Of a stretch of DNA of 64,000 bases, positions 1-64,000 are shown in pieces. This DNA comes from an uncultured Bacteroidales bacterium. GTDB lineage: Bacteria > Bacteroidota > Bacteroidia > Bacteroidales > UBA10428. Position numbers and translations under genes: made by a program. The notes under the pieces are model-generated. The model had not been told where the DNA came from. It did no database searches and saw only the letters and a list, made by a program, of their open reading frames with translations. The DNA lies in contig CAZLLD010000004.1 of NCBI GenBank assembly GCA_964560225.1, forward strand, positions 5,593 to 69,592, written 5' to 3'. How positions within the stretch are numbered: the first letter of the stretch is position 1; the number at the start of each line of letters is the position of its first letter.

Positions 1-199
1 TGCCCGAGAAAACGGGTACAGTATAGGAAACAAAAAGAAACAGGCTTTGAATGATCCCCAGCTGTTCTGATTTGAATCCGAGCATTTCGAAATAAATGCC
101 AAAACCCATATAGATGCCATAATAGGCAAATCTTTCAATAATTTCAACAGAATTGGCTATCCAAAAAACGGCAGGAAAGGGGGTGCGGTTTTTTCTCAT
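1..199 (-). CDS. POT/PTR2-family (proton-dependent oligopeptide) MFS transporter, N-terminal fragment running off the window start
   Basis: The reverse strand from ATG (199-197) reads MRKNRTPFPAVFWIANSVEIIERFAYYGIYMGFGIYFEMLGFKSEQLGIIQSLF... The E-x-x-ERF-x-YYG block is the POT-family signature. It is absent from the ORF track because there is no in-window stop. Confidence 0.6.
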   Translation of the reverse strand, partial: MRKNRTPFPAVFWIANSVEIIERFAYYGIYMGFGIYFEMLGFKSEQLGIIQSLFLFVSYTVPVFSG

Positions 200-274
200 G
201 GAGTAATGCAGTATTTTGAGAATTCAGAACCAGTTAATTCACCATTGGTCCGGAAAGATAGCAAAAAACATGCA

Positions 275-985
275 TCAATCGCCGGTTTCAGCCTTGTTTT
301 TTACTTCGAGCCTGAAACCTGTATTGTGGATGTTAACAATGGATACAGAAGGATCCCCGCTGAGCAGTTTCCTTAACTTGGTGATGTACACATCCATACT
401 GCGCCCCATAAAATAATCGTCTTCGCCCCAAATGGTTTTCAGGGCCACATCACGTCGCAACACATGGTTCATGTTCTGGCACAGCAGTTGCAGCAATTCG
501 GCCTCACGCCTGGTAAGCTGGCGTTCAAGGCTGTGTGATGAAAGCAAGTGGCTTGAAAAGTCAAATGTATAGTTACCGATTGTGTATTTGCTGGATTTGT
601 TGTTGCCTTTTCTTACCCTGCGCAAAATGGCGTTTATCCGCAGTTTTAATTCTTCTGTGGTGAAAGGTTTGGTGATATAATCATCGGCTCCTATCCGGAA
701 ACCTTTGTATTTGTCTTCTTTCATGGTTTTGGCAGTCATGAAAATAAAGGGTATTTCACTGTCAACCTTTCTGATCTCTTCGGCCAAGGTAAAACCATCC
801 ATTTGAGGAAGCATGATATCAAGCAATACAAGATCAAAGCTGCCTTTCCGGTATGCTTCCAGTCCGGATTTTCCGTCTTCCATGAGCATTACCTGGTAAT
901 CTGACATTTCCAGGAAGTCTTTGATGATGAAACCAAGATTTTTATCATCCTCCACCAGTAATAATTTACCCTTGCACGTTGTCAT
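275..985 (-). CDS. OmpR/PhoB-type response regulator (receiver plus winged-helix DNA-binding domain)
   Basis: LLLVEDD...LVLLDIMLPQMDG...MTAK...DDYITKPF receiver motifs, with a C-terminal LTRREAELL...GFRL winged helix. It lies directly downstream of a histidine kinase. Confidence 0.9.
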   Translation of the reverse strand: MTTCKGKLLLVEDDKNLGFIIKDFLEMSDYQVMLMEDGKSGLEAYRKGSFDLVLLDIMLPQMDGFTLAEEIRKVDSEIPFIFMTAKTMKEDKYKGFRIGADDYITKPFTTEELKLRINAILRRVRKGNNKSSKYTIGNYTFDFSSHLLSSHSLERQLTRREAELLQLLCQNMNHVLRRDVALKTIWGEDDYFMGRSMDVYITKLRKLLSGDPSVSIVNIHNTGFRLEVKNKAETGD

Positions 986-991
986 GGTTCC

Positions 992-2290
992 TTAATGATT
1001 CTTGTTATTGATGTGTGAGGGCAGATAAACATCGAAACGGCTGCCTTTGTTCAGTTCACTGCTTACTTTTATCTGACCGCCATGCGCTTCGGTCATTGTT
1101 TTAGCCAGGTAAAGACCCAGGCCGAATCCTTTTACATTATGAATATTTCCGGTTGGTACCCGGTAAAACTTTTCGAAGATCATTTTCATCGATTCCTTAT
1201 TCATTCCGATGCCATTGTCGATAAATGACATCAGCACACCTTCGTGGTAATCTTCGGTAATGATGGTCAACTCGGGGTTCTCTGATGAGTATTTGATGGC
1301 ATTTTCCACTAAGTTGCATATGATCCCCTTGATGTAAATGAAATCAGCCTTGATCACATGATTCACTGCGTTAAGCTGAAAATGTATGTTGATTTCTTTT
1401 TCGTTTGTTCTGAAACACAGGTCCGATGAAACGTTTTGAAGCAATTCATGAACATCAAGCAATACGGGTTCCAGTTTGATTTTCTGGTGGTCTTGCTGGG
1501 CTATCTCCAAAACCCGCTCAATCTGCAGTCTCATTCTTTCATTCTCATCTAAAATGATCCTGGCGTAATTTCTGATTTTTTCAGGGCCGGACTTCGCTTC
1601 GTTCTTGTATAAAACTTCGGCGGCCAGCGCAATGGTTGAAACCGGCGTTTTAAACTCATGAGTAATATTATTTACAAAATCGTTTTTCATTTCTGAAAGT
1701 TTCTTCTGTCTCAGGTAAGTGATGATAATGGCCGCCACACCAAAAATGATCATAACCAGAAACAACAGTGTAAGTCCTAACCATAAGACCTGTTTGAGCA
1801 CAATTACCCTGTTCTTATGAGGAAAATACAATGCAATATGGTAATGGACATCTTTCCAGATGTTTGAGAGATAGGCCTTATAAGGGTTCGCTGGTACATT
1901 CACACTGGGGAATCCGGCGGACTTGTAAATGATCGAATCATTATTTGTTTTAACGATGGCATAGAAATAGTCATCATCCAGGTGGTGATAAGCAACATAT
2001 TTGTTGACAAGGGTTTGCAAAAGCACGGTATCGATAACTTCCAGAACCTTCTTGGATTCACCAAGATAGGGACAGGCATAGGTTTTCGGAAAGAAGCGTG
2101 AGGAATTGTACACATGGTCGCGCAGTTCATCCACAATGCCCATCAGTGCCCGATCTGCGCGGTGATCAAATTGTTTTCGGGCAATTTCCAGTTCTTCGCG
2201 CATCCACAAAGTTTGGGTAAAAACCAAACCGACAAGTGCGAGAGAAGAAATGAGAATAATTATTTTAACTGTTGAAGCACGCATGTACAC
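992..2290 (-). CDS. Sensor histidine kinase (two TM segments, HisKA, HATPase_c)
   Basis: H-box ITHEFKTPVSTI, N-box NLVENAIKYS, G-boxes DNGIGM and GFGLGL. There are two hydrophobic segments. Its stop is 7 bp before the response-regulator start. Confidence 0.9.
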   Translation of the reverse strand: MYMRASTVKIIILISSLALVGLVFTQTLWMREELEIARKQFDHRADRALMGIVDELRDHVYNSSRFFPKTYACPYLGESKKVLEVIDTVLLQTLVNKYVAYHHLDDDYFYAIVKTNNDSIIYKSAGFPSVNVPANPYKAYLSNIWKDVHYHIALYFPHKNRVIVLKQVLWLGLTLLFLVMIIFGVAAIIITYLRQKKLSEMKNDFVNNITHEFKTPVSTIALAAEVLYKNEAKSGPEKIRNYARIILDENERMRLQIERVLEIAQQDHQKIKLEPVLLDVHELLQNVSSDLCFRTNEKEINIHFQLNAVNHVIKADFIYIKGIICNLVENAIKYSSENPELTIITEDYHEGVLMSFIDNGIGMNKESMKMIFEKFYRVPTGNIHNVKGFGLGLYLAKTMTEAHGGQIKVSSELNKGSRFDVYLPSHINNKNH

Positions 2291-2384
2291 TAAAAGATGA
2301 TCAAAAATACCATAAAATAACCTGTTACTGCTTCATTTAACATATCTTTAACGAGCAGCCAGCGCATTTTATTACGTTTGTAAC

Positions 2385-2948
2385 TTACTGGTTATTATAG
2401 GTATTCATTGTTTTGGCCACCCCTGTGGTTCCGAAGCTGCGGATGATATCGTGGCAAAGGGTAATCCGCTCTGGCAGTTTTTCAGCTTCTTCTTGGGACC
2501 ATTTTCCCAACACGTGATCAACCTGCATGCCATATTGAAAATCGCTGCCGATGCCAAATCGCAGCCGGGCAAAATTCTGATGGCCCAGGGTTTCGATGAT
2601 GCTGGTAAGCCCGTTATGTCCTCCGTCGCCTCCTTTGCCCCGAAGTCTGACTGTGCCAAAAGGCAAGGAAATATCGTCAAGAAGAATCAGCAGGTTTTCA
2701 GGAAGAATCGATTCCTTCTGCATCCAGTAATTAACTGCTTTTCCGCTCAGGTTTACGTATGTGCTTGGCTTCAGGAGCACAAACACACGTCCTTTATACC
2801 GGTATTCGCATAAGGAGCCATACCTCATGTCAGAAAAAGCAATATTGGATGCCTTAACCAGGTCATCCAATATTGTAAATCCTATGTTATGACGGGTGTT
2901 GTGGTATTCCTCACCCACATTACCCAGTCCGGTAACCAGGTACTTCAA
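2385..2948 (-). CDS. pth: Peptidyl-tRNA hydrolase
   Basis: MKYLVTGLGNVGEEYHNTRHNIGF... and GHNGL motifs are typical of Pth. It sits in the conserved prs-ctc-pth gene order. Confidence 0.93.
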   Translation of the reverse strand: MKYLVTGLGNVGEEYHNTRHNIGFTILDDLVKASNIAFSDMRYGSLCEYRYKGRVFVLLKPSTYVNLSGKAVNYWMQKESILPENLLILLDDISLPFGTVRLRGKGGDGGHNGLTSIIETLGHQNFARLRFGIGSDFQYGMQVDHVLGKWSQEEAEKLPERITLCHDIIRSFGTTGVAKTMNTYNNQ

Positions 2949-2963
2949 TACAATGGTAAATTA

Positions 2964-3620
2964 TTATTTTTTTGCTTCAGCAGCAGGAGCAGCGGCAGGA
3001 GCAGCGGCAGGAGCAGCAGCGCCTTCAGCAGCCGGAGCGGCAGCGCCTTCAGCAGCCTGTTCCATACTTTTGGCGGCAGCCCTGGCGGAAATAATACCAA
3101 CGATAAGTGAGCGCGGTGACTCCATGATAGTCACGTTAGGGTAGTTCAAATCGCCCGCAATCACCGATTGACCAATTTCGAGGTCCGTGATGTCAATTAC
3201 CATTGTGTCAGGTAAGTCATTAATCAATCCCTTAACTTTAATATATCTTTTGCGCTGCCTGAGTTTACCACCGGCCCGGATACCGGCTGAGTTACCTGTA
3301 ATCTCAACAGGAAGATCAATTACGATAGGTTTTTCCTTGAATACTTCAATGAAGTCAATGTGGTTCAGGTTATCACTAACCGGGTGAAATTGAATGTCTT
3401 TCAACACGGCCAGGTGTAATTTGCCTTCAATGTCGAGGTTGACAACATGGGCGTGATGAGTATACACCAGATCTTTAAATGTGCGGTCTTCGGCATAAAA
3501 ATGGATGTTTTCCTTGCCTCCATAAATAACGCAGGGAACCTGGTTGTTTTTTCGCAGTGCTTTTGCATCTTTTTTACCTGTGCCTTTGCGCAGGGATACT
3601 TTCAAATCAATCGTTTTCAT
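2964..3620 (-). CDS. rplY: 50S ribosomal protein L25 / general stress protein Ctc, with an Ala/Pro-rich C-terminal tail
   Basis: L25/Ctc N-terminal and beta-barrel domains (LRKGTGKKDAKALRKNNQVPCVIYG...). It lies between prs and pth. The tail reads AAEGAAAPAAEGAAAPAAAPAAAPAAEAKK. Confidence 0.9.
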   Translation of the reverse strand: MKTIDLKVSLRKGTGKKDAKALRKNNQVPCVIYGGKENIHFYAEDRTFKDLVYTHHAHVVNLDIEGKLHLAVLKDIQFHPVSDNLNHIDFIEVFKEKPIVIDLPVEITGNSAGIRAGGKLRQRKRYIKVKGLINDLPDTMVIDITDLEIGQSVIAGDLNYPNVTIMESPRSLIVGIISARAAAKSMEQAAEGAAAPAAEGAAAPAAAPAAAPAAEAKK

Positions 3621-3732
3621 TTGTAATAAGAATTAAACAATATTTAAATGTGCTACTTGGATTCCCGGTTTTTCCGGGATTCCCCATTACACCATTGTTT
3701 AATAAAAAACAGTGGCTAAAAAGGAGGGCAAA

Positions 3733-3845
3733 GATAATTAATAATTAACAATTAGCAATTGGCAATAAAAAAAAGCTGTTGGCTGTTGGCTATTGTGTAC
3801 AATAACAACCAGCAAACGGCTAAAAGCTAAGGGCCAATAGCTGTT
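3733..3845. repeat. Low-complexity intergenic module (ATTAGCAATTGGCAAT words, (GCTGTTG)n, GGCTAA words) directly downstream of the prs stop
   Basis: Read directly: ...taattaacaattagcaattggcaat...agctgttggctgttggct...aaacggctaaaagctaagggccaatagctg. It is related, in the same gene-relative orientation, to 29858..29952. Confidence 0.7.
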
Positions 3846-4784
3846 TCAGACAATAAAGTTCTTCGTAATCGACTTGTATTTGTAAACCTTATGTATTACA
3901 TCTGCAAAGAGATCGGCAATGGTCAGCACCTTGATCTTATCGGAGTGACCCCGCAGCGGTATGGTGTCGGTTACAACCACTTCGGTTATATCTGATTTTT
4001 CAATCCGTTCATAGGCAGGTCCCGAAAGTACGGGGTGCGAACACACCACCCTGACACTTTTGGCTCCTTCCTCCATCATCAGCTTGGAGGCCAGGCAAAC
4101 AGTGCCGGCAGTATCAATCATGTCGTCAACAATAACGATATTCTTATCTTTGATATCACCGATAACACGGATTTCCTCAACTACATTGGCCTTCTTTCTT
4201 ACCTTATAGCAGATTACCATTTCGCAGTTCAGAAACCGTGAATAGGCATTGGCTCTTTTGGTACCGCCCATGTCGGGTGCGGCAATCACCAGGTTTTCGA
4301 GATTCAGGCTTTTAACATAAGGTACAAAGATGGTCGATCCGTATAAGTGATCCACGGGTACATTGAAAAATCCCTGAATCTGATCGGCATGCAGGTCCAT
4401 GGTCATAATCCTGTCAGCTCCGGCAGCTGTTAAAATATCGGCAACCAGTTTAGCTCCAATACTGCACCTGGGCCGGTCTTTTCTGTCCTGCCTTGCCAAC
4501 CCCAAATATGGCATTACGGCAACCACCTGGTAAGCCGATGCACGTTTGGCTGCGTCAATAAGCAACAACAGTTCCATCAGGTTGTCTGCAGGGGGGAAAG
4601 TCGACTGGACAATAAAGACGATACATCCACGCACGGATTCCTCGAAATAGGGCTGGAATTCACCATCACTGAATTCAAGCACAGAGGTCTTTCCCAGCTC
4701 AGTTCCATAGCTTTGGGTAATTTTTTCCGCCAGGTAATGCGAAGCACGACCTGAAAAGAATTTTATCGGAGCTTTGATTTTCAT
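3846..4784 (-). CDS. prs: Ribose-phosphate pyrophosphokinase (PRPP synthetase)
   Basis: Prs motifs are present: DLHADQIQGFF, the PRPP-binding loop VIVDDMIDTAGT, and ARQDRK. Confidence 0.95.
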   Translation of the reverse strand: MKIKAPIKFFSGRASHYLAEKITQSYGTELGKTSVLEFSDGEFQPYFEESVRGCIVFIVQSTFPPADNLMELLLLIDAAKRASAYQVVAVMPYLGLARQDRKDRPRCSIGAKLVADILTAAGADRIMTMDLHADQIQGFFNVPVDHLYGSTIFVPYVKSLNLENLVIAAPDMGGTKRANAYSRFLNCEMVICYKVRKKANVVEEIRVIGDIKDKNIVIVDDMIDTAGTVCLASKLMMEEGAKSVRVVCSHPVLSGPAYERIEKSDITEVVVTDTIPLRGHSDKIKVLTIADLFADVIHKVYKYKSITKNFIV

Positions 4785-4903
4785 TGAATAAGTGTTACAG
4801 GATTATTGAAGTGCTGCAAATGTAAAAAATATCCCGTCATCATGAATTAGTGATTTCTTTATTTTAATGAAACAGTTTTGAACAGCCCATGGATAGATGC
4901 AAG

Positions 4904-4940
4904 AACCAAGAGCCAGGAACCAAGAGCCAGGAACCAAGAT
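4904..4940. repeat. 14-bp tandem repeat (AACCAAGAGCCAGG x about 2.6)
   Basis: aaccaagagccagg aaccaagagccagg aaccaagat, read directly. Confidence 0.8.
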
Positions 4941-4958
4941 CTATGATAGTAGCAGTCA

Positions 4959-5052
4959 GTCGCACTTCGACAGGCCTGCCTGCCGAAGCCTCGGCGCAGG
5001 CAGGCTCAGTGTGACCCGCGTTGTCATACTGAGCTTGTCGAAGTATGACGAG
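4959..5052. repeat. REP-like element, type A (GTCRCACTTCGAC-palindrome-CTCAGTGTGAC ... GTCATAC..GTATGACGAG), copy 1
   Basis: It contains CCTGCCTGC(n11)GCAGGCAGG at 4975..5004 and the hairpin gtcatact/agtatgac. A homologous copy lies at 11532..11646. Confidence 0.8.
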
Positions 5053-5074
5053 TAGCATTTGGGAAGTAGTAGCT

Positions 5075-5205
5075 GTCATTGCGAGCCTGCCTGCCGGCAG
5101 GCAGGCGGAACGGAGTGGAGCGTGGCAATCTGGGTTTATGAGTCAGGATATTGCTGAGATTGCTTCGGTCGTGCCTCCCTGCCTACAGGCAGGCCTCGCA
5201 ATGAC
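5075..5205. repeat. REP-like element, type B (about 120-130 bp, bounded by GTCATTGCGAG...CTCGCAATGAC), copy 1
   Basis: It contains the perfect 20-bp palindrome cctgcctgccggcaggcagg at 5086..5105. It is near-identical to 44909..45023 in inverted orientation and carries an extra cctgcctacaggcagg insert at 5178..5193. Confidence 0.85.
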
Positions 5206-5300
5206 GCGTTGCAGTAGCCGTGGCAGTAGCAGTGATAGTCAAAACCCAACTCCCAACACCTAACACTCAAACATCCAGCATCTAGTATCCAGTATCCCCT
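5206..5300. repeat. Composite low-complexity module (GTAGCAGTG words, CCCAACAC words, ATCCAGYA words)
   Basis: gcagtagccgtggcagtagcagtgatagtc aaaacccaactcccaacacctaacactc...atccagcatctagtatccagtatcc. The same module order recurs at 11647..11748. Its 3' end overlaps the engB stop region. Confidence 0.7.
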
Positions 5301-5896
5301 CCAAACCTGGTGTTACCCTCTTCAATAAAGGCGAGTATTTTCTCGCGGCCGCTGTATTTTGCCGAAGAGGTAATAAAAATGGGAGGGAGTTCTTCCCAGC
5401 TTTCCAGCAATCTGTTGCGATAATGTTCAATGTTTCGTTTCAAAGCCGTAGCCGACAGCTTGTCGCTTTTGGTAAAAACGAGTGCCATTGGAATCTGGCA
5501 TGTTCCGGCCCAGTTGATGAATTCCAGGTCGCTTTTCAAGGGCTCGTGCCTGCAGTCGATCAGTACAAACAAACAAACCAGGTTTTCACGGTGCAACAGG
5601 TAGTCTTCGGTAGTTGTCCAAAAGTTATCCCTGGTTTTCTTCCCGGTTTTTGCATAACCGTATCCGGGCAGATCAACCAGGAACCAACTTTGGTTAACCA
5701 GGTAATGGTTGATCAGCTTTGTTTTTCCGGGAGTTGCTGATGTTTTGGCCAGGTTTTTTACATTGATCAACATGTTGAGTAAAGAAGATTTACCAACATT
5801 TGACCGGCCGGCAAAAGCAAACTCGGGTAAGCCCGACGCAGGGCACGATTTCAAGTCGGGACTGCTTTTAATGAATCTGACAGAATGGATCTCCAT
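5282..5896 (-). CDS. engB: Ribosome-biogenesis GTPase YihA/EngB
   Basis: G1 GRSNVGKSSLLN, G3 DLPGYGYA, G4 TKSDK. Its start overlaps the manA stop (TAATG). Confidence 0.9.
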   Translation of the reverse strand: MEIHSVRFIKSSPDLKSCPASGLPEFAFAGRSNVGKSSLLNMLINVKNLAKTSATPGKTKLINHYLVNQSWFLVDLPGYGYAKTGKKTRDNFWTTTEDYLLHRENLVCLFVLIDCRHEPLKSDLEFINWAGTCQIPMALVFTKSDKLSATALKRNIEHYRNRLLESWEELPPIFITSSAKYSGREKILAFIEEGNTRFGGDTGY

Positions 5897-6924
5897 TAAA
5901 ATAGATTTTCCAAAACCGATTTGATCCGGTTTTTTGATGCATCTCCGGGAATATAAACTTCCAGAACTTCAGATGAAGGATGTGGAATCAGTCTCACACC
6001 TTTTATTTCAGCAGGCAGCAGGATGGTTTCACCTGTATTTACTGTTTCCATTTGATTTTCGCCATAGGCTAGTGAGAAACTTCCCCTGATACACATAAAG
6101 ATTACGAATGAATCCAGTTCCATGTAATCCTTTTCAATATTTTTCTCCAGCATCAGCAGGTTCACCGTGAAATAGGGGCAGGATGCAAGGTTGACCGGTT
6201 TTCCAGGTAATTTTTCATAGGCTGTTTTATAGGCAGGATACTGCCTGAAATCGATGGCTTCAAGTGCATTTTCGGTGTGCAGCTCCCTGGGTTGACCTTG
6301 GTCGTCGAGCCGGTTATAATCATATATACGCAGCGTGGCATCGGAGGTCTGCTGTATTTCGGCGAGCAGTATACCGGCACCGATGGCATGAATTCTTCCT
6401 GCTGGCAGGAAAAACACATCGCCTTGATGCGCCTTTTCCTTATTCAGGATAGAAAGGATTGAGTTATCAGCAAGGTGTTCCTGATATTTTTCAGGAGTTA
6501 CCGGTTGGTTAAAACCCGTGATGATTTCGGCATTGTCTTTAGCTTCAACAATATACCACATCTCGGTTTTTCCGAATGATTTGAACTGTTTCAGTGCCAG
6601 GTCATCTCCCGGATGCACTTGAACAGACAAGGCATCATTGGCATCGATGAATTTAATGAGCAGTGGAAACAGGGTTCCGAATTTCTCAAAAACGCTTTCG
6701 CCCACCAGGTCGCCCATATAAACTTCAATCAATTCCTCCAGGCTGTTTCCGGCAAGAAAACCATTGCTGACTTTGGAAACTTCCCCGGGATATCCGCTTA
6801 TTTCCCAGCTTTCACCTGCATTGTCAGTTTTGCAGTTCTTATGGAGAATGGTTCTTAGCCTGGTTCCGCCCCAAATTTTGTTTTTTATAATGGGCTTGAA
6901 TTTTAAGGGGTACAGTTGATTCAT
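5896..6924 (-). CDS. manA: Class I mannose-6-phosphate isomerase (cupin)
   Basis: KNKIWGG, LSVQVHP, GKTEMWY and the AGRIHAIG metal/cupin motifs are typical of type I PMI. Confidence 0.85.
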   Translation of the reverse strand: MNQLYPLKFKPIIKNKIWGGTRLRTILHKNCKTDNAGESWEISGYPGEVSKVSNGFLAGNSLEELIEVYMGDLVGESVFEKFGTLFPLLIKFIDANDALSVQVHPGDDLALKQFKSFGKTEMWYIVEAKDNAEIITGFNQPVTPEKYQEHLADNSILSILNKEKAHQGDVFFLPAGRIHAIGAGILLAEIQQTSDATLRIYDYNRLDDQGQPRELHTENALEAIDFRQYPAYKTAYEKLPGKPVNLASCPYFTVNLLMLEKNIEKDYMELDSFVIFMCIRGSFSLAYGENQMETVNTGETILLPAEIKGVRLIPHPSSEVLEVYIPGDASKNRIKSVLENLF

Positions 6925-7016
6925 AGCAAGAAAAAGCGCATTAAGACTTTTGTTTTATCCTGAATGTTCGTATATTTTCAGTGTGCTGCAAAAATAGCGA
7001 TTAAAGAAACAAACAC

Positions 7017-7742
7017 ATGCTGGAACAGGTAAAAATTGGGAATATTCTTTTCCTTGATATTGAGACAGTACCGGCATATCCCGCTTATCAGGAAGCGCCT
7101 GATCAGATCCGGACGTTGTGGGAAAAGAAGAGTGTGTACATGAGAAGAGAAGAGGAGACGCCCGAAATTCTGTATCAGCGTGCAGGAATATATTCTGAAT
7201 TTGGACGCATTATCTGCATCTCAACAGGAATGATAGGTTTTCAGGAAAGCCGGCGTGTTTTCCGCATCAAATCGTTTTGCCAGCATAGCGAGAAGGAATT
7301 GCTTGAATCGTTTGCAGCTCTGATGAACGGTTTATCCCAGAAGCGTGAGATCGAACTGTGTGCCCATAATGGCAAGGAGTTTGACTTTCCTTATATAGCA
7401 CGCAGGATGGTGATCAATGGTATTGGGTTACCTGAGTTATTTGACATCGCAGGCAAGAAACCATGGGAAGTCAGACATCTCGATACGCTGGATTTGTGGA
7501 AATTCGGAGACCACAAGCATTATACATCCTTAAGCCTGCTGGCTGCAGTTTTTGGTCTGGAAAATCCCAAATCAGACCTCGATGGCAGCCAGGTGGCGAA
7601 TTTGTACTGGCATCAGCAGGATCTGGCAAGAATTGTTGATTATTGCCGGCATGATGTGATTACTACCGCACAGATTATGCTTAAATTTAAAGGTCAGGAA
7701 ATCCTTGCACCGGAAGACCTGATTGTTCTTGATGAACATTGA
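7017..7742 (+). CDS. RNase H-fold 3'-5' exonuclease (PolB-exonuclease-like, COG3298-type)
   Basis: ILFLDIETVP (ExoI D-x-E), HNGKEFDFPY (ExoII) and YCRHDV (ExoIII Y-x3-D) spacing. Confidence 0.6.
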   Translation: MLEQVKIGNILFLDIETVPAYPAYQEAPDQIRTLWEKKSVYMRREEETPEILYQRAGIYSEFGRIICISTGMIGFQESRRVFRIKSFCQHSEKELLESFAALMNGLSQKREIELCAHNGKEFDFPYIARRMVINGIGLPELFDIAGKKPWEVRHLDTLDLWKFGDHKHYTSLSLLAAVFGLENPKSDLDGSQVANLYWHQQDLARIVDYCRHDVITTAQIMLKFKGQEILAPEDLIVLDEH

Positions 7743-7778
7743 TTATTAGCTGTTTGTAATGATAAATAAGTATGTGTT

Positions 7779-8189
7779 ATGAGAATTATCGACCTCGAAA
7801 AATCGGAAAAAACGCCTGAAATCATTTTGGATTCCAACAAAAGAGTATTGAGCATCAGGGGCAACTGTCTTCCTGAAAACATCAGAAATCTCAGCAGGGA
7901 AGTGCTGGAAAAGCTGGAGGTATATTACAAGGAGAATATTACCGCTTCTGCAAGCGAAAGAGACAAAAGTGTTTTCAGGGTAATTTTCCGCCTCGGTTAC
8001 TTCAACTCAGCGTCAGCCAAGTTCATTGCCGATGTGATCATTCTTTCGGCTGATTATGCGAAAAAAGGCTGCAACCTGAAAATTTACTGGTATTACGATG
8101 AAGATGACCACGATATGCTTGAGGCTGGCGAGGAGATGTCACAACTGGTCAGCGTTCCCATGGAATTTGTGGCGGTTGTGAAAGAATAA
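7779..8189 (+). CDS. DUF1987 / SiaC-family regulatory protein
   Basis: KTPEIILDSNKRVLSIRGNCLPEN..., FNSASAKFI and IYWYYDEDDHDMLEAGEE match the remembered DUF1987 pattern. Confidence 0.6.
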   Translation: MRIIDLEKSEKTPEIILDSNKRVLSIRGNCLPENIRNLSREVLEKLEVYYKENITASASERDKSVFRVIFRLGYFNSASAKFIADVIILSADYAKKGCNLKIYWYYDEDDHDMLEAGEEMSQLVSVPMEFVAVVKE

Positions 8190-8193
8190 CAAA

Positions 8194-8227
8194 CCGCACA
8201 AACTTCCCATTAAAGGATATTGTGCGG
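8194..8227. terminator. Possible bidirectional hairpin between convergent genes
   Basis: ccgcacaa(n18)ttgtgcgg followed by ctttatt. The long loop makes this a weak call. Confidence 0.3.
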
Positions 8228-8247
8228 CTTTATTACTAACATCAATG

Positions 8248-8538
8248 TCAGCTCTTTTTGCCCAGAGCGTTTTTTATCATTCCTATTATAGCGATCAATA
8301 CTCCTCCACCTACTCCACCACCGGCTATACTTCCAACAATACTTGCCAGGTCAACACCTCCGGTTGCAGTGCCTACACCAAGTGCGCCCAACAATTGTCC
8401 GCCCAAACCACCACCGACAATACCTAAAATTGAATTGAGAACAGTTCCTAAGGATAACTTCTTCATCAGGGCTCCTGCAGCATTTCCGCCCAGTGCGCCA
8501 CTGACAAGCTGAATGATAATTGCTAATAAATTCTCCAT
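8248..8538 (-). CDS. Small glycine-rich membrane protein (GlsB/YeaQ/YmgE-like)
   Basis: 96 aa with G/A/L/I-rich transmembrane-like segments (GALGGNAAGAL, GIVGGGLGGQLLGALG). The Pro-rich + strand ORF is its antisense mirror. Confidence 0.5.
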   Translation of the reverse strand: MENLLAIIIQLVSGALGGNAAGALMKKLSLGTVLNSILGIVGGGLGGQLLGALGVGTATGGVDLASIVGSIAGGGVGGGVLIAIIGMIKNALGKKS

Positions 8539-8711
8539 AATGGTAAATTTTGGTTAGTACTTGAATAAAGGTAATAAAAAAACGGAAATCGGTATTCCTG
8601 TCTTTTTATATGAGTTGATTGTGTCCGGATGAAATATTTGATAGGCAATGAATTAAAAAGACAGGATCTCCTCCTCCATGCTGGGCCAATGAATTGGTGA
8701 GAAAGTTGATG

Positions 8712-9260
8712 CTATCTCACCCGGATTTTTATAACAATCTTTTTGTCTGTATCGTTTCCTTTCACCCTGATTCCGGGGCGATGAGCATCCTGCGGGAAGA
8801 AAATGAAGAATGTTCCGGGTTCGGCCAGGAAATACCTGCAATCGGGCTCAGGAATCTCGAAAAACCCAATGTCCTTTTCAGTGTTGAATGGCTCTATGGC
8901 TAAAGCTTTTGAAAGGGGCGCAACGCCTATTTTTTCTTTGCCGGAAACCACGTATTGTATGTCAATATATTTCAAATGCGCTTCCCATTTTGTGCCTTCC
9001 AGTTCTTTTGTAGGTCCCTCGCTGACCAAAGCATAAACCTGATCACCGCTTATTTCATGTTTTCCGGCAGGCAGCTTCTCCAGGTCGGCATCGCTGAGCC
9101 AGGCAAGTGCCTGATTCCAATTCTCCCGGTTTTTGGCATACTGAAAGTGAAATTCCATAGCATCCGTTGATTTGTGCGCAACAAGCTTTAAGCCCTGTGC
9201 CCATTCCCTGCTGTGAAACCATTTGGTGGCAACGGTTGGAGTTATTTTTTCGTGTTGCAT
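8712..9260 (-). CDS. YhcH/YjgK/YiaL-family (DUF386) cupin-like protein
   Basis: EAHLKYIDIQYVVSGKEKIG and FFIFFPQDAHRPG are characteristic family blocks. Confidence 0.75.
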   Translation of the reverse strand: MQHEKITPTVATKWFHSREWAQGLKLVAHKSTDAMEFHFQYAKNRENWNQALAWLSDADLEKLPAGKHEISGDQVYALVSEGPTKELEGTKWEAHLKYIDIQYVVSGKEKIGVAPLSKALAIEPFNTEKDIGFFEIPEPDCRYFLAEPGTFFIFFPQDAHRPGIRVKGNDTDKKIVIKIRVR

Positions 9261-9535
9261 AATCGATTGTTTAATTGCCCTAATTTAATAAAAATACGCT
9301 GCATGTTCAATAATTTGGTTAAGATAAAACCATAGCTGCCTGTTTCATCATCAATGGCCCTGTTTCAGGGGTGTCTGCATGAGTGAATCAGGGTATGTGT
9401 TTGAAAGTATTGTTCTGCAAGGATTGCAATGGCTTCTGCAGAACTTGTTTTTAAACTCATAATGTACGAATATTGTACCTGAATTTCAAATGGTGTTTGT
9501 GGCGAAAGATTAGTAATAACCTAAAACCAACAACC

Positions 9536-10084
9536 ATGAATCGGAAATACGTTTTTTTTGTATTGGCAATATTTCTGCTGATTTCAGGCTCTCTTACCGC
9601 GCAAAGCAATTCCTTACTTTATTCTGTCAGTCCTGAATTTGGACTGTTTGCATCCCTTGAAGATGACCAGTTGGGTTTCATTGGCGGTATGGAAGCAAGC
9701 ATGATGAAACGGAAATGGGTGGCCTCTGCTCATTATTATAATGGCCAGGAATGTACTCTTTTGGATTCGGGCCCGTCCAGACATTTTAATCAGGCATCAC
9801 TGTTAATTGGAAGAAGCAAGGCTTTCAGTTCATTCCGGTTTGATTACCAGGCAGGTATGGTTGCAATATGGGGGATCAGGCACTCCAGGTATTACAATGA
9901 AGGCTTTTTAAGCGGGCATCATGAAACGGAATCCTATGTCGAACCGGGACTGGTTTTAGAAGTGGGCATTGATTATCTTGCATCGAGGTATTTCGGATTG
10001 GGTACACAACTGAATGTGAACCTGAACACCGAATTGCCCATGATACAATTGGCCATGTGCTTTTCTTTCGGGGAGCTCAGGTAA
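9536..10084 (+). CDS. Hypothetical secreted or outer-membrane protein
   Basis: Start chosen at MNRKYVFFVLAIFLLISGSLTAQ (signal peptide). The beta-rich sequence ends in an aromatic-rich segment. No family was recognised. Confidence 0.45.
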   Translation: MNRKYVFFVLAIFLLISGSLTAQSNSLLYSVSPEFGLFASLEDDQLGFIGGMEASMMKRKWVASAHYYNGQECTLLDSGPSRHFNQASLLIGRSKAFSSFRFDYQAGMVAIWGIRHSRYYNEGFLSGHHETESYVEPGLVLEVGIDYLASRYFGLGTQLNVNLNTELPMIQLAMCFSFGELR

Positions 10085-10160
10085 GGGGATACATAATAAG
10101 CAGAATACAGAAAGTGCCCATTTGCAAATAAAAAAGGGTTTGAATTTCTTCAAACCCTTG

Positions 10161-10235
10161 TGGGCACTGCTGGATTCGAACCAGCGACCCTCTGCTTGTA
10201 AGGCAGATGCTCTGAACCAACTGAGCTAAGCGCCC
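10161..10235 (-). tRNA. tRNA-Val (anticodon TAC)
   Basis: The reverse complement folds as a 75-nt cloverleaf: GGGCGCT/AGTGCCC acceptor, GCTC/GAGC D stem, TCTGC-CTTACAA-GCAGA anticodon arm, GCTGG-TTCGAAT-CCAGC T arm, discriminator A. No CCA is encoded. Confidence 0.92.
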
Positions 10236-10407
10236 TTGCTTTTTTAAAGGTGTGCAAATATAAGCGTCATTTTGTTAATGACAAAATTTTACATGAAAAT
10301 ATTCTTGAGCCTGGTGAAATATTCTCTTCAAAGCCTATTTTTCAAACATCACCAGGTTTCATCGAAAACTCTGGTTTAATTGCAAACCAGCCCAAACGGT
10401 GGCATGA

Positions 10408-10460
10408 CAATCGCCAAATCACCATATCACCAAATCAGCATATCAGCAAATCAATAAATA
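10408..10460. repeat. 8-bp-period degenerate tandem array (about 7 units)
   Basis: caatcgcc aaatcacc atatcacc aaatcagc atatcagc aaatcaat aaataact. Confidence 0.7.
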
Positions 10461-10670
10461 ACTATCTTTGCCCTGTCTAAAACCATTGGATGTTTAACTA
10501 CAATTCGGATCGTGTATTTTAAATAACCCGGCAACCGCCCCGGTTATCCACTCGTTTATCGCAGGCATCAACTTGCCTGTCTTATCATTTTATTTTATTA
10601 ATTTCAGGCTGAAAACCGGTTTCAATGCTTGTTGCAGATAATCAGTTTTTACGCCAAAACACATGAAATC

Positions 10671-11444
10671 ATGAGTAACGAAAACTTTTCCATACACGAT
10701 TTTGACTTTAACTTAATTTGTGAATATTTTTCCACTTTAGAACGTCAGGGACCCGGTAGCCCAGAAGTGACTGTCCGGGCGCTGAGCTTCATTGACTACC
10801 TGACCGCATCATCACGTATCGCCGACATTGGTTGCGGTACCGGAGGTCAGACCATGGTGCTGGCAAAGCATGCCCCCGGTCAGATAACAGGCATTGACCT
10901 GTTTCCCCGGTTTATTGACCTTTTCAATCAACAGGCAGCCGGACTGAACCTGCAACACCGGGTAAAAGGCAGTGTTGGCTCAATGGACAACCTGCCTTTT
11001 CAGCAGCAGGAACTTGATCTGATCTGGTCAGAAGGAGCCATCTACAACATCGGCTTTGAAAGAGGCCTGAATGAATGGAAACCTTTTTTGAAAACCGGAG
11101 GTTATATCGCGGTTTCAGAAGCATCCTGGTTCACAGATGAACGGCCCGATGAAATTGAAGCTTTCTGGAAGGATGCCTATCCCCAGATTGACACTATTCC
11201 GAATAAGCTTCAGGTAATGCAGCAGGCCGGCTTTGTTCCGGTGGCCTGTTTCATCCTGCCCGAAAACTGCTGGACTGATCACTTTTATGTGCCGCAGGTG
11301 AGGGCCCGGGAGCTCTTTCTGAAAAAGCATGCCGGAAATAAGGCAGCTGAAGACTTCATCACCAGTGAAATACATGAAGAGCAGCTGTATTACAAGTACA
11401 AGGCTTATTACGGTTATGTATTTTATATCGGCAGGAAGATCTGA
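10671..11444 (+). CDS. Class I SAM-dependent methyltransferase
   Basis: Motif [13 protein letters not shown], motif [10 protein letters not shown]. Start placed at MSNENF (the ORF opens at 10629). Confidence 0.8.
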
Positions 11445-11457
11445 TTTTTTCTTTACA

Positions 11458-11491
11458 GAATTGCCCTGTTATATCAGGGCAATTCTTTTTT
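11458..11491 (+). terminator. Rho-independent terminator
   Basis: Perfect 11-bp stem gaattgccctg/cagggcaattc with a 6-nt loop, followed by tttttt, 14 bp after the stop. Confidence 0.75.
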
Positions 11492-11531
11492 GTTCCTGAA
11501 AAACATAAAAGAAAAGCGACGGTAGTTATAA

Positions 11532-11646
11532 GTCACACTTCGACAAGCCTGCCTGCTGGTAGGCAGGCTCAGTGTGACTGGCGTTGTCATACAGAGCCAT
11601 GCCTATGCCGAAGCTCCGGCAGGCAAGCCTGTCGAAGAATGACGAG
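11532..11646. repeat. REP-like element, type A, copy 2
   Basis: gtcacacttcgacaagcctgcctgctggtaggcaggctcagtgtgac...gtcatac...gaagaatgacgag. It is homologous to 4959..5052 with an internal insertion. Confidence 0.8.
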
Positions 11647-11748
11647 TAGTAGTAGCAGTGGCAGTAGTAGTCAAATCCCAACACCCAATTCACAATTCTC
11701 ACACATCCAGTAACCAGCATCCAGTAACCAGCATCCAACACCCACAAT
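11647..11748. repeat. Composite low-complexity module (same module order as 5206..5300)
   Basis: tagtagtagcagtggcagtagtagtc aaatcccaacacccaattcacaattctcacac atccagtaaccagcatccagtaaccagcatccaacaccc. Confidence 0.7.
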
Positions 11749-11776
11749 CCTTCAAGGGTTTGCAACCGCTTGAAGG
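11749..11776. repeat. Hairpin repeat CCTTCAAG(n12)CTTGAAGG, copy 1
   Basis: ccttcaagggtttgcaaccgcttgaagg. A second copy lies at 50940..50969. Both produce the spurious peptide PFKRLxTLEG. Confidence 0.7.
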
Positions 11777-11790
11777 GGCATCTGCCAAAA

Positions 11791-11820
11791 GACTGCAAGA
11801 CTGCAAGACTAGAAGACTAC
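11791..11820. repeat. 8-bp tandem array (GACTGCAA x about 3.7)
   Basis: gactgcaa gactgcaa gactagaa gactac. It abuts and overlaps the stop of the DUF952 gene. Confidence 0.7.
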
Positions 11821-12179
11821 CCCTCCATCCCCTCCGGAAGTGAAAAAAATCCCTTCTCATCCGGCGGGAAATCGATTACCTGAACTACTGAAGTAATATT
11901 AACCGGACCGTAAACATGCGGGAATAATTTACCGACGTTCGGATCATGTTGGCCTCCGCCAGTCGGATCTTCGAACTTCACTTCAGATTGCAGTTTATGC
12001 TCATCAAGGCATAGTATAGCCAGACCTGTCTGACCTTTGAAAAAAACATTTGCCGTATCGGCAATCTGCTTTAGCGTGGAGCAATGAATAAAACCTTCCG
12101 TCTGGAGTGATGGTGCCGTATATTCATTTTTTGTCTTTGCTTTTTCCCAGTCTTTACGGGTCGTAATGTGATAAATCAT
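11817..12179 (-). CDS. DUF952-family protein
   Basis: MIYHITTRKDWEKA...EGFIHCST...LPHVYGPV blocks are typical of DUF952. Confidence 0.75.
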   Translation of the reverse strand: MIYHITTRKDWEKAKTKNEYTAPSLQTEGFIHCSTLKQIADTANVFFKGQTGLAILCLDEHKLQSEVKFEDPTGGGQHDPNVGKLFPHVYGPVNITSVVQVIDFPPDEKGFFSLPEGMEG

Positions 12180-12234
12180 GGGGAACCTACTTTTTGTTTG
12201 TATTAGTTTGGCGTTGAATTATATATTCTGAAAA

Positions 12235-13131
12235 TCAGGTGTCCTGATGCATCTTTTCTTTCATAGGTTTGATATAGCTGCTTGATATATTGTATTTCTT
12301 TCGCAGCGGATTGACAATTTCGGCATAAAGCTTCTCCTTGTAGGCCTTATCTGCGCCTCCTGTTTTATACAATTCTTTCAGGTCATTATAATGATCGGGA
12401 AATTGCTGTTTTATGAAATCAAAAAACACTTTCCGGGTTGTTCCGCGCAAATACAATACTCCCGGCAGCATGTAGTGAACACCAACCCTGGACGCTTCGG
12501 AACACAAATTCTCAATATTTGAATAACTATCAGTCAGAAAAGGAATGACGGGCATGGTATGCAAACCTGTTGAAGCATTTGTTTTTCTGAATTCTTTCAG
12601 CATGTTGAACCTGGCTATAGAAGTACTCGCATGGGGCTCAATCTGCCGGCGCATGTTTTCATCTGTGGTGGTAATGGTTGCTGCTATGTTCACATAGGTT
12701 ATCTGAGCCAGCTCGGCAATCAGGTCGTAATCCCTGAGAATCAGATCTGATTTGGTGGAGATAATGGCCGGTGTTTTGTGCCTGATCAGGACCCTCAATA
12801 CGTCCGGCATTATTTTCAAATCTGCTTCTGATTCCTGGTAGCTGTCGGTTACACCGCCAATATTAATGACTTCCCGCTTCCATCCGGGTTTGCTTAATTC
12901 CAGGTCAAGTTGTTCCGCAATGTTCGTTTTTACAAATACCTTGGAAAAGTCAGCTTCTCCCAGAAATTCATGGGAATAAATGGCATAACAATACCTGCAT
13001 TGGTGGCTGCACCCTCTGTAAATGTTCAAATCCCAACCATAGGGAATTTTTCTTTTCAGCTGATTCAGGGCTGTTTTACAGGTTGTTTTTTCAAGATGAG
13101 TTCTGCTGGTAAACTCTGGCATACGATTCAA
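12235..13131 (-). CDS. Radical SAM protein (SplB / COG1533-like)
   Basis: CxxxCxxC cluster motif GCSHQCRYCYA near the N-terminus. Length and layout resemble SPL-type radical SAM enzymes. Confidence 0.8.
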   Translation of the reverse strand: MNRMPEFTSRTHLEKTTCKTALNQLKRKIPYGWDLNIYRGCSHQCRYCYAIYSHEFLGEADFSKVFVKTNIAEQLDLELSKPGWKREVINIGGVTDSYQESEADLKIMPDVLRVLIRHKTPAIISTKSDLILRDYDLIAELAQITYVNIAATITTTDENMRRQIEPHASTSIARFNMLKEFRKTNASTGLHTMPVIPFLTDSYSNIENLCSEASRVGVHYMLPGVLYLRGTTRKVFFDFIKQQFPDHYNDLKELYKTGGADKAYKEKLYAEIVNPLRKKYNISSSYIKPMKEKMHQDT

Positions 13132-13212
13132 TTAATGATCTCTTTCAGGAAATCAGTACAAAGCTATTATTATCCGTAAAGATGCTGCTACCGCAGCCTT
13201 TTGGTTTATTTG

Positions 13213-13794
13213 TTATTCGGTGGAATTATTGAGTCTCCGGAACCTGGTAATGATCCGTACAGCAAGTAACAACAACATCATGGCAGTAAATGCCGGAATA
13301 AAATATATCCGGGCAGGGCTTACCATGAGTGCGATCATCATGGAGCCCACAGAAATTATTATTGCGGCGACAGCATATCCGATTTCGTCGTAAAACCAGG
13401 CATAGGGGAAAAGATGTGCTCCGGTGATGATGGCATAAGCCATGATGAAGTAATCGGGGTATTTGATCAGGATGAATATTAAAAAGGGGAAGTAGATGAG
13501 TTGAGCGAAATTCAGCCACAAACCCAATGGCTGTAAAGCATTGTCCTTAATTTTCCAGTTTGTTCTCAGCAGTTTTGACAATCCCAACGCCAAAGGCAAC
13601 AGGAGTGCTCCGAATACAAACGTGAAAACGCTCTTGTTGTAGGAGTTAAATGGGGCATACTTCCAGATTGTGAAGATTCCAAACCAGATGATACCGGCAG
13701 CCAATATAAAATCAATGCCATTCCTGGCTTTTAACTGAATTTCTGATTTTAACTTGTCAAGGGTGGTCAGTTTGTCGTTCCTTTTGTCAGTCAT
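13213..13794 (-). CDS. Hypothetical polytopic membrane protein
   Basis: 193 aa with about 5-6 hydrophobic helices. No family was recognised. Confidence 0.55.
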   Translation of the reverse strand: MTDKRNDKLTTLDKLKSEIQLKARNGIDFILAAGIIWFGIFTIWKYAPFNSYNKSVFTFVFGALLLPLALGLSKLLRTNWKIKDNALQPLGLWLNFAQLIYFPFLIFILIKYPDYFIMAYAIITGAHLFPYAWFYDEIGYAVAAIIISVGSMMIALMVSPARIYFIPAFTAMMLLLLAVRIITRFRRLNNSTE

Positions 13795-13991
13795 TTGTTA
13801 ATAAGGTCTTAAATGTATATATATCTGTCCTTTGTCTGCTCCCAAACAAACATTCGCATTTTTTATTCCGGCTTCAAATATAATTAAAGCATTTCTTTGG
13901 TGTAGTTCTAATTCTTTAACTGCGCTAAATGGTGACCGATTGAATTGTTCAGCAAGTTAATAACTTAATAGCCCGCACGCGTATTAAGTTA

Positions 13992-13999
13992 TATATTTG
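13992..13999 (+). promoter_or_regulatory. Candidate Bacteroidota -7 box (TAnnTTTG)
   Basis: TATATTTG lies 27 nt upstream of the ATG at 14026. Confidence 0.35.
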
Positions 14000-14025
14000 G
14001 CAGTTGAAACAGACTTAAGAACAAT

Positions 14026-15393
14026 ATGAATATAGAACAATTTGAGAATTTCTTCTTAATCGGTATAGCCGGGACCGGGATGAGCGCTATAGCGCAATAT
14101 CTGCAGGGTATTGGTAAAAAAGTAAGCGGATCCGACCGGCTTTTTAACCAGCAAAACAAGATGCAGATCCAGGAGCAGTTCGAAAAACAGGGTATCCGGT
14201 GTTTTTTCCAGGACGCATCGGGCATATCTGCTGCTACCCAGGTGGTAGTTGTATCAACAGCCATTGAGGAAAGTAATGTGGAATACCGGAAAGCTGCTGA
14301 AATGGGAATACCGGTGATGAAGCGATCGGAATTGCTGGCTGCCCTGTCTTCGAGCAGAAGGACAATTGCTGTTGGAGGCACTTCCGGGAAATCGACCACC
14401 ACGGCCATGATTTTTCACATATTGCAGGAGAACGGGTATTCCCCGTCGTTAATAACAGGTGCCGGTTTGACTTCTTTGCAGCAGGAAGGGCTTCCCGGAA
14501 ACACCTGGGTGGGGAAAAGCAACTGGCTGGTAATTGAGGCTGATGAGTCAGACGGATCTGTTGTGAATTACTTCCCCGAGATCAGCGTGGTGCTTAATGT
14601 CGACAGGGATCATAAGGAAACCGGTGAACTCATGCAGTTGTTTTCTGTATTCAGGGAACATACCCATGGCCGGTTTATCGTAAATCACGACCATGATCTG
14701 GTAAAAACACTGTCACAAGATGCGGCTTTTGATTTTGGGACCGTTCAGGGTGCAGGTTATGTGGGCAAAGATTTTTCTCAGGATGGTTTTCAGATTCTCT
14801 TTACCATAAATAAGGTACCTTTTAAGATTCCGGTCATCGGGAAGTTCAATATGGAAAATGCCCTTGCGGCAACTGCCGTATCGGGTGCTGCAGGCATCAG
14901 TATTGAAAATTCGGCAAAAGCTTTGGAAAGCTATTCTGGAATATACAGGAGAATGCAATTGGCGGGTAATAAAAGCGGGGTATATGTGATCGATGACTTT
15001 GCCCACAATCCGGCTGAAGTAGCTGCAGCCATCAGGGCATGCCAACAGATCGGCAAGCGGGTAACAGCCTGGTTTCAACCCCATGGATTCGGCCCGCTCA
15101 GGTTTATGCACCGGGAACTGGCAATCAGCGTATCGGAAGTCCTCAGGGAAACCGATTGCTTCATCATGTCGGACGTATATTATGCCGGAGGAACCGTAGA
15201 TAAAGATATCGGTTCGGAGGTGGTGATAACCGAAATTCTCGGGCGTAACAAAAAAGCGCTGCTGGTTGGTGACCGAACGAACCTGCCAGGGGTATTGAAG
15301 GACATGGTCCAACAGGGGGATGTCATTTTGCTGATGGGCGCCAGAGATCCTTCCTTATCTGAATTTGCAACCACTGTTTTGGAGAAACTGTAA
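14026..15393 (+). CDS. Mur ligase family protein, MurC/Mpl-like (UDP-N-acetylmuramate--L-alanine ligase paralogue)
   Basis: N-terminal Rossmann IGIAGTGMSAIAQYL...VSGSD, ATP P-loop GGTSGKSTTTAM, and a C-terminal Mur ligase domain with DDFAHNP. It is not flanked by other dcw genes. Confidence 0.8.
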   Translation: MNIEQFENFFLIGIAGTGMSAIAQYLQGIGKKVSGSDRLFNQQNKMQIQEQFEKQGIRCFFQDASGISAATQVVVVSTAIEESNVEYRKAAEMGIPVMKRSELLAALSSSRRTIAVGGTSGKSTTTAMIFHILQENGYSPSLITGAGLTSLQQEGLPGNTWVGKSNWLVIEADESDGSVVNYFPEISVVLNVDRDHKETGELMQLFSVFREHTHGRFIVNHDHDLVKTLSQDAAFDFGTVQGAGYVGKDFSQDGFQILFTINKVPFKIPVIGKFNMENALAATAVSGAAGISIENSAKALESYSGIYRRMQLAGNKSGVYVIDDFAHNPAEVAAAIRACQQIGKRVTAWFQPHGFGPLRFMHRELAISVSEVLRETDCFIMSDVYYAGGTVDKDIGSEVVITEILGRNKKALLVGDRTNLPGVLKDMVQQGDVILLMGARDPSLSEFATTVLEKL

Positions 15394-15413
15394 AGGGAAA
15401 GATGCCGGCAGGT

Positions 15414-16901
15414 TTATTTCCTGTCAAGCATGGTGTTTTCATACATGATCTTCTGGTTCAGCTCAAAATCAAACAAGGTGAGAATTCTGAGCTTAAAGAA
15501 TGATTCCCAGTAGTTCTGAATTGAATAGATGTAATCGCGCTTGGCACTTTCACGCTCAGAAAGTGAAATGTTCAGATCGGTAATGCTGATTTCACCGCTT
15601 TGGAATTTCTTCAGGGCAATCTGGTAACCATTTTCGGCAACTCTGTCTGCTTCGCGTGCCGTATTCAGCTGATCTTTCATAAGTCCGAACTGCTCAACCT
15701 GCACAATCACACCTCTTTCAAAATCCGATTGGTCCCTTTCCACATCATAAACCACCAGTTCGCGCTGCGATTCGGCCAGCTTAACTGCCGATGACGAACG
15801 TCCCCAGTCGAGTATGGGTATGCTCATGGAAAGCTTCAGTGATCTTCCTGTTTCAGGATCACGATAAATATCCGTGTAATCATACGCGGTATTTGAAACA
15901 CCTATGCTGCCTTCAAGGGTGGCACTCAATCCATTGCTTCGTTTTGCCTTAACCAGCTGGCTGTTGGCTTCAATGAGACGCCGCTGGAAGTAGGGCGTTT
16001 CCTTTCGGTTGGCCAGGGCCTCTGCAAGTGCTTTATCGGGGTCAATAGCAAACAGCAGCATGTTGAGCGGAATTTCGAGCTCAATGTTCTGGTTCTGATC
16101 GAGGTTGATATACGACTTCAGTTCAAAGTCGGCGTTGTTCAAATCCATAGTCGACTTGTTCAGCGCTTTTTGTGCATTCAGCACCGACAACTGGATGCGG
16201 GCATAATCATTCTCGGATATCTTGCCCAGTTTTTTCTTGATATCGGCGATGCGCAGGTTGTCCTCGCTGTTTTTGAGGTTGCTGGCTGCCAGGTTGTAAT
16301 TGGTTTGTATGCTCAAGTATTTGAAGAATCGCCGGGTAGCTTCAAGTGCAATTTCCTCAATACTCTGGTTGAATTGCTTCTGAGCTTCTTCATACACCAG
16401 GGGCTCTGTCTTCCGCTGCCATTTCATGTAATTATAGGCGAAAATGGGTTGGTAGATGCCTATCTCGTAAGGAGTACCCGAGAATTTCACGTCATTTTTA
16501 ATGAAATCCTGGTTGCGATAGAGGTCCGTTCCGGCCCATATATAGGTTCCGGTTTGCGGAATGGATTGATTCAGCGAAATCTGTGCGTTGGCATTCATCT
16601 GTGACTGAAAGTAGAATTCGATACTGCCGTCGGGCTGGGTAACGGCACTGGGTGAATGGATGTATTCGGGCAAATTCCCGTTCAACGTCAGCACCGGCCT
16701 GAAACTGGTTTTAAAGTTTTTCCAGCGCCAGTAATAATTCACATTGGTGTTCTGGGCGTATTTCACCGAGGCCGACTGGTTAATGGCCAAATCAACCACG
16801 TTTCTCAGGCTCAGGGTAGTCTTAACTGAATCCTTTGACCCGCCCATCATTTGTTGACTGCTCAATACGGCCAGTATGAGGAATACGATAATGCTTCTCA
16901 T
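15414..16901 (-). CDS. TolC-family outer-membrane efflux protein
   Basis: Signal peptide MRSIIVFLILAVLS (the alternative upstream start at 16928 overlaps the adaptor gene). Two OEP repeats with coiled-coil character. It lies directly downstream of the HlyD-type adaptor. Confidence 0.85.
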   Translation of the reverse strand: MRSIIVFLILAVLSSQQMMGGSKDSVKTTLSLRNVVDLAINQSASVKYAQNTNVNYYWRWKNFKTSFRPVLTLNGNLPEYIHSPSAVTQPDGSIEFYFQSQMNANAQISLNQSIPQTGTYIWAGTDLYRNQDFIKNDVKFSGTPYEIGIYQPIFAYNYMKWQRKTEPLVYEEAQKQFNQSIEEIALEATRRFFKYLSIQTNYNLAASNLKNSEDNLRIADIKKKLGKISENDYARIQLSVLNAQKALNKSTMDLNNADFELKSYINLDQNQNIELEIPLNMLLFAIDPDKALAEALANRKETPYFQRRLIEANSQLVKAKRSNGLSATLEGSIGVSNTAYDYTDIYRDPETGRSLKLSMSIPILDWGRSSSAVKLAESQRELVVYDVERDQSDFERGVIVQVEQFGLMKDQLNTAREADRVAENGYQIALKKFQSGEISITDLNISLSERESAKRDYIYSIQNYWESFFKLRILTLFDFELNQKIMYENTMLDRK

Positions 16902-16914
16902 ATTGCGATATGCT

Positions 16915-18132
16915 TTACAGTTCCTCAAAAGTCACTTCTTTTCTGCGATGGAAAGCGGAAACATCTGATATGATCACCCGGTCACCCGGATTCAGCCCGG
17001 ATACTATTTCCACATAATCGGTACCGGTTATTCCCGTGGTAACATGAACCCTTACAGCCTTACCTTCTTTAACCACGTACATGTCTTGTTGCATGCCCCT
17101 GCCGAAAGCCGGTCCTCTTTCAATTCTAAGTACACTGTCTTTCTGGCTGGTTACCACCTTTACATCAACTTCCAGATTGGGATTCAGTTTATTAAAATGG
17201 CTGTATTCCAGGAAAACATCGAAATTGATTTTTTTGTCGGTGATCACCGGCGAAACGCTTCCGATCCTGCCTCTGAGCCGGGCATGGTCAACAACAGCAT
17301 AAACCAGACCTCCGGTTTTCAGGTGGCCTTCATACTTGTTATCCACAGCGCATTTGATTTTAAATGTGGACAGATCAGACATGCTTACCAGGAGCTTGTC
17401 TTTTTCCACCTTTTCTCCTTCGTTGCCGTTAATATTCAGTACAATGCCATTTGAAGGCGCTTTGATGTTGAGCTGATCGAGCAGCTTGTATTTTGCCTCC
17501 AGCTCTTTTTGGCGCATGTCTATCTGCAGCAGCAGACCCTGCTCATCGGTATCCAGTTGCTTCAGCCGTATGGCGTTCTTTTCCTGTGTTGTTTTCAGAT
17601 CTTTTTCAGCCAGCACCAGTTCCTGTTTTGTTTGCTCGAACAGGGCAGGGGAGATGCCGCCCACTTTAAGCAATTGTTCCTGGTCGACGATCTCAGCCTT
17701 TAATGATGCAATTCTGAGGTTTTTGACTTCGGCACTGTAATCCAGGTCGACCCGGATACTTCTTGCATTCAGCCTGTTTTTCTGAAGCTCATTTTCCATA
17801 ATACCCAATTGATCCTTCAGTTTTTCTATTTCCTCATTGATCGCCTTCGGATCAAGTTTAACGAGGATGTCCCCTTTGGACACCTGACTGCCGGGGGCTT
17901 TACAGATTTCAGAAACTACCGCCGGATAGGGACTCAACAACAACACTTCATGTTCAGGATTAATGATGCCTGAAGCCGGCACTGATGTGGCCACCGGACC
18001 ATAATCAACCAGGGCGGTTTTGTAATCACCCGGCTTCAGGGTGGACGGAATCAGGAATCTGTATAGCAGGTAAAATGCTAAAATCACAATACCAAGCAGC
18101 AGAATTGATAAGCCTATTCTTTTTTTACTCAT
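16915..18132 (-). CDS. HlyD/MFP-family periplasmic adaptor subunit
   Basis: N-terminal TM anchor, lipoyl-like hairpin (GDILVKLDP), long coiled coil and C-terminal beta-barrel (GDRVIISD). Confidence 0.85.
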   Translation of the reverse strand: MSKKRIGLSILLLGIVILAFYLLYRFLIPSTLKPGDYKTALVDYGPVATSVPASGIINPEHEVLLLSPYPAVVSEICKAPGSQVSKGDILVKLDPKAINEEIEKLKDQLGIMENELQKNRLNARSIRVDLDYSAEVKNLRIASLKAEIVDQEQLLKVGGISPALFEQTKQELVLAEKDLKTTQEKNAIRLKQLDTDEQGLLLQIDMRQKELEAKYKLLDQLNIKAPSNGIVLNINGNEGEKVEKDKLLVSMSDLSTFKIKCAVDNKYEGHLKTGGLVYAVVDHARLRGRIGSVSPVITDKKINFDVFLEYSHFNKLNPNLEVDVKVVTSQKDSVLRIERGPAFGRGMQQDMYVVKEGKAVRVHVTTGITGTDYVEIVSGLNPGDRVIISDVSAFHRRKEVTFEEL

Positions 18133-18335
18133 AGTAATATTTTATGAATGACAGGTAGTAGCCAGGGGAGATACCTATTTTCCGGATAGGGTGCTGATTA
18201 CAAAAATAACACTTCATCTTTCTCCCGCAAAGGAATTAACGATTGATTAACAAATAAATCTCTCAAATGATGATTGGTAATAACGTGATCAGGCAGCAAT
18301 GTGTTTCAGCAATTGAAGTGATTGTTGTCACCAGA

Positions 18336-19649
18336 TCAGGAAGCTTTGTCAATTTTCAGGTTTAAAAAGTCGGCTACCAGGAAATTGCTGCCCGTGATCA
18401 GAATCAGATCGTCGTTGCCTGCATGCTGCAAAGCGTCATCATAGGCTGCTTTCACATGACTGTACGATTTGCCGGCAAAGCCCAGAGAACTGGCATTTTT
18501 CATCAGATCGTTCTCATCCATGGTGCGCGGAACCGATAACCTTGTGAAATAATAGCGTGCATTTGCAGGCAGGTATTTCAGTGTTTCCGGTATGTCTTTG
18601 TCGTATACAAAGCCGATGATCAGGTGAAGTTGCTTTCTGGCTGTTTCAGCAACCTGTTGCATAAGCACCTTCATGCCATCGGGATTATGAGCCGTGTCGC
18701 ATACAACAACCGGATTGGCACGAATCAATTGCCAGCGTCCCAACAGGCCGGTATTCTGCACTACCTTGCGAATTCCGGAATAGATATCTTTTTCTTTAAT
18801 CAGAAGTCCTGTTGAAATCAGCTCATCAAGAGAAGCCAGAACAGTCGTTGTGTTTTTCCGCTGGTAATGTCCCATGAGTTCGCATTTCAGATTGGCATAG
18901 CGGATCTCGCCGTTTTTTTTCACATTGAACACCTGGTATCCATCGGTTGAAGTCAGGCTATAAGGTATTGCATATTGCTCATCAGCACGAATCATCCTTG
19001 AGTTGTGCTGTTCGCATATTTTTTTGAAAACAGGAAAAATTTCGGGCTGCTTTTCTCCTATTACGCAAGGAGTATTCGGCTTTATGATCCCTGCCTTTTC
19101 CGTTGCAATTTTCTGTAATGTATCGCCCAGTATTTCCATGTGATCTCTTCCGATATTGGTAATTACCGAAAGCAGGGGCGAAATGATGTTGGTGGCATCA
19201 AGGCGGCCTCCCAGGCCTACTTCAATGATGGCTATGTCTACCAGGTTTTGAACGAAATATTCAAAGGCCAGAAAGACTGAAATTTCGAAAAAAGATGGGC
19301 TGAATGTGTTGAAGAATGCCTGGTTCTTTGAAATGAATTCTGCTATAAATTTTTTGGTGATCCTGTTGCCGTTGATCCGGATCCGTTCCCTGAAATCAAC
19401 CAGGTGGGGTGAGGTATACAAACCTGTTTTGTAACCTGCTTCCTGCAATACCGAAGCAAGCATATGTGAAACAGAACCTTTGCCATTGGTTCCTGCAACA
19501 TGAATGGTTTTGAACTGCTGGTGCGGACTCCCGAAATAAGCATCGAGTTTTAATGTGTTGTCGAGCCCCGACCGGTACGCGGCATGGCCTATGCGTTGGT
19601 ACATAGGCAATTGATCCATTATGTATGCAAGTGTTTTATTGTAGTTCAT
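18336..19649 (-). CDS. folC: Bifunctional folylpolyglutamate synthase / dihydrofolate synthase
   Basis: HVAGTNGKGS P-loop, TSPHL, EVGLGGRLDATN motifs. Confidence 0.9.
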   Translation of the reverse strand: MNYNKTLAYIMDQLPMYQRIGHAAYRSGLDNTLKLDAYFGSPHQQFKTIHVAGTNGKGSVSHMLASVLQEAGYKTGLYTSPHLVDFRERIRINGNRITKKFIAEFISKNQAFFNTFSPSFFEISVFLAFEYFVQNLVDIAIIEVGLGGRLDATNIISPLLSVITNIGRDHMEILGDTLQKIATEKAGIIKPNTPCVIGEKQPEIFPVFKKICEQHNSRMIRADEQYAIPYSLTSTDGYQVFNVKKNGEIRYANLKCELMGHYQRKNTTTVLASLDELISTGLLIKEKDIYSGIRKVVQNTGLLGRWQLIRANPVVVCDTAHNPDGMKVLMQQVAETARKQLHLIIGFVYDKDIPETLKYLPANARYYFTRLSVPRTMDENDLMKNASSLGFAGKSYSHVKAAYDDALQHAGNDDLILITGSNFLVADFLNLKIDKAS

Positions 19650-19682
19650 GTGGCCTCTTTCTTATGAAACGAATGGGTTTAA

Positions 19683-20192
19683 TTACCATTTTTCATGGTG
19701 TATCCTGGCCTGGTTGAACCTGTCGGGTATGCTCTTGACTTCAGCCGGATAACCCAGAGATACAATGGCAAAGCCTTTTACATGTTCAGGCAGGCTGAAT
19801 ATCTGCTGAACTGCTTCCATCCGGTTTGCCCTGGGGTACAAGCCCACCCACACTGCTCCCAACCCCAGATCATGAGCCGCCAGAAGCATATTCTGCATGG
19901 CAGCTGCACAGTCGACCGGACCGTATCCTGCATCGTGCTGAAGATGCTCGTCATAGCACACCAGTATGGCTGCACTGGCTCCGGCGAGCATCGAAGCATT
20001 CGGGTGGGCCTCGATGATCAGTTTGATGGAATTGCTGTTGCGGAAAACAATAAAATGCCAGGGTTGTTTGTTAACAGCTGAGGGGGCATACATGGCAGCT
20101 TTTAATATGATGTTGATTTGTTCATCAGTAACATTTGCCGCTGTATACTTCCTGATGCTGCGACGGCTTAAAATGGCTTCAATAGTATCCAT
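19683..20192 (-). CDS. Nitroreductase-family protein
   Basis: SRRSIRKYT, APSAVNKQPWHF motifs. Confidence 0.85.
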   Translation of the reverse strand: MDTIEAILSRRSIRKYTAANVTDEQINIILKAAMYAPSAVNKQPWHFIVFRNSNSIKLIIEAHPNASMLAGASAAILVCYDEHLQHDAGYGPVDCAAAMQNMLLAAHDLGLGAVWVGLYPRANRMEAVQQIFSLPEHVKGFAIVSLGYPAEVKSIPDRFNQARIHHEKW

Positions 20193-20343
20193 GAAGGATG
20201 TTAATAAGTATTAATAAACCTGAAACGGTATGTTGTAAAATTGTAATAGTTTAAACGTGCAAAATTAAAACAAAAAAGCTTTTGACCGGCAACTGGTGTT
20301 ACCGGTTGAAAGCTTTTCATGTCACAACTTAAACGATGTCGCT

Positions 20344-21681
20344 ATGGCTGCAAACAACAAGGTGAAAAAGGTTTTTGTACTCGATACGAATGTATTGCTG
20401 CACGATTACAAGTGTATTTATAATTTCCAGGAAAACAACGTGATCATCCCCATTACAGTGCTTGAAGAGCTGGATAAGTTTAAAAAGGGGAATGACATCA
20501 TCAACTATCATGCACGCGAGTTTACCAGGGAGCTCGACAAACTTTCGGGCGACAACCTGTTCAATGGGGGCGTTTCGCTTGGCAAGGGGCTGGGGAAACT
20601 AAGCATTGAAACCGGCAAACCCTTTTCACCCGCCATTCAGACATCGTTTCCCGAAAATACTCCCGATCACAGAATTCTGGCCATTGCCGAGCACGTTCAC
20701 CGGAATAAACCTGACATGATGGTAATTTTCATCAGCAAGGACATCAACCTGCGCATGAAGGCCAAATCTATCGGGGTTATGGCACAGGACTATGAAACCG
20801 ACAAGGTCCGGAATATAGATGAGATTTATAAGAGTGTCAGCACCATCGAGGGTGTTGACGATCAGCTGATCATGAAGCTTTATGAGGCACCCGACGGAGT
20901 TCCCTTAAAGAGTTTTAAGCTGAAAATCAAACCTTCGGCCAACCAGTACTATATTTTTAAAGGCAATTCATCCAGTGCACTGGCTTTTTACAATCCCAAA
21001 GCAGATGCAATCAGCAGGGTGGTCAAGCAGAAGACCTATGGCATTGAGCCCCGGAATGCCGAGCAGACCTTCGCGCTGGATGCCCTGTTGCGTGAGGATG
21101 TTCAGCTGGTCTCGCTTACAGGGAAAGCAGGTACGGGCAAAACGCTACTGGCATTGGCGGCTGCTCTTCAGCAGCGGCAACAATACACCCAGATCTTTCT
21201 GGCCCGCCCCATCGTTCCCCTGGCCAATCGTGATATCGGCTTTCTGCCGGGGGATATCAAGGAAAAAATAGGTCCCTATATGCTGCCGCTTTTTGATAAC
21301 CTGGATGTAATCAAAAATAAATTTGCGCAAACCAGCAAGGAATTCCAGAAGATAGAAGAAATGCTGAAAACCGAGAAGCTGATCATCACGCCACTGGCCT
21401 ATATCAGGGGAAGAAGTCTTTCGAGAATATTCTTCATAGTGGATGAGGCACAGAACCTCACACCGCATGAAATTAAAACCATCATTACCCGTGCCGGAGA
21501 AGGAACAAAGATGGTGTTTACCGGTGATATCGAACAAATTGACTCTCCCTATCTGGATGAGAAGTCGAACGGACTGAGCTATCTGACTGATAAAATGATC
21601 GGACAGGACTTGTTTGCTCATGTGAATCTGGTAAAAGGAGAGCGGAGTTACCTGGCTGAACTGGCCAGTCACTTGCTGTAG
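20344..21681 (+). CDS. PhoH2-type protein (N-terminal PIN domain plus PhoH-like ATPase)
   Basis: PIN block FVLDTNVLLHD...PITVLEELD. Walker A GKAGTGKTLLAL, and FIVDEAQN (Walker B / DEAD-like). Start placed at MAANNK. Confidence 0.88.
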   Translation: MAANNKVKKVFVLDTNVLLHDYKCIYNFQENNVIIPITVLEELDKFKKGNDIINYHAREFTRELDKLSGDNLFNGGVSLGKGLGKLSIETGKPFSPAIQTSFPENTPDHRILAIAEHVHRNKPDMMVIFISKDINLRMKAKSIGVMAQDYETDKVRNIDEIYKSVSTIEGVDDQLIMKLYEAPDGVPLKSFKLKIKPSANQYYIFKGNSSSALAFYNPKADAISRVVKQKTYGIEPRNAEQTFALDALLREDVQLVSLTGKAGTGKTLLALAAALQQRQQYTQIFLARPIVPLANRDIGFLPGDIKEKIGPYMLPLFDNLDVIKNKFAQTSKEFQKIEEMLKTEKLIITPLAYIRGRSLSRIFFIVDEAQNLTPHEIKTIITRAGEGTKMVFTGDIEQIDSPYLDEKSNGLSYLTDKMIGQDLFAHVNLVKGERSYLAELASHLL

Positions 21682-21811
21682 TTGTTGTCTTTTGCTGCCT
21701 GATTGTGCCTGGGAGGTCTGAAAATACAGCTTTATTATAGGGTTAAAAATGCACTGGTGCGCAATTTGGCATAAATGAATTACATTTGTGGCGGTAACAA
21801 ATGTATTATTC

Positions 21812-22315
21812 ATGAAGCAGTTGAAAACCCTCCATGTAGTGCGTCACGCAAAATCTTCATGGGATTATGACGGCACCGCGGATATTGACAGAACACTGAA
21901 AGCCAAAGGCATAAGAAATGCATATGCCATTGCCCGAAAGCTGAAGCTGAGCAACCTGATTCCTCAGAAGATCATTTCGAGCCCTGCCAATCGTGCTCTG
22001 CATACCGCTGTAATTTTTGCAAGGGTTCTTGAATATCCTCTGAAGGAAATAGAGATATGCAGTCTGATGTATGAATCGTCACCCGATAAGATATTGGATA
22101 TGGTGCGCAAGACAAACAATGAGTGTAAATCAATAATGGTTTTTGGTCACAACCCTGATTTTACCGACCTGGTGAACAGCTTTATTGATAAACCCATTGA
22201 AAATATACCCACCTCGGGAGTCGTTACCCTGAAATTTGCTTCTGCAGACTGGACCGGTATCAGCAGGAAAAACCTGGAAAGCCATATCGTCAATTTTCCT
22301 GCTAAAGATGAGTAA
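21812..22315 (+). CDS. Histidine phosphatase superfamily protein (SixA-like)
   Basis: LHVVRHAKS catalytic RH motif, GHNP. It lies directly upstream of ppk1. Confidence 0.75.
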   Translation: MKQLKTLHVVRHAKSSWDYDGTADIDRTLKAKGIRNAYAIARKLKLSNLIPQKIISSPANRALHTAVIFARVLEYPLKEIEICSLMYESSPDKILDMVRKTNNECKSIMVFGHNPDFTDLVNSFIDKPIENIPTSGVVTLKFASADWTGISRKNLESHIVNFPAKDE

Positions 22316-22352
22316 AAATTAATCATACAGGTGCTCCACGAATCAGCTTAAT

Positions 22353-24422
22353 ATGAAGAAGAATCCCAAACTGATCCATCGCGAAATCAGCTGGCTTTCG
22401 TTTAACGAAAGGGTATTGCAAGAGGCTCAGGATCCCGACGTGCCTCTTGTGGAACGTATCAAGTTCCTTGGAATCTTCTCGAATAACCTCGATGAGTTCT
22501 TTAAGGTACGCGTGGCCACCATCAAAAGGATGATCGACTTCCAGGAAGGTCGCAGAAAAGTTGAAGGTGAAAAACCCAAGAAGCTGATGAACATGATCCA
22601 GAAAAAGGTACTGCAGCTTCAGAATAAATTCGAATACACTTTTCAAAACATATTGAATGAGCTTGAGAATGAAGGGATCCTTATAATCAACGAACTGGAA
22701 TTGAATCCTTTCCAGGCTGAATTTGTTAAAAACTATTTTGATGAGCATGTTTTCCCGGTCATTTCCCCGATCATACTCAGCAATGTCGACAAATTCCCTT
22801 ACCTGAAGGACAAATCCATTTATCTTGTGGTAAAGCTCAACAGCAGTGAGCCGGATGTGAAAACCGATTATGCGCTGATTGAAATACCCACCAACTTGCT
22901 TCCCCGGTTCATCGTGCTCCCTTCAGAGAACGAAAAGAAATTCATCATACTGCTCGAAGATGTGATCAGGGCTTCCCTTGATGATGTATTTGCGCTGTTC
23001 CGATTCGACCATTTTGAATCCTGGATTATCAAACTTACGCGTGATGCAGAGCTCGACATGGATAACGATATTTCCAAGAGTTTCCTGGAGGTGATTTCCA
23101 AAGGAGTGAGCAGCAGAAAAACCGGGCAGCCGGTGCGTTTTGTTTTTGATAACGCCATTTCCAGGGAAGTGCTCGAATACCTGGTAGAACAACTGAATCT
23201 CGATGAAGACAACAACCTGATACCCGGTGGCCGGATTCATAACTTCAAAGATTTCATGAGCTTTCCGAACATCGGATCGACAAATCTTGTTTATAAGAAA
23301 GAAGCCCCGCTGCCGCAGCCGTTGATCAAGCACCACAAGAGCATCATTGATATCATGGCGCAAAGAGACTTCATGCTTCATGTGCCTTACCAGGATTTTA
23401 ACATTTTCATCCGGCTGCTTCAGGAAGCCTCCATTGATCCCAGGGTTACCGAGATCTCGCTCACCGTATACAGGGTTGCCAAGAATTCAAAAGTGATCAA
23501 TGCCCTGATCAATGCAGCCCGTAATGGTAAGAAGGTCTATGTGGTCATTGAACTGCAGGCACGTTTCGATGAGGAAACCAATATCTACTATTCGCGCAAA
23601 CTGGAAGAGGTAGGAGCCAGGGTTTCTTTCGGGTTTCCCGGACTGAAGATTCATGCCAAGCTGCTGAATATCGTCAGGAAAGAAGGTTCGAAGCTGGTGA
23701 ATTATTCATGCGTAAGTACAGGCAATTTTCATGAAGGGAATGCCCGGGTGTATTCCGATCTTTTCCTTTTTACTGCTGATAAAAGGATTACCTCGGAAGT
23801 AAAGAAGGTGTTTGATTTCTTTGAAAATTCCTACAAGAATTTTACTGCCCGGCATCTCATCAAGTCGCCGCTCTATCTGAGAAGAAAGATGTACCAGTTG
23901 ATAGAAAGGGAAATAAAGAACGCAAAAGCAGGAAAAGAAGCTTATATCATTATGAAGCTGAACAGCCTGGTTGACCCCGATATCATTCACAAGCTCTATA
24001 AAGCCAACGATGCCGGAGTTAAGATCAAGATGATCGTCAGGGGCATCTGTTCGCTTAGACCGGGTGTGCCCGGCTTGAGCGAGAACGTGGAAGCTGTAAG
24101 TATTGTGGATAAATTCCTGGAGCATTCGCGGGTGCTCATCTTCTGCAATAATGGCAATGAGCAGTATTATATTACATCGGCCGACTGGATGTCGAGGAAC
24201 CTGGACCGCCGTGTCGAAATTGCCTGCCCGATATATGACAAAACAGTGCAGCAAGAGATAAGAGCGCTGATCGATCTGCAATTGAAAGATAATGTGAAGG
24301 CACGAATTATCAATGCCGTGCAGGATAATGAGTATGTGTCTTCCAACGGTTCAAGGAAGATCAGGTCGCAGGTGGAGATTTATGAATATTACCAGGACCT
24401 GCTGCGCAAAGAGAATTATTAA
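22353..24422 (+). CDS. ppk1: Polyphosphate kinase 1
   Basis: REISWLSFNERVLQEA N-terminus. Two PLD-like HKD-type C domains (HAKL..., EHSRV...). At 689 aa the length is typical. Confidence 0.95.
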   Translation: MKKNPKLIHREISWLSFNERVLQEAQDPDVPLVERIKFLGIFSNNLDEFFKVRVATIKRMIDFQEGRRKVEGEKPKKLMNMIQKKVLQLQNKFEYTFQNILNELENEGILIINELELNPFQAEFVKNYFDEHVFPVISPIILSNVDKFPYLKDKSIYLVVKLNSSEPDVKTDYALIEIPTNLLPRFIVLPSENEKKFIILLEDVIRASLDDVFALFRFDHFESWIIKLTRDAELDMDNDISKSFLEVISKGVSSRKTGQPVRFVFDNAISREVLEYLVEQLNLDEDNNLIPGGRIHNFKDFMSFPNIGSTNLVYKKEAPLPQPLIKHHKSIIDIMAQRDFMLHVPYQDFNIFIRLLQEASIDPRVTEISLTVYRVAKNSKVINALINAARNGKKVYVVIELQARFDEETNIYYSRKLEEVGARVSFGFPGLKIHAKLLNIVRKEGSKLVNYSCVSTGNFHEGNARVYSDLFLFTADKRITSEVKKVFDFFENSYKNFTARHLIKSPLYLRRKMYQLIEREIKNAKAGKEAYIIMKLNSLVDPDIIHKLYKANDAGVKIKMIVRGICSLRPGVPGLSENVEAVSIVDKFLEHSRVLIFCNNGNEQYYITSADWMSRNLDRRVEIACPIYDKTVQQEIRALIDLQLKDNVKARIINAVQDNEYVSSNGSRKIRSQVEIYEYYQDLLRKENY

Positions 24423-24435
24423 AAGAATAAGAGGA

Positions 24436-25230
24436 ATGGATTATAAGGGTTTGTGTGAGGAAGTGACTGGAATTGCTGTTGAAGCCGGTCAATACATCAT
24501 GGAAAGGATGACAGGCTTATCCATGAGACAGGTTGAGGTTAAAGGCAAGAATAACTTTGTTACCGAGGTAGACAAAGCCGCCGAAGGAATCATTGTTGAG
24601 CGTCTCCGAAAACTGGTGCATGGCGCCGGGTTTATTGCCGAGGAAGGAACTGCGCAAAGCCGCGGAGAAAAATACAACTGGATTATCGACCCGCTTGACG
24701 GCACCACCAACTTTATTCATCATGCACCTCCCGTGTCGGTGAGTATAGCGCTTACCGAAAATGACCTGCCGGTTATTGGAGTTGTTTATGAAGTATGGCA
24801 TAAAGAAGCATTTTATGCCTGGAAAGGTGGCGGGGCATACCTGAATGGCAAAGAGATAAGCGTATCGGACACGGCTGAAATGAAGGATGCACTCATTGCT
24901 GTGGGTTTCCCGTATCATGGTGAACTGCGCAGGCAATTGTTCATCCAAAGCCTGGATCATTTTCTGCATGCCACGCATGGCGTTCGTCGTTTGGGATCGG
25001 CTGCTGCCGACCTGGCCTACGTTGCCTGCGGCCGTTATGAAGGCTTTTACGAGTATAACCTGGCTCCCTGGGATGTTGCTGCCGGTGCACTTATTGTAAC
25101 AGAAGCCGGCGGAAAGGTGTCTGACTTCAGTGGAAGCAACAACTTCCTGTTCGGCAAAGAAATAGTGGCTTCCAACAGCAAGGTATTTTCAGAATTTCTG
25201 AATGATGTATCTCGTTTTATGAATCCCTGA
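24436..25230 (+). CDS. Inositol monophosphatase family protein (SuhB-like)
   Basis: WIIDPLDGTTNF and GSAAADLAYVACGR signature motifs. Start placed at MDYKGL; the track ORF extends upstream into ppk1. Confidence 0.88.
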   Translation: MDYKGLCEEVTGIAVEAGQYIMERMTGLSMRQVEVKGKNNFVTEVDKAAEGIIVERLRKLVHGAGFIAEEGTAQSRGEKYNWIIDPLDGTTNFIHHAPPVSVSIALTENDLPVIGVVYEVWHKEAFYAWKGGGAYLNGKEISVSDTAEMKDALIAVGFPYHGELRRQLFIQSLDHFLHATHGVRRLGSAAADLAYVACGRYEGFYEYNLAPWDVAAGALIVTEAGGKVSDFSGSNNFLFGKEIVASNSKVFSEFLNDVSRFMNP

Positions 25231-25239
25231 ATTTTCATT

Positions 25240-26133
25240 ATGGCATCAATCGGATACTACCTGTTATTTGGCTTTACCTGGATCATCTCACTGATGCCCT
25301 TCTGGGTGCTTTACCGTTTATCCGACCTGTTGTTTCTGGTGGCATTTTATGTGATCCGGTACCGCAAAAAAACTGTGCTTAAAAACCTGAGGACGTCCTT
25401 TCCGGAAAAAACCGACGGGGAAATCAACCAACTCGCCAGGGCTTTTTACCGGCATTTTTGTGACTTCCTGGTTGAAATGCCCAAAAATGTCAGCATTTCT
25501 ACCGATCAGCTCAACAAACGGATGAAGTTCAACAACCCGGAAGTGTTCAGTGAGCTGGAGAAAAAAAAGATAAATTTTGCCCTGGTATCGGCACATTATA
25601 ACAACTGGGAGTGGCTGATTGCACTGCCTGCCAAGATGAGACATCATTTTCTGGTAATATACCGTCCGCTTAAAAACAAAGCTTTTGACAGGTTGTCATA
25701 TTATATCAGAAACCGGTTTAAACCGGTGTTGATTCCCATGGAGTCTATTTTCAGGGAGGCAGTAAAACACCGTTCGGCAGGTGACCTGTTTTCCGTTTGG
25801 TTTCTTGCTGATCAGCGCCCGCCAAGGAACACCAGGTTCTGGACGAGGTTTCTCAACCATGAAGCGGCTTTTTTTGAAGGAGTGGAAAAGATTTCACGCA
25901 AGTTGAACCTGGCTGTGGTATTCATGGATGTTCAGAAGATAAAACGTGGGTATTACGAGGTAAATCTTAAGGTATTGTTTGAAAATGCTGCAGATGTGGC
26001 TGAGGATGAGGTGACACTCACCTGTGTCAGGGAAATGGAACAGGAGATAATGCATCGTCCTGAGTACTGGCTTTGGTCGCACAAGCGGTTCAAGCACACA
26101 CGACCCGAAAACATCAAACTCATTGCAACATGA
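25240..26133 (+). CDS. Lipid A / lysophospholipid acyltransferase (LpxL/HtrB family)
   Basis: N-terminal TM helix and the H(x4)E-type block SAHYNNWEW. Family-typical size. Confidence 0.8.
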   Translation: MASIGYYLLFGFTWIISLMPFWVLYRLSDLLFLVAFYVIRYRKKTVLKNLRTSFPEKTDGEINQLARAFYRHFCDFLVEMPKNVSISTDQLNKRMKFNNPEVFSELEKKKINFALVSAHYNNWEWLIALPAKMRHHFLVIYRPLKNKAFDRLSYYIRNRFKPVLIPMESIFREAVKHRSAGDLFSVWFLADQRPPRNTRFWTRFLNHEAAFFEGVEKISRKLNLAVVFMDVQKIKRGYYEVNLKVLFENAADVAEDEVTLTCVREMEQEIMHRPEYWLWSHKRFKHTRPENIKLIAT

Positions 26134-27176
26134 CACGTATTGCAGTTGTTATTCTCAATTGGAACGGCCGGCATTACCTTGAGCAATACCTTCCATCGGT
26201 GTGCAGTTATTCCGACCTGCCTGAAACCGAGATCATTGTGGCAGACAACGGTTCAACTGATGATTCAGTGCAATTCATTAAAGAGAAATTTTTTTCGGTC
26301 AGGTTGATTGAATTCAGCGAGAATCATGGCTTTGCCATGGGATATTGCAAGGCATTATCACTGATTGATGCAACATACTATGTGTTGCTCAATTCCGATG
26401 TCGAAGTGACCGCCGGATGGCTGAAACCCTTGTACCAGGCTATGGAAGACAATCCTGAAATCGGTGCCTGTATGCCCAAACTGCTGGCCCATGATCAGCC
26501 CGGTCGTTTTGAATATGCCGGAGCCTCAGGCGGATATATCGACAGGTTTGGCTATCCTTTTTGCCGCGGAAGGATTCTGAGTACCATTGAAAAAGATGAA
26601 GGCCAGTACGACGATTTCCGTGAAGTATTCTGGGCATCGGGTGCCTGCATGTTTGTGAGAGCTTCTGCATACAGAAAAGCAGGCGGACTTGATGGCGAAT
26701 TTTTTGCCCATATGGAAGAGATCGATCTATGCTGGCGCATGCAAAGAACGGGGTCAACCGTAGCTGTTGTGCCCCAATCCACAGTATTTCATGTCGGCGG
26801 CGGTACCTTGCCCAATAACACACCCCGGAAACTATACCTGAATTACCGGAATAACCTCTTTCTGTTATTCAAAAATCTCCCGGTTTTTCAGTTGTTGCCT
26901 GTAATTCCTTTGCGGATGCTGCTCGACGGCATGTCGGCCATTGTTTACCTGTTGAACGGCTCCGGCAGTTTTTTTGTGGCAGTGCTAAGGGCTCACCTGG
27001 CTTTTCAACGCCGTATACCACTCCTGATTCAAATGAGAAGACAACTCAAAGGAACCATCCGCACCGGAAAGATTCTGGCCATTTACCCGGGAAGCATTGT
27101 GTTCGACTATTTCATCAGGCGCAGACAGGTCTTCAGTCAGTTAGACTGGCGATTCCGGAATAATCCTTCCAATTGA
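26130..27176 (+). CDS. Family 2 glycosyltransferase
   Basis: IAVVILNWNG, ADNGSTD (DxD-like), EEIDLCWR motifs. ATGA start/stop overlap with the acyltransferase gene. Confidence 0.85.
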   Translation: MTRIAVVILNWNGRHYLEQYLPSVCSYSDLPETEIIVADNGSTDDSVQFIKEKFFSVRLIEFSENHGFAMGYCKALSLIDATYYVLLNSDVEVTAGWLKPLYQAMEDNPEIGACMPKLLAHDQPGRFEYAGASGGYIDRFGYPFCRGRILSTIEKDEGQYDDFREVFWASGACMFVRASAYRKAGGLDGEFFAHMEEIDLCWRMQRTGSTVAVVPQSTVFHVGGGTLPNNTPRKLYLNYRNNLFLLFKNLPVFQLLPVIPLRMLLDGMSAIVYLLNGSGSFFVAVLRAHLAFQRRIPLLIQMRRQLKGTIRTGKILAIYPGSIVFDYFIRRRQVFSQLDWRFRNNPSN

Positions 27177-28153
27177 GCCCTGATTACTAAAGACATGGAC
27201 AAGTCAACCACCTCGGGAAGGAAGTGAAACGAGCATTGTACTTTTCCCTGTATGGCTGGTGTTGAAGCCAGGTAATACAAATCGGCCCGGCTGTAAAATG
27301 ATGCCTTGTACAAACCATCGCCTGATGTGATGAACTGGTTATCACCGGAGTAAATTATCCCATGTACGCCAACATGTTTGTACAGCGCTTCCGCTTCAGC
27401 ATAAAAGCCAATAGGGAAGCGAAAATCATAAATACTTCTGAGCCGGTCGTAGGAGCCCAGCACACCGGCGTAAACCGTGAGCGAATCCAAACCTGATAAG
27501 CGGGTAAGGTCAAGGCCCGGAGTAATTGCATATCCGGCGTTATCCCTTATTCTTTCGTCAGGTGTATGTTCCAGGGCATGGGCCAGGTGCGTCATAACAA
27601 AGTGGTGCTGATACAGAAACATACCATGCTGATAATGACCGGAAAAGCCCAGCAGAAAAGTCTCTCTTTTTGTTGCGGACTGCCGGCTGGTCCAGTCAAT
27701 CCAAATATTATGCCTGAAACGGGCGGTTTTAAAATCAATCAGCATGCCTTCAACCAGGGGCCGGTAATACTGAAATGTGTCGGTCATTAGTGCCATGGGC
27801 ATGCTGATATTGCCCTGGCGGGGGAAAGCTCCCAGATAGATCCCGAAATGTTTGCTGTGGCCCCGATAATAGGCAATTACATCGGGTGCAATCCACTCTC
27901 CCTTGCTGCCGAACTCATACAGGTAATCGACACCGGCCATGATGCGGTTGTTTTCATCAAATGAATAGCCCAGCTCACCCGATACCCTCGATGCAAAAAT
28001 GGTCTGGTCATTCACATACCGGTTAAAATATTCCCTGTTGTCAAAAAAACCGAAATAGCCAGCCTTATAAACAAAGTGCTGGGCATGAACACCGGCAAGC
28101 AGCAACAGGTTGGCAAGCAAAACCAGGAACCAACGCGAACAGTTCATGATCAT
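27137..28153 (-). CDS. Hypothetical secreted or outer-membrane beta-rich protein
   Basis: Signal peptide WFLVLLANLLLLAGVHAQ. It is Tyr/Gly/Phe-rich with alternating sequence. No family was recognised. Its 3' end overlaps the GT2 gene by 40 bp. Confidence 0.5.
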   Translation of the reverse strand: MIMNCSRWFLVLLANLLLLAGVHAQHFVYKAGYFGFFDNREYFNRYVNDQTIFASRVSGELGYSFDENNRIMAGVDYLYEFGSKGEWIAPDVIAYYRGHSKHFGIYLGAFPRQGNISMPMALMTDTFQYYRPLVEGMLIDFKTARFRHNIWIDWTSRQSATKRETFLLGFSGHYQHGMFLYQHHFVMTHLAHALEHTPDERIRDNAGYAITPGLDLTRLSGLDSLTVYAGVLGSYDRLRSIYDFRFPIGFYAEAEALYKHVGVHGIIYSGDNQFITSGDGLYKASFYSRADLYYLASTPAIQGKVQCSFHFLPEVVDLSMSLVIRAQLEGLFRNRQSN

Positions 28154-28337
28154 TTTTTTAAGTGCATATCAAATGTAGTAATAGTTGGGTTTTGCCAACA
28201 CTTAATTACAGGCAAAATTAACTGCAATGAAAAAAATTACCTGATCAGGTGTTACATTTTCCGCTTTTGTGGTATTAAGATGAGATCAACCACAGGGTGA
28301 TTAACCCTTGGTGAAATTAACCGACACCCGATTTTCA

Positions 28338-28751
28338 ATGGACAGACGAATTGATGTGCCTCAGCATGGTTTTAACTGGCGTGGCAAAAGAATCCTTATT
28401 GTAGAAGATGACTATGCGAATTACCTGTTTTTTCAAGAGATGCTGGCCAATGCACAGGCTTGCCTGATCAGGGCTGTGTCGTTGCAGGAGGCTTTTGACA
28501 TGCTGAGCGAGGTAGCCGGGTTTGATTTGCTGCTTATCAACAACAACATTCCCGGCAATGAAAACTGCAGGTCGGTCAAGAAAATGAAACTGCTGTGGCC
28601 GGGTCTGCGCATCATTGCCATATCGGGATGTGACAGTCAGGAACGGCATACCAGGTGCTATCCCTGTGGTTGTGATGCAGTTATTGACCATCATGCAGAT
28701 AACTTGGAAATGCTTACCCTGGTCAACGAGATGTTTTTCCCCGTGAACTGA
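28338..28751 (+). CDS. Stand-alone receiver-like domain lacking the phospho-acceptor Asp (pseudo-receiver)
   Basis: ILIVEDD acidic pair and IIAISG (T/S) are retained. FDLLLINNNIPG aligns Asn where Asp57 is expected, and DAVIDHH aligns His at the conserved Lys position. The TTG at 28308 is an alternative start. Confidence 0.65.
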   Translation: MDRRIDVPQHGFNWRGKRILIVEDDYANYLFFQEMLANAQACLIRAVSLQEAFDMLSEVAGFDLLLINNNIPGNENCRSVKKMKLLWPGLRIIAISGCDSQERHTRCYPCGCDAVIDHHADNLEMLTLVNEMFFPVN

Positions 28752-28920
28752 TTCATCATATTGATCATATCTGCCTTCAATAGAGCTGCCTGTTAAAACA
28801 AGCACAACTCAGCGCTGCCTGGTTCTTTACACGCCGGGCATTCTGAATCCAATTGTTCATATATTCATCTTTCCGGTTATTATTTAATCCTCTTTAAATT
28901 GTATATTTGATTAAGTAAGA

Positions 28921-29856
28921 ATGACAGCTATGAAAATACTGGTAATTGGCAGTTCAAATACGGAAATGATTTTTATGTCTCCGGTCATTCCGGGTAAAGG
29001 TGAAACCGTAATGGGCACTTCGTTTGGCATGTCGCCGGGCGGCCGAGGTGTCAACCAGGCTATTGCAGCTGCACGAGCCGGTGGTGAAGTGGTTTTTGCA
29101 TGTCGAACCGGAAACGATATTTTTGGTGAGCATGTCATAGAGGTACTGCAACAGAACCACATCGACATTACAAACGTGATACGCGATGAAAAACTGGCTT
29201 CGGGGATTTCTTCGGTCATTGTGGATGCAGCCGGTAACAGCAGTATTACCATAACCCAGGGAGCCAATGCGAATTTGTCTGAGAAAGACCTGTTGAATGC
29301 TCACCTGGACATGAGTTCAGGTGATATCCTGTTGCTTCAGCTGGACATACCCGTTGAGACCATCAGGTTTGCTGCTGACATGGCCCGCTCCTCCGGAGCC
29401 CGTGTTATTCTTAACCCTGCACCGGCACTTCCCGTCAGCGATGAACTGCTCAAATCCATTTCCATTCTCACCCCCAATGCCTCACAGGCTGAAATCCTTA
29501 CTGGTATTACCATTACCGATGAGCGTTCGGCAGAACTGGCGGGACGGATCCTGCTTGAAAGAGGTCTTAGCCGGGTAATCATCACGCTGCGCTCAAAAGG
29601 AGCCATGGTGATCGACAATGGCGGAGCCGAACATGTGCCGGGCTTTGAAATGAACTCTGTGGATACTTCGGTTGTCAGCGATGTTTTTAACGGATCTCTG
29701 GTGGTAGCCCTTTCTGAAGGAAAGAACTTCTATGAAGCCGTATTGTTTGCCAATGCAGCAGCTTCTATTTCAGCCTCCCGGCCGGGAGCCCTTGCTTCTA
29801 TTCCGACACGCCAGGAGACTCTGGAATTGGTTAAAAAGGGGAAAAGGGTTTACTAA
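28921..29856 (+). CDS. rbsK: Ribokinase-like PfkB-family carbohydrate kinase
   Basis: ILVIGSSN..PGKGETV..GGRGVNQAIAAARAG and C-terminal VDTSVVSDVFNGSLV..AASISASRPGA parallel E. coli RbsK blocks. AAGD is replaced by VVSD, with the catalytic Asp retained. Confidence 0.75.
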   Translation: MTAMKILVIGSSNTEMIFMSPVIPGKGETVMGTSFGMSPGGRGVNQAIAAARAGGEVVFACRTGNDIFGEHVIEVLQQNHIDITNVIRDEKLASGISSVIVDAAGNSSITITQGANANLSEKDLLNAHLDMSSGDILLLQLDIPVETIRFAADMARSSGARVILNPAPALPVSDELLKSISILTPNASQAEILTGITITDERSAELAGRILLERGLSRVIITLRSKGAMVIDNGGAEHVPGFEMNSVDTSVVSDVFNGSLVVALSEGKNFYEAVLFANAAASISASRPGALASIPTRQETLELVKKGKRVY

Positions 29857-29857
29857 A

Positions 29858-29952
29858 GCTGTTAGCCTTTTGCCATTAGCCGTTAGCCAAAATCCATTGG
29901 CCAACGGCTAATAACCAACAGTCAACAACCAACAGCCAACAGCCAACAGCTA
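29858..29952. repeat. Low-complexity intergenic module (GTTAGCC words, (CCAACAG)n) directly downstream of the rbsK-like stop
   Basis: gctgttagccttttgccattagccgttagcc...ccaacagtcaacaaccaacagccaacagccaacagct. It is related to 3733..3845. Confidence 0.7.
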
Positions 29953-30043
29953 CTCCTGAGAAAAGTAAGGTAAATACTTGAAATTTATCATGGTATAGTT
30001 AAATATTATTGATCAACTTTAACTATTACTTAAAACTTGAATC

Positions 30044-31381
30044 ATGGATGTTAATCGAATCATTCAGGACCTGGAGCAAAGAAATCCGGGTGAAATAGAA
30101 TACCTGCAGGCAGTGCGCGAAGTTCTCGATTCTATTGTTGATGTTTACAACCGAAATCCCCACTTCGAAAAAGCCGGAATTGTGGAACGGCTTGTGGAAC
30201 CCGACAGGGTGCTGACCTTTAAGGTTCCCTGGATGGATGATGAAGGCAATGTGCATGTTAACCGCGGTTACCGGGTTCAATTCAACAACGCGATCGGACC
30301 CTATAAAGGCGGTCTGAGGTTTCACCCCAGTGTGAACCTGAGTATTCTGAAATTCCTTGGCTTCGAACAGATATTTAAAAACAGCCTTACTACATTACCC
30401 ATGGGAGGCGGGAAAGGCGGATCCGATTTCCAGCCGAAAGGCCGGTCGAATGCTGAAATTATGCGTTTCTGCCAATCATTTATGCTTGAGCTGTGGAAGG
30501 TGATCGGACCCGAAACTGATGTTCCGGCCGGAGATATCGGCGTGGGTGCGCGTGAAATTGGATATTTGTACGGCATGTACAAAAAACTCACCAACACAAA
30601 TACAGGCGTTCTTACAGGCAAGGGAATCAACTGGGGCGGAAGCCTGATCCGGCCCGAAGCCACAGGATTCGGCGCTGTTTACTTTGTGCAGGAGATGATG
30701 GGAACCCGCAATGAGAAACTGGCGGGGAAAAGAGTCGCAGTTTCAGGATTTGGCAACGTGGCCTGGGGTGCCACCAAAAAGCTGAATGAGTTGGGCGCCA
30801 AAGTAGTTACCCTGTCTGGTCCCGATGGTTATATTTATGACGAAGAAGGTGTTTCGGGTGAGAAAATCGATTATATGCTTGAACTCAGGCTTTCCAATGA
30901 AGATATCATCGAACCCTATGCCCGCAAGTTCAAAAGTGCAGTTTTTGTAAAGAACAGGCACCCCTGGGAAGTGAAGTGTGATATCGCCATGCCCTGTGCC
31001 ACACAAAATGAACTCGACGAGAAAGATGCCATTAACCTGGTAAACAATAACTGTCAATGTGTATGCGAGGTGGCCAACATGCCCTGCGTTCCCAAAGCCA
31101 TTGAAATTTTCCAGAACCAAGGACTGTTGTTTGCCCCCGGAAAGGCTGCTAATGCAGGTGGCGTGGCAGTGTCGGGACTGGAAATGTCGCAAAACGCGAT
31201 GAAGCTGCGCTGGGCGACTGATGAGGTGGATAAACGACTCCATGAGATCATGAAAGCTATTCACGAGTCATGCGTTACACAGGGTACCCGGATCGACAGC
31301 TATATTGACTATGTAAAAGGAGCCAATGTGGCAGGTTTCCTCAAGGTTGCCAATTCCATGATCGACCAGGGCGTGATTTGA
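30044..31381 (+). CDS. gdhA: NADP-specific glutamate dehydrogenase
   Basis: LPMGGGKGGSDF catalytic Lys block, GFGNVAWG dinucleotide fold. At 445 aa the length is typical. Confidence 0.95.
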   Translation: MDVNRIIQDLEQRNPGEIEYLQAVREVLDSIVDVYNRNPHFEKAGIVERLVEPDRVLTFKVPWMDDEGNVHVNRGYRVQFNNAIGPYKGGLRFHPSVNLSILKFLGFEQIFKNSLTTLPMGGGKGGSDFQPKGRSNAEIMRFCQSFMLELWKVIGPETDVPAGDIGVGAREIGYLYGMYKKLTNTNTGVLTGKGINWGGSLIRPEATGFGAVYFVQEMMGTRNEKLAGKRVAVSGFGNVAWGATKKLNELGAKVVTLSGPDGYIYDEEGVSGEKIDYMLELRLSNEDIIEPYARKFKSAVFVKNRHPWEVKCDIAMPCATQNELDEKDAINLVNNNCQCVCEVANMPCVPKAIEIFQNQGLLFAPGKAANAGGVAVSGLEMSQNAMKLRWATDEVDKRLHEIMKAIHESCVTQGTRIDSYIDYVKGANVAGFLKVANSMIDQGVI

Positions 31382-31446
31382 AGGTTTTTTCCTGTTGACG
31401 CTTTTCACTGAGGTTAACAGGAAAATCAAAATGTACAGGAAAGAAA

Positions 31447-31484
31447 AGACCTCTCCGCTTCCGGGAGAGGTCTTTCCGTTTTTT
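31447..31484 (+). terminator. Rho-independent terminator downstream of gdhA
   Basis: agacctctcc(gcttccg)ggagaggtct stem-loop followed by ttccgtttttt. Confidence 0.7.
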
Positions 31485-31529
31485 AGAAAAATTGTCTGCT
31501 TTGTACTTGCACCTGACTAAAAGTTTTCG

Positions 31530-31537
31530 TAAATTTG
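31530..31537 (+). promoter_or_regulatory. Candidate Bacteroidota -7 box (TAnnTTTG)
   Basis: TAAATTTG lies 46 nt upstream of the ATG at 31583. Confidence 0.35.
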
Positions 31538-31582
31538 ATTAGTATTAAAAGAGAGTTATTCTTTCAGGATAATAATTCAGAT

Positions 31583-32026
31583 ATGGAAACAGAACAAATC
31601 AGGAAGAGCCTGGTGACTAAGGGACTGAAGGTTACTCCACAGCGAATGGCCATATTCGAAGCCATCATTGTGTTGCACAACCATCCCACTGCCGACAATA
31701 TCATTGAATACATCCGGGACAAATACCCGAATGTGGCCACAGGCACAGTTTACAAAGTGCTGGATACCCTGGTTGAAAATGAGCTGATCAAAAAGGTGAA
31801 AACCGATCGTGATGTGATGCGTTATGAAGCAGAACTGGATGAACATCATCACCTGTATTGTTGCGAATCAAACCGTATTGAAGATTACCGTGATGAAGAA
31901 CTGAACACATACCTGGAAAATTATTTCAGAAAAAAAGCCATTCCGGGTTTTACTATTAAAGACATCAAGCTGCAGATTAACGGCAGGTTTACGGATGAAG
32001 TCAAATCAAAAACAATTTTCAAGTAA
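31583..32026 (+). CDS. Fur-family transcriptional regulator (PerR-like by context)
   Basis: TPQRMAIFEAI..HPTADNI..ATGTVYKVLD winged helix; a HHHLYC..C metal site. It lies 18 bp upstream of a peroxiredoxin gene. Confidence 0.85.
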   Translation: METEQIRKSLVTKGLKVTPQRMAIFEAIIVLHNHPTADNIIEYIRDKYPNVATGTVYKVLDTLVENELIKKVKTDRDVMRYEAELDEHHHLYCCESNRIEDYRDEELNTYLENYFRKKAIPGFTIKDIKLQINGRFTDEVKSKTIFK

Positions 32027-32044
32027 TCAATAAAACAAGCAATT

Positions 32045-32752
32045 ATGGAAGAAGTAAAAGTGATCACGTTACCACGCATCGGTGAAAAGGCACCGGAATT
32101 CGAAGCAGTTACCACTCAGGGAAATATCAAATTTCCGGGTGATTATAAAGGCAGTTGGGTTATTCTGTTCAGTCACCCTGCCGATTTTACACCGGTGTGC
32201 ACCTCTGAGTTCATGACATTTGCCACCATGGAATCGCAATTTGCCGAAGCCAATTGCAAGCTGGTGGGACTTTCAGTTGACGGTCTTTACAGCCACATTG
32301 CCTGGCTGCGCACCATCAAGGAAAAGATCCAGTACAAGGGGATGAAGGATGTTGAGGTAAAATTCCCGCTTATCGAAGACATCACCATGGAAGTAGCTAA
32401 AAAATACGGCATGATCCAACCCGGCGAAAGTTCAACAAAAGCTGTACGTGCTGTATTCTTCATCGATCCCAAAGGTATGATCCGCACGATGATTTATTAT
32501 CCGCTAAGTTTGGGCCGAAATTTCGATGAGCTTTACAGAGTGCTGATTGCTTTACAGGCTGCTGATGAGTTTGGCGTGGCCATGCCTGCCGACTGGCGTC
32601 CGGGCGACGATGTCATTGTTCCAACCGCCGGTTCATGCGGTGTGGCCAAGGAACGTATGGAAAGCAAGGGGGAAATGACCTGCTACGACTGGTTTTTCTG
32701 CACCAAAAAACTGGATAAGGACACAGTTATGAAGAAAATTCTGAAGAAATAA
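32045..32752 (+). CDS. Peroxiredoxin (Prx6 / 1-Cys-like AhpC/TSA family)
   Basis: FSHPADFTPVCTSEF peroxidatic Cys motif. The long C-terminal extension is typical of Prx6-type enzymes. Confidence 0.9.
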   Translation: MEEVKVITLPRIGEKAPEFEAVTTQGNIKFPGDYKGSWVILFSHPADFTPVCTSEFMTFATMESQFAEANCKLVGLSVDGLYSHIAWLRTIKEKIQYKGMKDVEVKFPLIEDITMEVAKKYGMIQPGESSTKAVRAVFFIDPKGMIRTMIYYPLSLGRNFDELYRVLIALQAADEFGVAMPADWRPGDDVIVPTAGSCGVAKERMESKGEMTCYDWFFCTKKLDKDTVMKKILKK

Positions 32753-32780
32753 AAAGAGTTAGAGTTACTCCTTAATTAAA

Positions 32781-32807
32781 AAGGGGCGGAATTTCCGCCC
32801 CTTTATT
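32781..32807. terminator. Bidirectional rho-independent terminator between convergent genes
   Basis: aaaa-ggggcgg(aattt)ccgcccc-tttatt, a GC-rich 7-bp stem flanked by A and T runs. Confidence 0.7.
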
Positions 32808-32825
32808 AATTGAAATCTGGTTATT

Positions 32826-33893
32826 TTACTCTTTTAGATAACCCACCTCACGATAATACTTCTCGGCTCCCGGATGCAACGGAACTCCATAGTTTTGCCA
32901 AACAGTTCTTATATCGTAGGTATATATTCTGATGAACCATTTCAATGCACCGTGATGCTCGTCGATGGCTTTTGCCAGGTCGTATGCTGCCTGATCGGGT
33001 GCATCATCGCGGATAAAAAATGCTTCACCCGAACGGCCTACTGTTTTGATCCTCCGATCTACTCCTCTTAACAAACTGTGATAGGCTGTGACCAATTCGG
33101 CATCTACATTCTGGTCCTTAATAATTTGCAACAAATCATCGGGCAGTTGAAAAAAGTACAAATCAAATTTCTGACTGATTATGGTCCATTCGTGCGATTC
33201 AGGGTTCAGTGCAGGACTGGCCAGAAACCCCGATAAAATATCAAAATCTCCGTTAATGGCCTCACCTGTCGAAACACCCATCTTGCCTCCCCATAACTTA
33301 ATGTCATCTGGTGTTATCCCATAGTATTTGAGGATTGCCATCATGTTTCCATCGCTTCCTGCAATCCGCACAGGTAATTTTTGTTCCTTAATTTGTTTGA
33401 AGTCTTTGATTCCGGATTCTTTTTTAACAGCTACCAAAAAATAGAACGGATCTTCAAGCTTTGCAATCAGGCGCAGGTTTTTATAGGGTCCGCCACCGGC
33501 CAGTGATTTGTGATATGCCGCACTGAGCATGGCACTGGAAGTAACGCCAAAATCAACCTGTGCATTTATTCTGGTATTGACTCCGTCATGCAGGTTAATT
33601 TCGTCCAGTGGCGGAGGATAAGCGTTCTTTGAAACCAGTCCCGGGCCATAGGAACGGTTGCAGTTTCGGCAAAGGATAATGGAATATCCATAAGGCTTCA
33701 TCGCTTCCTGCACAAAGTTGCCCAGTTCTCCCCATGGACATCCGCATTCACAGGCGGCTGCCATTACCGGACGTTTTACATCCCATCCCGTCTGGCCGAC
33801 GTCGATATCTTCCTGGGAATATGCCAGTAGTGATGATAAAATGAGTAGGGCAGGCAGTAGTATTTTTCTTTCTGACTTTTTTAATGCTTTCAT
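32826..33893 (-). CDS. TAXI-family (TRAP-type) periplasmic solute-binding protein, orphan
   Basis: Signal peptide present. The C-terminal VPLHPGAEKYYREVGYL matches the characteristic TAXI C-terminus, and the fold-length is consistent. No DctQ/M permease gene is nearby. Confidence 0.55.
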   Translation of the reverse strand: MKALKKSERKILLPALLILSSLLAYSQEDIDVGQTGWDVKRPVMAAACECGCPWGELGNFVQEAMKPYGYSIILCRNCNRSYGPGLVSKNAYPPPLDEINLHDGVNTRINAQVDFGVTSSAMLSAAYHKSLAGGGPYKNLRLIAKLEDPFYFLVAVKKESGIKDFKQIKEQKLPVRIAGSDGNMMAILKYYGITPDDIKLWGGKMGVSTGEAINGDFDILSGFLASPALNPESHEWTIISQKFDLYFFQLPDDLLQIIKDQNVDAELVTAYHSLLRGVDRRIKTVGRSGEAFFIRDDAPDQAAYDLAKAIDEHHGALKWFIRIYTYDIRTVWQNYGVPLHPGAEKYYREVGYLKE

Positions 33894-34050
33894 AATACAC
33901 TTTTAATAGGATTCGTAATCTAAAAATACGATTAAAAGAGAACACCATGATAAAAAAATTCCTGTATACTCAACATACAATAACAAATTCTTCGGCATGA
34001 TGCTCGAATATTCACTAAATCAACCAGGAACAATGTCCCCCTTTGGAGGG

Positions 34051-34071
34051 CCTGCCTGCCGGCTAGGCAGG
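34051..34071. repeat. CCTGCCTGCC-loop-GGCAGG palindrome copy
   Basis: cctgcctgccggctaggcagg, flanked by tccccc/ggggga. Confidence 0.7.
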
Positions 34072-34100
34072 GGCAGGGGGAGGAAGAGTGCAAATCTGTT

Positions 34101-34661
34101 TTAGTCCTTTTTCACTGCATCGCAAATGATTACCAATTGCTCCCACCTTTTTTTCCATTGCTTTTGCTGAATCCTGGTTGTATAAATTTCCAGGTCAGCC
34201 TTTGGCGTGGGTCTTACAACCAGCTGAAATAAATCTTCAAGCCCGTAAGGAGCCATGTATTCAATCCGCCCCTCATCTGATAGCCTTACAGCCACTGAGG
34301 TCGCTGTTTCGGGCCACCACGACAGCGCATCACAACAATCTTCATAGGGCAGGTGGCTGTTCTTTACATGCATACGGGCCTGGTTTTTTACCGACCAGTT
34401 AACATCCGGGGCCATCTCAGTCAGTCTGTTTTCAAAGACCATGTCATCATTTTCAGAATCCCTGGTTTTGTCGAAATAAATCACATCCAGGTCGTTGAGC
34501 CGGCTCCGGTTTTTCCCATGCTTTACATCCCATATTTTGTTGCGCACAAATCCGGCACCAATCCAGCAATCACATAGCCCCAGGCCCCTGACAACTTCCA
34601 GCTTTTCCATCATCCAGGAATCCCGGGCAATTATTTCTATAAGTTCTTGGCCGTATTTCAT
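34101..34661 (-). CDS. Nucleotidyltransferase family protein (NTP_transf_6 / DUF925-like)
   Basis: CWIGAGFVRNKIWD...LNDLDVIYFD blocks match the remembered family pattern. Confidence 0.6.
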   Translation of the reverse strand: MKYGQELIEIIARDSWMMEKLEVVRGLGLCDCWIGAGFVRNKIWDVKHGKNRSRLNDLDVIYFDKTRDSENDDMVFENRLTEMAPDVNWSVKNQARMHVKNSHLPYEDCCDALSWWPETATSVAVRLSDEGRIEYMAPYGLEDLFQLVVRPTPKADLEIYTTRIQQKQWKKRWEQLVIICDAVKKD

Positions 34662-34790
34662 AAATAAATGAGAGCTACCGCAACCTAATGGCCATTGATA
34701 CTGGTCGTAACGATCGCCTTTACAAGCCGGAACAGTTTATCCAACTTCCTTTGTACACTTTGTTACCTCTACATGCAGGTCCCGGTTAAG

Positions 34791-35579
34791 TTAGTTGAAC
34801 TTCTCAATATATTTCATGTATTCCTTTTCGATTGTTGCGAAGTCTTTTCCGGTTAATTCGGGCATGGCTTTTATGATTTTTCCGGCCTTCAACGGATAAA
34901 TTGCATTTGTTGTTGCTACTCCGTAGTTTTCCATGAGCCATTTAATAAAGTAACCGGCCTGAGGATAGAACAAATCATCATGAATCCTGTCTCCTTCTTT
35001 TAACATTTCAGCAGGAGAAAGTATTTTATTCTCTTTGGCCAGATCCATCATCCATTGATCCAGGGATGTCCCCACTATCTTTCCATCTTCCGTTATATGC
35101 AGCTTGTACCCATTGGAAAGGGCGTTTGCATATCCTTCATTCATCAGGTGTGTCTCCGGATATCCCAATACATTGCCCGCAGCAATGTGCACCATTTCAT
35201 GTAATCCCATAAAATCATCCATTTTGTCCGCGAACTCCTTGTTGAAGGCAAAGTACATTTCACGGATCTTAACCCGGGCACCACCTCCTGAATTGGTTCC
35301 GATCTTTGTTTTGGCCTCATCGTGATTGAACAGGTAGATTTTCACTTCAGCATCAAAATCAGTTTTCAGGGTGTTATTGATGATCCCAACATCATTTACC
35401 TGAGCTGTGAGTATTTTGGTAATATCTGATGAGTCCGGTGAGGGGGTGTTGCTGAAACCTGTCGGGCGGGTGTATAAAGTGATATTTCCCAGGCGGTTTT
35501 CGATCCAGGGCCCATTTAAATCAAATTTAAAGCCAGCGCACAAAATCAGGCAGACCAACAGGGGTGTATAATGTTTCAT
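34791..35579 (-). CDS. Hypothetical secreted protein with HExxH zinc-metallopeptidase motif
   Basis: Signal peptide MKHYTPLLVCLILCAG. GLHEMVHIAAGN (HExxH) with a downstream NEGYA. Confidence 0.45.
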   Translation of the reverse strand: MKHYTPLLVCLILCAGFKFDLNGPWIENRLGNITLYTRPTGFSNTPSPDSSDITKILTAQVNDVGIINNTLKTDFDAEVKIYLFNHDEAKTKIGTNSGGGARVKIREMYFAFNKEFADKMDDFMGLHEMVHIAAGNVLGYPETHLMNEGYANALSNGYKLHITEDGKIVGTSLDQWMMDLAKENKILSPAEMLKEGDRIHDDLFYPQAGYFIKWLMENYGVATTNAIYPLKAGKIIKAMPELTGKDFATIEKEYMKYIEKFN

Positions 35580-35762
35580 GATGAAAAGCAGACATAGTCG
35601 GGTGCAAGGTAGTCAAAAGCACGGATCGGAGCAACCGCAATTATTGACATATCTCAATAAGGTGGCGTTTCAAAAAAGGACAGAATAGAAACAACATTTT
35701 GGAACCCATTTTCATTTCTATCCGTAAATATCATTATTAACAACCAAACGTCAGAACGAGTT

Positions 35763-36920
35763 ATGAATTTTATTACCAGTAATTTAATAAGCGTAGTTTT
35801 GGCAAGCATTGCTGCTGCCTTACTTTTGAAAAGAGCATTTAAAAACTCTGTATTTATAAAGGTGGGCATCATTTGGTTGTTTAACCTTCTGTTTATCATG
35901 CTTACTGTTGGAGTCAAATACAAGTATTTTGACGGACATACGGGTATTAATATTTTAATTGCCGTGGGAAATATACTGGTCAGTATTGCGTGTTTCTTTT
36001 ATGGCGGTAAATTAGTAGTACGGCCCCTTTCAAGTGCTGTTGATAAGCTCGGAGAGTTGGCTGAAGGTAATCTTGATGTAAAAATTGAAAACTTTGGTGT
36101 TAACAAGACACATGACTTGGGACGATTAATTGTGGCCAGTGAAAAGATTAAAAAGAATCTTACCATGGTGGTATCGCAAATCAATGAAAATGTAAGCCAG
36201 CTGGATACCTCCGGGCAAAATTTGAATTCAGTATCAAAACAGTTGTCAGAAAGTACTTCGGAGTTATCTCTTTCTGTTGAACAGGTTTCCTCATCAATGC
36301 AGCAGATGACTGCCAATATTGAACAAAATAAAGTGAATGCGCAGCAAACCGGTTTGATCTCCACACATCTGTCAGAAAGTGTGCGATTAGTGGGCACTTC
36401 GTCAAAGGAAAGCCTGAACTCCATTCAGGTGATTGCAGATAAAATCAGCATCATCAACGACATTGCTTTTCAGACCAATCTGCTGGCTTTAAATGCAGCT
36501 GTAGAAGCCGCCCGGGCAGGAGATCAGGGAAGAGGCTTTGCTGTAGTGGCAGCAGAGGTGAGAAAATTGGCTGAAAGAAGCAAAACTGCCGCCGATGAGA
36601 TTGTGTCGCTCGCATCTGACAGTGTGCGCATTACTGAAAATTCCAGTCAGCTTCTTGATGCGCTGATACCCGAAATCATCAAAACTACCGGTATGGTGGA
36701 GGAAATCAGCGCATCCAGTCACGAGCAAGCGTCTGGTGCCAATATGATCAATGCAGCAGTGCAACAATTAAATAGTGTAACACGGCAGAACATTTCGGCC
36801 AGTGAAGAGATGGCCAATGGATCAGAAAGGCTTAACGAACTGGCTAAGCAATTACAGGATATTATTCAGTATTTCAAACTTGACGAGAATCAAGTGTCGA
36901 AAATAACTTCATCCAACTAA
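35763..36920 (+). CDS. Methyl-accepting chemotaxis protein (TM region, HAMP, MCP signalling domain)
   Basis: Highly conserved hairpin tip [39 protein letters not shown]. The N-terminus has hydrophobic helices. Confidence 0.85.
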
Positions 36921-36922
36921 AG

Positions 36923-38122
36923 TTACTCCTGCTGGTTCCGCCACAGGTTGGGCAGAAACCGGTAATAAAGCAGGTGGCGCCAGGTAGCCCAGTCGTGACC
37001 ACCCTTTCCGCCTACATAGTACTCATGTTTGATGTTGTGATTGATAAGTGCCTCATGCAAAGCGGTGCAACGCCTGCCCATAAATCCTTTGGCTTCTTCG
37101 GTTCCCTGGCCAACAAACAGGTAAGCTACTTTTTTGTTGACATCGGGGTCGTTCAGAAAACCGGCCAGTGATTTTTCTGCATCCACATCACCGGCACTCA
37201 GTATGCCGAAGGAGGCAAACAGGTCGAGTGACCGGAAGCCGACATACATGGAGTGTCTTCCACCCATTGACAAACCTGAAATAGCTCTTCCGCGGGGATC
37301 CTGCTGAACGCTGTAAGCTTTTTCAACTACAGGGATCACATGGTTCCGCAATTCTTTCTCAAAAATATCAAAGGTGAGTTCGGTATGTTTGGGATGGTTG
37401 CGGTGAATCACCTGGTTGTTGGGAATGGCGATCAGCATGGGAACGGCTTTGCCTTCGGCCAGCAGGTTGTCCATAATCAGGTTCACGCGGCCGTCGTATA
37501 CCCAGTTTGACGGCAATTCGCCGCTACCTCCAAGAAGATATAACACCGGGTATTTTTTAGCGGGATCATAACCCGGGGGAGTGTACACATACAATTCCCG
37601 TTCGCCACCGGTTACATCGGAATGATAAATATGCCTTGTGACATTTCCATGGGGTACGTTGCGGGCATCATAATAAGCCGGACCGTCGCCGTGAACAATC
37701 AGCTCACTGTATGGCGGCATGGCTGTAAAAGCTGCATAGGTATTGCTGGGATCAGCAACCTGCACGCCATCAATAATCAGGTGATAGGCATACATGTCGG
37801 GCTCAAGCGGGCCAATTGTTAACGTCCAGATACCATCGGTGCCTTTCGTAAAGGGCACCGGTTCATTTCCTTTTCCCAGTGCAGTCAGAATGGCAACGCC
37901 TGCTAGTTTTACTTCCTGCGCCATAGGAGATTTAACCCGAAATATGACGGTGCGGTCATCTTTCACTTCAGGTGAATTGATGGGTGCGCTGAAGGGGATC
38001 AGCCCTTCTGTATTCTTCTGGGGATTGTAATCGAGATTCACATTGGCCTGCTGCCCCGTGCACCAGGTTGAAATACTCATCAGGGCCACAACGCTCATGA
38101 TGAAAAGGTTGCTGATTTTCAT
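36923..38122 (-). CDS. Carbohydrate esterase (CE1-like 'putative esterase' fold with N-terminal Ig-like domain)
   Basis: Signal peptide, YPVLYLLGG, nucleophile elbow GLSMGG, C-terminal HDWATW. Confidence 0.8.
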   Translation of the reverse strand: MKISNLFIMSVVALMSISTWCTGQQANVNLDYNPQKNTEGLIPFSAPINSPEVKDDRTVIFRVKSPMAQEVKLAGVAILTALGKGNEPVPFTKGTDGIWTLTIGPLEPDMYAYHLIIDGVQVADPSNTYAAFTAMPPYSELIVHGDGPAYYDARNVPHGNVTRHIYHSDVTGGERELYVYTPPGYDPAKKYPVLYLLGGSGELPSNWVYDGRVNLIMDNLLAEGKAVPMLIAIPNNQVIHRNHPKHTELTFDIFEKELRNHVIPVVEKAYSVQQDPRGRAISGLSMGGRHSMYVGFRSLDLFASFGILSAGDVDAEKSLAGFLNDPDVNKKVAYLFVGQGTEEAKGFMGRRCTALHEALINHNIKHEYYVGGKGGHDWATWRHLLYYRFLPNLWRNQQE

Positions 38123-38242
38123 GTGGTTTGTTTATCTGGTTGTTTTATAAACTGCGTGCCCGGCTTTTTTAAACCGGGCAATACAGTTTCACTAAAGGTA
38201 AAGTTATTAAAACCAAAGATAAGTTTTTTTCCGAAATGTGCA

Positions 38243-38290
38243 GTCATTATGAACGATGTGAAGCCTGCCGGCAGGCAGGCTCACAATGAC
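38243..38290. repeat. REP-like hairpin (GTCATTATGA...CCTGCCGGCAGGCAGG...TCACAATGAC)
   Basis: Read directly, between two esterase genes. Confidence 0.7.
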
Positions 38291-38300
38291 GACCGCTTGG

Positions 38301-40631
<2,331 letters not shown>

Positions 40632-40654
40632 TTAATTAATAATTGGTATCTTAT

Positions 40655-43600
40655 TCATTTCAATCCGGAACCTGTTATCCGGAAATAATCAAATCCAACT
40701 TCAAAGGGTTTTTCAGGCGCCTGGTCATTCTGTTGCATCATTCTGGCAAAACGGGCCATTTGAGCAGGCAAAACACCATTGCAGGCAATCACACCGGCTT
40801 TGATATCTTTCAACACGACATGAGCTTCTCCGATGATTTCAAATTTGCCTCCATCAGTTGCATAATAAGCAGTATAATAGGCTCCTTTTTTAACCAATTT
40901 AAGAATCAGTGTATTATCACCTTTAATAATTCCATCCATAGTAACAGAAACGGAATATGTTTGATAATCTTTGTTTTCTACTGAAAGCTCAACAATTCCG
41001 GGTTGTTCACCTGATCCGGCGGGCCTTTGCGCTCCCCTGCGGCCTACATTCGCCCTGTACACCAATTTAACAAAGTTGTCATCGTCCTGATAAGCAATGA
41101 CTCCTGCATTTTCAGTAAAACCGGCAGGTTTTCGGGAGCTCGAAATTTTTGATTCAATGGTCCAGTCGGAATTGGCACTTTGCAGTAACAGGTTTCTGGC
41201 ATTGTTTGCCGATGTGGAGACATCTCCTTCTTCACTGGTAATGATAAGCTTTCCGCCTGCCGCATCAAATCTTCTGTTGGCCGGATTTTCGCGTACCCAG
41301 ATCCATGGGTTGCCTGTTATGTTGCTGTTGAATTCATCGCTGAGGGGCTTGATTCCAAAATTCAGCACATATTCCTTCTGGTCACATGAAATTGGATCGA
41401 TCAGTTTGATCGTTGCTGTTCCCGGAATGGATTCAGGTTGGGTGATTTCCGTAATCATACCAGGGTCAACGGGAGTGGCTCTAATAACAGGGATCTTTGA
41501 AGATGAGCTCACCAGATAACTGTATTGTACGGTATTCGGATTGAATCCTTTTACAGGTTTGTTATTAATGGTTACTGAAGTTAAGTTTAAGTCGGGCATC
41601 ACCTTAACCGGGAAATCGTCTGATACCGTTATGTCATTGATGGTTACGGCAGCAGTTATGGTTGCAACACCGATTCCTGCAGCAGTAACCAGGCCTTTTT
41701 GATCGACAGTAGCAACAGAAGGATTATTGGAGGTATAGACAACCCGGGCCTTCGAGATATCATAAAAATAATCATCAGTCATGGCAGCAGTTACATTGGT
41801 TTGGGAACTGTATCCTTTTCTGAAAACAACAGCACCGCAATCAGCAACAACTGTTTTCAGAACAGGTGTCAATGTTCCTTTCATGACAGCACTTACCGTT
41901 CCTTTGACGTCTTTTGAAGATGTCCCTATTTCGAAAATATAGTTGCCCTGGTCGTAAGTGATCTTGTTTTCTTTCATGTCCCAAAACCACAAATCGGCAC
42001 AATCGATCGGGATGGTCACTGTCTTGGTCTGACCCGCAGGTATGGTTACCCGCTTAAAGCCTTTCAGCCTTTTTATCGGACGTTGCAGTGAAGCAGGGCT
42101 TTCGGGTGTGCGCATGTAAATCTGAACTACTTCATCACCAGCATAATTCCCGGCATTTTTAACATCCACACTAATGGTTATTTGATCCTGCGGTGTGATG
42201 GTATTCCGGTCGATTTTGAAATTGCCGTATTCAAAGCTGGTATATGAAAGTCCGTACCCGAATTCATAGGAAACCTCTTTGTCGAAATACCAGAATGTGC
42301 GCCCGTTTTTGTTATTACCTCCCCTGAGAGTATAATCGGTAATAGGGGGGAGGTCATTAACCGATTTGTACCAGCTGGCATTGAGCTTTCCTCCCGGATT
42401 GACAGCTCCAAAAAGAATTTCGGCAATGGCATCGCCCTGTGCCTGCCCGTTGTAACCGGTCCAGATGATTCCGGGAATGTTTGGCAGGTTTTTGAATTCC
42501 TCAACCTCAACACATCCGAGTGTTTGCATCACAACAACCGTATTGGGATTAACAGCAGCTATCGCTTTAATCAGTTCAACCTGGTTGCCCGGAAGCAGGA
42601 GTGTCAGTCTGTCGGATTCTTCAGTGGCTGTTTTTTCATCGGTTCCCACAAAAACCACAGCCACATCTGCAGAAGCTGCTATTTCTATGGTATTCTTGTC
42701 AATTTCCTTATCGGGGGCAGCTCTGTAAACCAGGTATAGAGTCTGGGGCTCGTTCAGTCCCAGCTTATTGACTTTTGTTTTCATCAGCGTGCCCAGGCCA
42801 TAAACGCCTCCCGGCCTGACTCCTGCTTCAACGGTAGCATTCAGGGTAGCGAGCAGATTTCCTTCAGGCGAGCCAACTCTCAATTCAACCAATCCGCCAT
42901 CAATGGGTATATTCAGACTGATCCCGATGGTATCCGTGGTGGTCAGGTCGATGTTCTCATAAGCAGTCCACGAACCGTCATTGATGGTTCTCACCTGCTC
43001 TTCTGCGCCCATACCCGATCCTACAGTGATTCCGCTGGAGCAGGAGCTGAATTTGGTGGCATCGTATTTGGAAACAGAACCGTTTGAATTGATCAGTTGA
43101 AAGCCGGCCACGTAAAACAGGTTGCTTTTGTTGGCGGTACTGCCTCCGGAACTGAATATGACTTCAGTTGACAAACCCTTTTCTGATACATACTTCTTGA
43201 TCCCTGCCAGGGGAGATACCATATTTTCCTGTGACGGTCTCCCCGAATAGGGTCCAAGCACCACTTTATCGGCCTGGGGGCCAATAAGTGCCAGTTTTTT
43301 AACGTTTTCCGGATTCAGGGGAAGTATTTTTTTGCTGGTTTTTACACTGGTATTGTTCTTCAGCAAAACAGGCGTTTTGGTAGCAATTTCTTTTGCCAGC
43401 AATTTGTTTGCCGGTGATCCAATGAGCGCAGACTGGGTAAGTGCATAGGGAACTTTTGAAGGCGGGTCAAATTCACCCAGCCGCATCCTGATAACAAACA
43501 TGTTTAACAGTGCTTTGTCAATATCGGCCATGGAAATCAGGCCTTTGTTGAGGGCATCGATGGTACTTGACTGGTAAACACTTCCGCAGTCGCAGTCGAC

Positions 43601-44521
43601 TCCGGCTTTCAGGCCTTCGGCCGTAGCTTCAGGTGCGGTTTTAACATAGTAATGACCGGTATAGATGTCTTCGATGGCTGCACAATCGCCGGTAACGTAC
43701 CCTTTCATTCCATAGGTTCTTCTGGCGATAGTATCGAGATACAGTTTGCTGGCCGACGTAGGAACCCCGTTCACCGCATTGTAGGAAGTCATGATAGAGG
43801 GGAGGTTGTCTTTTTCAATCAGATCCTTGTAAGGTGCCAGGTAATACTCCCTCATATCGCGGCTGTCCATATTGGAACTGCTAACATGCCGGTCGAACTC
43901 GCTGTTGTTGGCAAAGAAATGCTTGCCACAGGGAACCGTCTTTAAGTAATCGGGATCGCTTCCCATCATACCTCTGATAAAACCACCTGCAATTTGCGAA
44001 ACCAGAAAAGGGTCTTCTCCATATGATTCACCAGTGCGTCCCCAGCGTGGATCTCTGATAGGTTCTACCACAGGAGACCAATAGGTTAATCCGTTAATAA
44101 CCGGTGAATTCAGAGCCCTTGCTTCATCAGAAATTGCCCGGGTTTCCCTTTCCATTAGTTCCGGGTCCCATGCCGATCCCAATGCAACGCTGTTCGGAAA
44201 GGATGTAGGCGAACCTGTGCCAGGTGCCATGCCGAATCCGCCCATGACACCATGAAGGGCCTCGTTCCAGACATTAAAAGCATTAATTCCCAGCCGGGGT
44301 ACGGCAGCCATGCTGTTTCCCAAAAGACTTTCTTTTTCTTCCAAGGTGAGCCTTGAAACCAGGTCAGCAGCTCTTTCTTCAAAAGAATAGGCCGTGTTCA
44401 GGTAAATAGGTATGGTGGACCCCCTGCCTTCAGGTTCACCGGTTTTGTATGCTGTCAACGTGAAAACAACCGTTATTAGAGCGATAGCCATGATACGTTG
44501 ATCAAGAAACCTTTTTTTCAT
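40655..44521 (-). CDS. Glycoside hydrolase family 3 (beta-xylosidase/glucosidase-like) with CBM6-like insertion, Fn3-like, Big_2, cadherin-like and ConA-like C-terminal modules
   Basis: GH3 blocks RDPRWGRTGESYGEDPFL and KGYVTGDCAAIE (nucleophile Asp). INDGSWTAYENIDL (CBM6-like). VVQIYMRTP...KRLKGFKRV (GH3 Fn3-like). YTSNNPSVATVDQKGLVTAAGIGVATI (Big_2). C-terminal NAGVIAYQDDDNFVKLVY (ConA/LamG-like). Confidence 0.9.
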   Translation of the reverse strand: MKKRFLDQRIMAIALITVVFTLTAYKTGEPEGRGSTIPIYLNTAYSFEERAADLVSRLTLEEKESLLGNSMAAVPRLGINAFNVWNEALHGVMGGFGMAPGTGSPTSFPNSVALGSAWDPELMERETRAISDEARALNSPVINGLTYWSPVVEPIRDPRWGRTGESYGEDPFLVSQIAGGFIRGMMGSDPDYLKTVPCGKHFFANNSEFDRHVSSSNMDSRDMREYYLAPYKDLIEKDNLPSIMTSYNAVNGVPTSASKLYLDTIARRTYGMKGYVTGDCAAIEDIYTGHYYVKTAPEATAEGLKAGVDCDCGSVYQSSTIDALNKGLISMADIDKALLNMFVIRMRLGEFDPPSKVPYALTQSALIGSPANKLLAKEIATKTPVLLKNNTSVKTSKKILPLNPENVKKLALIGPQADKVVLGPYSGRPSQENMVSPLAGIKKYVSEKGLSTEVIFSSGGSTANKSNLFYVAGFQLINSNGSVSKYDATKFSSCSSGITVGSGMGAEEQVRTINDGSWTAYENIDLTTTDTIGISLNIPIDGGLVELRVGSPEGNLLATLNATVEAGVRPGGVYGLGTLMKTKVNKLGLNEPQTLYLVYRAAPDKEIDKNTIEIAASADVAVVFVGTDEKTATEESDRLTLLLPGNQVELIKAIAAVNPNTVVVMQTLGCVEVEEFKNLPNIPGIIWTGYNGQAQGDAIAEILFGAVNPGGKLNASWYKSVNDLPPITDYTLRGGNNKNGRTFWYFDKEVSYEFGYGLSYTSFEYGNFKIDRNTITPQDQITISVDVKNAGNYAGDEVVQIYMRTPESPASLQRPIKRLKGFKRVTIPAGQTKTVTIPIDCADLWFWDMKENKITYDQGNYIFEIGTSSKDVKGTVSAVMKGTLTPVLKTVVADCGAVVFRKGYSSQTNVTAAMTDDYFYDISKARVVYTSNNPSVATVDQKGLVTAAGIGVATITAAVTINDITVSDDFPVKVMPDLNLTSVTINNKPVKGFNPNTVQYSYLVSSSSKIPVIRATPVDPGMITEITQPESIPGTATIKLIDPISCDQKEYVLNFGIKPLSDEFNSNITGNPWIWVRENPANRRFDAAGGKLIITSEEGDVSTSANNARNLLLQSANSDWTIESKISSSRKPAGFTENAGVIAYQDDDNFVKLVYRANVGRRGAQRPAGSGEQPGIVELSVENKDYQTYSVSVTMDGIIKGDNTLILKLVKKGAYYTAYYATDGGKFEIIGEAHVVLKDIKAGVIACNGVLPAQMARFARMMQQNDQAPEKPFEVGFDYFRITGSGLK

Positions 44522-44797
44522 GATGATTGGGTTAAATTCAATTTATAATAAAAGTAAAAAGCACCTTTATGTGTAAAGATAACTGAAACTAAAATTCAGT
44601 GCAACTGTTTCGGCGGCCTGTATTTTCAGGTTTCGACTGTTATTTTTTGGTGACCGGGTTTAATGAATGTGGTTGATGGCTTCAGTATCACTTAAAGCAG
44701 TAACATCCCGGATGAGGAAACCGTTTCGGGGAAAATCGACGATGGAGAGTATTTTATAGACGAAAAGATGAATTTTATTTCGGATAGGCCAATTAGG

Positions 44798-44873
44798 TCT
44801 TCAAAGCCTTCAAAGTCTTCATAGTCATGTAGTCTGAAAACAGCTATGAGCTGTGGGCTTCGAGCTGTGAGTG
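44798..44873. repeat. Short-period degenerate tandem arrays (9-bp TCTTCAAAG-type, then AGCTGTG-type words)
   Basis: tcttcaaag ccttcaaag tcttcatag tcatgtag ... agctatgagctgtgggcttcgagctgtgag. Confidence 0.6.
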
Positions 44874-44908
44874 GTTATAAATTCTGTCTGCCACTGCCGG
44901 TTTAGCGA

Positions 44909-45023
44909 GTCATTGCGAGGAAGGCACGACCGAAGCAATCTCTGCAATATCCTGACTCATAAACTTAGATTGCCACGCTCCACTTCGTTCCGCCTGCCTG
45001 CCGGCAGGCAGGCTCGCAATGAC
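44909..45023. repeat. REP-like element, type B, copy 2 (inverted relative to 5075..5205)
   Basis: gtcattgcgaggaaggcacgaccgaagcaatctctgcaatatcctgactcataaac...cctgcctgccggcaggcaggctcgcaatgac. The perfect palindrome is at 44993..45012. The element lies 26 bp downstream of the SSF gene stop. Confidence 0.85.
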
Positions 45024-45048
45024 CGCTACTTTCTTTCTGCTACCATTA

Positions 45049-46560
45049 TTATTGTCCCTTGTCCCTGCAAAAATACAGTCCTGCAAACACCAGCAACCCA
45101 TTGAGGATGAGTAATTCAAAACCGATCTGGTAACCCCACAGCCATTGCTGTGAGTAGGTGCTCAGCAGGTAACATAAAACAGGTGCAGCAAGGGAAATGA
45201 AGGGAACGGCCTTATCGCGGACTTTGTATGGCGTAAGGATACCGAATGCAAACATGCCCAGCAACGGCCCATAGGTATATCCGGCAATTTTGTACAGTGC
45301 GTTGATGACGCTTTCATCATTAAGAATCTTAAACATCAGAATGGACAACACAAAAAGCACGGCAAACCCAATATGAACCAAATTTCGGGTACCCATTCGC
45401 CGGTTGTCTTCCTTAAACCCGAGGAAATCAACGCAAAAAGAAGTGGTCAGTGCAGTCAGTGCCGAGTCGGAGCTTGCGTAAGCGGATGCCAGCAATCCCA
45501 TGATGAACACAAATCCAACGAGTGGTGGCAGGTAGTTGAATACAAGAAAGGGAAAAAGTTCGTCTGTTTTACCGCACTGCATACTTTCGGTGCCCGGGTA
45601 CTGCAGGCTTACAGGACAGTTTTGGGCGAGTTCGCTGTTGCCGAAGTTTTCTGTTATGATTCCCTTTGAATTGGCGTAGATATAAAGCAAGGCACCAAGC
45701 GACAGGAAGAGAATATTTACCAGCACTATCAGTATACTCATCAGGTACATGTTCTTTTTGGCTTCCTTGATATTCCTGCAACTCAGGTTTTTCTGCATCA
45801 TATCCTGATCCAGACCGGTCATCACGATACACACGAACATGCCGCTCAGGAAATGTTTGAAGAAATTATTGGCGGGTTGCCATTCCCACACAAATACCTG
45901 CGAATACCGGCTCGATCCGATGCTGTTGATCAGTCCGGCGGCATCAAGATTCAACTCTTTACCAATTAGCACTATGGAAAGTATCACGCCCAGGACCAGG
46001 AAGGTTGTTTGCAGGGTGTCGGTATATACAATGGTGCGTATGCCTCCTTTAAATGAATAAACATAGATCAGCGCAATGGTGATGATCACGGTTAACCAGA
46101 ATGGTACCCCCATTTTGGAAAGAATAAATCCATCAATAACCAGGGCTACCAGGTAAAGCCGGAAAGATGACCCGATCACGCGGGAGAGGATGAAGAAAGC
46201 AGCGCCGGTTTTATAGCTGAAAAGACCCAGGCGGCTGTTCAGGTATACATATATCGAAGAGAGGTTCATTCGGTAATATAAAGGTAACAGCACATTGGCA
46301 ATGATGATGTAACCGGCAAAGAATCCGAAAACCATCTGCAGGTATGCAAAAGAGCTTGCTCCCACTTCTCCGGGAACAGAAATAAAGGTAACTCCCGATA
46401 TGGATGCTCCGATCATCCCGTAGCCTACAAGAAGCCAGGGTGATTTCCGGTTGCCGACAAAGAAAGAGGCGTTGTCGGCTCCACGGCTGGTAATTACTGA
46501 AATAATGATCAGAAGCGTGAAATAGGTAACAACGATGGTGAGCAATATCCAGGGATTCAT
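45049..46560 (-). CDS. Sodium:solute symporter family (SSF) transporter
   Basis: About 13 hydrophobic helices. N-terminal FFVGNRKSPWLLVGYGMIGASISGVTFISVPG is typical of SSF proteins. Confidence 0.85.
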   Translation of the reverse strand: MNPWILLTIVVTYFTLLIIISVITSRGADNASFFVGNRKSPWLLVGYGMIGASISGVTFISVPGEVGASSFAYLQMVFGFFAGYIIIANVLLPLYYRMNLSSIYVYLNSRLGLFSYKTGAAFFILSRVIGSSFRLYLVALVIDGFILSKMGVPFWLTVIITIALIYVYSFKGGIRTIVYTDTLQTTFLVLGVILSIVLIGKELNLDAAGLINSIGSSRYSQVFVWEWQPANNFFKHFLSGMFVCIVMTGLDQDMMQKNLSCRNIKEAKKNMYLMSILIVLVNILFLSLGALLYIYANSKGIITENFGNSELAQNCPVSLQYPGTESMQCGKTDELFPFLVFNYLPPLVGFVFIMGLLASAYASSDSALTALTTSFCVDFLGFKEDNRRMGTRNLVHIGFAVLFVLSILMFKILNDESVINALYKIAGYTYGPLLGMFAFGILTPYKVRDKAVPFISLAAPVLCYLLSTYSQQWLWGYQIGFELLILNGLLVFAGLYFCRDKGQ

Positions 46561-46636
46561 TACAGCTGTGATTTACCTTGAAAATGCAAGGATAGTAAAA
46601 ACATTCAATCTGAAAAACAGTTGCCGAATAAAAGAT

Positions 46637-46644
46637 TAATTTTG
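46637..46644 (+). promoter_or_regulatory. Candidate Bacteroidota -7 box (TAnnTTTG)
   Basis: TAATTTTG lies 44 nt upstream of the recR ATG. Confidence 0.35.
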
Positions 46645-46687
46645 CCTGGTATCAGGTAAAATATGTGATGCAAAAACAGGTCGGGTC

Positions 46688-47305
46688 ATGAATTTTAATT
46701 ATTCCTCCAAACTGCTTGAAAGCGCGGTGAATGAATTTGCCACCCTGCCCGGAATTGGTCATAAAACCGCACTCCGGCTGGTGCTGCACCTGCTGAGGCA
46801 GGACAAGACGGCACTGGAAAACTTTGGTTCCACCCTCATTAAATTAGCTTCCGATCTGAAGTTTTGCAGCATTTGCGGAAACATCTGCGATAGGGACATT
46901 TGCCCGGTTTGTGCGGATCAGAAACGTGATCATGCCACCATTTGCGTGGTTGAAAACATCAAGGACATCATGGTGATTGAGAACACACAACAATATCACG
47001 GTGTGTATCATGTGCTGGGAGGCATCATATCACCCATGGACGGACTGGGCCCGGCTGATTTGAACATCAACAGCCTTGAAAAAAGAGTAAAAGAAGGTAC
47101 AACTAAGGAACTGATTCTGGCATTGAGCGCTACCATGGAAGGGGATACGACCAATTTTTACCTCTACAAGAGGCTGAATACCTATAACCTGGTATTCTCA
47201 ACCCTGGCACGTGGTGTTTCTATCGGTGACGAGTTGGAATATACCGATGAAATCACCCTGGGGAGATCATTGGTGAACCGGATTCCCTTTAGTGTTTCTT
47301 CTTGA
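46688..47305 (+). CDS. recR: Recombination protein RecR
   Basis: [12 protein letters not shown] helix-hairpin-helix, C4 zinc finger [16 protein letters not shown], Toprim domain. Confidence 0.95.
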
Positions 47306-48047
47306 TTTTTACCTTGGCGGCCATTGCAGCCCCGATAATACCCGCATCATTCAGAAATCGGGCCGGAACAATTCTGGCTTTCAGGTTGAGCTGGTCCTTG
47401 AACTGATCGAGCTTCTTGCTGGCTCCGCCGCCCAGTATGATCAACTCGGGCCAGGTGAGAAATTCAATATGGGACAGGTATTCATTAAGCCTTTTGCCCC
47501 AGGCAGTCCAATCAAGATCTTCCTTCTTTCGGGTGGCATCAGAGGTGTAGACTTCGGCATCCATACCTTTGAATTCAACATGCCCGAATTCGGTATTCGG
47601 ATAAAGCCTGCCTTTGACAAACAGGGAGGAACCAATTCCTGTGCCAATGGTGAGCACCACTACGGCACCTTTAAAACCTGCACCGGCTCCAAGTTTTACT
47701 TCAGCCAGTCCGGCAGCATCGGCATCATTGATTACCCAAACCGGTAATTTGGTAGTATCACGAAAAAGCATGGCTGCATCGGTATCAATCCAGCTCTTAT
47801 CTATGTTGGCTGCAGTTTTTATTATGCCATTCTGAACCACGGCGGGAAAACCACATCCGATGGGACCTTTCCATTTAAAATGTTTGACCATCTCCTTGAT
47901 GGTTTTTGCCACGTTTTTAGGACTGGAGGGATTGGGTGTGGGAATGCGGAATCTTTCATCCAGCAACTTTCCTGTCTTTACATCTACAGGAGCACCCTTT
48001 ATTCCCGATCCTCCAATATCAATTCCAAGAATTTTCTTTGAATTCAT
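47289..48047 (-). CDS. ROK-family polyphosphate/ATP glucokinase (PpgK-like)
   Basis: [43 protein letters not shown]. Start placed at MNSKK. The 3' end overlaps recR by 17 bp (convergent). Confidence 0.8.
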
Positions 48048-48254
48048 ACAGTTTTGCTTTATTACTTGCAAGTTAAGAAAAAAATATAATCCCGGTACGT
48101 TCTTCTTTTGTTTCTGCTCTTCTTGTTTACAACTTTTTGTAAAGGTTCATATGTTATTCCAATAAAATTCATACTTTGGTATGAATAATGTGCAATACCT
48201 GTGGCTGCTGAAGTACAGGTTGCTTACAATTGGAAAGTAAAACGAGATGACCTG

Positions 48255-49298
48255 ATGGACAAATACATTGCCGCACTGCTTGAAAACAATCTTCGGGTGA
48301 TTATTCCCGGCTTGGGAGCTTTTATTCTGAAGCAAAAAGACCCCAAGGTTGTTGTATTCAATGAATCGCTGAAATACGACGATGGCTTGCTGATCGATTA
48401 TATGATAAAATGTGAAAACATTGACCGTGAAATTGCCCAGCAGCAATTGTCAGATTTTCTTTCAGGAGTTGGCAAGGCTCTGGATTCAAAAAATGCATTT
48501 ACCATTGAAGGATTGGGATTTCTGCGCAAAGATTTCAATGGCAGGATTATTTTTACAGCCTCTGATGGTAAAGACAAACCGGAACTTGCGGATCTCATCG
48601 TTGAAGAACCTGTGATACAGGTTGAAGAAGAGCCGGCCCCTGAAAAACCGGTAATTAAAAAAACCGGGAAAGTCACTGCTACGGCTGTTGAAAATGAGAT
48701 GGAACCGGAAAGCCATAAAGCGGCTCATGAAACAGGTGAACCTGTAAGGCAGGATGTTGACCCCGGAACAAAAAAGGAGGCTCCTGTTGAAGCGCATGCG
48801 ATGAATGCCGTATCCGGGAAAACCGGTTATTATTCTTCGAAACAGGTTATCAGGTGGCTGCTCATCATTCTTTTGGTGAATACAGCAGTAATTATATTTT
48901 TTATTTTCAGGGGTAAGATCCGTCCTGATACCAAACCTGAGCAACAATCGTTTTTCATTTCTGATTCTTTGTTTGATCAGCTTTCCGACTCGGTTAGAAT
49001 GGCAGTTGCCGATACTTCACTGGTATTTGCAGAAATTCCCGGGGCAGTTGTTGCTGACAGCCTGATTGATGAAAACCTGCGCTATTACATTGTTGCCGGC
49101 TGCTTCAGAGATGAAGTCAATGCCAATGAACTGGTAAATTCATTGAGTGATATGGGATTCAAAGCTGAAAAGTTCGGCAAAATCGGCAATCTATTCGCTG
49201 TATCTTTTGCATCGTTTGAGGATAAGGAACTTGCTGTAAAAGAATTGCAGAGAATCCGTGAGGAGATTCACCCTGATGCCTGGATGACCAGGTTTTAA
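48255..49298 (+). CDS. SPOR-domain protein with N-terminal HU-like domain and a TM segment
   Basis: N-terminal LRVIIPGLGAFILK (HU/CCDC81-like), TM WLLIILLVNTAVIIFFIF, C-terminal SPOR YYIVAGCFRDEVNANELVNSL...FAVSFASFEDKELA. Confidence 0.75.
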   Translation: MDKYIAALLENNLRVIIPGLGAFILKQKDPKVVVFNESLKYDDGLLIDYMIKCENIDREIAQQQLSDFLSGVGKALDSKNAFTIEGLGFLRKDFNGRIIFTASDGKDKPELADLIVEEPVIQVEEEPAPEKPVIKKTGKVTATAVENEMEPESHKAAHETGEPVRQDVDPGTKKEAPVEAHAMNAVSGKTGYYSSKQVIRWLLIILLVNTAVIIFFIFRGKIRPDTKPEQQSFFISDSLFDQLSDSVRMAVADTSLVFAEIPGAVVADSLIDENLRYYIVAGCFRDEVNANELVNSLSDMGFKAEKFGKIGNLFAVSFASFEDKELAVKELQRIREEIHPDAWMTRF

Positions 49299-49331
49299 GA
49301 ACGGAATATTACAAACAGTAAAACCAGAAAT

Positions 49332-50876
49332 ATGAAAAGAACACTTTTAGCATGCCTTTTGTTTGTATGGGCTGCAGTACAAACACCCTTAACGGCGCAG
49401 CCTGTTACCATTGTGTTGAACGCAGATTTATCCACGGATACAATCAGCCGGCACATTTACGGACATTTCTCGGAGCATCTGGGACATTGTATCTATGGTG
49501 GGATCTGGGTGGGAGAGAACTCTGCCATACCTAACACCAGGGGAATCCGGAATGATGTGGTTGCTGCACTGAAGCGTCTGCACATTCCGAATCTGCGTTG
49601 GCCGGGTGGTTGTTTTGCCGACGAGTATCACTGGATGGACGGCATTGGCCCGCGCGAAAACAGGCCTAAAATGATCAATACACATTGGGGCGGGGTAGTG
49701 GAAGACAATAGTTTTGGAACCCATGAATTTCTGGATCTTTGCGAGCAGGTGGGAACTGAGCCTTATATTTGCGGGAACCTGGGCAGCGGATCGGTTGAAG
49801 AACTTTCAAAATGGGTTGAATACATGACTTTCGACGGAAAAAGCCCGATGTCCGATCTGCGTCGAAAAAACGGTCGTGAAGAACCCTGGAAGGTGAAATT
49901 TCTGGGAGTCGGGAACGAGAACTGGGGTTGCGGTGGCAACATGACAGCCGAGTTCTATGCCGACCAGTACAAACGCTATGCCACTTATACCCGGAATTAT
50001 GGAGCCAACAAGCTCTATCGCATAGCCGGCGGACCCAGTTCGGAGGATTATCACTGGACAGAAACACTGATGAAGAATGTGCCCCTGAACCTGATGAACG
50101 GACTCTCACTGCACCATTATACCATCACTCATAACTGGACTTATAAGGGCTCTGCCACCCAGTTTACCGAGGAAGAGTATTTCAGCACCATCAAAAGCAC
50201 ACTGGTGATGGACGAGCTTGTTACCCGCCATTCAACCGTTATGGATCAGTATGATCCGAAGAAAAGTGTGGGTCTGATTGTGGATGAATGGGGTACCTGG
50301 TTTGACGTGGAACCCGGAACCAATCCCGGATTCCTGTTTCAGCAAAACACCATGAGGGATGCCTTGGTGGCCGGAATTAACCTGAACATCTTCAACAACC
50401 ATGCCGACCGGGTTAAGATTGCCAACATTGCACAGATGGTGAATGTGCTGCAGGCCATTCTGTTCACAGAAGGCGATAAACTGGTGCTCACCCCCACATT
50501 CTATGTTTTTGAGATGTACAAGGTTCATCAGGATGCTGCCCTCATACCGGTCACTTTCAAATCACCCGAATATGTGCTGAATGGGAAGTCAGTTCCGGCA
50601 GTCACTGCTTCCGCATCGCGCGATAAAGCCGGAAAGGTTCATATAACAATTACCAATGCCGATCCACATAAGGAGATTGAACTGAATCTGGATCTGCGGG
50701 CATATAAACCTGCAGGTATTTCAGGAACGGTGCTTGCGGCAAAAGAGTTGTCGCAGCACAATACCTTCGCCAACCCGGAGGTAGTAAAATCGGTTCCGTT
50801 TAAAGGATTTAAGCTGAATAAGGAAACGGTGAACGTGAAGTTGCCTGCAGCTTCGGTGGTGATGTTGGAGTTGTAA
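49332..50876 (+). CDS. abfA: GH51 alpha-L-arabinofuranosidase
   Basis: Signal peptide, [24 protein letters not shown] (acid/base Glu), IVDEWGTW (nucleophile Glu). Confidence 0.9.
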
Positions 50877-50892
50877 AGAATGTTAATCAATT

Positions 50893-50916
50893 GAGCGTAG
50901 TCGGGAGACTACGCTC
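50893..50916. repeat. Perfect 10-bp-stem hairpin
   Basis: gagcgtagtc(ggga)gactacgctc, 17 bp after the abfA stop. Confidence 0.6.
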
Positions 50917-50939
50917 AGCTTACCTTATTATTGAATATA

Positions 50940-50974
50940 CCCTTCAAGCGGTTGAAAACCCTTGAAGGGTTTTT
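50940..50974 (+). terminator. Hairpin repeat CCCTTCAAG(n12)CTTGAAGGG plus T-run (copy 2 of the family), likely terminator between abfA and hisS
   Basis: cccttcaagcggttgaaaacccttgaaggg followed by ttttt. Confidence 0.6.
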
Positions 50975-50996
50975 AACTATGCTTTTTCGCAATCTT

Positions 50997-52361
50997 TTAC
51001 GATACCAGCTTCACCAACTCGTCCGGCGCAACTTTCACCTGTTCTCCACTTGCCATGTTTTTTACGGTAAGCTGTCCTTCCCTGATTTCATTTTCACCAG
51101 CCAATACAACATATTGCACCTTTCTTGCGTCGGCATATGCCATTTGCTTTTTCAGTTTGGCGGCTTCGGGATAGAGCTCCGAAGCAATGCCTGCTGCGCG
51201 GAGTTTATTCAGCAGGGCGAGACAGAACAGGGCTTCTTTTTGGCCAAAATTAACGAACAATACCCTTGCCGCTTCTGTGGTTTCCGAGGGGAACAATTTC
51301 AATTGCTCCATCACATCATAAATGCGGTCGGCGCCAAAAGAAATGCCCACGCCTGAAATATCCTTCAAACCAAAAATACCCGTAAGGTCATCGTACCTGC
51401 CGCCACCACAAATACTTCCGATTTCCACATCGAGTGCTTTCACCTCAATGATGGTACCGGTGTAGTAGTTCAACCCGCGAGCCAGGGAAATGTCAATTTC
51501 AACTTCCGATTGTAAGTCAAGTGTGTTGAGCATCGAGATCAGCGTTTCTGTCTCTTCAATACCCCTGATGCCTGCCTGGCTTATATGAAGCAGTTTCTTC
51601 AGGCCGGCCAGTTTTTCAGAATTGCTGCCTGTGATGGCAAAAACGGGTTCCAGCTTGTAAATGGCATGAACGCTCACACCTTTATTCTGTAATTCCTGGT
51701 TTACGGCTTCAGCGCCTATTTTCTCGAGCTTGTCAATAGCTACCGTAATATCTGTTATTTTTTCAGGTTGACCGATATAATCTGCTATACCTGACAGTAT
51801 TTTCCGGTTGTTAAGCTTGATTTTTACCCTGATGCCCAGGCGGGTGAATACTTCATCAATGATCTGAACCAGGTCGGCTTCATTCAGCAAAGAGTTGCTG
51901 CCGATGACATCGGCATCGCACTGGTAGAATTCGCGGTATCGTCCTTTTTGTGGCCTGTCGGCACGCCATACCGGCTGAATCTGGTAGCGTTTGAACGGAA
52001 ACTCAATCTCGTGCTGGTGTTGCACTACAAAGCGGGCAAAAGGCACGGTGAGGTCGTACCGCAGCCCTTTTTCACAAAATTTCAGTGAGGCAGCATTGGA
52101 TCCAATGGTTTGTAAATCAGAAGCAATGATGTTTTCAAGGAAGTCGCCCGAATTGAGAATTTTGAACAGCAGCTTGTCTCCTTCTTCGCCGTATTTGCCC
52201 AGCAGGGTGTCCAGGTTTTCCATGGCCGGTGTTTCAATCTGGGCATATCCGTGCAGGCGGAAAACATTATTAATGCTGTTGAATATGTAGTTCCGGCGCG
52301 AGGTTTCAACGGGTCCGAAATCGCGTGTGCCTTTGGGTATTGAAGGTTTCTGAATGGCCAT
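50997..52361 (-). CDS. hisS: Histidine--tRNA ligase
   Basis: [15 protein letters not shown] start and class II motifs ([33 protein letters not shown]). The track ORF extends 39 codons upstream from a TTG. Confidence 0.93.
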
Positions 52362-52497
52362 TAAGATATATTTTTTTTGTATTGCCAAACATGAAGTAGT
52401 TGGCAGACGCAAAGTAAACAACAATTTTTGCAAATGACAAAACAAGAAGAGACAGACTGAAAAGTAGCGTAGTTGCAACCGACCGCAGGGAGCTCAG

Positions 52498-52529
52498 CCC
52501 TGCCTGCCGAAACGGCAGTGTAGGCAGGG
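52498..52529. repeat. CCTGCCTGCC-loop-GGCAGG palindrome copy
   Basis: ccctgcctgccgaaacggcagtgtaggcaggg. Confidence 0.7.
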
Positions 52530-52564
52530 AAGCTAAACTAAACTCAGCGCTTCGGAGGTGGAAC

Positions 52565-52637
52565 GTCATTGCGAGGGAGATACGACCGAAGCAATCTGTT
52601 CATTTGCAATAGATTGCTTCACTTCGTTCGCAATGAC
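52565..52637. repeat. GTCATTGCGA...TCGCAATGAC hairpin element
   Basis: gtcattgcgagggagatacgaccgaagcaatct(gttcatttgcaat)agattgcttcacttcgttcgcaatgac. Confidence 0.75.
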
Positions 52638-52677
52638 GCTCGACCTCCACGGCCTTTTGAGAAAACATGCCAGAGCA

Positions 52678-53148
52678 TTACACCCCGATCTTTTCCAATA
52701 CCCTATTATTAAAAGCACTGCGTGTGGCATCCCCCTCTTTCGGTGCCCAGGGGGCAAAGAACTTGTCGTCGGATGGATCCCAGGGACCGTCTTTTACTTC
52801 GTATATTACTGAACCGCTTTCGAGGCAGATCAGGCTGTGCCATTGGCGGGGGGCCACTTCCATGCCAAAGTTGCCCGTTTTGGGATCCATGATGATCCAG
52901 TCACACACTTCGCCCTGATCGTTATATTCAATGGCAGCAACCCGGCCCTGGAGTATGATGAAGGCTTCGCGCTTATCGGGGTTTTCATGCTTATGGGGCT
53001 GCACATAGGTATCGGGTTCCATCGCATGCAGCATCCGGTGCATCGGGTCGGACGCGGCGGAATGAAAATTGTGATTTTTTCTTTTCCTTTTGCATGATCT
53101 TGCCTGGTCGATCAGCGGGGTGATCAGGTTATCGTTGATGTGAATCAT
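52678..53148 (-). CDS. WbuC-family cupin-fold metalloprotein
   Basis: NFHSAASDPMHRMLHAMEPDTYVQPHKH... and WHSL blocks match the remembered WbuC cupin pattern. Confidence 0.7.
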   Translation of the reverse strand: MIHINDNLITPLIDQARSCKRKRKNHNFHSAASDPMHRMLHAMEPDTYVQPHKHENPDKREAFIILQGRVAAIEYNDQGEVCDWIIMDPKTGNFGMEVAPRQWHSLICLESGSVIYEVKDGPWDPSDDKFFAPWAPKEGDATRSAFNNRVLEKIGV

Positions 53149-53389
53149 GAACCTTTATATTTGACTTTAAAAATAGAGAATTCAATTGAAATCTGCAGAA
53201 ATCAATAAATATTCAGTCGATTCACATGATCAGCAGCAGACAATGGTGCCGGATGGAAGTTGTAACAAGCAAATATACAGCCATATATATAATTATTCTT
53301 TCGTTCCGCTAACAATTGTTAATAAAGGGCTTGTTGCATATATTATGGAAATGCTTAAATTTCGTTTATAAACTTAATAAGAAAAACCT

Positions 53390-55084
53390 ATGAAAAAGTT
53401 ACTATTATTAATCACATGCTTTGTTTTTGTGGGCTCTGTGGCGTTTGGAGGGGGAATAGTACACAACTCAAACCAGAGCGCATACTGGGTTCGCACCTTA
53501 GCTCGGGACGCATCTGTTCGGCCTGACGCAGTTTTCTTTAACCCGGCCGGTTTAACCAAACTGGAGGATGGTTTTCATTTTTCATTGAATTCACAGACTA
53601 TTTTTCAGAATAAGGATGTTAGTAATAATTATCAGTTCTTAAATCCTAGTCCTAAAAAATATTATGGTGATATAAAGGTTCCTGTTTTCCCGAGTTTATA
53701 CGCAACCTGGAAGAAGAATAAGATAGCTGTATCTTTTGGATTCAATCCTGTTGGTGGTGGCGGTGGTGCCACATTTGAAGACGGATTGCCTGCCTTTGAA
53801 ATGAGCGTTGCAGATATGGTTCCTACTGTCAATGCATTTGGCAGCGCTTTGGGTGTTACAGCATCCGATTACCGTTTTGATGTTTATTTTAAGGGTACTT
53901 CTATGTACCTTGGGTATCAACTTGGTGCCAGTTATCAGATCAATGATGTAATTTCTGTTTATGGTGGTTTGAGATATGTCACTGTAAAAAATACTTATGA
54001 AGGTTATTTGAGGGATGTTGAGGCAAATATTGATGGTACATGGACAAATGTAACAACAGCGTTTAATTCTTTTGCCAGTCAGTATTCCGCTTTGGCTGCT
54101 CAGGCTACCGCCGGAGCGACCGGAGCAACCAATATTTCAGGTACAATGGGCACACTGATAACTGCAGGATTACCCGCCGGAACCACTTTGGCTCAGGCAG
54201 AAGCAGGCGGGTATATAACCACCGATCAGAGAACTCAAATTGAAGGAGGCCTTACTGCTTTGGGTATCAATACCACACAGGGAATTGGTGATATCCAGAC
54301 TGCCTGCAATACAACTGCAACAACACTTACAGGACAGGCAGCACAGGCTTCAGGTGCCTCAGCACTTGCGACATCAACTGCAAATACAACAAGTGATGCT
54401 TTCGACCAAGAGGCTGATGTCATACAAAAGGGTCATGGATTTACACCAATTATTGGGGTTAATCTTGCTTTTGCTGACAAACTTAATATTGGTATGAAGT
54501 ATGAATTTAAGACCACTATTGATGTTGAAAATGAAACAAAAAGTGATTTCATTGGCGCAAATGGTTCCATGTTTCCGGATGGTGAGAAAGTTAGTAACGA
54601 TTTACCTGCCATGTTTTCTTTAGGCATTGATTACAAGGTGACTCCAAAATTCACGGCATCAACGGGACTCCATTATTACTGGGATAAAGGAGTTAGTTAT
54701 GGTAAAACCAATGATGCCGGTGAAGAAATTGACAACTCTGATATTATTGACAATAACTATTTTGAATGGGGACTTGGTCTTGAATATGGAATTTCTGATA
54801 AATTGTTTATTAGTCTTGGATATCTTTTAGCCAAGACAGGTGTAAGCGAAGAATATCAGAGCGATTTGAGTTATAGCCTTACTTCAAATACTGGTGGCGG
54901 TGGACTTGGTTATAAATTTAACGAAAAGATAATGGTGAATTTGGGAGTTGCTTATACTGCTTATATTGATGGAACAAAAGATTACTCTCATACTTTGCAA
55001 GCAACGGGTGCAGCCATTCCTGTTACTGACACCTATTATAAAAGTAACTTGATTTTTGGAATAGGATTGGATCTCAGTTTCTAA
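53390..55084 (+). CDS. FadL/OMPP1/TodX-like outer-membrane transport protein with a large Ala/Thr/Gly-rich insertion
   Basis: Signal peptide, N-terminal NSNQSAYWVRTLARDAS..DAVFFNPAGL hatch-like segment, alternating beta strands, C-terminal ...GIGLDLSF. Confidence 0.65.
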   Translation: MKKLLLLITCFVFVGSVAFGGGIVHNSNQSAYWVRTLARDASVRPDAVFFNPAGLTKLEDGFHFSLNSQTIFQNKDVSNNYQFLNPSPKKYYGDIKVPVFPSLYATWKKNKIAVSFGFNPVGGGGGATFEDGLPAFEMSVADMVPTVNAFGSALGVTASDYRFDVYFKGTSMYLGYQLGASYQINDVISVYGGLRYVTVKNTYEGYLRDVEANIDGTWTNVTTAFNSFASQYSALAAQATAGATGATNISGTMGTLITAGLPAGTTLAQAEAGGYITTDQRTQIEGGLTALGINTTQGIGDIQTACNTTATTLTGQAAQASGASALATSTANTTSDAFDQEADVIQKGHGFTPIIGVNLAFADKLNIGMKYEFKTTIDVENETKSDFIGANGSMFPDGEKVSNDLPAMFSLGIDYKVTPKFTASTGLHYYWDKGVSYGKTNDAGEEIDNSDIIDNNYFEWGLGLEYGISDKLFISLGYLLAKTGVSEEYQSDLSYSLTSNTGGGGLGYKFNEKIMVNLGVAYTAYIDGTKDYSHTLQATGAAIPVTDTYYKSNLIFGIGLDLSF

Positions 55085-55103
55085 ACTGATTCTTTACCAA
55101 AAC

Positions 55104-55139
55104 AAAAAAGGTGCAGCCTGCATGGCTGCACCTTTTTTT
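55104..55139. terminator. Bidirectional rho-independent terminator
   Basis: aaaaaa-ggtgcagcc(tgcat)ggctgcacc-ttttttt. Confidence 0.8.
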
Positions 55140-55295
55140 GTTATTGCCTGATACATAAAAAAACAGGCCCCCAGTTATGTAAACAACTGAAAACCTGATT
55201 TGAAAACATCGCTGCGGATGGTGTTGGTTATCCGGCAGCAGCAAGACAGCGCGCTGGTAAGCAGTTAGTGAGCTGATATCAGCAACAAAGTGGTT

Positions 55296-55583
55296 TTACG
55301 ATCTTGGTCTGAAACTTCTTCTTTCTCCGCCCGAGTTGTTCTCTTTCTCTCTTGCCTGATTAACGTTCACAGCCCTGCCTTTAATTTCGGCACCGTTAAG
55401 GCCGTCAATTGCATTTTTAGCTTCATTGTCATTCAGCATTTCAACAAAACCAAAACCTTTGCTCCTTCCGGAATACTTGTCGGAAATAATTTTAACCGAA
55501 GCCACTTCGCCGTATTCCTCGAAAGCTTTTCTTAATTCGTCTTCACTAACATTGAAATGAAGATTACCTACATAGATGTTCAT
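55296..55583 (-). CDS. RRM-type RNA-binding protein
   Basis: RNP2 IYVGNL, RNP1 KGFGFVEM, and a Gly/Arg-rich tail. Confidence 0.9.
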   Translation of the reverse strand: MNIYVGNLHFNVSEDELRKAFEEYGEVASVKIISDKYSGRSKGFGFVEMLNDNEAKNAIDGLNGAEIKGRAVNVNQAREKENNSGGERRSFRPRS

Positions 55584-55721
55584 AAAATAAAAAATAAAAG
55601 AATGAATAGAATATCAATACAAAAATAAACGAATAATTGATTTGTCGAAATATTTTGAAATTTATTTCTGAATTCATTCTGAAAAGTCGATGCGGTAGTT
55701 TGATATTTTGAAGCAAATAGC

Positions 55722-55757
55722 GTCATTGCGAACGAAGTGAAGCCTGCCTGCCGGCAG
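55722..55757. repeat. Truncated REP-like element (GTCATTGCGAACGAAGTGAAG-CCTGCCTGCCGGCAG)
   Basis: Read directly. The right half is replaced by the 8-bp array. Confidence 0.7.
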
Positions 55758-55761
55758 ATTT

Positions 55762-55887
55762 GACAATTCGGCAATTAGACAATTCGGCAATTGGCAAATT
55801 GGCAAATCGGCACATTGGCACATTGGCAAATCGGCAAATCGGCAATTCGGCAATTCGGCAATTCGGCAATTGGCACATTGGCACATT
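55762..55887. repeat. 7-8-bp-period degenerate tandem array, about 16 units (GGCAATTC / GGCAAATC / GGCACATT)
   Basis: gacaattcggcaattagacaattcggcaattggcaaattggcaaatcggcacattggcacattggcaaatcggcaaatcggcaattcggcaattcggcaattcggcaattggcacattggcacatt. It ends at the stop codon of the upstream Omp85-like gene. Confidence 0.85.
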
Positions 55888-57232
55888 AGTATAGAAAATT
55901 CAACCCGATATACAGCCCGCTGATGCCGTCTTCGGGGTCCAGCGCACGTCCATAGTCAACGGCAATGATGAAGTTCTGGTTCATGACGATGTGCAAACCA
56001 CCACCGGCGCCGAGGTGCAGCTTTTCGTCACTTCCCTGGTTCAGGTATTGAATAGCTTCCGCATCAGCAGGAGTATTATAATCAAATTTATCAGTAACCA
56101 TTCCTCCATCGAGAAATCCACTCAAGGCCAAATAAAGGTTCTGGTTGAATACGATAGTGCGCAGGAATTTCCATCTCAATTCCAGGTTTCCGTATACAAA
56201 GCCGTCACCCACGATCCGGTTGCGCATGATCCCGCGTATGGTTTTTGCTCCGCCCAGTCCGTCGCGCGTATAATTGGGAGCTGTATTATAAACAAAGGGG
56301 AGCATGTAATAGGGCATGTCACCGCTGAGTTTGGTCTGGTAACTCAACCGGTAGGCGAATGACAGCACCTCGGGTGCCAGTGTGAAGTATTGTCTGTGTG
56401 TAAAGGCCATGCGGGTGTATGCAAAATCTCCGTTGCCCAGGAATCCGGGAGCAAACAGAAGCTGCAGTTCCGTCCACATACCTTTCATGGGATTCGGCTC
56501 AATATCACGGGTATCATAAACCAGTCCGGCTTTCAGTAATGTGGCATTACCTCCGTCTTTTTCATCTTCGGATATCATTCCCCATTCAACATATTTGTCG
56601 TAGAGCAACGCCGTATCGGGCAGCTGATCTTCCAAATCTTTTCCCTTATTCAATTTATCAATATCCACCGTTCCCATGTTGGCCTTGTTAAACTCTAAAC
56701 CTGCAAGCCAGCGGAACTGTCTGCCGCTGATTTTTCCCTGGAAATCGGCTTTTATCCTGAGAAGTCTCCGATCCATGTTGTAGAATACACGTGACAGGTA
56801 ATCCTCGCTGTCTTCGTCTTCAAGGTCGGAATTATAGGCCGACTCGTAACCATTAAACCCGTAAAAGTCAAGGGCCTGTTCCGTGAGGTAACTGGCTTCG
56901 GCTGAAACCCTGATACCCGGGATAAGATATTCAGAATCATAAGTAAACTGGCTCAAACCGCTTCCCTTGGTGGTGTGATTCCATTCGAAATAGAGCGAGT
57001 GCAGGTATTTGGGGTATTGTTTCCCGTCGCCATAGTAAAAAAGGTTGACCAGGGCACCGTATTTGAAGCCGATGTCGGTATCATAGGCAATGGCAGGAAG
57101 GGCACCGAAATTCCACCCTGTTTTGATCTTATCTTTCTTAACGGATGAACCGGATGAATCGGCCTGGCAGTATATCGCCGGGGCTGATGCGATCATGATC
57201 AGCAAGAGTGTTAGCAGAGTTCTTTTTTTCAT
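55886..57232 (-). CDS. Omp85/BamA-superfamily (bacterial surface antigen) outer-membrane beta-barrel protein
   Basis: Signal peptide, alternating beta strands, C-terminal GLYIGLNFLY (aromatic terminus). No POTRA-rich N-terminus was seen. Confidence 0.6.
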   Translation of the reverse strand: MKKRTLLTLLLIMIASAPAIYCQADSSGSSVKKDKIKTGWNFGALPAIAYDTDIGFKYGALVNLFYYGDGKQYPKYLHSLYFEWNHTTKGSGLSQFTYDSEYLIPGIRVSAEASYLTEQALDFYGFNGYESAYNSDLEDEDSEDYLSRVFYNMDRRLLRIKADFQGKISGRQFRWLAGLEFNKANMGTVDIDKLNKGKDLEDQLPDTALLYDKYVEWGMISEDEKDGGNATLLKAGLVYDTRDIEPNPMKGMWTELQLLFAPGFLGNGDFAYTRMAFTHRQYFTLAPEVLSFAYRLSYQTKLSGDMPYYMLPFVYNTAPNYTRDGLGGAKTIRGIMRNRIVGDGFVYGNLELRWKFLRTIVFNQNLYLALSGFLDGGMVTDKFDYNTPADAEAIQYLNQGSDEKLHLGAGGGLHIVMNQNFIIAVDYGRALDPEDGISGLYIGLNFLY

Positions 57233-57411
57233 AATAGGTATCCGTTGTTACTTTGTGAATTGGAACTAAGGTAATACTTTTCATTATGCCTGCGATGGAG
57301 CGGGTGGAAAATGTTGCTTGTTTTTGCATTTGCCATCAGGATTCAATTGAGCAAGAGAGCTTACATTGAAAATAAATTAACGGATTTTTAACATTTTTTC
57401 ACATTTTTTCC

Positions 57412-57419
57412 TACATTTG
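57412..57419 (+). promoter_or_regulatory. Candidate Bacteroidota -7 box (TAnnTTTG)
   Basis: TACATTTG lies 42 nt upstream of the ATG at 57461. It is preceded by the direct repeat acattttttc x2. Confidence 0.35.
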
Positions 57420-57460
57420 ATAATCGTTATACGTTAGAACTTAACCAACTTTATATAATT

Positions 57461-57904
57461 ATGGTAATATTTGAGGACCAATCAGTTAGATTAGAATTTA
57501 TGGAAAACGTCCCCTGCATCGTTTGGCAACCGCTGAAGTACATTTCGGGCGAGGGCTGGAGAAAACCTTTTCAGGTAGGGATGGATTTCATGGAAGAAAA
57601 GATCAAGTCGATCCCCAACCTGGGATGGATTAATGATGCTCGTCTTTTAAAGGTAGTTAAGCCGGATGATTTGTTATGGCTTAACAAAAATGTGAATGAC
57701 CGGGCTTACAATTTTGGAGCCAAGAAAGTGGCATTTGTTTTACCGGAAAGCACCTTCGGCAAGCTGGCTGTGAAAACTTACGCGGATTTTACCAACCGGA
57801 GAACCGACAATAAGTTTCAGATAAAAGCGTTTATATCTATTGACGAAGCAAAAAAGTGGATTGGCTCTGAAGTGAGCGTTGATTCCAATGAAGTGAATCT
57901 TTGA
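57461..57904 (+). CDS. Hypothetical protein (147 aa)
   Basis: Clean ORF with a candidate promoter. No family was confidently recognised (possibly a SpoIIAA/STAS-like fold). Confidence 0.5.
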   Translation: MVIFEDQSVRLEFMENVPCIVWQPLKYISGEGWRKPFQVGMDFMEEKIKSIPNLGWINDARLLKVVKPDDLLWLNKNVNDRAYNFGAKKVAFVLPESTFGKLAVKTYADFTNRRTDNKFQIKAFISIDEAKKWIGSEVSVDSNEVNL

Positions 57905-58080
57905 TATCTTCATTTTCCTACCTGAAATACCCTACACACCCTGACGCTGAACCGTAGGTTCAACCAGGTCAAGGTACACCAAGCCCAAACAAATATCCCT
58001 TAGCTAATCAGATCCCAACCCTGGTCTGGTATGCAAAAGCCGTGTTCAGGACAAACAAATTGTTCTGAAGGATGTTATTT

Positions 58081-58125
58081 GTATTGTATTGTATTGTATT
58101 GTGTTGTATTGTGTTGTGTTGTGTT
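58081..58125. repeat. Pentanucleotide tract (GTATT)4 GTGTT GTATT (GTGTT)3, with degenerate extension 58074..58155
   Basis: gtattgtattgtattgtattgtgttgtattgtgttgtgttgtgtt. It ends 55 bp upstream of the megasynthase ATG. Confidence 0.85.
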
Positions 58126-58179
58126 GATTTGAAGTTGTGTTGATGTGTATTGGATTAGGTTAAATTAATTTATAGTAAA

Positions 58180-61100
58180 ATGAAAAATGTTAAGTTGAAT
58201 CCGCTGGAAAGAAATGGCGACATAGCGGTAGTCGGATTGGGGTGTTATTATCCCGGCGCTAAATCACCGTTGGAATTGTGGGAAAATATTCTGGCACGAC
58301 GCCAGCAGTTCAGAAAAATGCCGGATGTGAGGCTTCCCAACAGTGAGTATTTTAATCCGGATCCTGTGGTTCCGAACAAAACTTATCAGAACAAGGCGGC
58401 AGTGATTGAAGGCTATGAGTTCGACTGGATGGGGAAACGCATTCCCAGGCAGACCTATGAAAGTACCGATATCGTTCATTGGCTGGCGCTTGATACGGCA
58501 CTGCAGGCAATTGCAGATACCGGTTTCGACAAGGACAGCATACCTAAAGAAAAAACAGGAGTTATTTTGGGCAATACACTCACCGGGGAGTTTACGCGAT
58601 CGAACCAGATGTTGCTGCGCTGGCCATATGTCAGAAAGGCATTAAAAGCCTCTGCTGCACAAAAGGGGCTCACACATGTTCTCGGTGAACTGGAAGGTGC
58701 CATGGAATCTTATTATAAATCGGTATTTGCACCGGTTACCGAGGATACCCTGGCAGGCGGTTTGGCGAATACCGTCGCCGGAAGAATTTGCAATTACCTT
58801 GATTTGCATGGAGGAGGATATATCGTTGACGGAGCTTGTTCTTCATCGTTACTGGCAGTTGTAACGGCCGCCAATTACCTGGAATCGGGACAAATGGATA
58901 TGGTTATTGCCGGAGGCGTGGATATCAGTCTGGATACTTTCGAACTCGTCGGATTCGCCAAGACCCGCGCGCTTACTCCTGATGAAATGCGGGTTTATGA
59001 CAAGGGAGGTAAGGGGTTCTTGCCCGGTGAGGGTTGTGGAATGGTTATTCTGAAAAGACTTGAAGATGCCATCAAAGACAATGATCAGATATATGCCGTG
59101 GTGAAAGGGTGGGGAATTTCTTCCGACGGTAAGGGGGGTATTACAGCGCCCAGTGCGGCAGGACAGTCGAGGGCGCTGATTCGTGCCCATGAAAAGGCCG
59201 GCCTCAATCCTGAAAATCTTGATTTCATCGAAGGCCATGGAACCGGAACTACTGTTGGGGATAAGGTGGAACTGGAGGGAATCTCCATTGCCCTTAATCA
59301 TAAAGAAAAATTGCCACCCCGGAGTTGTGGTGTTACCTCATTCAAATCAATTGTGGGTCATACCAAGGCTGCTGCCGGTATCGGGGCATTCATCAAAACA
59401 GTAATGGCTTTGAACCGCAGGGTGCTGCCGCCTACGGCAGGCCTGAAAGACCTTAATGACATTTTTGAAGAAAAGGCTCAAACGGTTTACCCAATTATTC
59501 ACGGGCAGGTGCGGGATTCCGGAAGCACATTGATAGCTGGAGTTTCTGCAATGGGCTTTGGTGGCATTAACAGTCATGTGGTCGTGCAATCCGGAACCAG
59601 TCCAAATCCCAAATTGAATCCGGGCTTGCCTGAAAGCAAGCTCATGGTGTCCAATCAAACTCATGAATTGTATTTGTTCTCTGCGGGCAGCCGCAATGAA
59701 TTGATTGAGGGTTTGAAGCAGTTTCAACAGAAAGCCTCAGGCATGAGTTACGCCGAAATGGCCGACCTTGCGTTCCATAACAATCTGCAAACCAACAGCG
59801 ATAAACAATTCAGGGCTGCAATGGTAGCTCATACTCCTTTTGAACTCGACAGGAAGATAGAAACGCTTATGGAGCAGGTTGGGAAGTGGAATGAAACAGA
59901 CCCGATTTCTCTTGAAAACAATTCCATTTCATTGGGCCGAAAAAAGAAAAATCCTGTAATCGGTGCCTTATTCCCGGGTCAGGGTTCACAAAAACTGAAC
60001 ATGACTTACAAACTTGTTGAACGTCATAACTGGATACGGGAAACGGTAAACAAGGCCTCAGAACTTTTTAATTCCTGCGGATCTGACCAGGTACTATCTT
60101 CTGTTTTTAAGACCACGGACAGGGCTGCCGACAAACAGGAGGTTGCTTCCTGGATGAACCGGCTCAAGCAGACCCAAATTGCACAACCTGCAATTACCCT
60201 TGCCTCACTGGTTTGGTACAAATTTATTGAACAGCTTGGTATTCCAATTAATTATGTCTCAGGTCATAGTTTGGGCGAACTGATGGCCTTTTATGCAGCC
60301 GGATTGTTGAGTGAAGAAACCCTGCTTCGTTTTGCTGCTTTTCGCGGTAAATCGATGGCTGAATTCGGCTCGGGGACCATGGCCAGTTTGGCATGCAATA
60401 AGGACCGGGTTGAGAAATACCTAAAGGAAGTTGATGGCTATGTTACCATTGCCAATATCAATGCACCGGAACAAATTGTCATCAGCGGCGATGCCGATAG
60501 TGTGCGAATGGTGATCGCCCTCGCAGCAAAAGATCAGGTGAATGCCATAGAACTCCCGGTTTCCGCAGCATTTCATTCGAAATTGGTGGCTGAGGTAGCC
60601 GAAGAAATAATTAAATATGACCAATTGAAGGTTGCAGGTCCGGGAAAGAATTCTATAAAGCTGATCAGCAGTGTCAGCGGTAAAGAGATTGATGAAGCCG
60701 TGGATTTAAATGCCTATTTTTCAACTCAGGCCGTTCATCAGGTTGATTTTATCAGTGTGGTCAAGCATCTCGAGGAGCAATGCGATTTGCTGATTGAAAT
60801 TGGACCCGGCAAGGTGTTGAGTGGTTTGGTTTCCAATATATCAGATAAAATCAAGGCATTCCCGGTTGAATTGAATTCCGCTGACGACTTTTCGTGGAAT
60901 ATTATGCTTGCCAACACCTTTGTGCTGGGGTGCGAAATCAGCATTCATGAAATATACAAAAACAGACTGATCAGAGATTTTACTCCGGCTCACGAAAAGA
61001 AATTTTTGGTGAACCCGTTGGAGCGTCCTTTCCCCGATGAACCTGCAATGACCGAAAATGATCTTACCTCCGGAATCGGAGCACTTCTGGGTTTTGGCAA

Positions 61101-64000
61101 TGCCGATCCGGCATTCAACGACTACCTGAAACTGAGAAGTGACTTCATCAAACAAGTGGTTGATGCGGATTATAAATTCTTCAGCAACAGGAAAAGCAAT
61201 TTCACGGAGCCGAACCCAACAACCGGAATTCATACCGGGGCAACTGGTGTTGCGAAGGCAGTACCTGCATCTTCACCTGCTCAAGCCGATTCAGGCATAA
61301 AAGATGCGCTTTATAAAAAGATTGAGTCGATGACTGGTTTTTCTGCCGATGGCTTCAGGGATGACATGAAACTTCTTGACGACTTTAACCTGGATAGCAT
61401 CAAGTCAGGTTCTCTGCTTGCCGGATTGTTGAAAAGCATAAATGCAACCGGCAAAGTCAATACGTCGGAATTTTCCAATGCATCATTGGGAGAAATTGTC
61501 AGTAAGCTGAACAAGCTGGTTCCTGAGCAACAACAGGCGACAGCTGTCCCTGCTGCCGCTGTACCAGATAAGCCGCAGAAAAATATCTCCGATATAATCA
61601 ACAGCATTCTGGCTGAAAGAACAGGATTTCCTAAAGACAGCATTCAACCTGATTTCAAATTGCTGGATGATCTGAACCTGGACAGTATAAAGGCGGGTTC
61701 GTTTGTGGCCGAAATCTCAAAACAGTTCGGAATACAAGGAAAGATTGGCGCTTCAAAAGTTGCCAATGCCAAGGTTGAGGATTTGGTAAGGATGGTTAGT
61801 GAACTGGTTTCAGAAAACCCGGTTCCCAACAGCAAGTCAGATGAATTGTCAAATCAAGACAATTGGGTTAATGCGTATTCAGTGAAGCTAACCGAATCTC
61901 CTTCAGCAGTTACCCAACAGGCAGCGATGGAATTCTGGAAGAACAAAAGCATCGTGGTTGTTCACCATGCCGAAGATGAGAAAGTTGCTGCCAGCCTGGG
62001 CCAGGTTTTGAAATCAAGGATTTCCAAAGTGATTTCAGTTAAGAGCAAAGATTTACCTATGCTGCATTCACTTGAAAATGCTTGTTTTTTAGTTTTGTTA
62101 CCCGATTTGGCTATTAATGGCAAAAATACTGAACAGATTGTTTCCCTTCTGGCTGATGTAGCCGGGAATATGAGTGAGGTATCCATGGTGGGTTTTGTGC
62201 AGCATAACGATGGTTGTTTTTCAAGAAATGTACGGATGCCTGCAGAATCAAAAGCGGCATACAGTGCGGTTGGTTTTGCTGCGAGCGTGCATCATGAAAG
62301 GCCGGATATGAGGATACGGGTTGTTGAGGTGAGCCGGAAACTTCCGGTGGAATTGATACCGGATATCTTCATGAATGAATTTGCAACTGAAGAATCCTTT
62401 ATGACTGCGGGATATGACGCTGATTTGGTAAGACGCCGCATGCAATATGAGCCTGCCGTCACCGGTAAATTGCTGAAAGAATATGGTGGTTTTATAGATG
62501 AAAATGATGTGGTTGTGGCTACCGGTGGAGCCAAGGGAATCACGGCTGAATGCGTATTTTCATTGGTCCAAAAATACAAATGCAGGATTGCTCTTGTAGG
62601 TAGTTCTCCTGAAAACGATGAAGTCAGGAATACCCTGTCAAGGTATACAGCCTCGGGTCTTACAGCCCGGTATTTTGCCTGTGATATCAGCAACGAGGCA
62701 CAGGTTAATGAATTAATTTTCAAAATTCAGGAAAGTCTGGGCAAGGTTACGGCATTAATTCACGGAGCCGGAAGAAATATTCCGCGAAGGGCTGAGCAGG
62801 TGACGGCCGGTGAGGCAATGAATGAAATAGCACCCAAACTTAAAGGAGCAATTAATTTGCTGCATGCGCTTAAGGGCAATCAGCTGAAGCATGTTGTTGC
62901 CCTCACCTCCATTATTGGGGTTACCGGCATGCCGGGCAACAGCTGGTATGCTTTTTCAAATGAAACACTCGATCTTTTGCTTAGAGCTTTTAGCAACAGC
63001 AAAAATTGCAGAACAAGAACCCTGGCTTACAGTATTTGGGATGAAGTAGGAATGGGAGCCCGCATGGGCAGCACAAAAGTGCTTGCCGGAATGGGCATTG
63101 GTTCTATTGCACCATCCCTGGGTGTGGAGCAATTTCTGCGCTGGTTTGAACATGAAAACAGCGACCAGCAGGTAGTTATTTCCTCGCGTATGGGAGGCCT
63201 CGATACCTGGTACCAGGCTACACCGAAATTGTCTGAGGCCAGAAGGTATATCTCCGATATCAGGCACCTGGAGCAGGGAAAGGAATTAACCACGCGGGTA
63301 AGACTGAACCGTAAGGATGATCTTTATATTGACGATCACAATTACAACGGTTCACTGCTGTTCCCTACGGTATTCGGACTTGAAGCCATGGCGCAGGCTG
63401 CCTGCCTGCTGGCCGGGGCCGAAAAAGTCAATCATCTTGTTTTTGAAAATGTTTCACTGCTCAGGCCGATTGTGGTGCCTGAAACAGGAGATATGGAAGT
63501 TGAAATTACTGCGCGTGTCATGGAAGGAACGGTTAATTCGGACCAGCCGGTCAGGATATTTGCCGGAATCACCACGGAATATGCAGAAACGGGTTTTAAT
63601 AGTTTCTCTGCCGAGATCATTATCGGAACAAAGTCTGAGGCAATCCAAAAAACCATTGAACTGCGTGAAGCGCCATTGAAAATAAGTCCCGAAAGTGATT
63701 TGTACACCTGGTTGTTGTTCCAGGGACCTAGGTTCAGGAACATCAGCAAAGTGTATGATTTGAGCAAGGAAAGTGTCACCTTCACTGCAAGTGCGGTTCA
63801 AAAAGATCCTGCCGAAGCATGTTTTTCGGAATCGTGCCGGTCACCCTTGCTCCTTGGAAGCCCGTTGTTCAGGGATATCCTGTTGCAATCGGTACAGCTC
63901 TTCCTAACCGGTAAAAAGTATTTGCCGGTCGGAATCAAACGTTGGGAGATCCATGATATCGCCCGACAATTCAATGGGGGTACAATTAAAAGCATCCTGA
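58180..64000 (+). CDS. Type I polyketide / PUFA-synthase-like megasynthase, PfaA-type (KS-AT-ACP-ACP-KR-DH), C-terminus beyond the window
   Basis: My manual translation from ATG 58180 found no stop through 63999 (1,940 codons). Motifs and residues:
- KS: IAVVGLGCYYPGA, DGACSSS (Cys220), EGHGTGT (His353), GHTKAAAG (His394), GFGGINSH.
- AT: FPGQGSQ, GHSLGE (Ser697), AAFHS.
- Two ACPs: DDFNLDSIKS (Ser1073) and DDLNLDSIKA (Ser1169).
- KR: ATGGAKGIT (1447-1455) and YAFSN (Tyr1590).
- DH: HNYNGSLLFP (His1720, HxxxGxxxxP).
It is absent from the ORF track because no stop lies in the window. Confidence 0.9.
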   Translation, partial: MKNVKLNPLERNGDIAVVGLGCYYPGAKSPLELWENILARRQQFRKMPDVRLPNSEYFNPDPVVPNKTYQNKAAVIEGYEFDWMGKRIPRQTYESTDIVHWLALDTALQAIADTGFDKDSIPKEKTGVILGNTLTGEFTRSNQMLLRWPYVRKALKASAAQKGLTHVLGELEGAMESYYKSVFAPVTEDTLAGGLANTVAGRICNYLDLHGGGYIVDGACSSSLLAVVTAANYLESGQMDMVIAGGVDISLDTFELVGFAKTRALTPDEMRVYDKGGKGFLPGEGCGMVILKRLEDAIKDNDQIYAVVKGWGISSDGKGGITAPSAAGQSRALIRAHEKAGLNPENLDFIEGHGTGTTVGDKVELEGISIALNHKEKLPPRSCGVTSFKSIVGHTKAAAGIGAFIKTVMALNRRVLPPTAGLKDLNDIFEEKAQTVYPIIHGQVRDSGSTLIAGVSAMGFGGINSHVVVQSGTSPNPKLNPGLPESKLMVSNQTHELYLFSAGSRNELIEGLKQFQQKASGMSYAEMADLAFHNNLQTNSDKQFRAAMVAHTPFELDRKIETLMEQVGKWNETDPISLENNSISLGRKKKNPVIGALFPGQGSQKLNMTYKLVERHNWIRETVNKASELFNSCGSDQVLSSVFKTTDRAADKQEVASWMNRLKQTQIAQPAITLASLVWYKFIEQLGIPINYVSGHSLGELMAFYAAGLLSEETLLRFAAFRGKSMAEFGSGTMASLACNKDRVEKYLKEVDGYVTIANINAPEQIVISGDADSVRMVIALAAKDQVNAIELPVSAAFHSKLVAEVAEEIIKYDQLKVAGPGKNSIKLISSVSGKEIDEAVDLNAYFSTQAVHQVDFISVVKHLEEQCDLLIEIGPGKVLSGLVSNISDKIKAFPVELNSADDFSWNIMLANTFVLGCEISIHEIYKNRLIRDFTPAHEKKFLVNPLERPFPDEPAMTENDLTSGIGALLGFGNADPAFNDYLKLRSDFIKQVVDADYKFFSNRKSNFTEPNPTTGIHTGATGVAKAVPASSPAQADSGIKDALYKKIESMTGFSADGFRDDMKLLDDFNLDSIKSGSLLAGLLKSINATGKVNTSEFSNASLGEIVSKLNKLVPEQQQATAVPAAAVPDKPQKNISDIINSILAERTGFPKDSIQPDFKLLDDLNLDSIKAGSFVAEISKQFGIQGKIGASKVANAKVEDLVRMVSELVSENPVPNSKSDELSNQDNWVNAYSVKLTESPSAVTQQAAMEFWKNKSIVVVHHAEDEKVAASLGQVLKSRISKVISVKSKDLPMLHSLENACFLVLLPDLAINGKNTEQIVSLLADVAGNMSEVSMVGFVQHNDGCFSRNVRMPAESKAAYSAVGFAASVHHERPDMRIRVVEVSRKLPVELIPDIFMNEFATEESFMTAGYDADLVRRRMQYEPAVTGKLLKEYGGFIDENDVVVATGGAKGITAECVFSLVQKYKCRIALVGSSPENDEVRNTLSRYTASGLTARYFACDISNEAQVNELIFKIQESLGKVTALIHGAGRNIPRRAEQVTAGEAMNEIAPKLKGAINLLHALKGNQLKHVVALTSIIGVTGMPGNSWYAFSNETLDLLLRAFSNSKNCRTRTLAYSIWDEVGMGARMGSTKVLAGMGIGSIAPSLGVEQFLRWFEHENSDQQVVISSRMGGLDTWYQATPKLSEARRYISDIRHLEQGKELTTRVRLNRKDDLYIDDHNYNGSLLFPTVFGLEAMAQAACLLAGAEKVNHLVFENVSLLRPIVVPETGDMEVEITARVMEGTVNSDQPVRIFAGITTEYAETGFNSFSAEIIIGTKSEAIQKTIELREAPLKISPESDLYTWLLFQGPRFRNISKVYDLSKESVTFTASAVQKDPAEACFSESCRSPLLLGSPLFRDILLQSVQLFLTGKKYLPVGIKRWEIHDIARQFNGGTIKSIL

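Follow-up and report, generated by a model that had tools for sequence, protein, structure and literature searches.

At its right-hand edge, the window (the whole 64,000-nucleotide stretch of Bacteroidales DNA analyzed here) carries a plus-strand frame that opens at ATG 58180 and continues to the last base, 64000. A first-pass annotation of the same DNA had described an unlisted megasynthase frame at this place, and we confirmed that all 1,940 of its codons are free of in-frame stops. The start codon is the first ATG past an in-frame TAG at 58156-58158, and the same initiator methionine is found in an 83%-identical ortholog and in a database gene call, P0001. P0001 represents the complete product of 2,546 aa, and its residues 1-1940 are identical to the window frame; the synthase gene is cut by the window edge and not by the genome, the host contig being 86 kb long. 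The frame is missing from the list of open reading frames because that list omits those that run off the end of the source.

The domain order of P0001 is KS-AT-ACP-ACP-KR-DH-PPTase-TE-TE, with no ER domain anywhere in the protein. Pfam searches of the window frame returned the ketosynthase (KS; 14-422), acyltransferase (AT; 597-880), PP-binding (1142-1205), ketoreductase (KR; 1446-1621) and PKS_DH_N (1700-1781) domains. The order KS-AT-ACP-ACP-KR-DH read by the first-pass annotation was thereby recovered, with KS, AT, PP-binding, KR and the N-terminal part of the DH matched by Pfam and the first carrier domain, ACP1, identified by its resemblance to ACP2. The same searches of P0001 added a weak ACPS match at 2091-2147 and 4HBT_2 at 2420-2529. 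The features within the window are collected in Table 1.

Table 1. Features of the synthase locus in window coordinates
Feature	Position	Strand	Basis
147-aa partner, predicted SpoIIAA/STAS-like fold	57461..57904	+	AF2 and Foldseek; conserved with the synthase in Bacteroidales-type genomes
PKSE-type iterative type I PKS (as predicted), first 1,940 of 2,546 aa	58180..64000	+	Open frame; equals P0001 1-1940; SgcE-collinear
Ketosynthase, aa 14-470, Cys220/His353/His394	58219..59589	+	PF00109, PF02801; 53% / 496 bits to SgcE KS
Malonyl-type acyltransferase, aa 597-880, Ser697/His799	59968..60819	+	PF00698; best PDB matches FabD-like
Carrier domain ACP1, aa about 1040-1112, Ser1073	61297..61515	+	40% identity to ACP2
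Carrier domain ACP2, aa about 1136-1210, Ser1169	61585..61809	+	PF00550
Ketoreductase catalytic subdomain, aa 1444-1621, Tyr1590/Asn1594	62509..63042	+	PF08659; aligns with SgcE KR
PKS-type DH, N-terminal part, aa 1700 onward, His1720/Gly1724/Pro1729	63277..64000 (cut by window)	+	PF21089

Residue conservation was scored across 63 full-length relatives, and the catalytic residues named in the first-pass annotation are invariant or nearly so. Its KS triad (Cys220, His353, His394) is exact and is invariant in 63/63 members. The AT motifs GHSLGE and AAFHS, which hold Ser697 and His799, are equally exact, as are the KR motifs TGGAKGIT (1448-1455) and YxxxN (YAFSN, 1590-1594) and the DH motif HxxxGxxxxP (HNYNGSLLFP, 1720-1729). 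Both AT residues, Tyr1590 and Asn1594 of the KR, and the His and Pro of the DH show no variation among the relatives. A structural KR subdomain of about 210 aa precedes the catalytic one, and the DH is 33.6% identical to that of SgcE. The carrier domains have the motif (F/L)NLDSIK(S/A)GS. Their two LDSIK serines (1073 and 1169) are present as described, but the proposed likeness to the IDSIK of PUFA synthases holds at the motif level only, since the ACPs obtain similar scores with PKSE and with PfaA types. The ACP2 serine is found in 63/63 members; at ACP1 a serine occurs in 46/63, and the domain is missing from 13/63. The best solved match to ACP2 is the CalE8 enediyne ACP (2l9f, E 3.6e-5). 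Comparison of the KS N terminus, the AT and the KR-DH region with solved structures gave generic PKS or FabD matches that did not discriminate between classes; the DynE8 structure entries, which are of the AT alone, rank about 41st among these matches.

Past the window edge, at about 1991-2546, P0001 contains a PPTase followed by two tandem hot-dog thioesterase (TE) domains. The first-pass annotation had predicted a separate downstream PPTase gene; instead, the PPTase, and also the TE, are fused to the C terminus of the synthase. The PPTase stretch matches the NCBIfam AcpT model (E 3e-6; Pfam ACPS reaches just E 0.034) and is 30% identical to the PPTase of SgcE, including the GxDxE and WxxxE motifs. 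These read GCDIE at 2091-2095 (Asp in 62/63) and WCLKE at 2135-2139 (Glu2139 in 62/63), and the sequence identifies the domain as a putative Sfp/AcpT-type PPTase.

The two TE halves are homologous to each other (hhalign 99.3%, E 7e-21). A single-sequence search found enediyne polyene thioesterases at E 2e-8 to 9e-8, and the family profile matched CalE7 (1e-24), SgcE10 (7e-23) and DynE7 (1e-20), with the next non-enediyne thioesterase at 3e-4. The stand-alone E10 protein of a Streptomyces enediyne cluster matches both halves, and an AF2 model of the tandem (pLDDT 86.4) gave a full-length match to double hot-dog acyl-ACP thioesterases. These comparisons tie the tandem domains specifically to the enediyne "ACP-polyene" thioesterases.

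Asn19, Tyr29 and Arg37 of CalE7 reportedly have catalytic roles, as described by Kotaka in 2009. With CalE7 numbering taken from the profile alignment of the TE family, the C-terminal half has equivalents of the first two, Asn2419 (58/63) and Tyr2429 (63/63), and has Met2437 at the Arg37 position, where just 22/63 members have Arg. In the N-terminal half, 60/63 members have the pair Arg2256-Glu2257 with the same W+5/W+6 spacing, and one composite active site across both halves is plausible from this pattern. The tandem resembles CalE7, DynE7 and SgcE10 in its hot-dog fold, its specific sequence relationship and the retained Asn19 and Tyr29 equivalents, but differs in being duplicated and fused to the synthase as a pseudo-dimer, whereas E10 is a free homo-oligomer, and in keeping the Arg37 equivalent in the N-terminal copy while the C-terminal copy varies. 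In enediyne clusters E10 is encoded separately, often by the gene directly after the PKSE.

A PKSE is an iterative type I PKS with KS-AT-ACP-KR-DH-PPTase on one polypeptide and without an ER (PMC9992847). P0001 has this architecture, together with an extra ACP and the C-terminal TE-TE. It shares with SgcE, NcsE, CalE8 and DynE8 the ER-less domain order and a PPTase of its own with GxDxE and WxxxE, and along about 1,900 residues it aligns collinearly with the C-1027 enediyne synthase, SgcE (BLASTP: 15-968 against 4-933, 41.8%; 1115-2144 against 920-1878, 27.3%). The KS is 53% identical to that of SgcE (496 bits), compared with 27-40% (149-291 bits) to 86 PfaA/HglE-type KS domains. PKSE gives better scores than PfaA types with the KS, the linker, the KR, the DH and the PPTase; the AT and the ACPs show no preference for PKSE. 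In a FabF-rooted neighbor-joining KS tree, in which PKSEs were represented by four close, cassette-associated, 9-membered-type Streptomyces sequences, the family and the PKSEs form a clade in 100/100 bootstraps, the family itself is monophyletic in 100/100, and a grouping with PfaA appears in 0/100; the family falls next to, and not inside, these four PKSEs. Consistent with this placement, a KS-AT search of 72,556 plasmids returned a cyanobacterial relative first, and then PKSEs within canonical cassettes, SgcE included. The "enediyne-PKSE-like" alternative of the first-pass annotation is therefore supported by the KS identity, the bootstraps and the fused PPTase and TE, and its view of an iterative PUFA/enediyne-type enzyme, as opposed to a modular PKS, also stands, the KS lying in the PKSE/PUFA superclade. 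The differences from known PKSEs are a second ACP (SgcE has no ACP1 equivalent), two E10-type TEs fused at the C terminus, giving 2,546 rather than 1,939 aa, hosts among Bacteroidales and other non-actinomycete phyla, and a separate clade outside the sampled PKSEs.

The first-pass annotation had preferred another identity, a PfaA-like subunit of a multi-protein PUFA or "secondary lipid" synthase with PfaB/C/D-type partners downstream. There are grounds for that view: TIGR02813 PfaA is the top NCBIfam model, with a match that spans KS-AT; tandem ACPs with a PUFA-like serine motif are present; and the AT leans marginally toward PfaA types (150 bits to the best of these ATs, 135 bits to PKSE). 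However, the TIGR02813 score is 583.3 bits for P0001 and 586.1 for the window fragment, below the curated cutoff of 1010.1. SgcE scores 456.5 bits on this model, and the genuine PfaA/HglE-type controls, all of them truncated fragments, score 3,078 (Parashewanella), 1,700 (a Proteobacteria MAG), 1,734 (Anabaenopsis) and 1,324 (L049). The KS comparisons described above separate the family from PfaA types, the ACPs lack the LGIDSIKRVEI type of motif, ACP1 is missing from part of the family, and PfaA has neither the PPTase nor the TE domains of P0001.

The gene neighborhood gives no support to the PUFA reading either. The context downstream of the window edge was inferred from a syntenic ortholog, L001 (82% nucleotide identity), as a proxy for about 22 kb of the window's own contig; 8-12 kb was covered around nine relatives, with 10 kb downstream in the case of L001. 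No pfaB/C/D gene was found upstream in the window, downstream of L001 or around eight further relatives, and no KS-CLF, FabA-type DH or ER gene in the window or beside the nine relatives. Where the first-pass annotation had predicted these genes, L001 instead has an amidase, a metallo-beta-lactamase (MBL) and a HAD protein. What P0001 has in common with PfaA and HglE is membership of the PUFA/enediyne KS superclade (Calteau 2014) for its KS and AT region, tandem ACPs, and a KR followed by a PKS-type DH; overall, we regard a PfaA-type subunit as extremely improbable.

The heterocyst-glycolipid alternative was rejected along with PfaA. The cyanobacterial tandem-ACP locus tested, from Anabaenopsis (L034), passes the PfaA model that P0001 fails, and the KS domains of three such loci (L013, L033, L034) are just 36-37% identical to the KS here. 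An ordinary modular PKS/NRPS module was also discarded: none of the contexts examined has a further PKS or NRPS gene close by, and the KS belongs to the PKSE/PUFA superclade.

To our knowledge, PKSE enzymes are known almost solely as the opening step of actinomycete enediyne antitumor antibiotic pathways. A rival reading is that the gene encodes a true PKSE and that a Bacteroidales bacterium uses it to begin the biosynthesis of an enediyne natural product, in keeping with the domain order, the SgcE collinearity, the E10-type thioesterase and the JGI label of its relatives, "enediyne polyketide synthase." Such a pathway would have further genes: the minimal enediyne cassette is E3/E4/E5/E/E10, and E3, E4 and E5 are needed (PMC5181780). 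Searches by tblastn (E <= 0.01) with C-1027 E2-E5 (two DUF1702 proteins, CRTAC1/UnbV and UnbU) found no match in the window, in L001-L005 or in L007, whereas the positive controls L128-L130 gave E values from 1e-124 down to 0; the gene tables of three further relatives list no enediyne cassette gene. E3/E4/E5 thus went undetected over 58 kb upstream in the window, 10 kb downstream of L001 and eight other relatives. This result, together with the monophyly of the family as a separate sister clade and the complete difference of its neighborhoods among lineages, makes a true enediyne pathway highly improbable.

The neighborhoods are indeed wholly different from lineage to lineage. Envelope-related or hydrolytic genes (Omp85, penicillin-amidase family, MBL, HAD) surround the synthase in its closest relatives, and the cyanobacterial and Dyella relatives adjoin carotenoid oxygenases, halogenases or monooxygenases. 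Of these, the penicillin-amidase, MBL and HAD genes were considered as tailoring partners and set aside, being absent near the more distant relatives and set within broad genome synteny among the close ones.

The sole conserved neighbor of the synthase among the Bacteroidales-type loci examined is the gene for a 147-aa protein directly upstream. It accompanies the synthase in 5/5 such loci (one of them labeled Caenarcaniphilales) and in 0/4 loci from other phyla; in L001, L002, L003 and L132 the two genes share a strand and the partner gene comes directly before the synthase, one gene intervenes in L133, and identity across these loci is 43-93%. The protein has no significant Pfam match (best E-value 0.2), with PF11964 matched weakly in two family members, and its family comprises just 54 clusters, all "hypothetical," with all named members in Bacteroidales. 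An AF2 model (pLDDT 85.8) returned 2q3l, SiaC, the STAS protein 4xs5 and SpoIIAA as top Foldseek matches (TM 0.55-0.69, E 3e-3 to 5e-2, about 12% identity), so that the modeled fold is STAS/SpoIIAA-like. The partner is possibly a regulator or an ACP- or product-binding protein. The two genes are separated by a 275-bp gap, in which an Rfam search detected no RNA element.

The synthase family is large. The fused tandem thioesterase occurs in at least 329 clusters at 50% identity, and the named relatives belong to Bacteroidales, Cyanobacteria, Thermoactinomycetaceae and Xanthomonadales, with MAGs labeled Nitrospirota and Caenarcaniphilales; relatives at 40-50% identity occur in Nostoc, Scytonema, Fischerella, Tolypothrix and Gloeothece. 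An enediyne-type KS clade has already been seen in cyanobacteria, without an assigned product or function (Calteau 2014, PMC4247773); in our literature search, which found no characterized member of the sister clade, only that study noted such a KS clade. P0001 is linked to the Calteau clade by its cyanobacterial relatives, but the tandem TE is missing from many of the cyanobacterial members (about 2,280 aa), which lie beside carotenoid oxygenases or halogenases, whereas the STAS-fold partner adjoins only the Bacteroidales-type loci examined. The best reading of these sequences is that the family is a widespread sister clade of the enediyne PKSEs, with a product that is predicted only.

We consider it likely that the gene encodes a stand-alone PKSE-type iterative type I PKS that primes itself, releases its own product and yields a linear conjugated polyene. 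Because no enediyne genes were found around the synthase, a plain conjugated polyene is the most likely product. By analogy with PKSE/E10 pairs (PMC9992847), the PPTase domain would convert the enzyme's own ACPs to the holo form; the KS, AT, KR and DH would then iterate on malonyl units without enoyl reduction to build an ACP-bound conjugated polyene thioester, and the fused pseudo-dimeric TE would release the chain. Decarboxylation would probably accompany this step, and the linear conjugated polyene would leave as a hydrocarbon, a ketone or an acid. With E3/E4/E5 lacking, it would not become an enediyne core but would be an end product, or a precursor of a lipid or pigment. For both the chain length and the chemistry of release, we extrapolate from actinomycete PKSE/E10 pairs, to which identity is just 53% (KS) and about 25-35% (TE); a C15/C16-type polyene output with a cognate TE would be expected from the architecture alone (no ER, E10-type TE), and a trans-acting enoyl reductase is possible.

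The same class of enzyme could act differently at its last step. Instead of leaving as a free hydrocarbon, the polyene acyl chain might be hydrolyzed to a polyenoic or beta-hydroxy acid, or passed to a lipid or outer-membrane acceptor to give a pigment or membrane lipid. The TE would then work simply as a hydrolase or transferase, with the STAS-fold partner aiding delivery. The Arg37 equivalent is lost from the C-terminal TE half and kept only N-terminally, so the release chemistry may differ. The Omp85, penicillin-amidase family, MBL and HAD neighbors of the closest relatives would suit such an envelope role, and the carotenoid oxygenase, halogenase or monooxygenase genes beside the cyanobacterial and Dyella relatives imply a further-processed polyene. 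However, conservation of the amidase, MBL and HAD genes ends with the closest relatives, which share them because of general genome synteny, and no acyltransferase or ligase is conserved alongside the synthase. We therefore think this variant unlikely, and prefer the self-releasing polyene synthase.

In its broader form, this model can be proposed only tentatively: the family would be a large non-enediyne branch of the PKSEs, consisting of self-priming, self-releasing, one-polypeptide polyene factories. Physiologically, the pathway would end at the free conjugated polyene or at a lipid made from it, which could, for instance, serve anaerobic Bacteroidales as a pigment or as an antioxidant in the membrane; the actinomycete enediyne pathways would be a later elaboration. 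The Bacteroidales-specific STAS-fold partner would then represent a new accessory factor, either docking on the ACPs or taking charge of the hydrophobic product.

The finding alone opens no long-standing question. It does show that automated labels mislead for this clade, the best HMM, "PfaA," and the names "SDR family oxidoreductase" and "enediyne polyketide synthase" all being wrong or uninformative, and it would offer expression work a one-gene route to polyenes. The occurrence of a PKSE-type synthase with its own built-in activator and releaser, as a solitary enzyme in Bacteroidales genomes of gut or sediment type and in several further phyla, points toward an unrecognized class of bacterial conjugated-polyene products.

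The synthase frame opens at ATG 58180 on the plus strand and continues without a stop for 1,940 codons, up to the window's last full codon, as the first-pass annotation had claimed. An in-frame TAG lies upstream at 58156-58158, so that 58180 is the first ATG after a stop; the frame is missing from the ORF list because the lister leaves out any ORF that extends past the end of the source. Pfam recovered the predicted KS, AT, KR and DH and one carrier domain, and the other predicted carrier domain, around Ser1073, is 40% identical to the recognized one. The catalytic and carrier residues named earlier (Cys220, His353, His394, Ser697, His799, Ser1073, Ser1169, Tyr1590, Asn1594, His1720, Gly1724 and Pro1729) all lie where predicted and are invariant or nearly so in 63 full-length relatives (Ser1073 in 46 of them).

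Domains recognized in the complete synthase, P0001
Feature	Residues	Strand	Source
KS	14-422	+	Pfam
AT	597-880	+	Pfam
Carrier domain (ACP2)	1142-1205	+	Pfam
KR	1446-1621	+	Pfam
PKS dehydratase, N-terminal half	1700-1781	+	Pfam
ACPS/PPTase, weak match	2091-2147	+	Domain search
4HBT_2 hot-dog thioesterase	2420-2529	+	Domain search

A homology search identified the full-length product, P0001, a protein of 2,546 aa encoded on an 86 kb contig, with 606 residues past the window edge. Its PPTase stretch matches the NCBIfam AcpT model (E 3e-6), and 62 of 63 members retain the Asp and Glu of its motifs GCDIE and WCLKE. The stretch separating the PPTase from the recognized thioesterase (residues 2231-2375) is a further hot-dog domain, a homolog of the C-terminal one by hhalign (99.3%, E 7e-21). 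When residues 2231-2546 were modeled (pLDDT 86.4), the predicted structure matched double hot-dog thioesterases, both acyl-ACP and acyl-CoA, along its full length. The architecture is therefore KS-AT-ACP-ACP-KR-DH-PPTase-TE-TE, without an enoyl reductase.

The first-pass annotation preferred a PfaA identity, with an enediyne polyketide synthase (PKSE)-like enzyme as a secondary alternative. The best NCBIfam model is indeed PfaA, but its 586 bits do not reach the curated cutoff (1,010). The bona fide enediyne synthase SgcE, run as a control, scores 456 bits on this model, so what the model detects is no more than the kinship already known between PUFA and enediyne KS domains; Calteau et al. 2014 (PMC4247773) saw it as well. 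When 72,556 plasmids were searched by tblastn with the KS-AT region, the top match was a cyanobacterial relative, followed by PKSEs within canonical enediyne cassettes, among them SgcE on the Streptomyces globisporus C-1027 plasmid. P0001 and SgcE are collinear, with 42% identity between residues 15-968 and SgcE 4-933, and 27% between residues 1115-2144 and SgcE 920-1878, through SgcE's C-terminal PPTase. To obtain PfaA references, we fished genomes with the PUFA ACP motif LGIDSIKRVEI, which gave 120 loci; four representatives (Parashewanella, a proteobacterial MAG, an HglE-type Anabaenopsis locus and the locus with the KS nearest P0001's) pass the PfaA model at 1,324-3,078 bits, although they are fragments. 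The P0001 KS is 53% identical to that of SgcE (496 bits), whereas its identity to 86 PfaA-type KS domains is 27-40% (149-291 bits). In a FabF-rooted neighbor-joining tree, the family of P0001 is monophyletic, as are the four PKSEs sampled (cassette-associated Streptomyces sequences of the 9-membered type), and all 100 of 100 bootstraps unite the two; a clade with PfaA was never recovered. A domain-by-domain comparison gives PKSE the higher scores, relative to PfaA types, for the KS, linker, KR, DH and PPTase, and is equivocal for the AT and ACPs. Among solved structures, ACP2 matches the CalE8 enediyne ACP best. The earlier interpretation thus survives in part, because its secondary alternative was the right one; PfaA was not.

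The thioesterase is fused to the synthase in P0001, whereas enediyne clusters encode it separately as E10. Among solved structures, the C-terminal hot-dog matches nothing but thioesterases for enediyne polyenes, namely DynE7, SgcE10 ("ACP-polyene thioesterase") and CalE7; the family profile finds these at E 1e-24 to 1e-20, with the next thioesterase at 3e-4. A stand-alone E10 protein matches both fused halves in relatives, and a separate E10 gene lies directly 3' of the PKSE in two fetched Streptomyces cassettes. The fusion therefore unites genes that are neighbors in enediyne clusters. By alignment, CalE7 Asn19 and Tyr29 correspond to Asn2419 (Asn in 58/63 members) and Tyr2429 (63/63), but Arg37 corresponds to Met2437, with Arg in only 22/63; in 60/63, the N-terminal half retains Arg2256-Glu2257 equally far downstream of its own Trp. 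Such complementary decay would be expected of a pseudo-dimer with one composite active site.

A tandem-thioesterase profile retrieved 908 cluster representatives at E <= 1e-3, of which 329 reach E <= 1e-30. Among the 150 top matches, proteins typically of 2,100-2,900 aa, the tandem almost always stops no more than about 35 residues short of the C-terminus; it is internal in P0187 (1,057 aa), P0220 (2,999 aa) and P0296 (573 aa). Eight proteins of about 342-350 aa (P0193, P0213, P0231, P0267, P0286, P0297, P0299 and P0300) consist of the E10-type pair alone, from around residue 33-36, and may be free-standing double hot-dog thioesterases or tails of split synthases.

The E3/E4/E5/E/E10 cassette is what defines an enediyne cluster (PMC5181780). 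C-1027 cassette proteins used as tblastn queries had no match in the 64 kb window or in six relatives' loci, with very strong positive controls, and the gene tables of three further relatives hold no cassette genes. Nor did the window or the relatives' contexts examined contain the pfaB/C/D-like KS-CLF, FabA-type DH or enoyl reductase genes that had been anticipated. The window tail is collinear, at 82% nucleotide identity, with the orthologous locus L001, where penicillin-amidase-family, metallo-beta-lactamase and HAD genes follow the synthase. The same trio lies 3' of the synthase in a 61%-identical relative; it is absent near more distant ones, and close relatives share broad synteny with the window, so we do not count it in the system.

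The one neighbor conserved across Bacteroidales-type lineages is a 147-aa gene (57461-57904, plus strand). It immediately precedes the synthase, in the same orientation, in L001, L002, L003 and L132, and in L133 a single gene separates the two (43-93% identity); none of the Scytonema, Laceyella, Gloeothece and Dyella contexts includes it. Pfam gives no significant match for its product, and its family comprises only 54 clusters, all "hypothetical." Its predicted model (pLDDT 85.8) has a SpoIIAA/STAS-like fold (TM 0.55-0.69). The STAS domain of an E. coli SLC26 protein was reportedly crystallized bound to ACP, making a possible ACP-docking role a lead rather than a result. The 275-bp gap between this gene and the synthase contains no Rfam element. 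It does hold a pentanucleotide microsatellite (TTGTA/TTGTG, about 12.6 copies, 58079-58142) ending 38 bp 5' of the start codon; L001 (83% ortholog) is about 17 bp shorter here, and more distant relatives lack the array. Slippage could alter synthase expression.

Elsewhere in the window, three consecutive minus-strand "putative esterase" genes (36923-38122, 38301-39422 and 39429-40631), an adjoining 1,288-aa GH3/GH43-C/CBM6 protein (40655-44521) and an alpha-L-arabinofuranosidase (49332-50876) look like a locus for breaking down hemicellulose (arabinoxylan, feruloyl-ester) that has no connection to the synthase. A 385-aa protein at 35763-36920 has a methyl-accepting chemotaxis signaling domain, which seems unusual for a Bacteroidales-type genome.

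Relatives occur in Bacteroidales MAGs, heterocystous and other cyanobacteria, Thermoactinomycetaceae, Dyella and Nitrospirota; of 119 large homologs that the first search yielded, 101 carry the PPTase and about 65 the tandem thioesterase. Many are labeled "enediyne polyketide synthase" by JGI and "SDR family oxidoreductase" by NCBI. RefSeq names are uneven in real enediyne cassettes too (L006 3917-9031; L128, L129): in the C-1027 plasmid UnbU/E5 goes by "RnfABCDGE type electron transport complex subunit D," elsewhere by "enediyne biosynthesis protein," and one PKSE is called "SDR family NAD(P)-dependent oxidoreductase," an uninformative name that the Bacteroidales relatives share.

In Scytonema HK-05, an RPE65 carotenoid oxygenase and an asparagine synthase neighbor the synthase (L004 16913-20287); in Gloeothece PCC 7822, three tryptophan-7-halogenase-like genes and then a carotenoid oxygenase lie beside it (L007 20767-26793). 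These neighbors suggest that in those lineages the polyene is cleaved oxidatively or halogenated. The synthase of Gloeothece verrucosa PCC 7822 (plasmid Cy782201) is split into adjacent genes for KS-AT (1,022 aa) and the remainder (1,673 aa; L007 12001-20107). Monooxygenases accompany the Dyella synthase: in Dyella subtropica an af470-like monooxygenase, an FAD monooxygenase, a DJ-1/SnoaL fusion and two DUF4331 genes follow on the same strand (L134 16295-21781), likely a tailoring set specific to that lineage. In Laceyella we recognized no pathway-related neighbors; the flanking genes look unrelated.

Characterized PKSEs self-phosphopantetheinylate and iterate KS, AT, KR and DH to make a 3-hydroxy-hexadecahexaenoyl thioester, which E10 releases as 1,3,5,7,9,11,13-pentadecaheptaene (PMC9992847). 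P0001 carries all these activities on one chain, without an ER, and no genes for converting the polyene to an enediyne core were found in the window or in the relatives' loci examined. The best-supported reading of the observed domain identity, order, conservation and phylogeny is an iterative synthase that would prime itself, as PKSEs do, build a linear conjugated polyene and release its own product as a hydrocarbon, ketone or acid; the product's chain length, release chemistry and physiological role are what we infer. Our literature search found no paper characterizing any family member, and Calteau et al. 2014 (PMC4247773) described an enediyne-type KS clade in cyanobacteria without an assigned product. 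Overall, the family represents a polyene system encoded by a single gene, widespread and unstudied, in hosts where it was not expected, with an enzymology that is predictable from PKSE.
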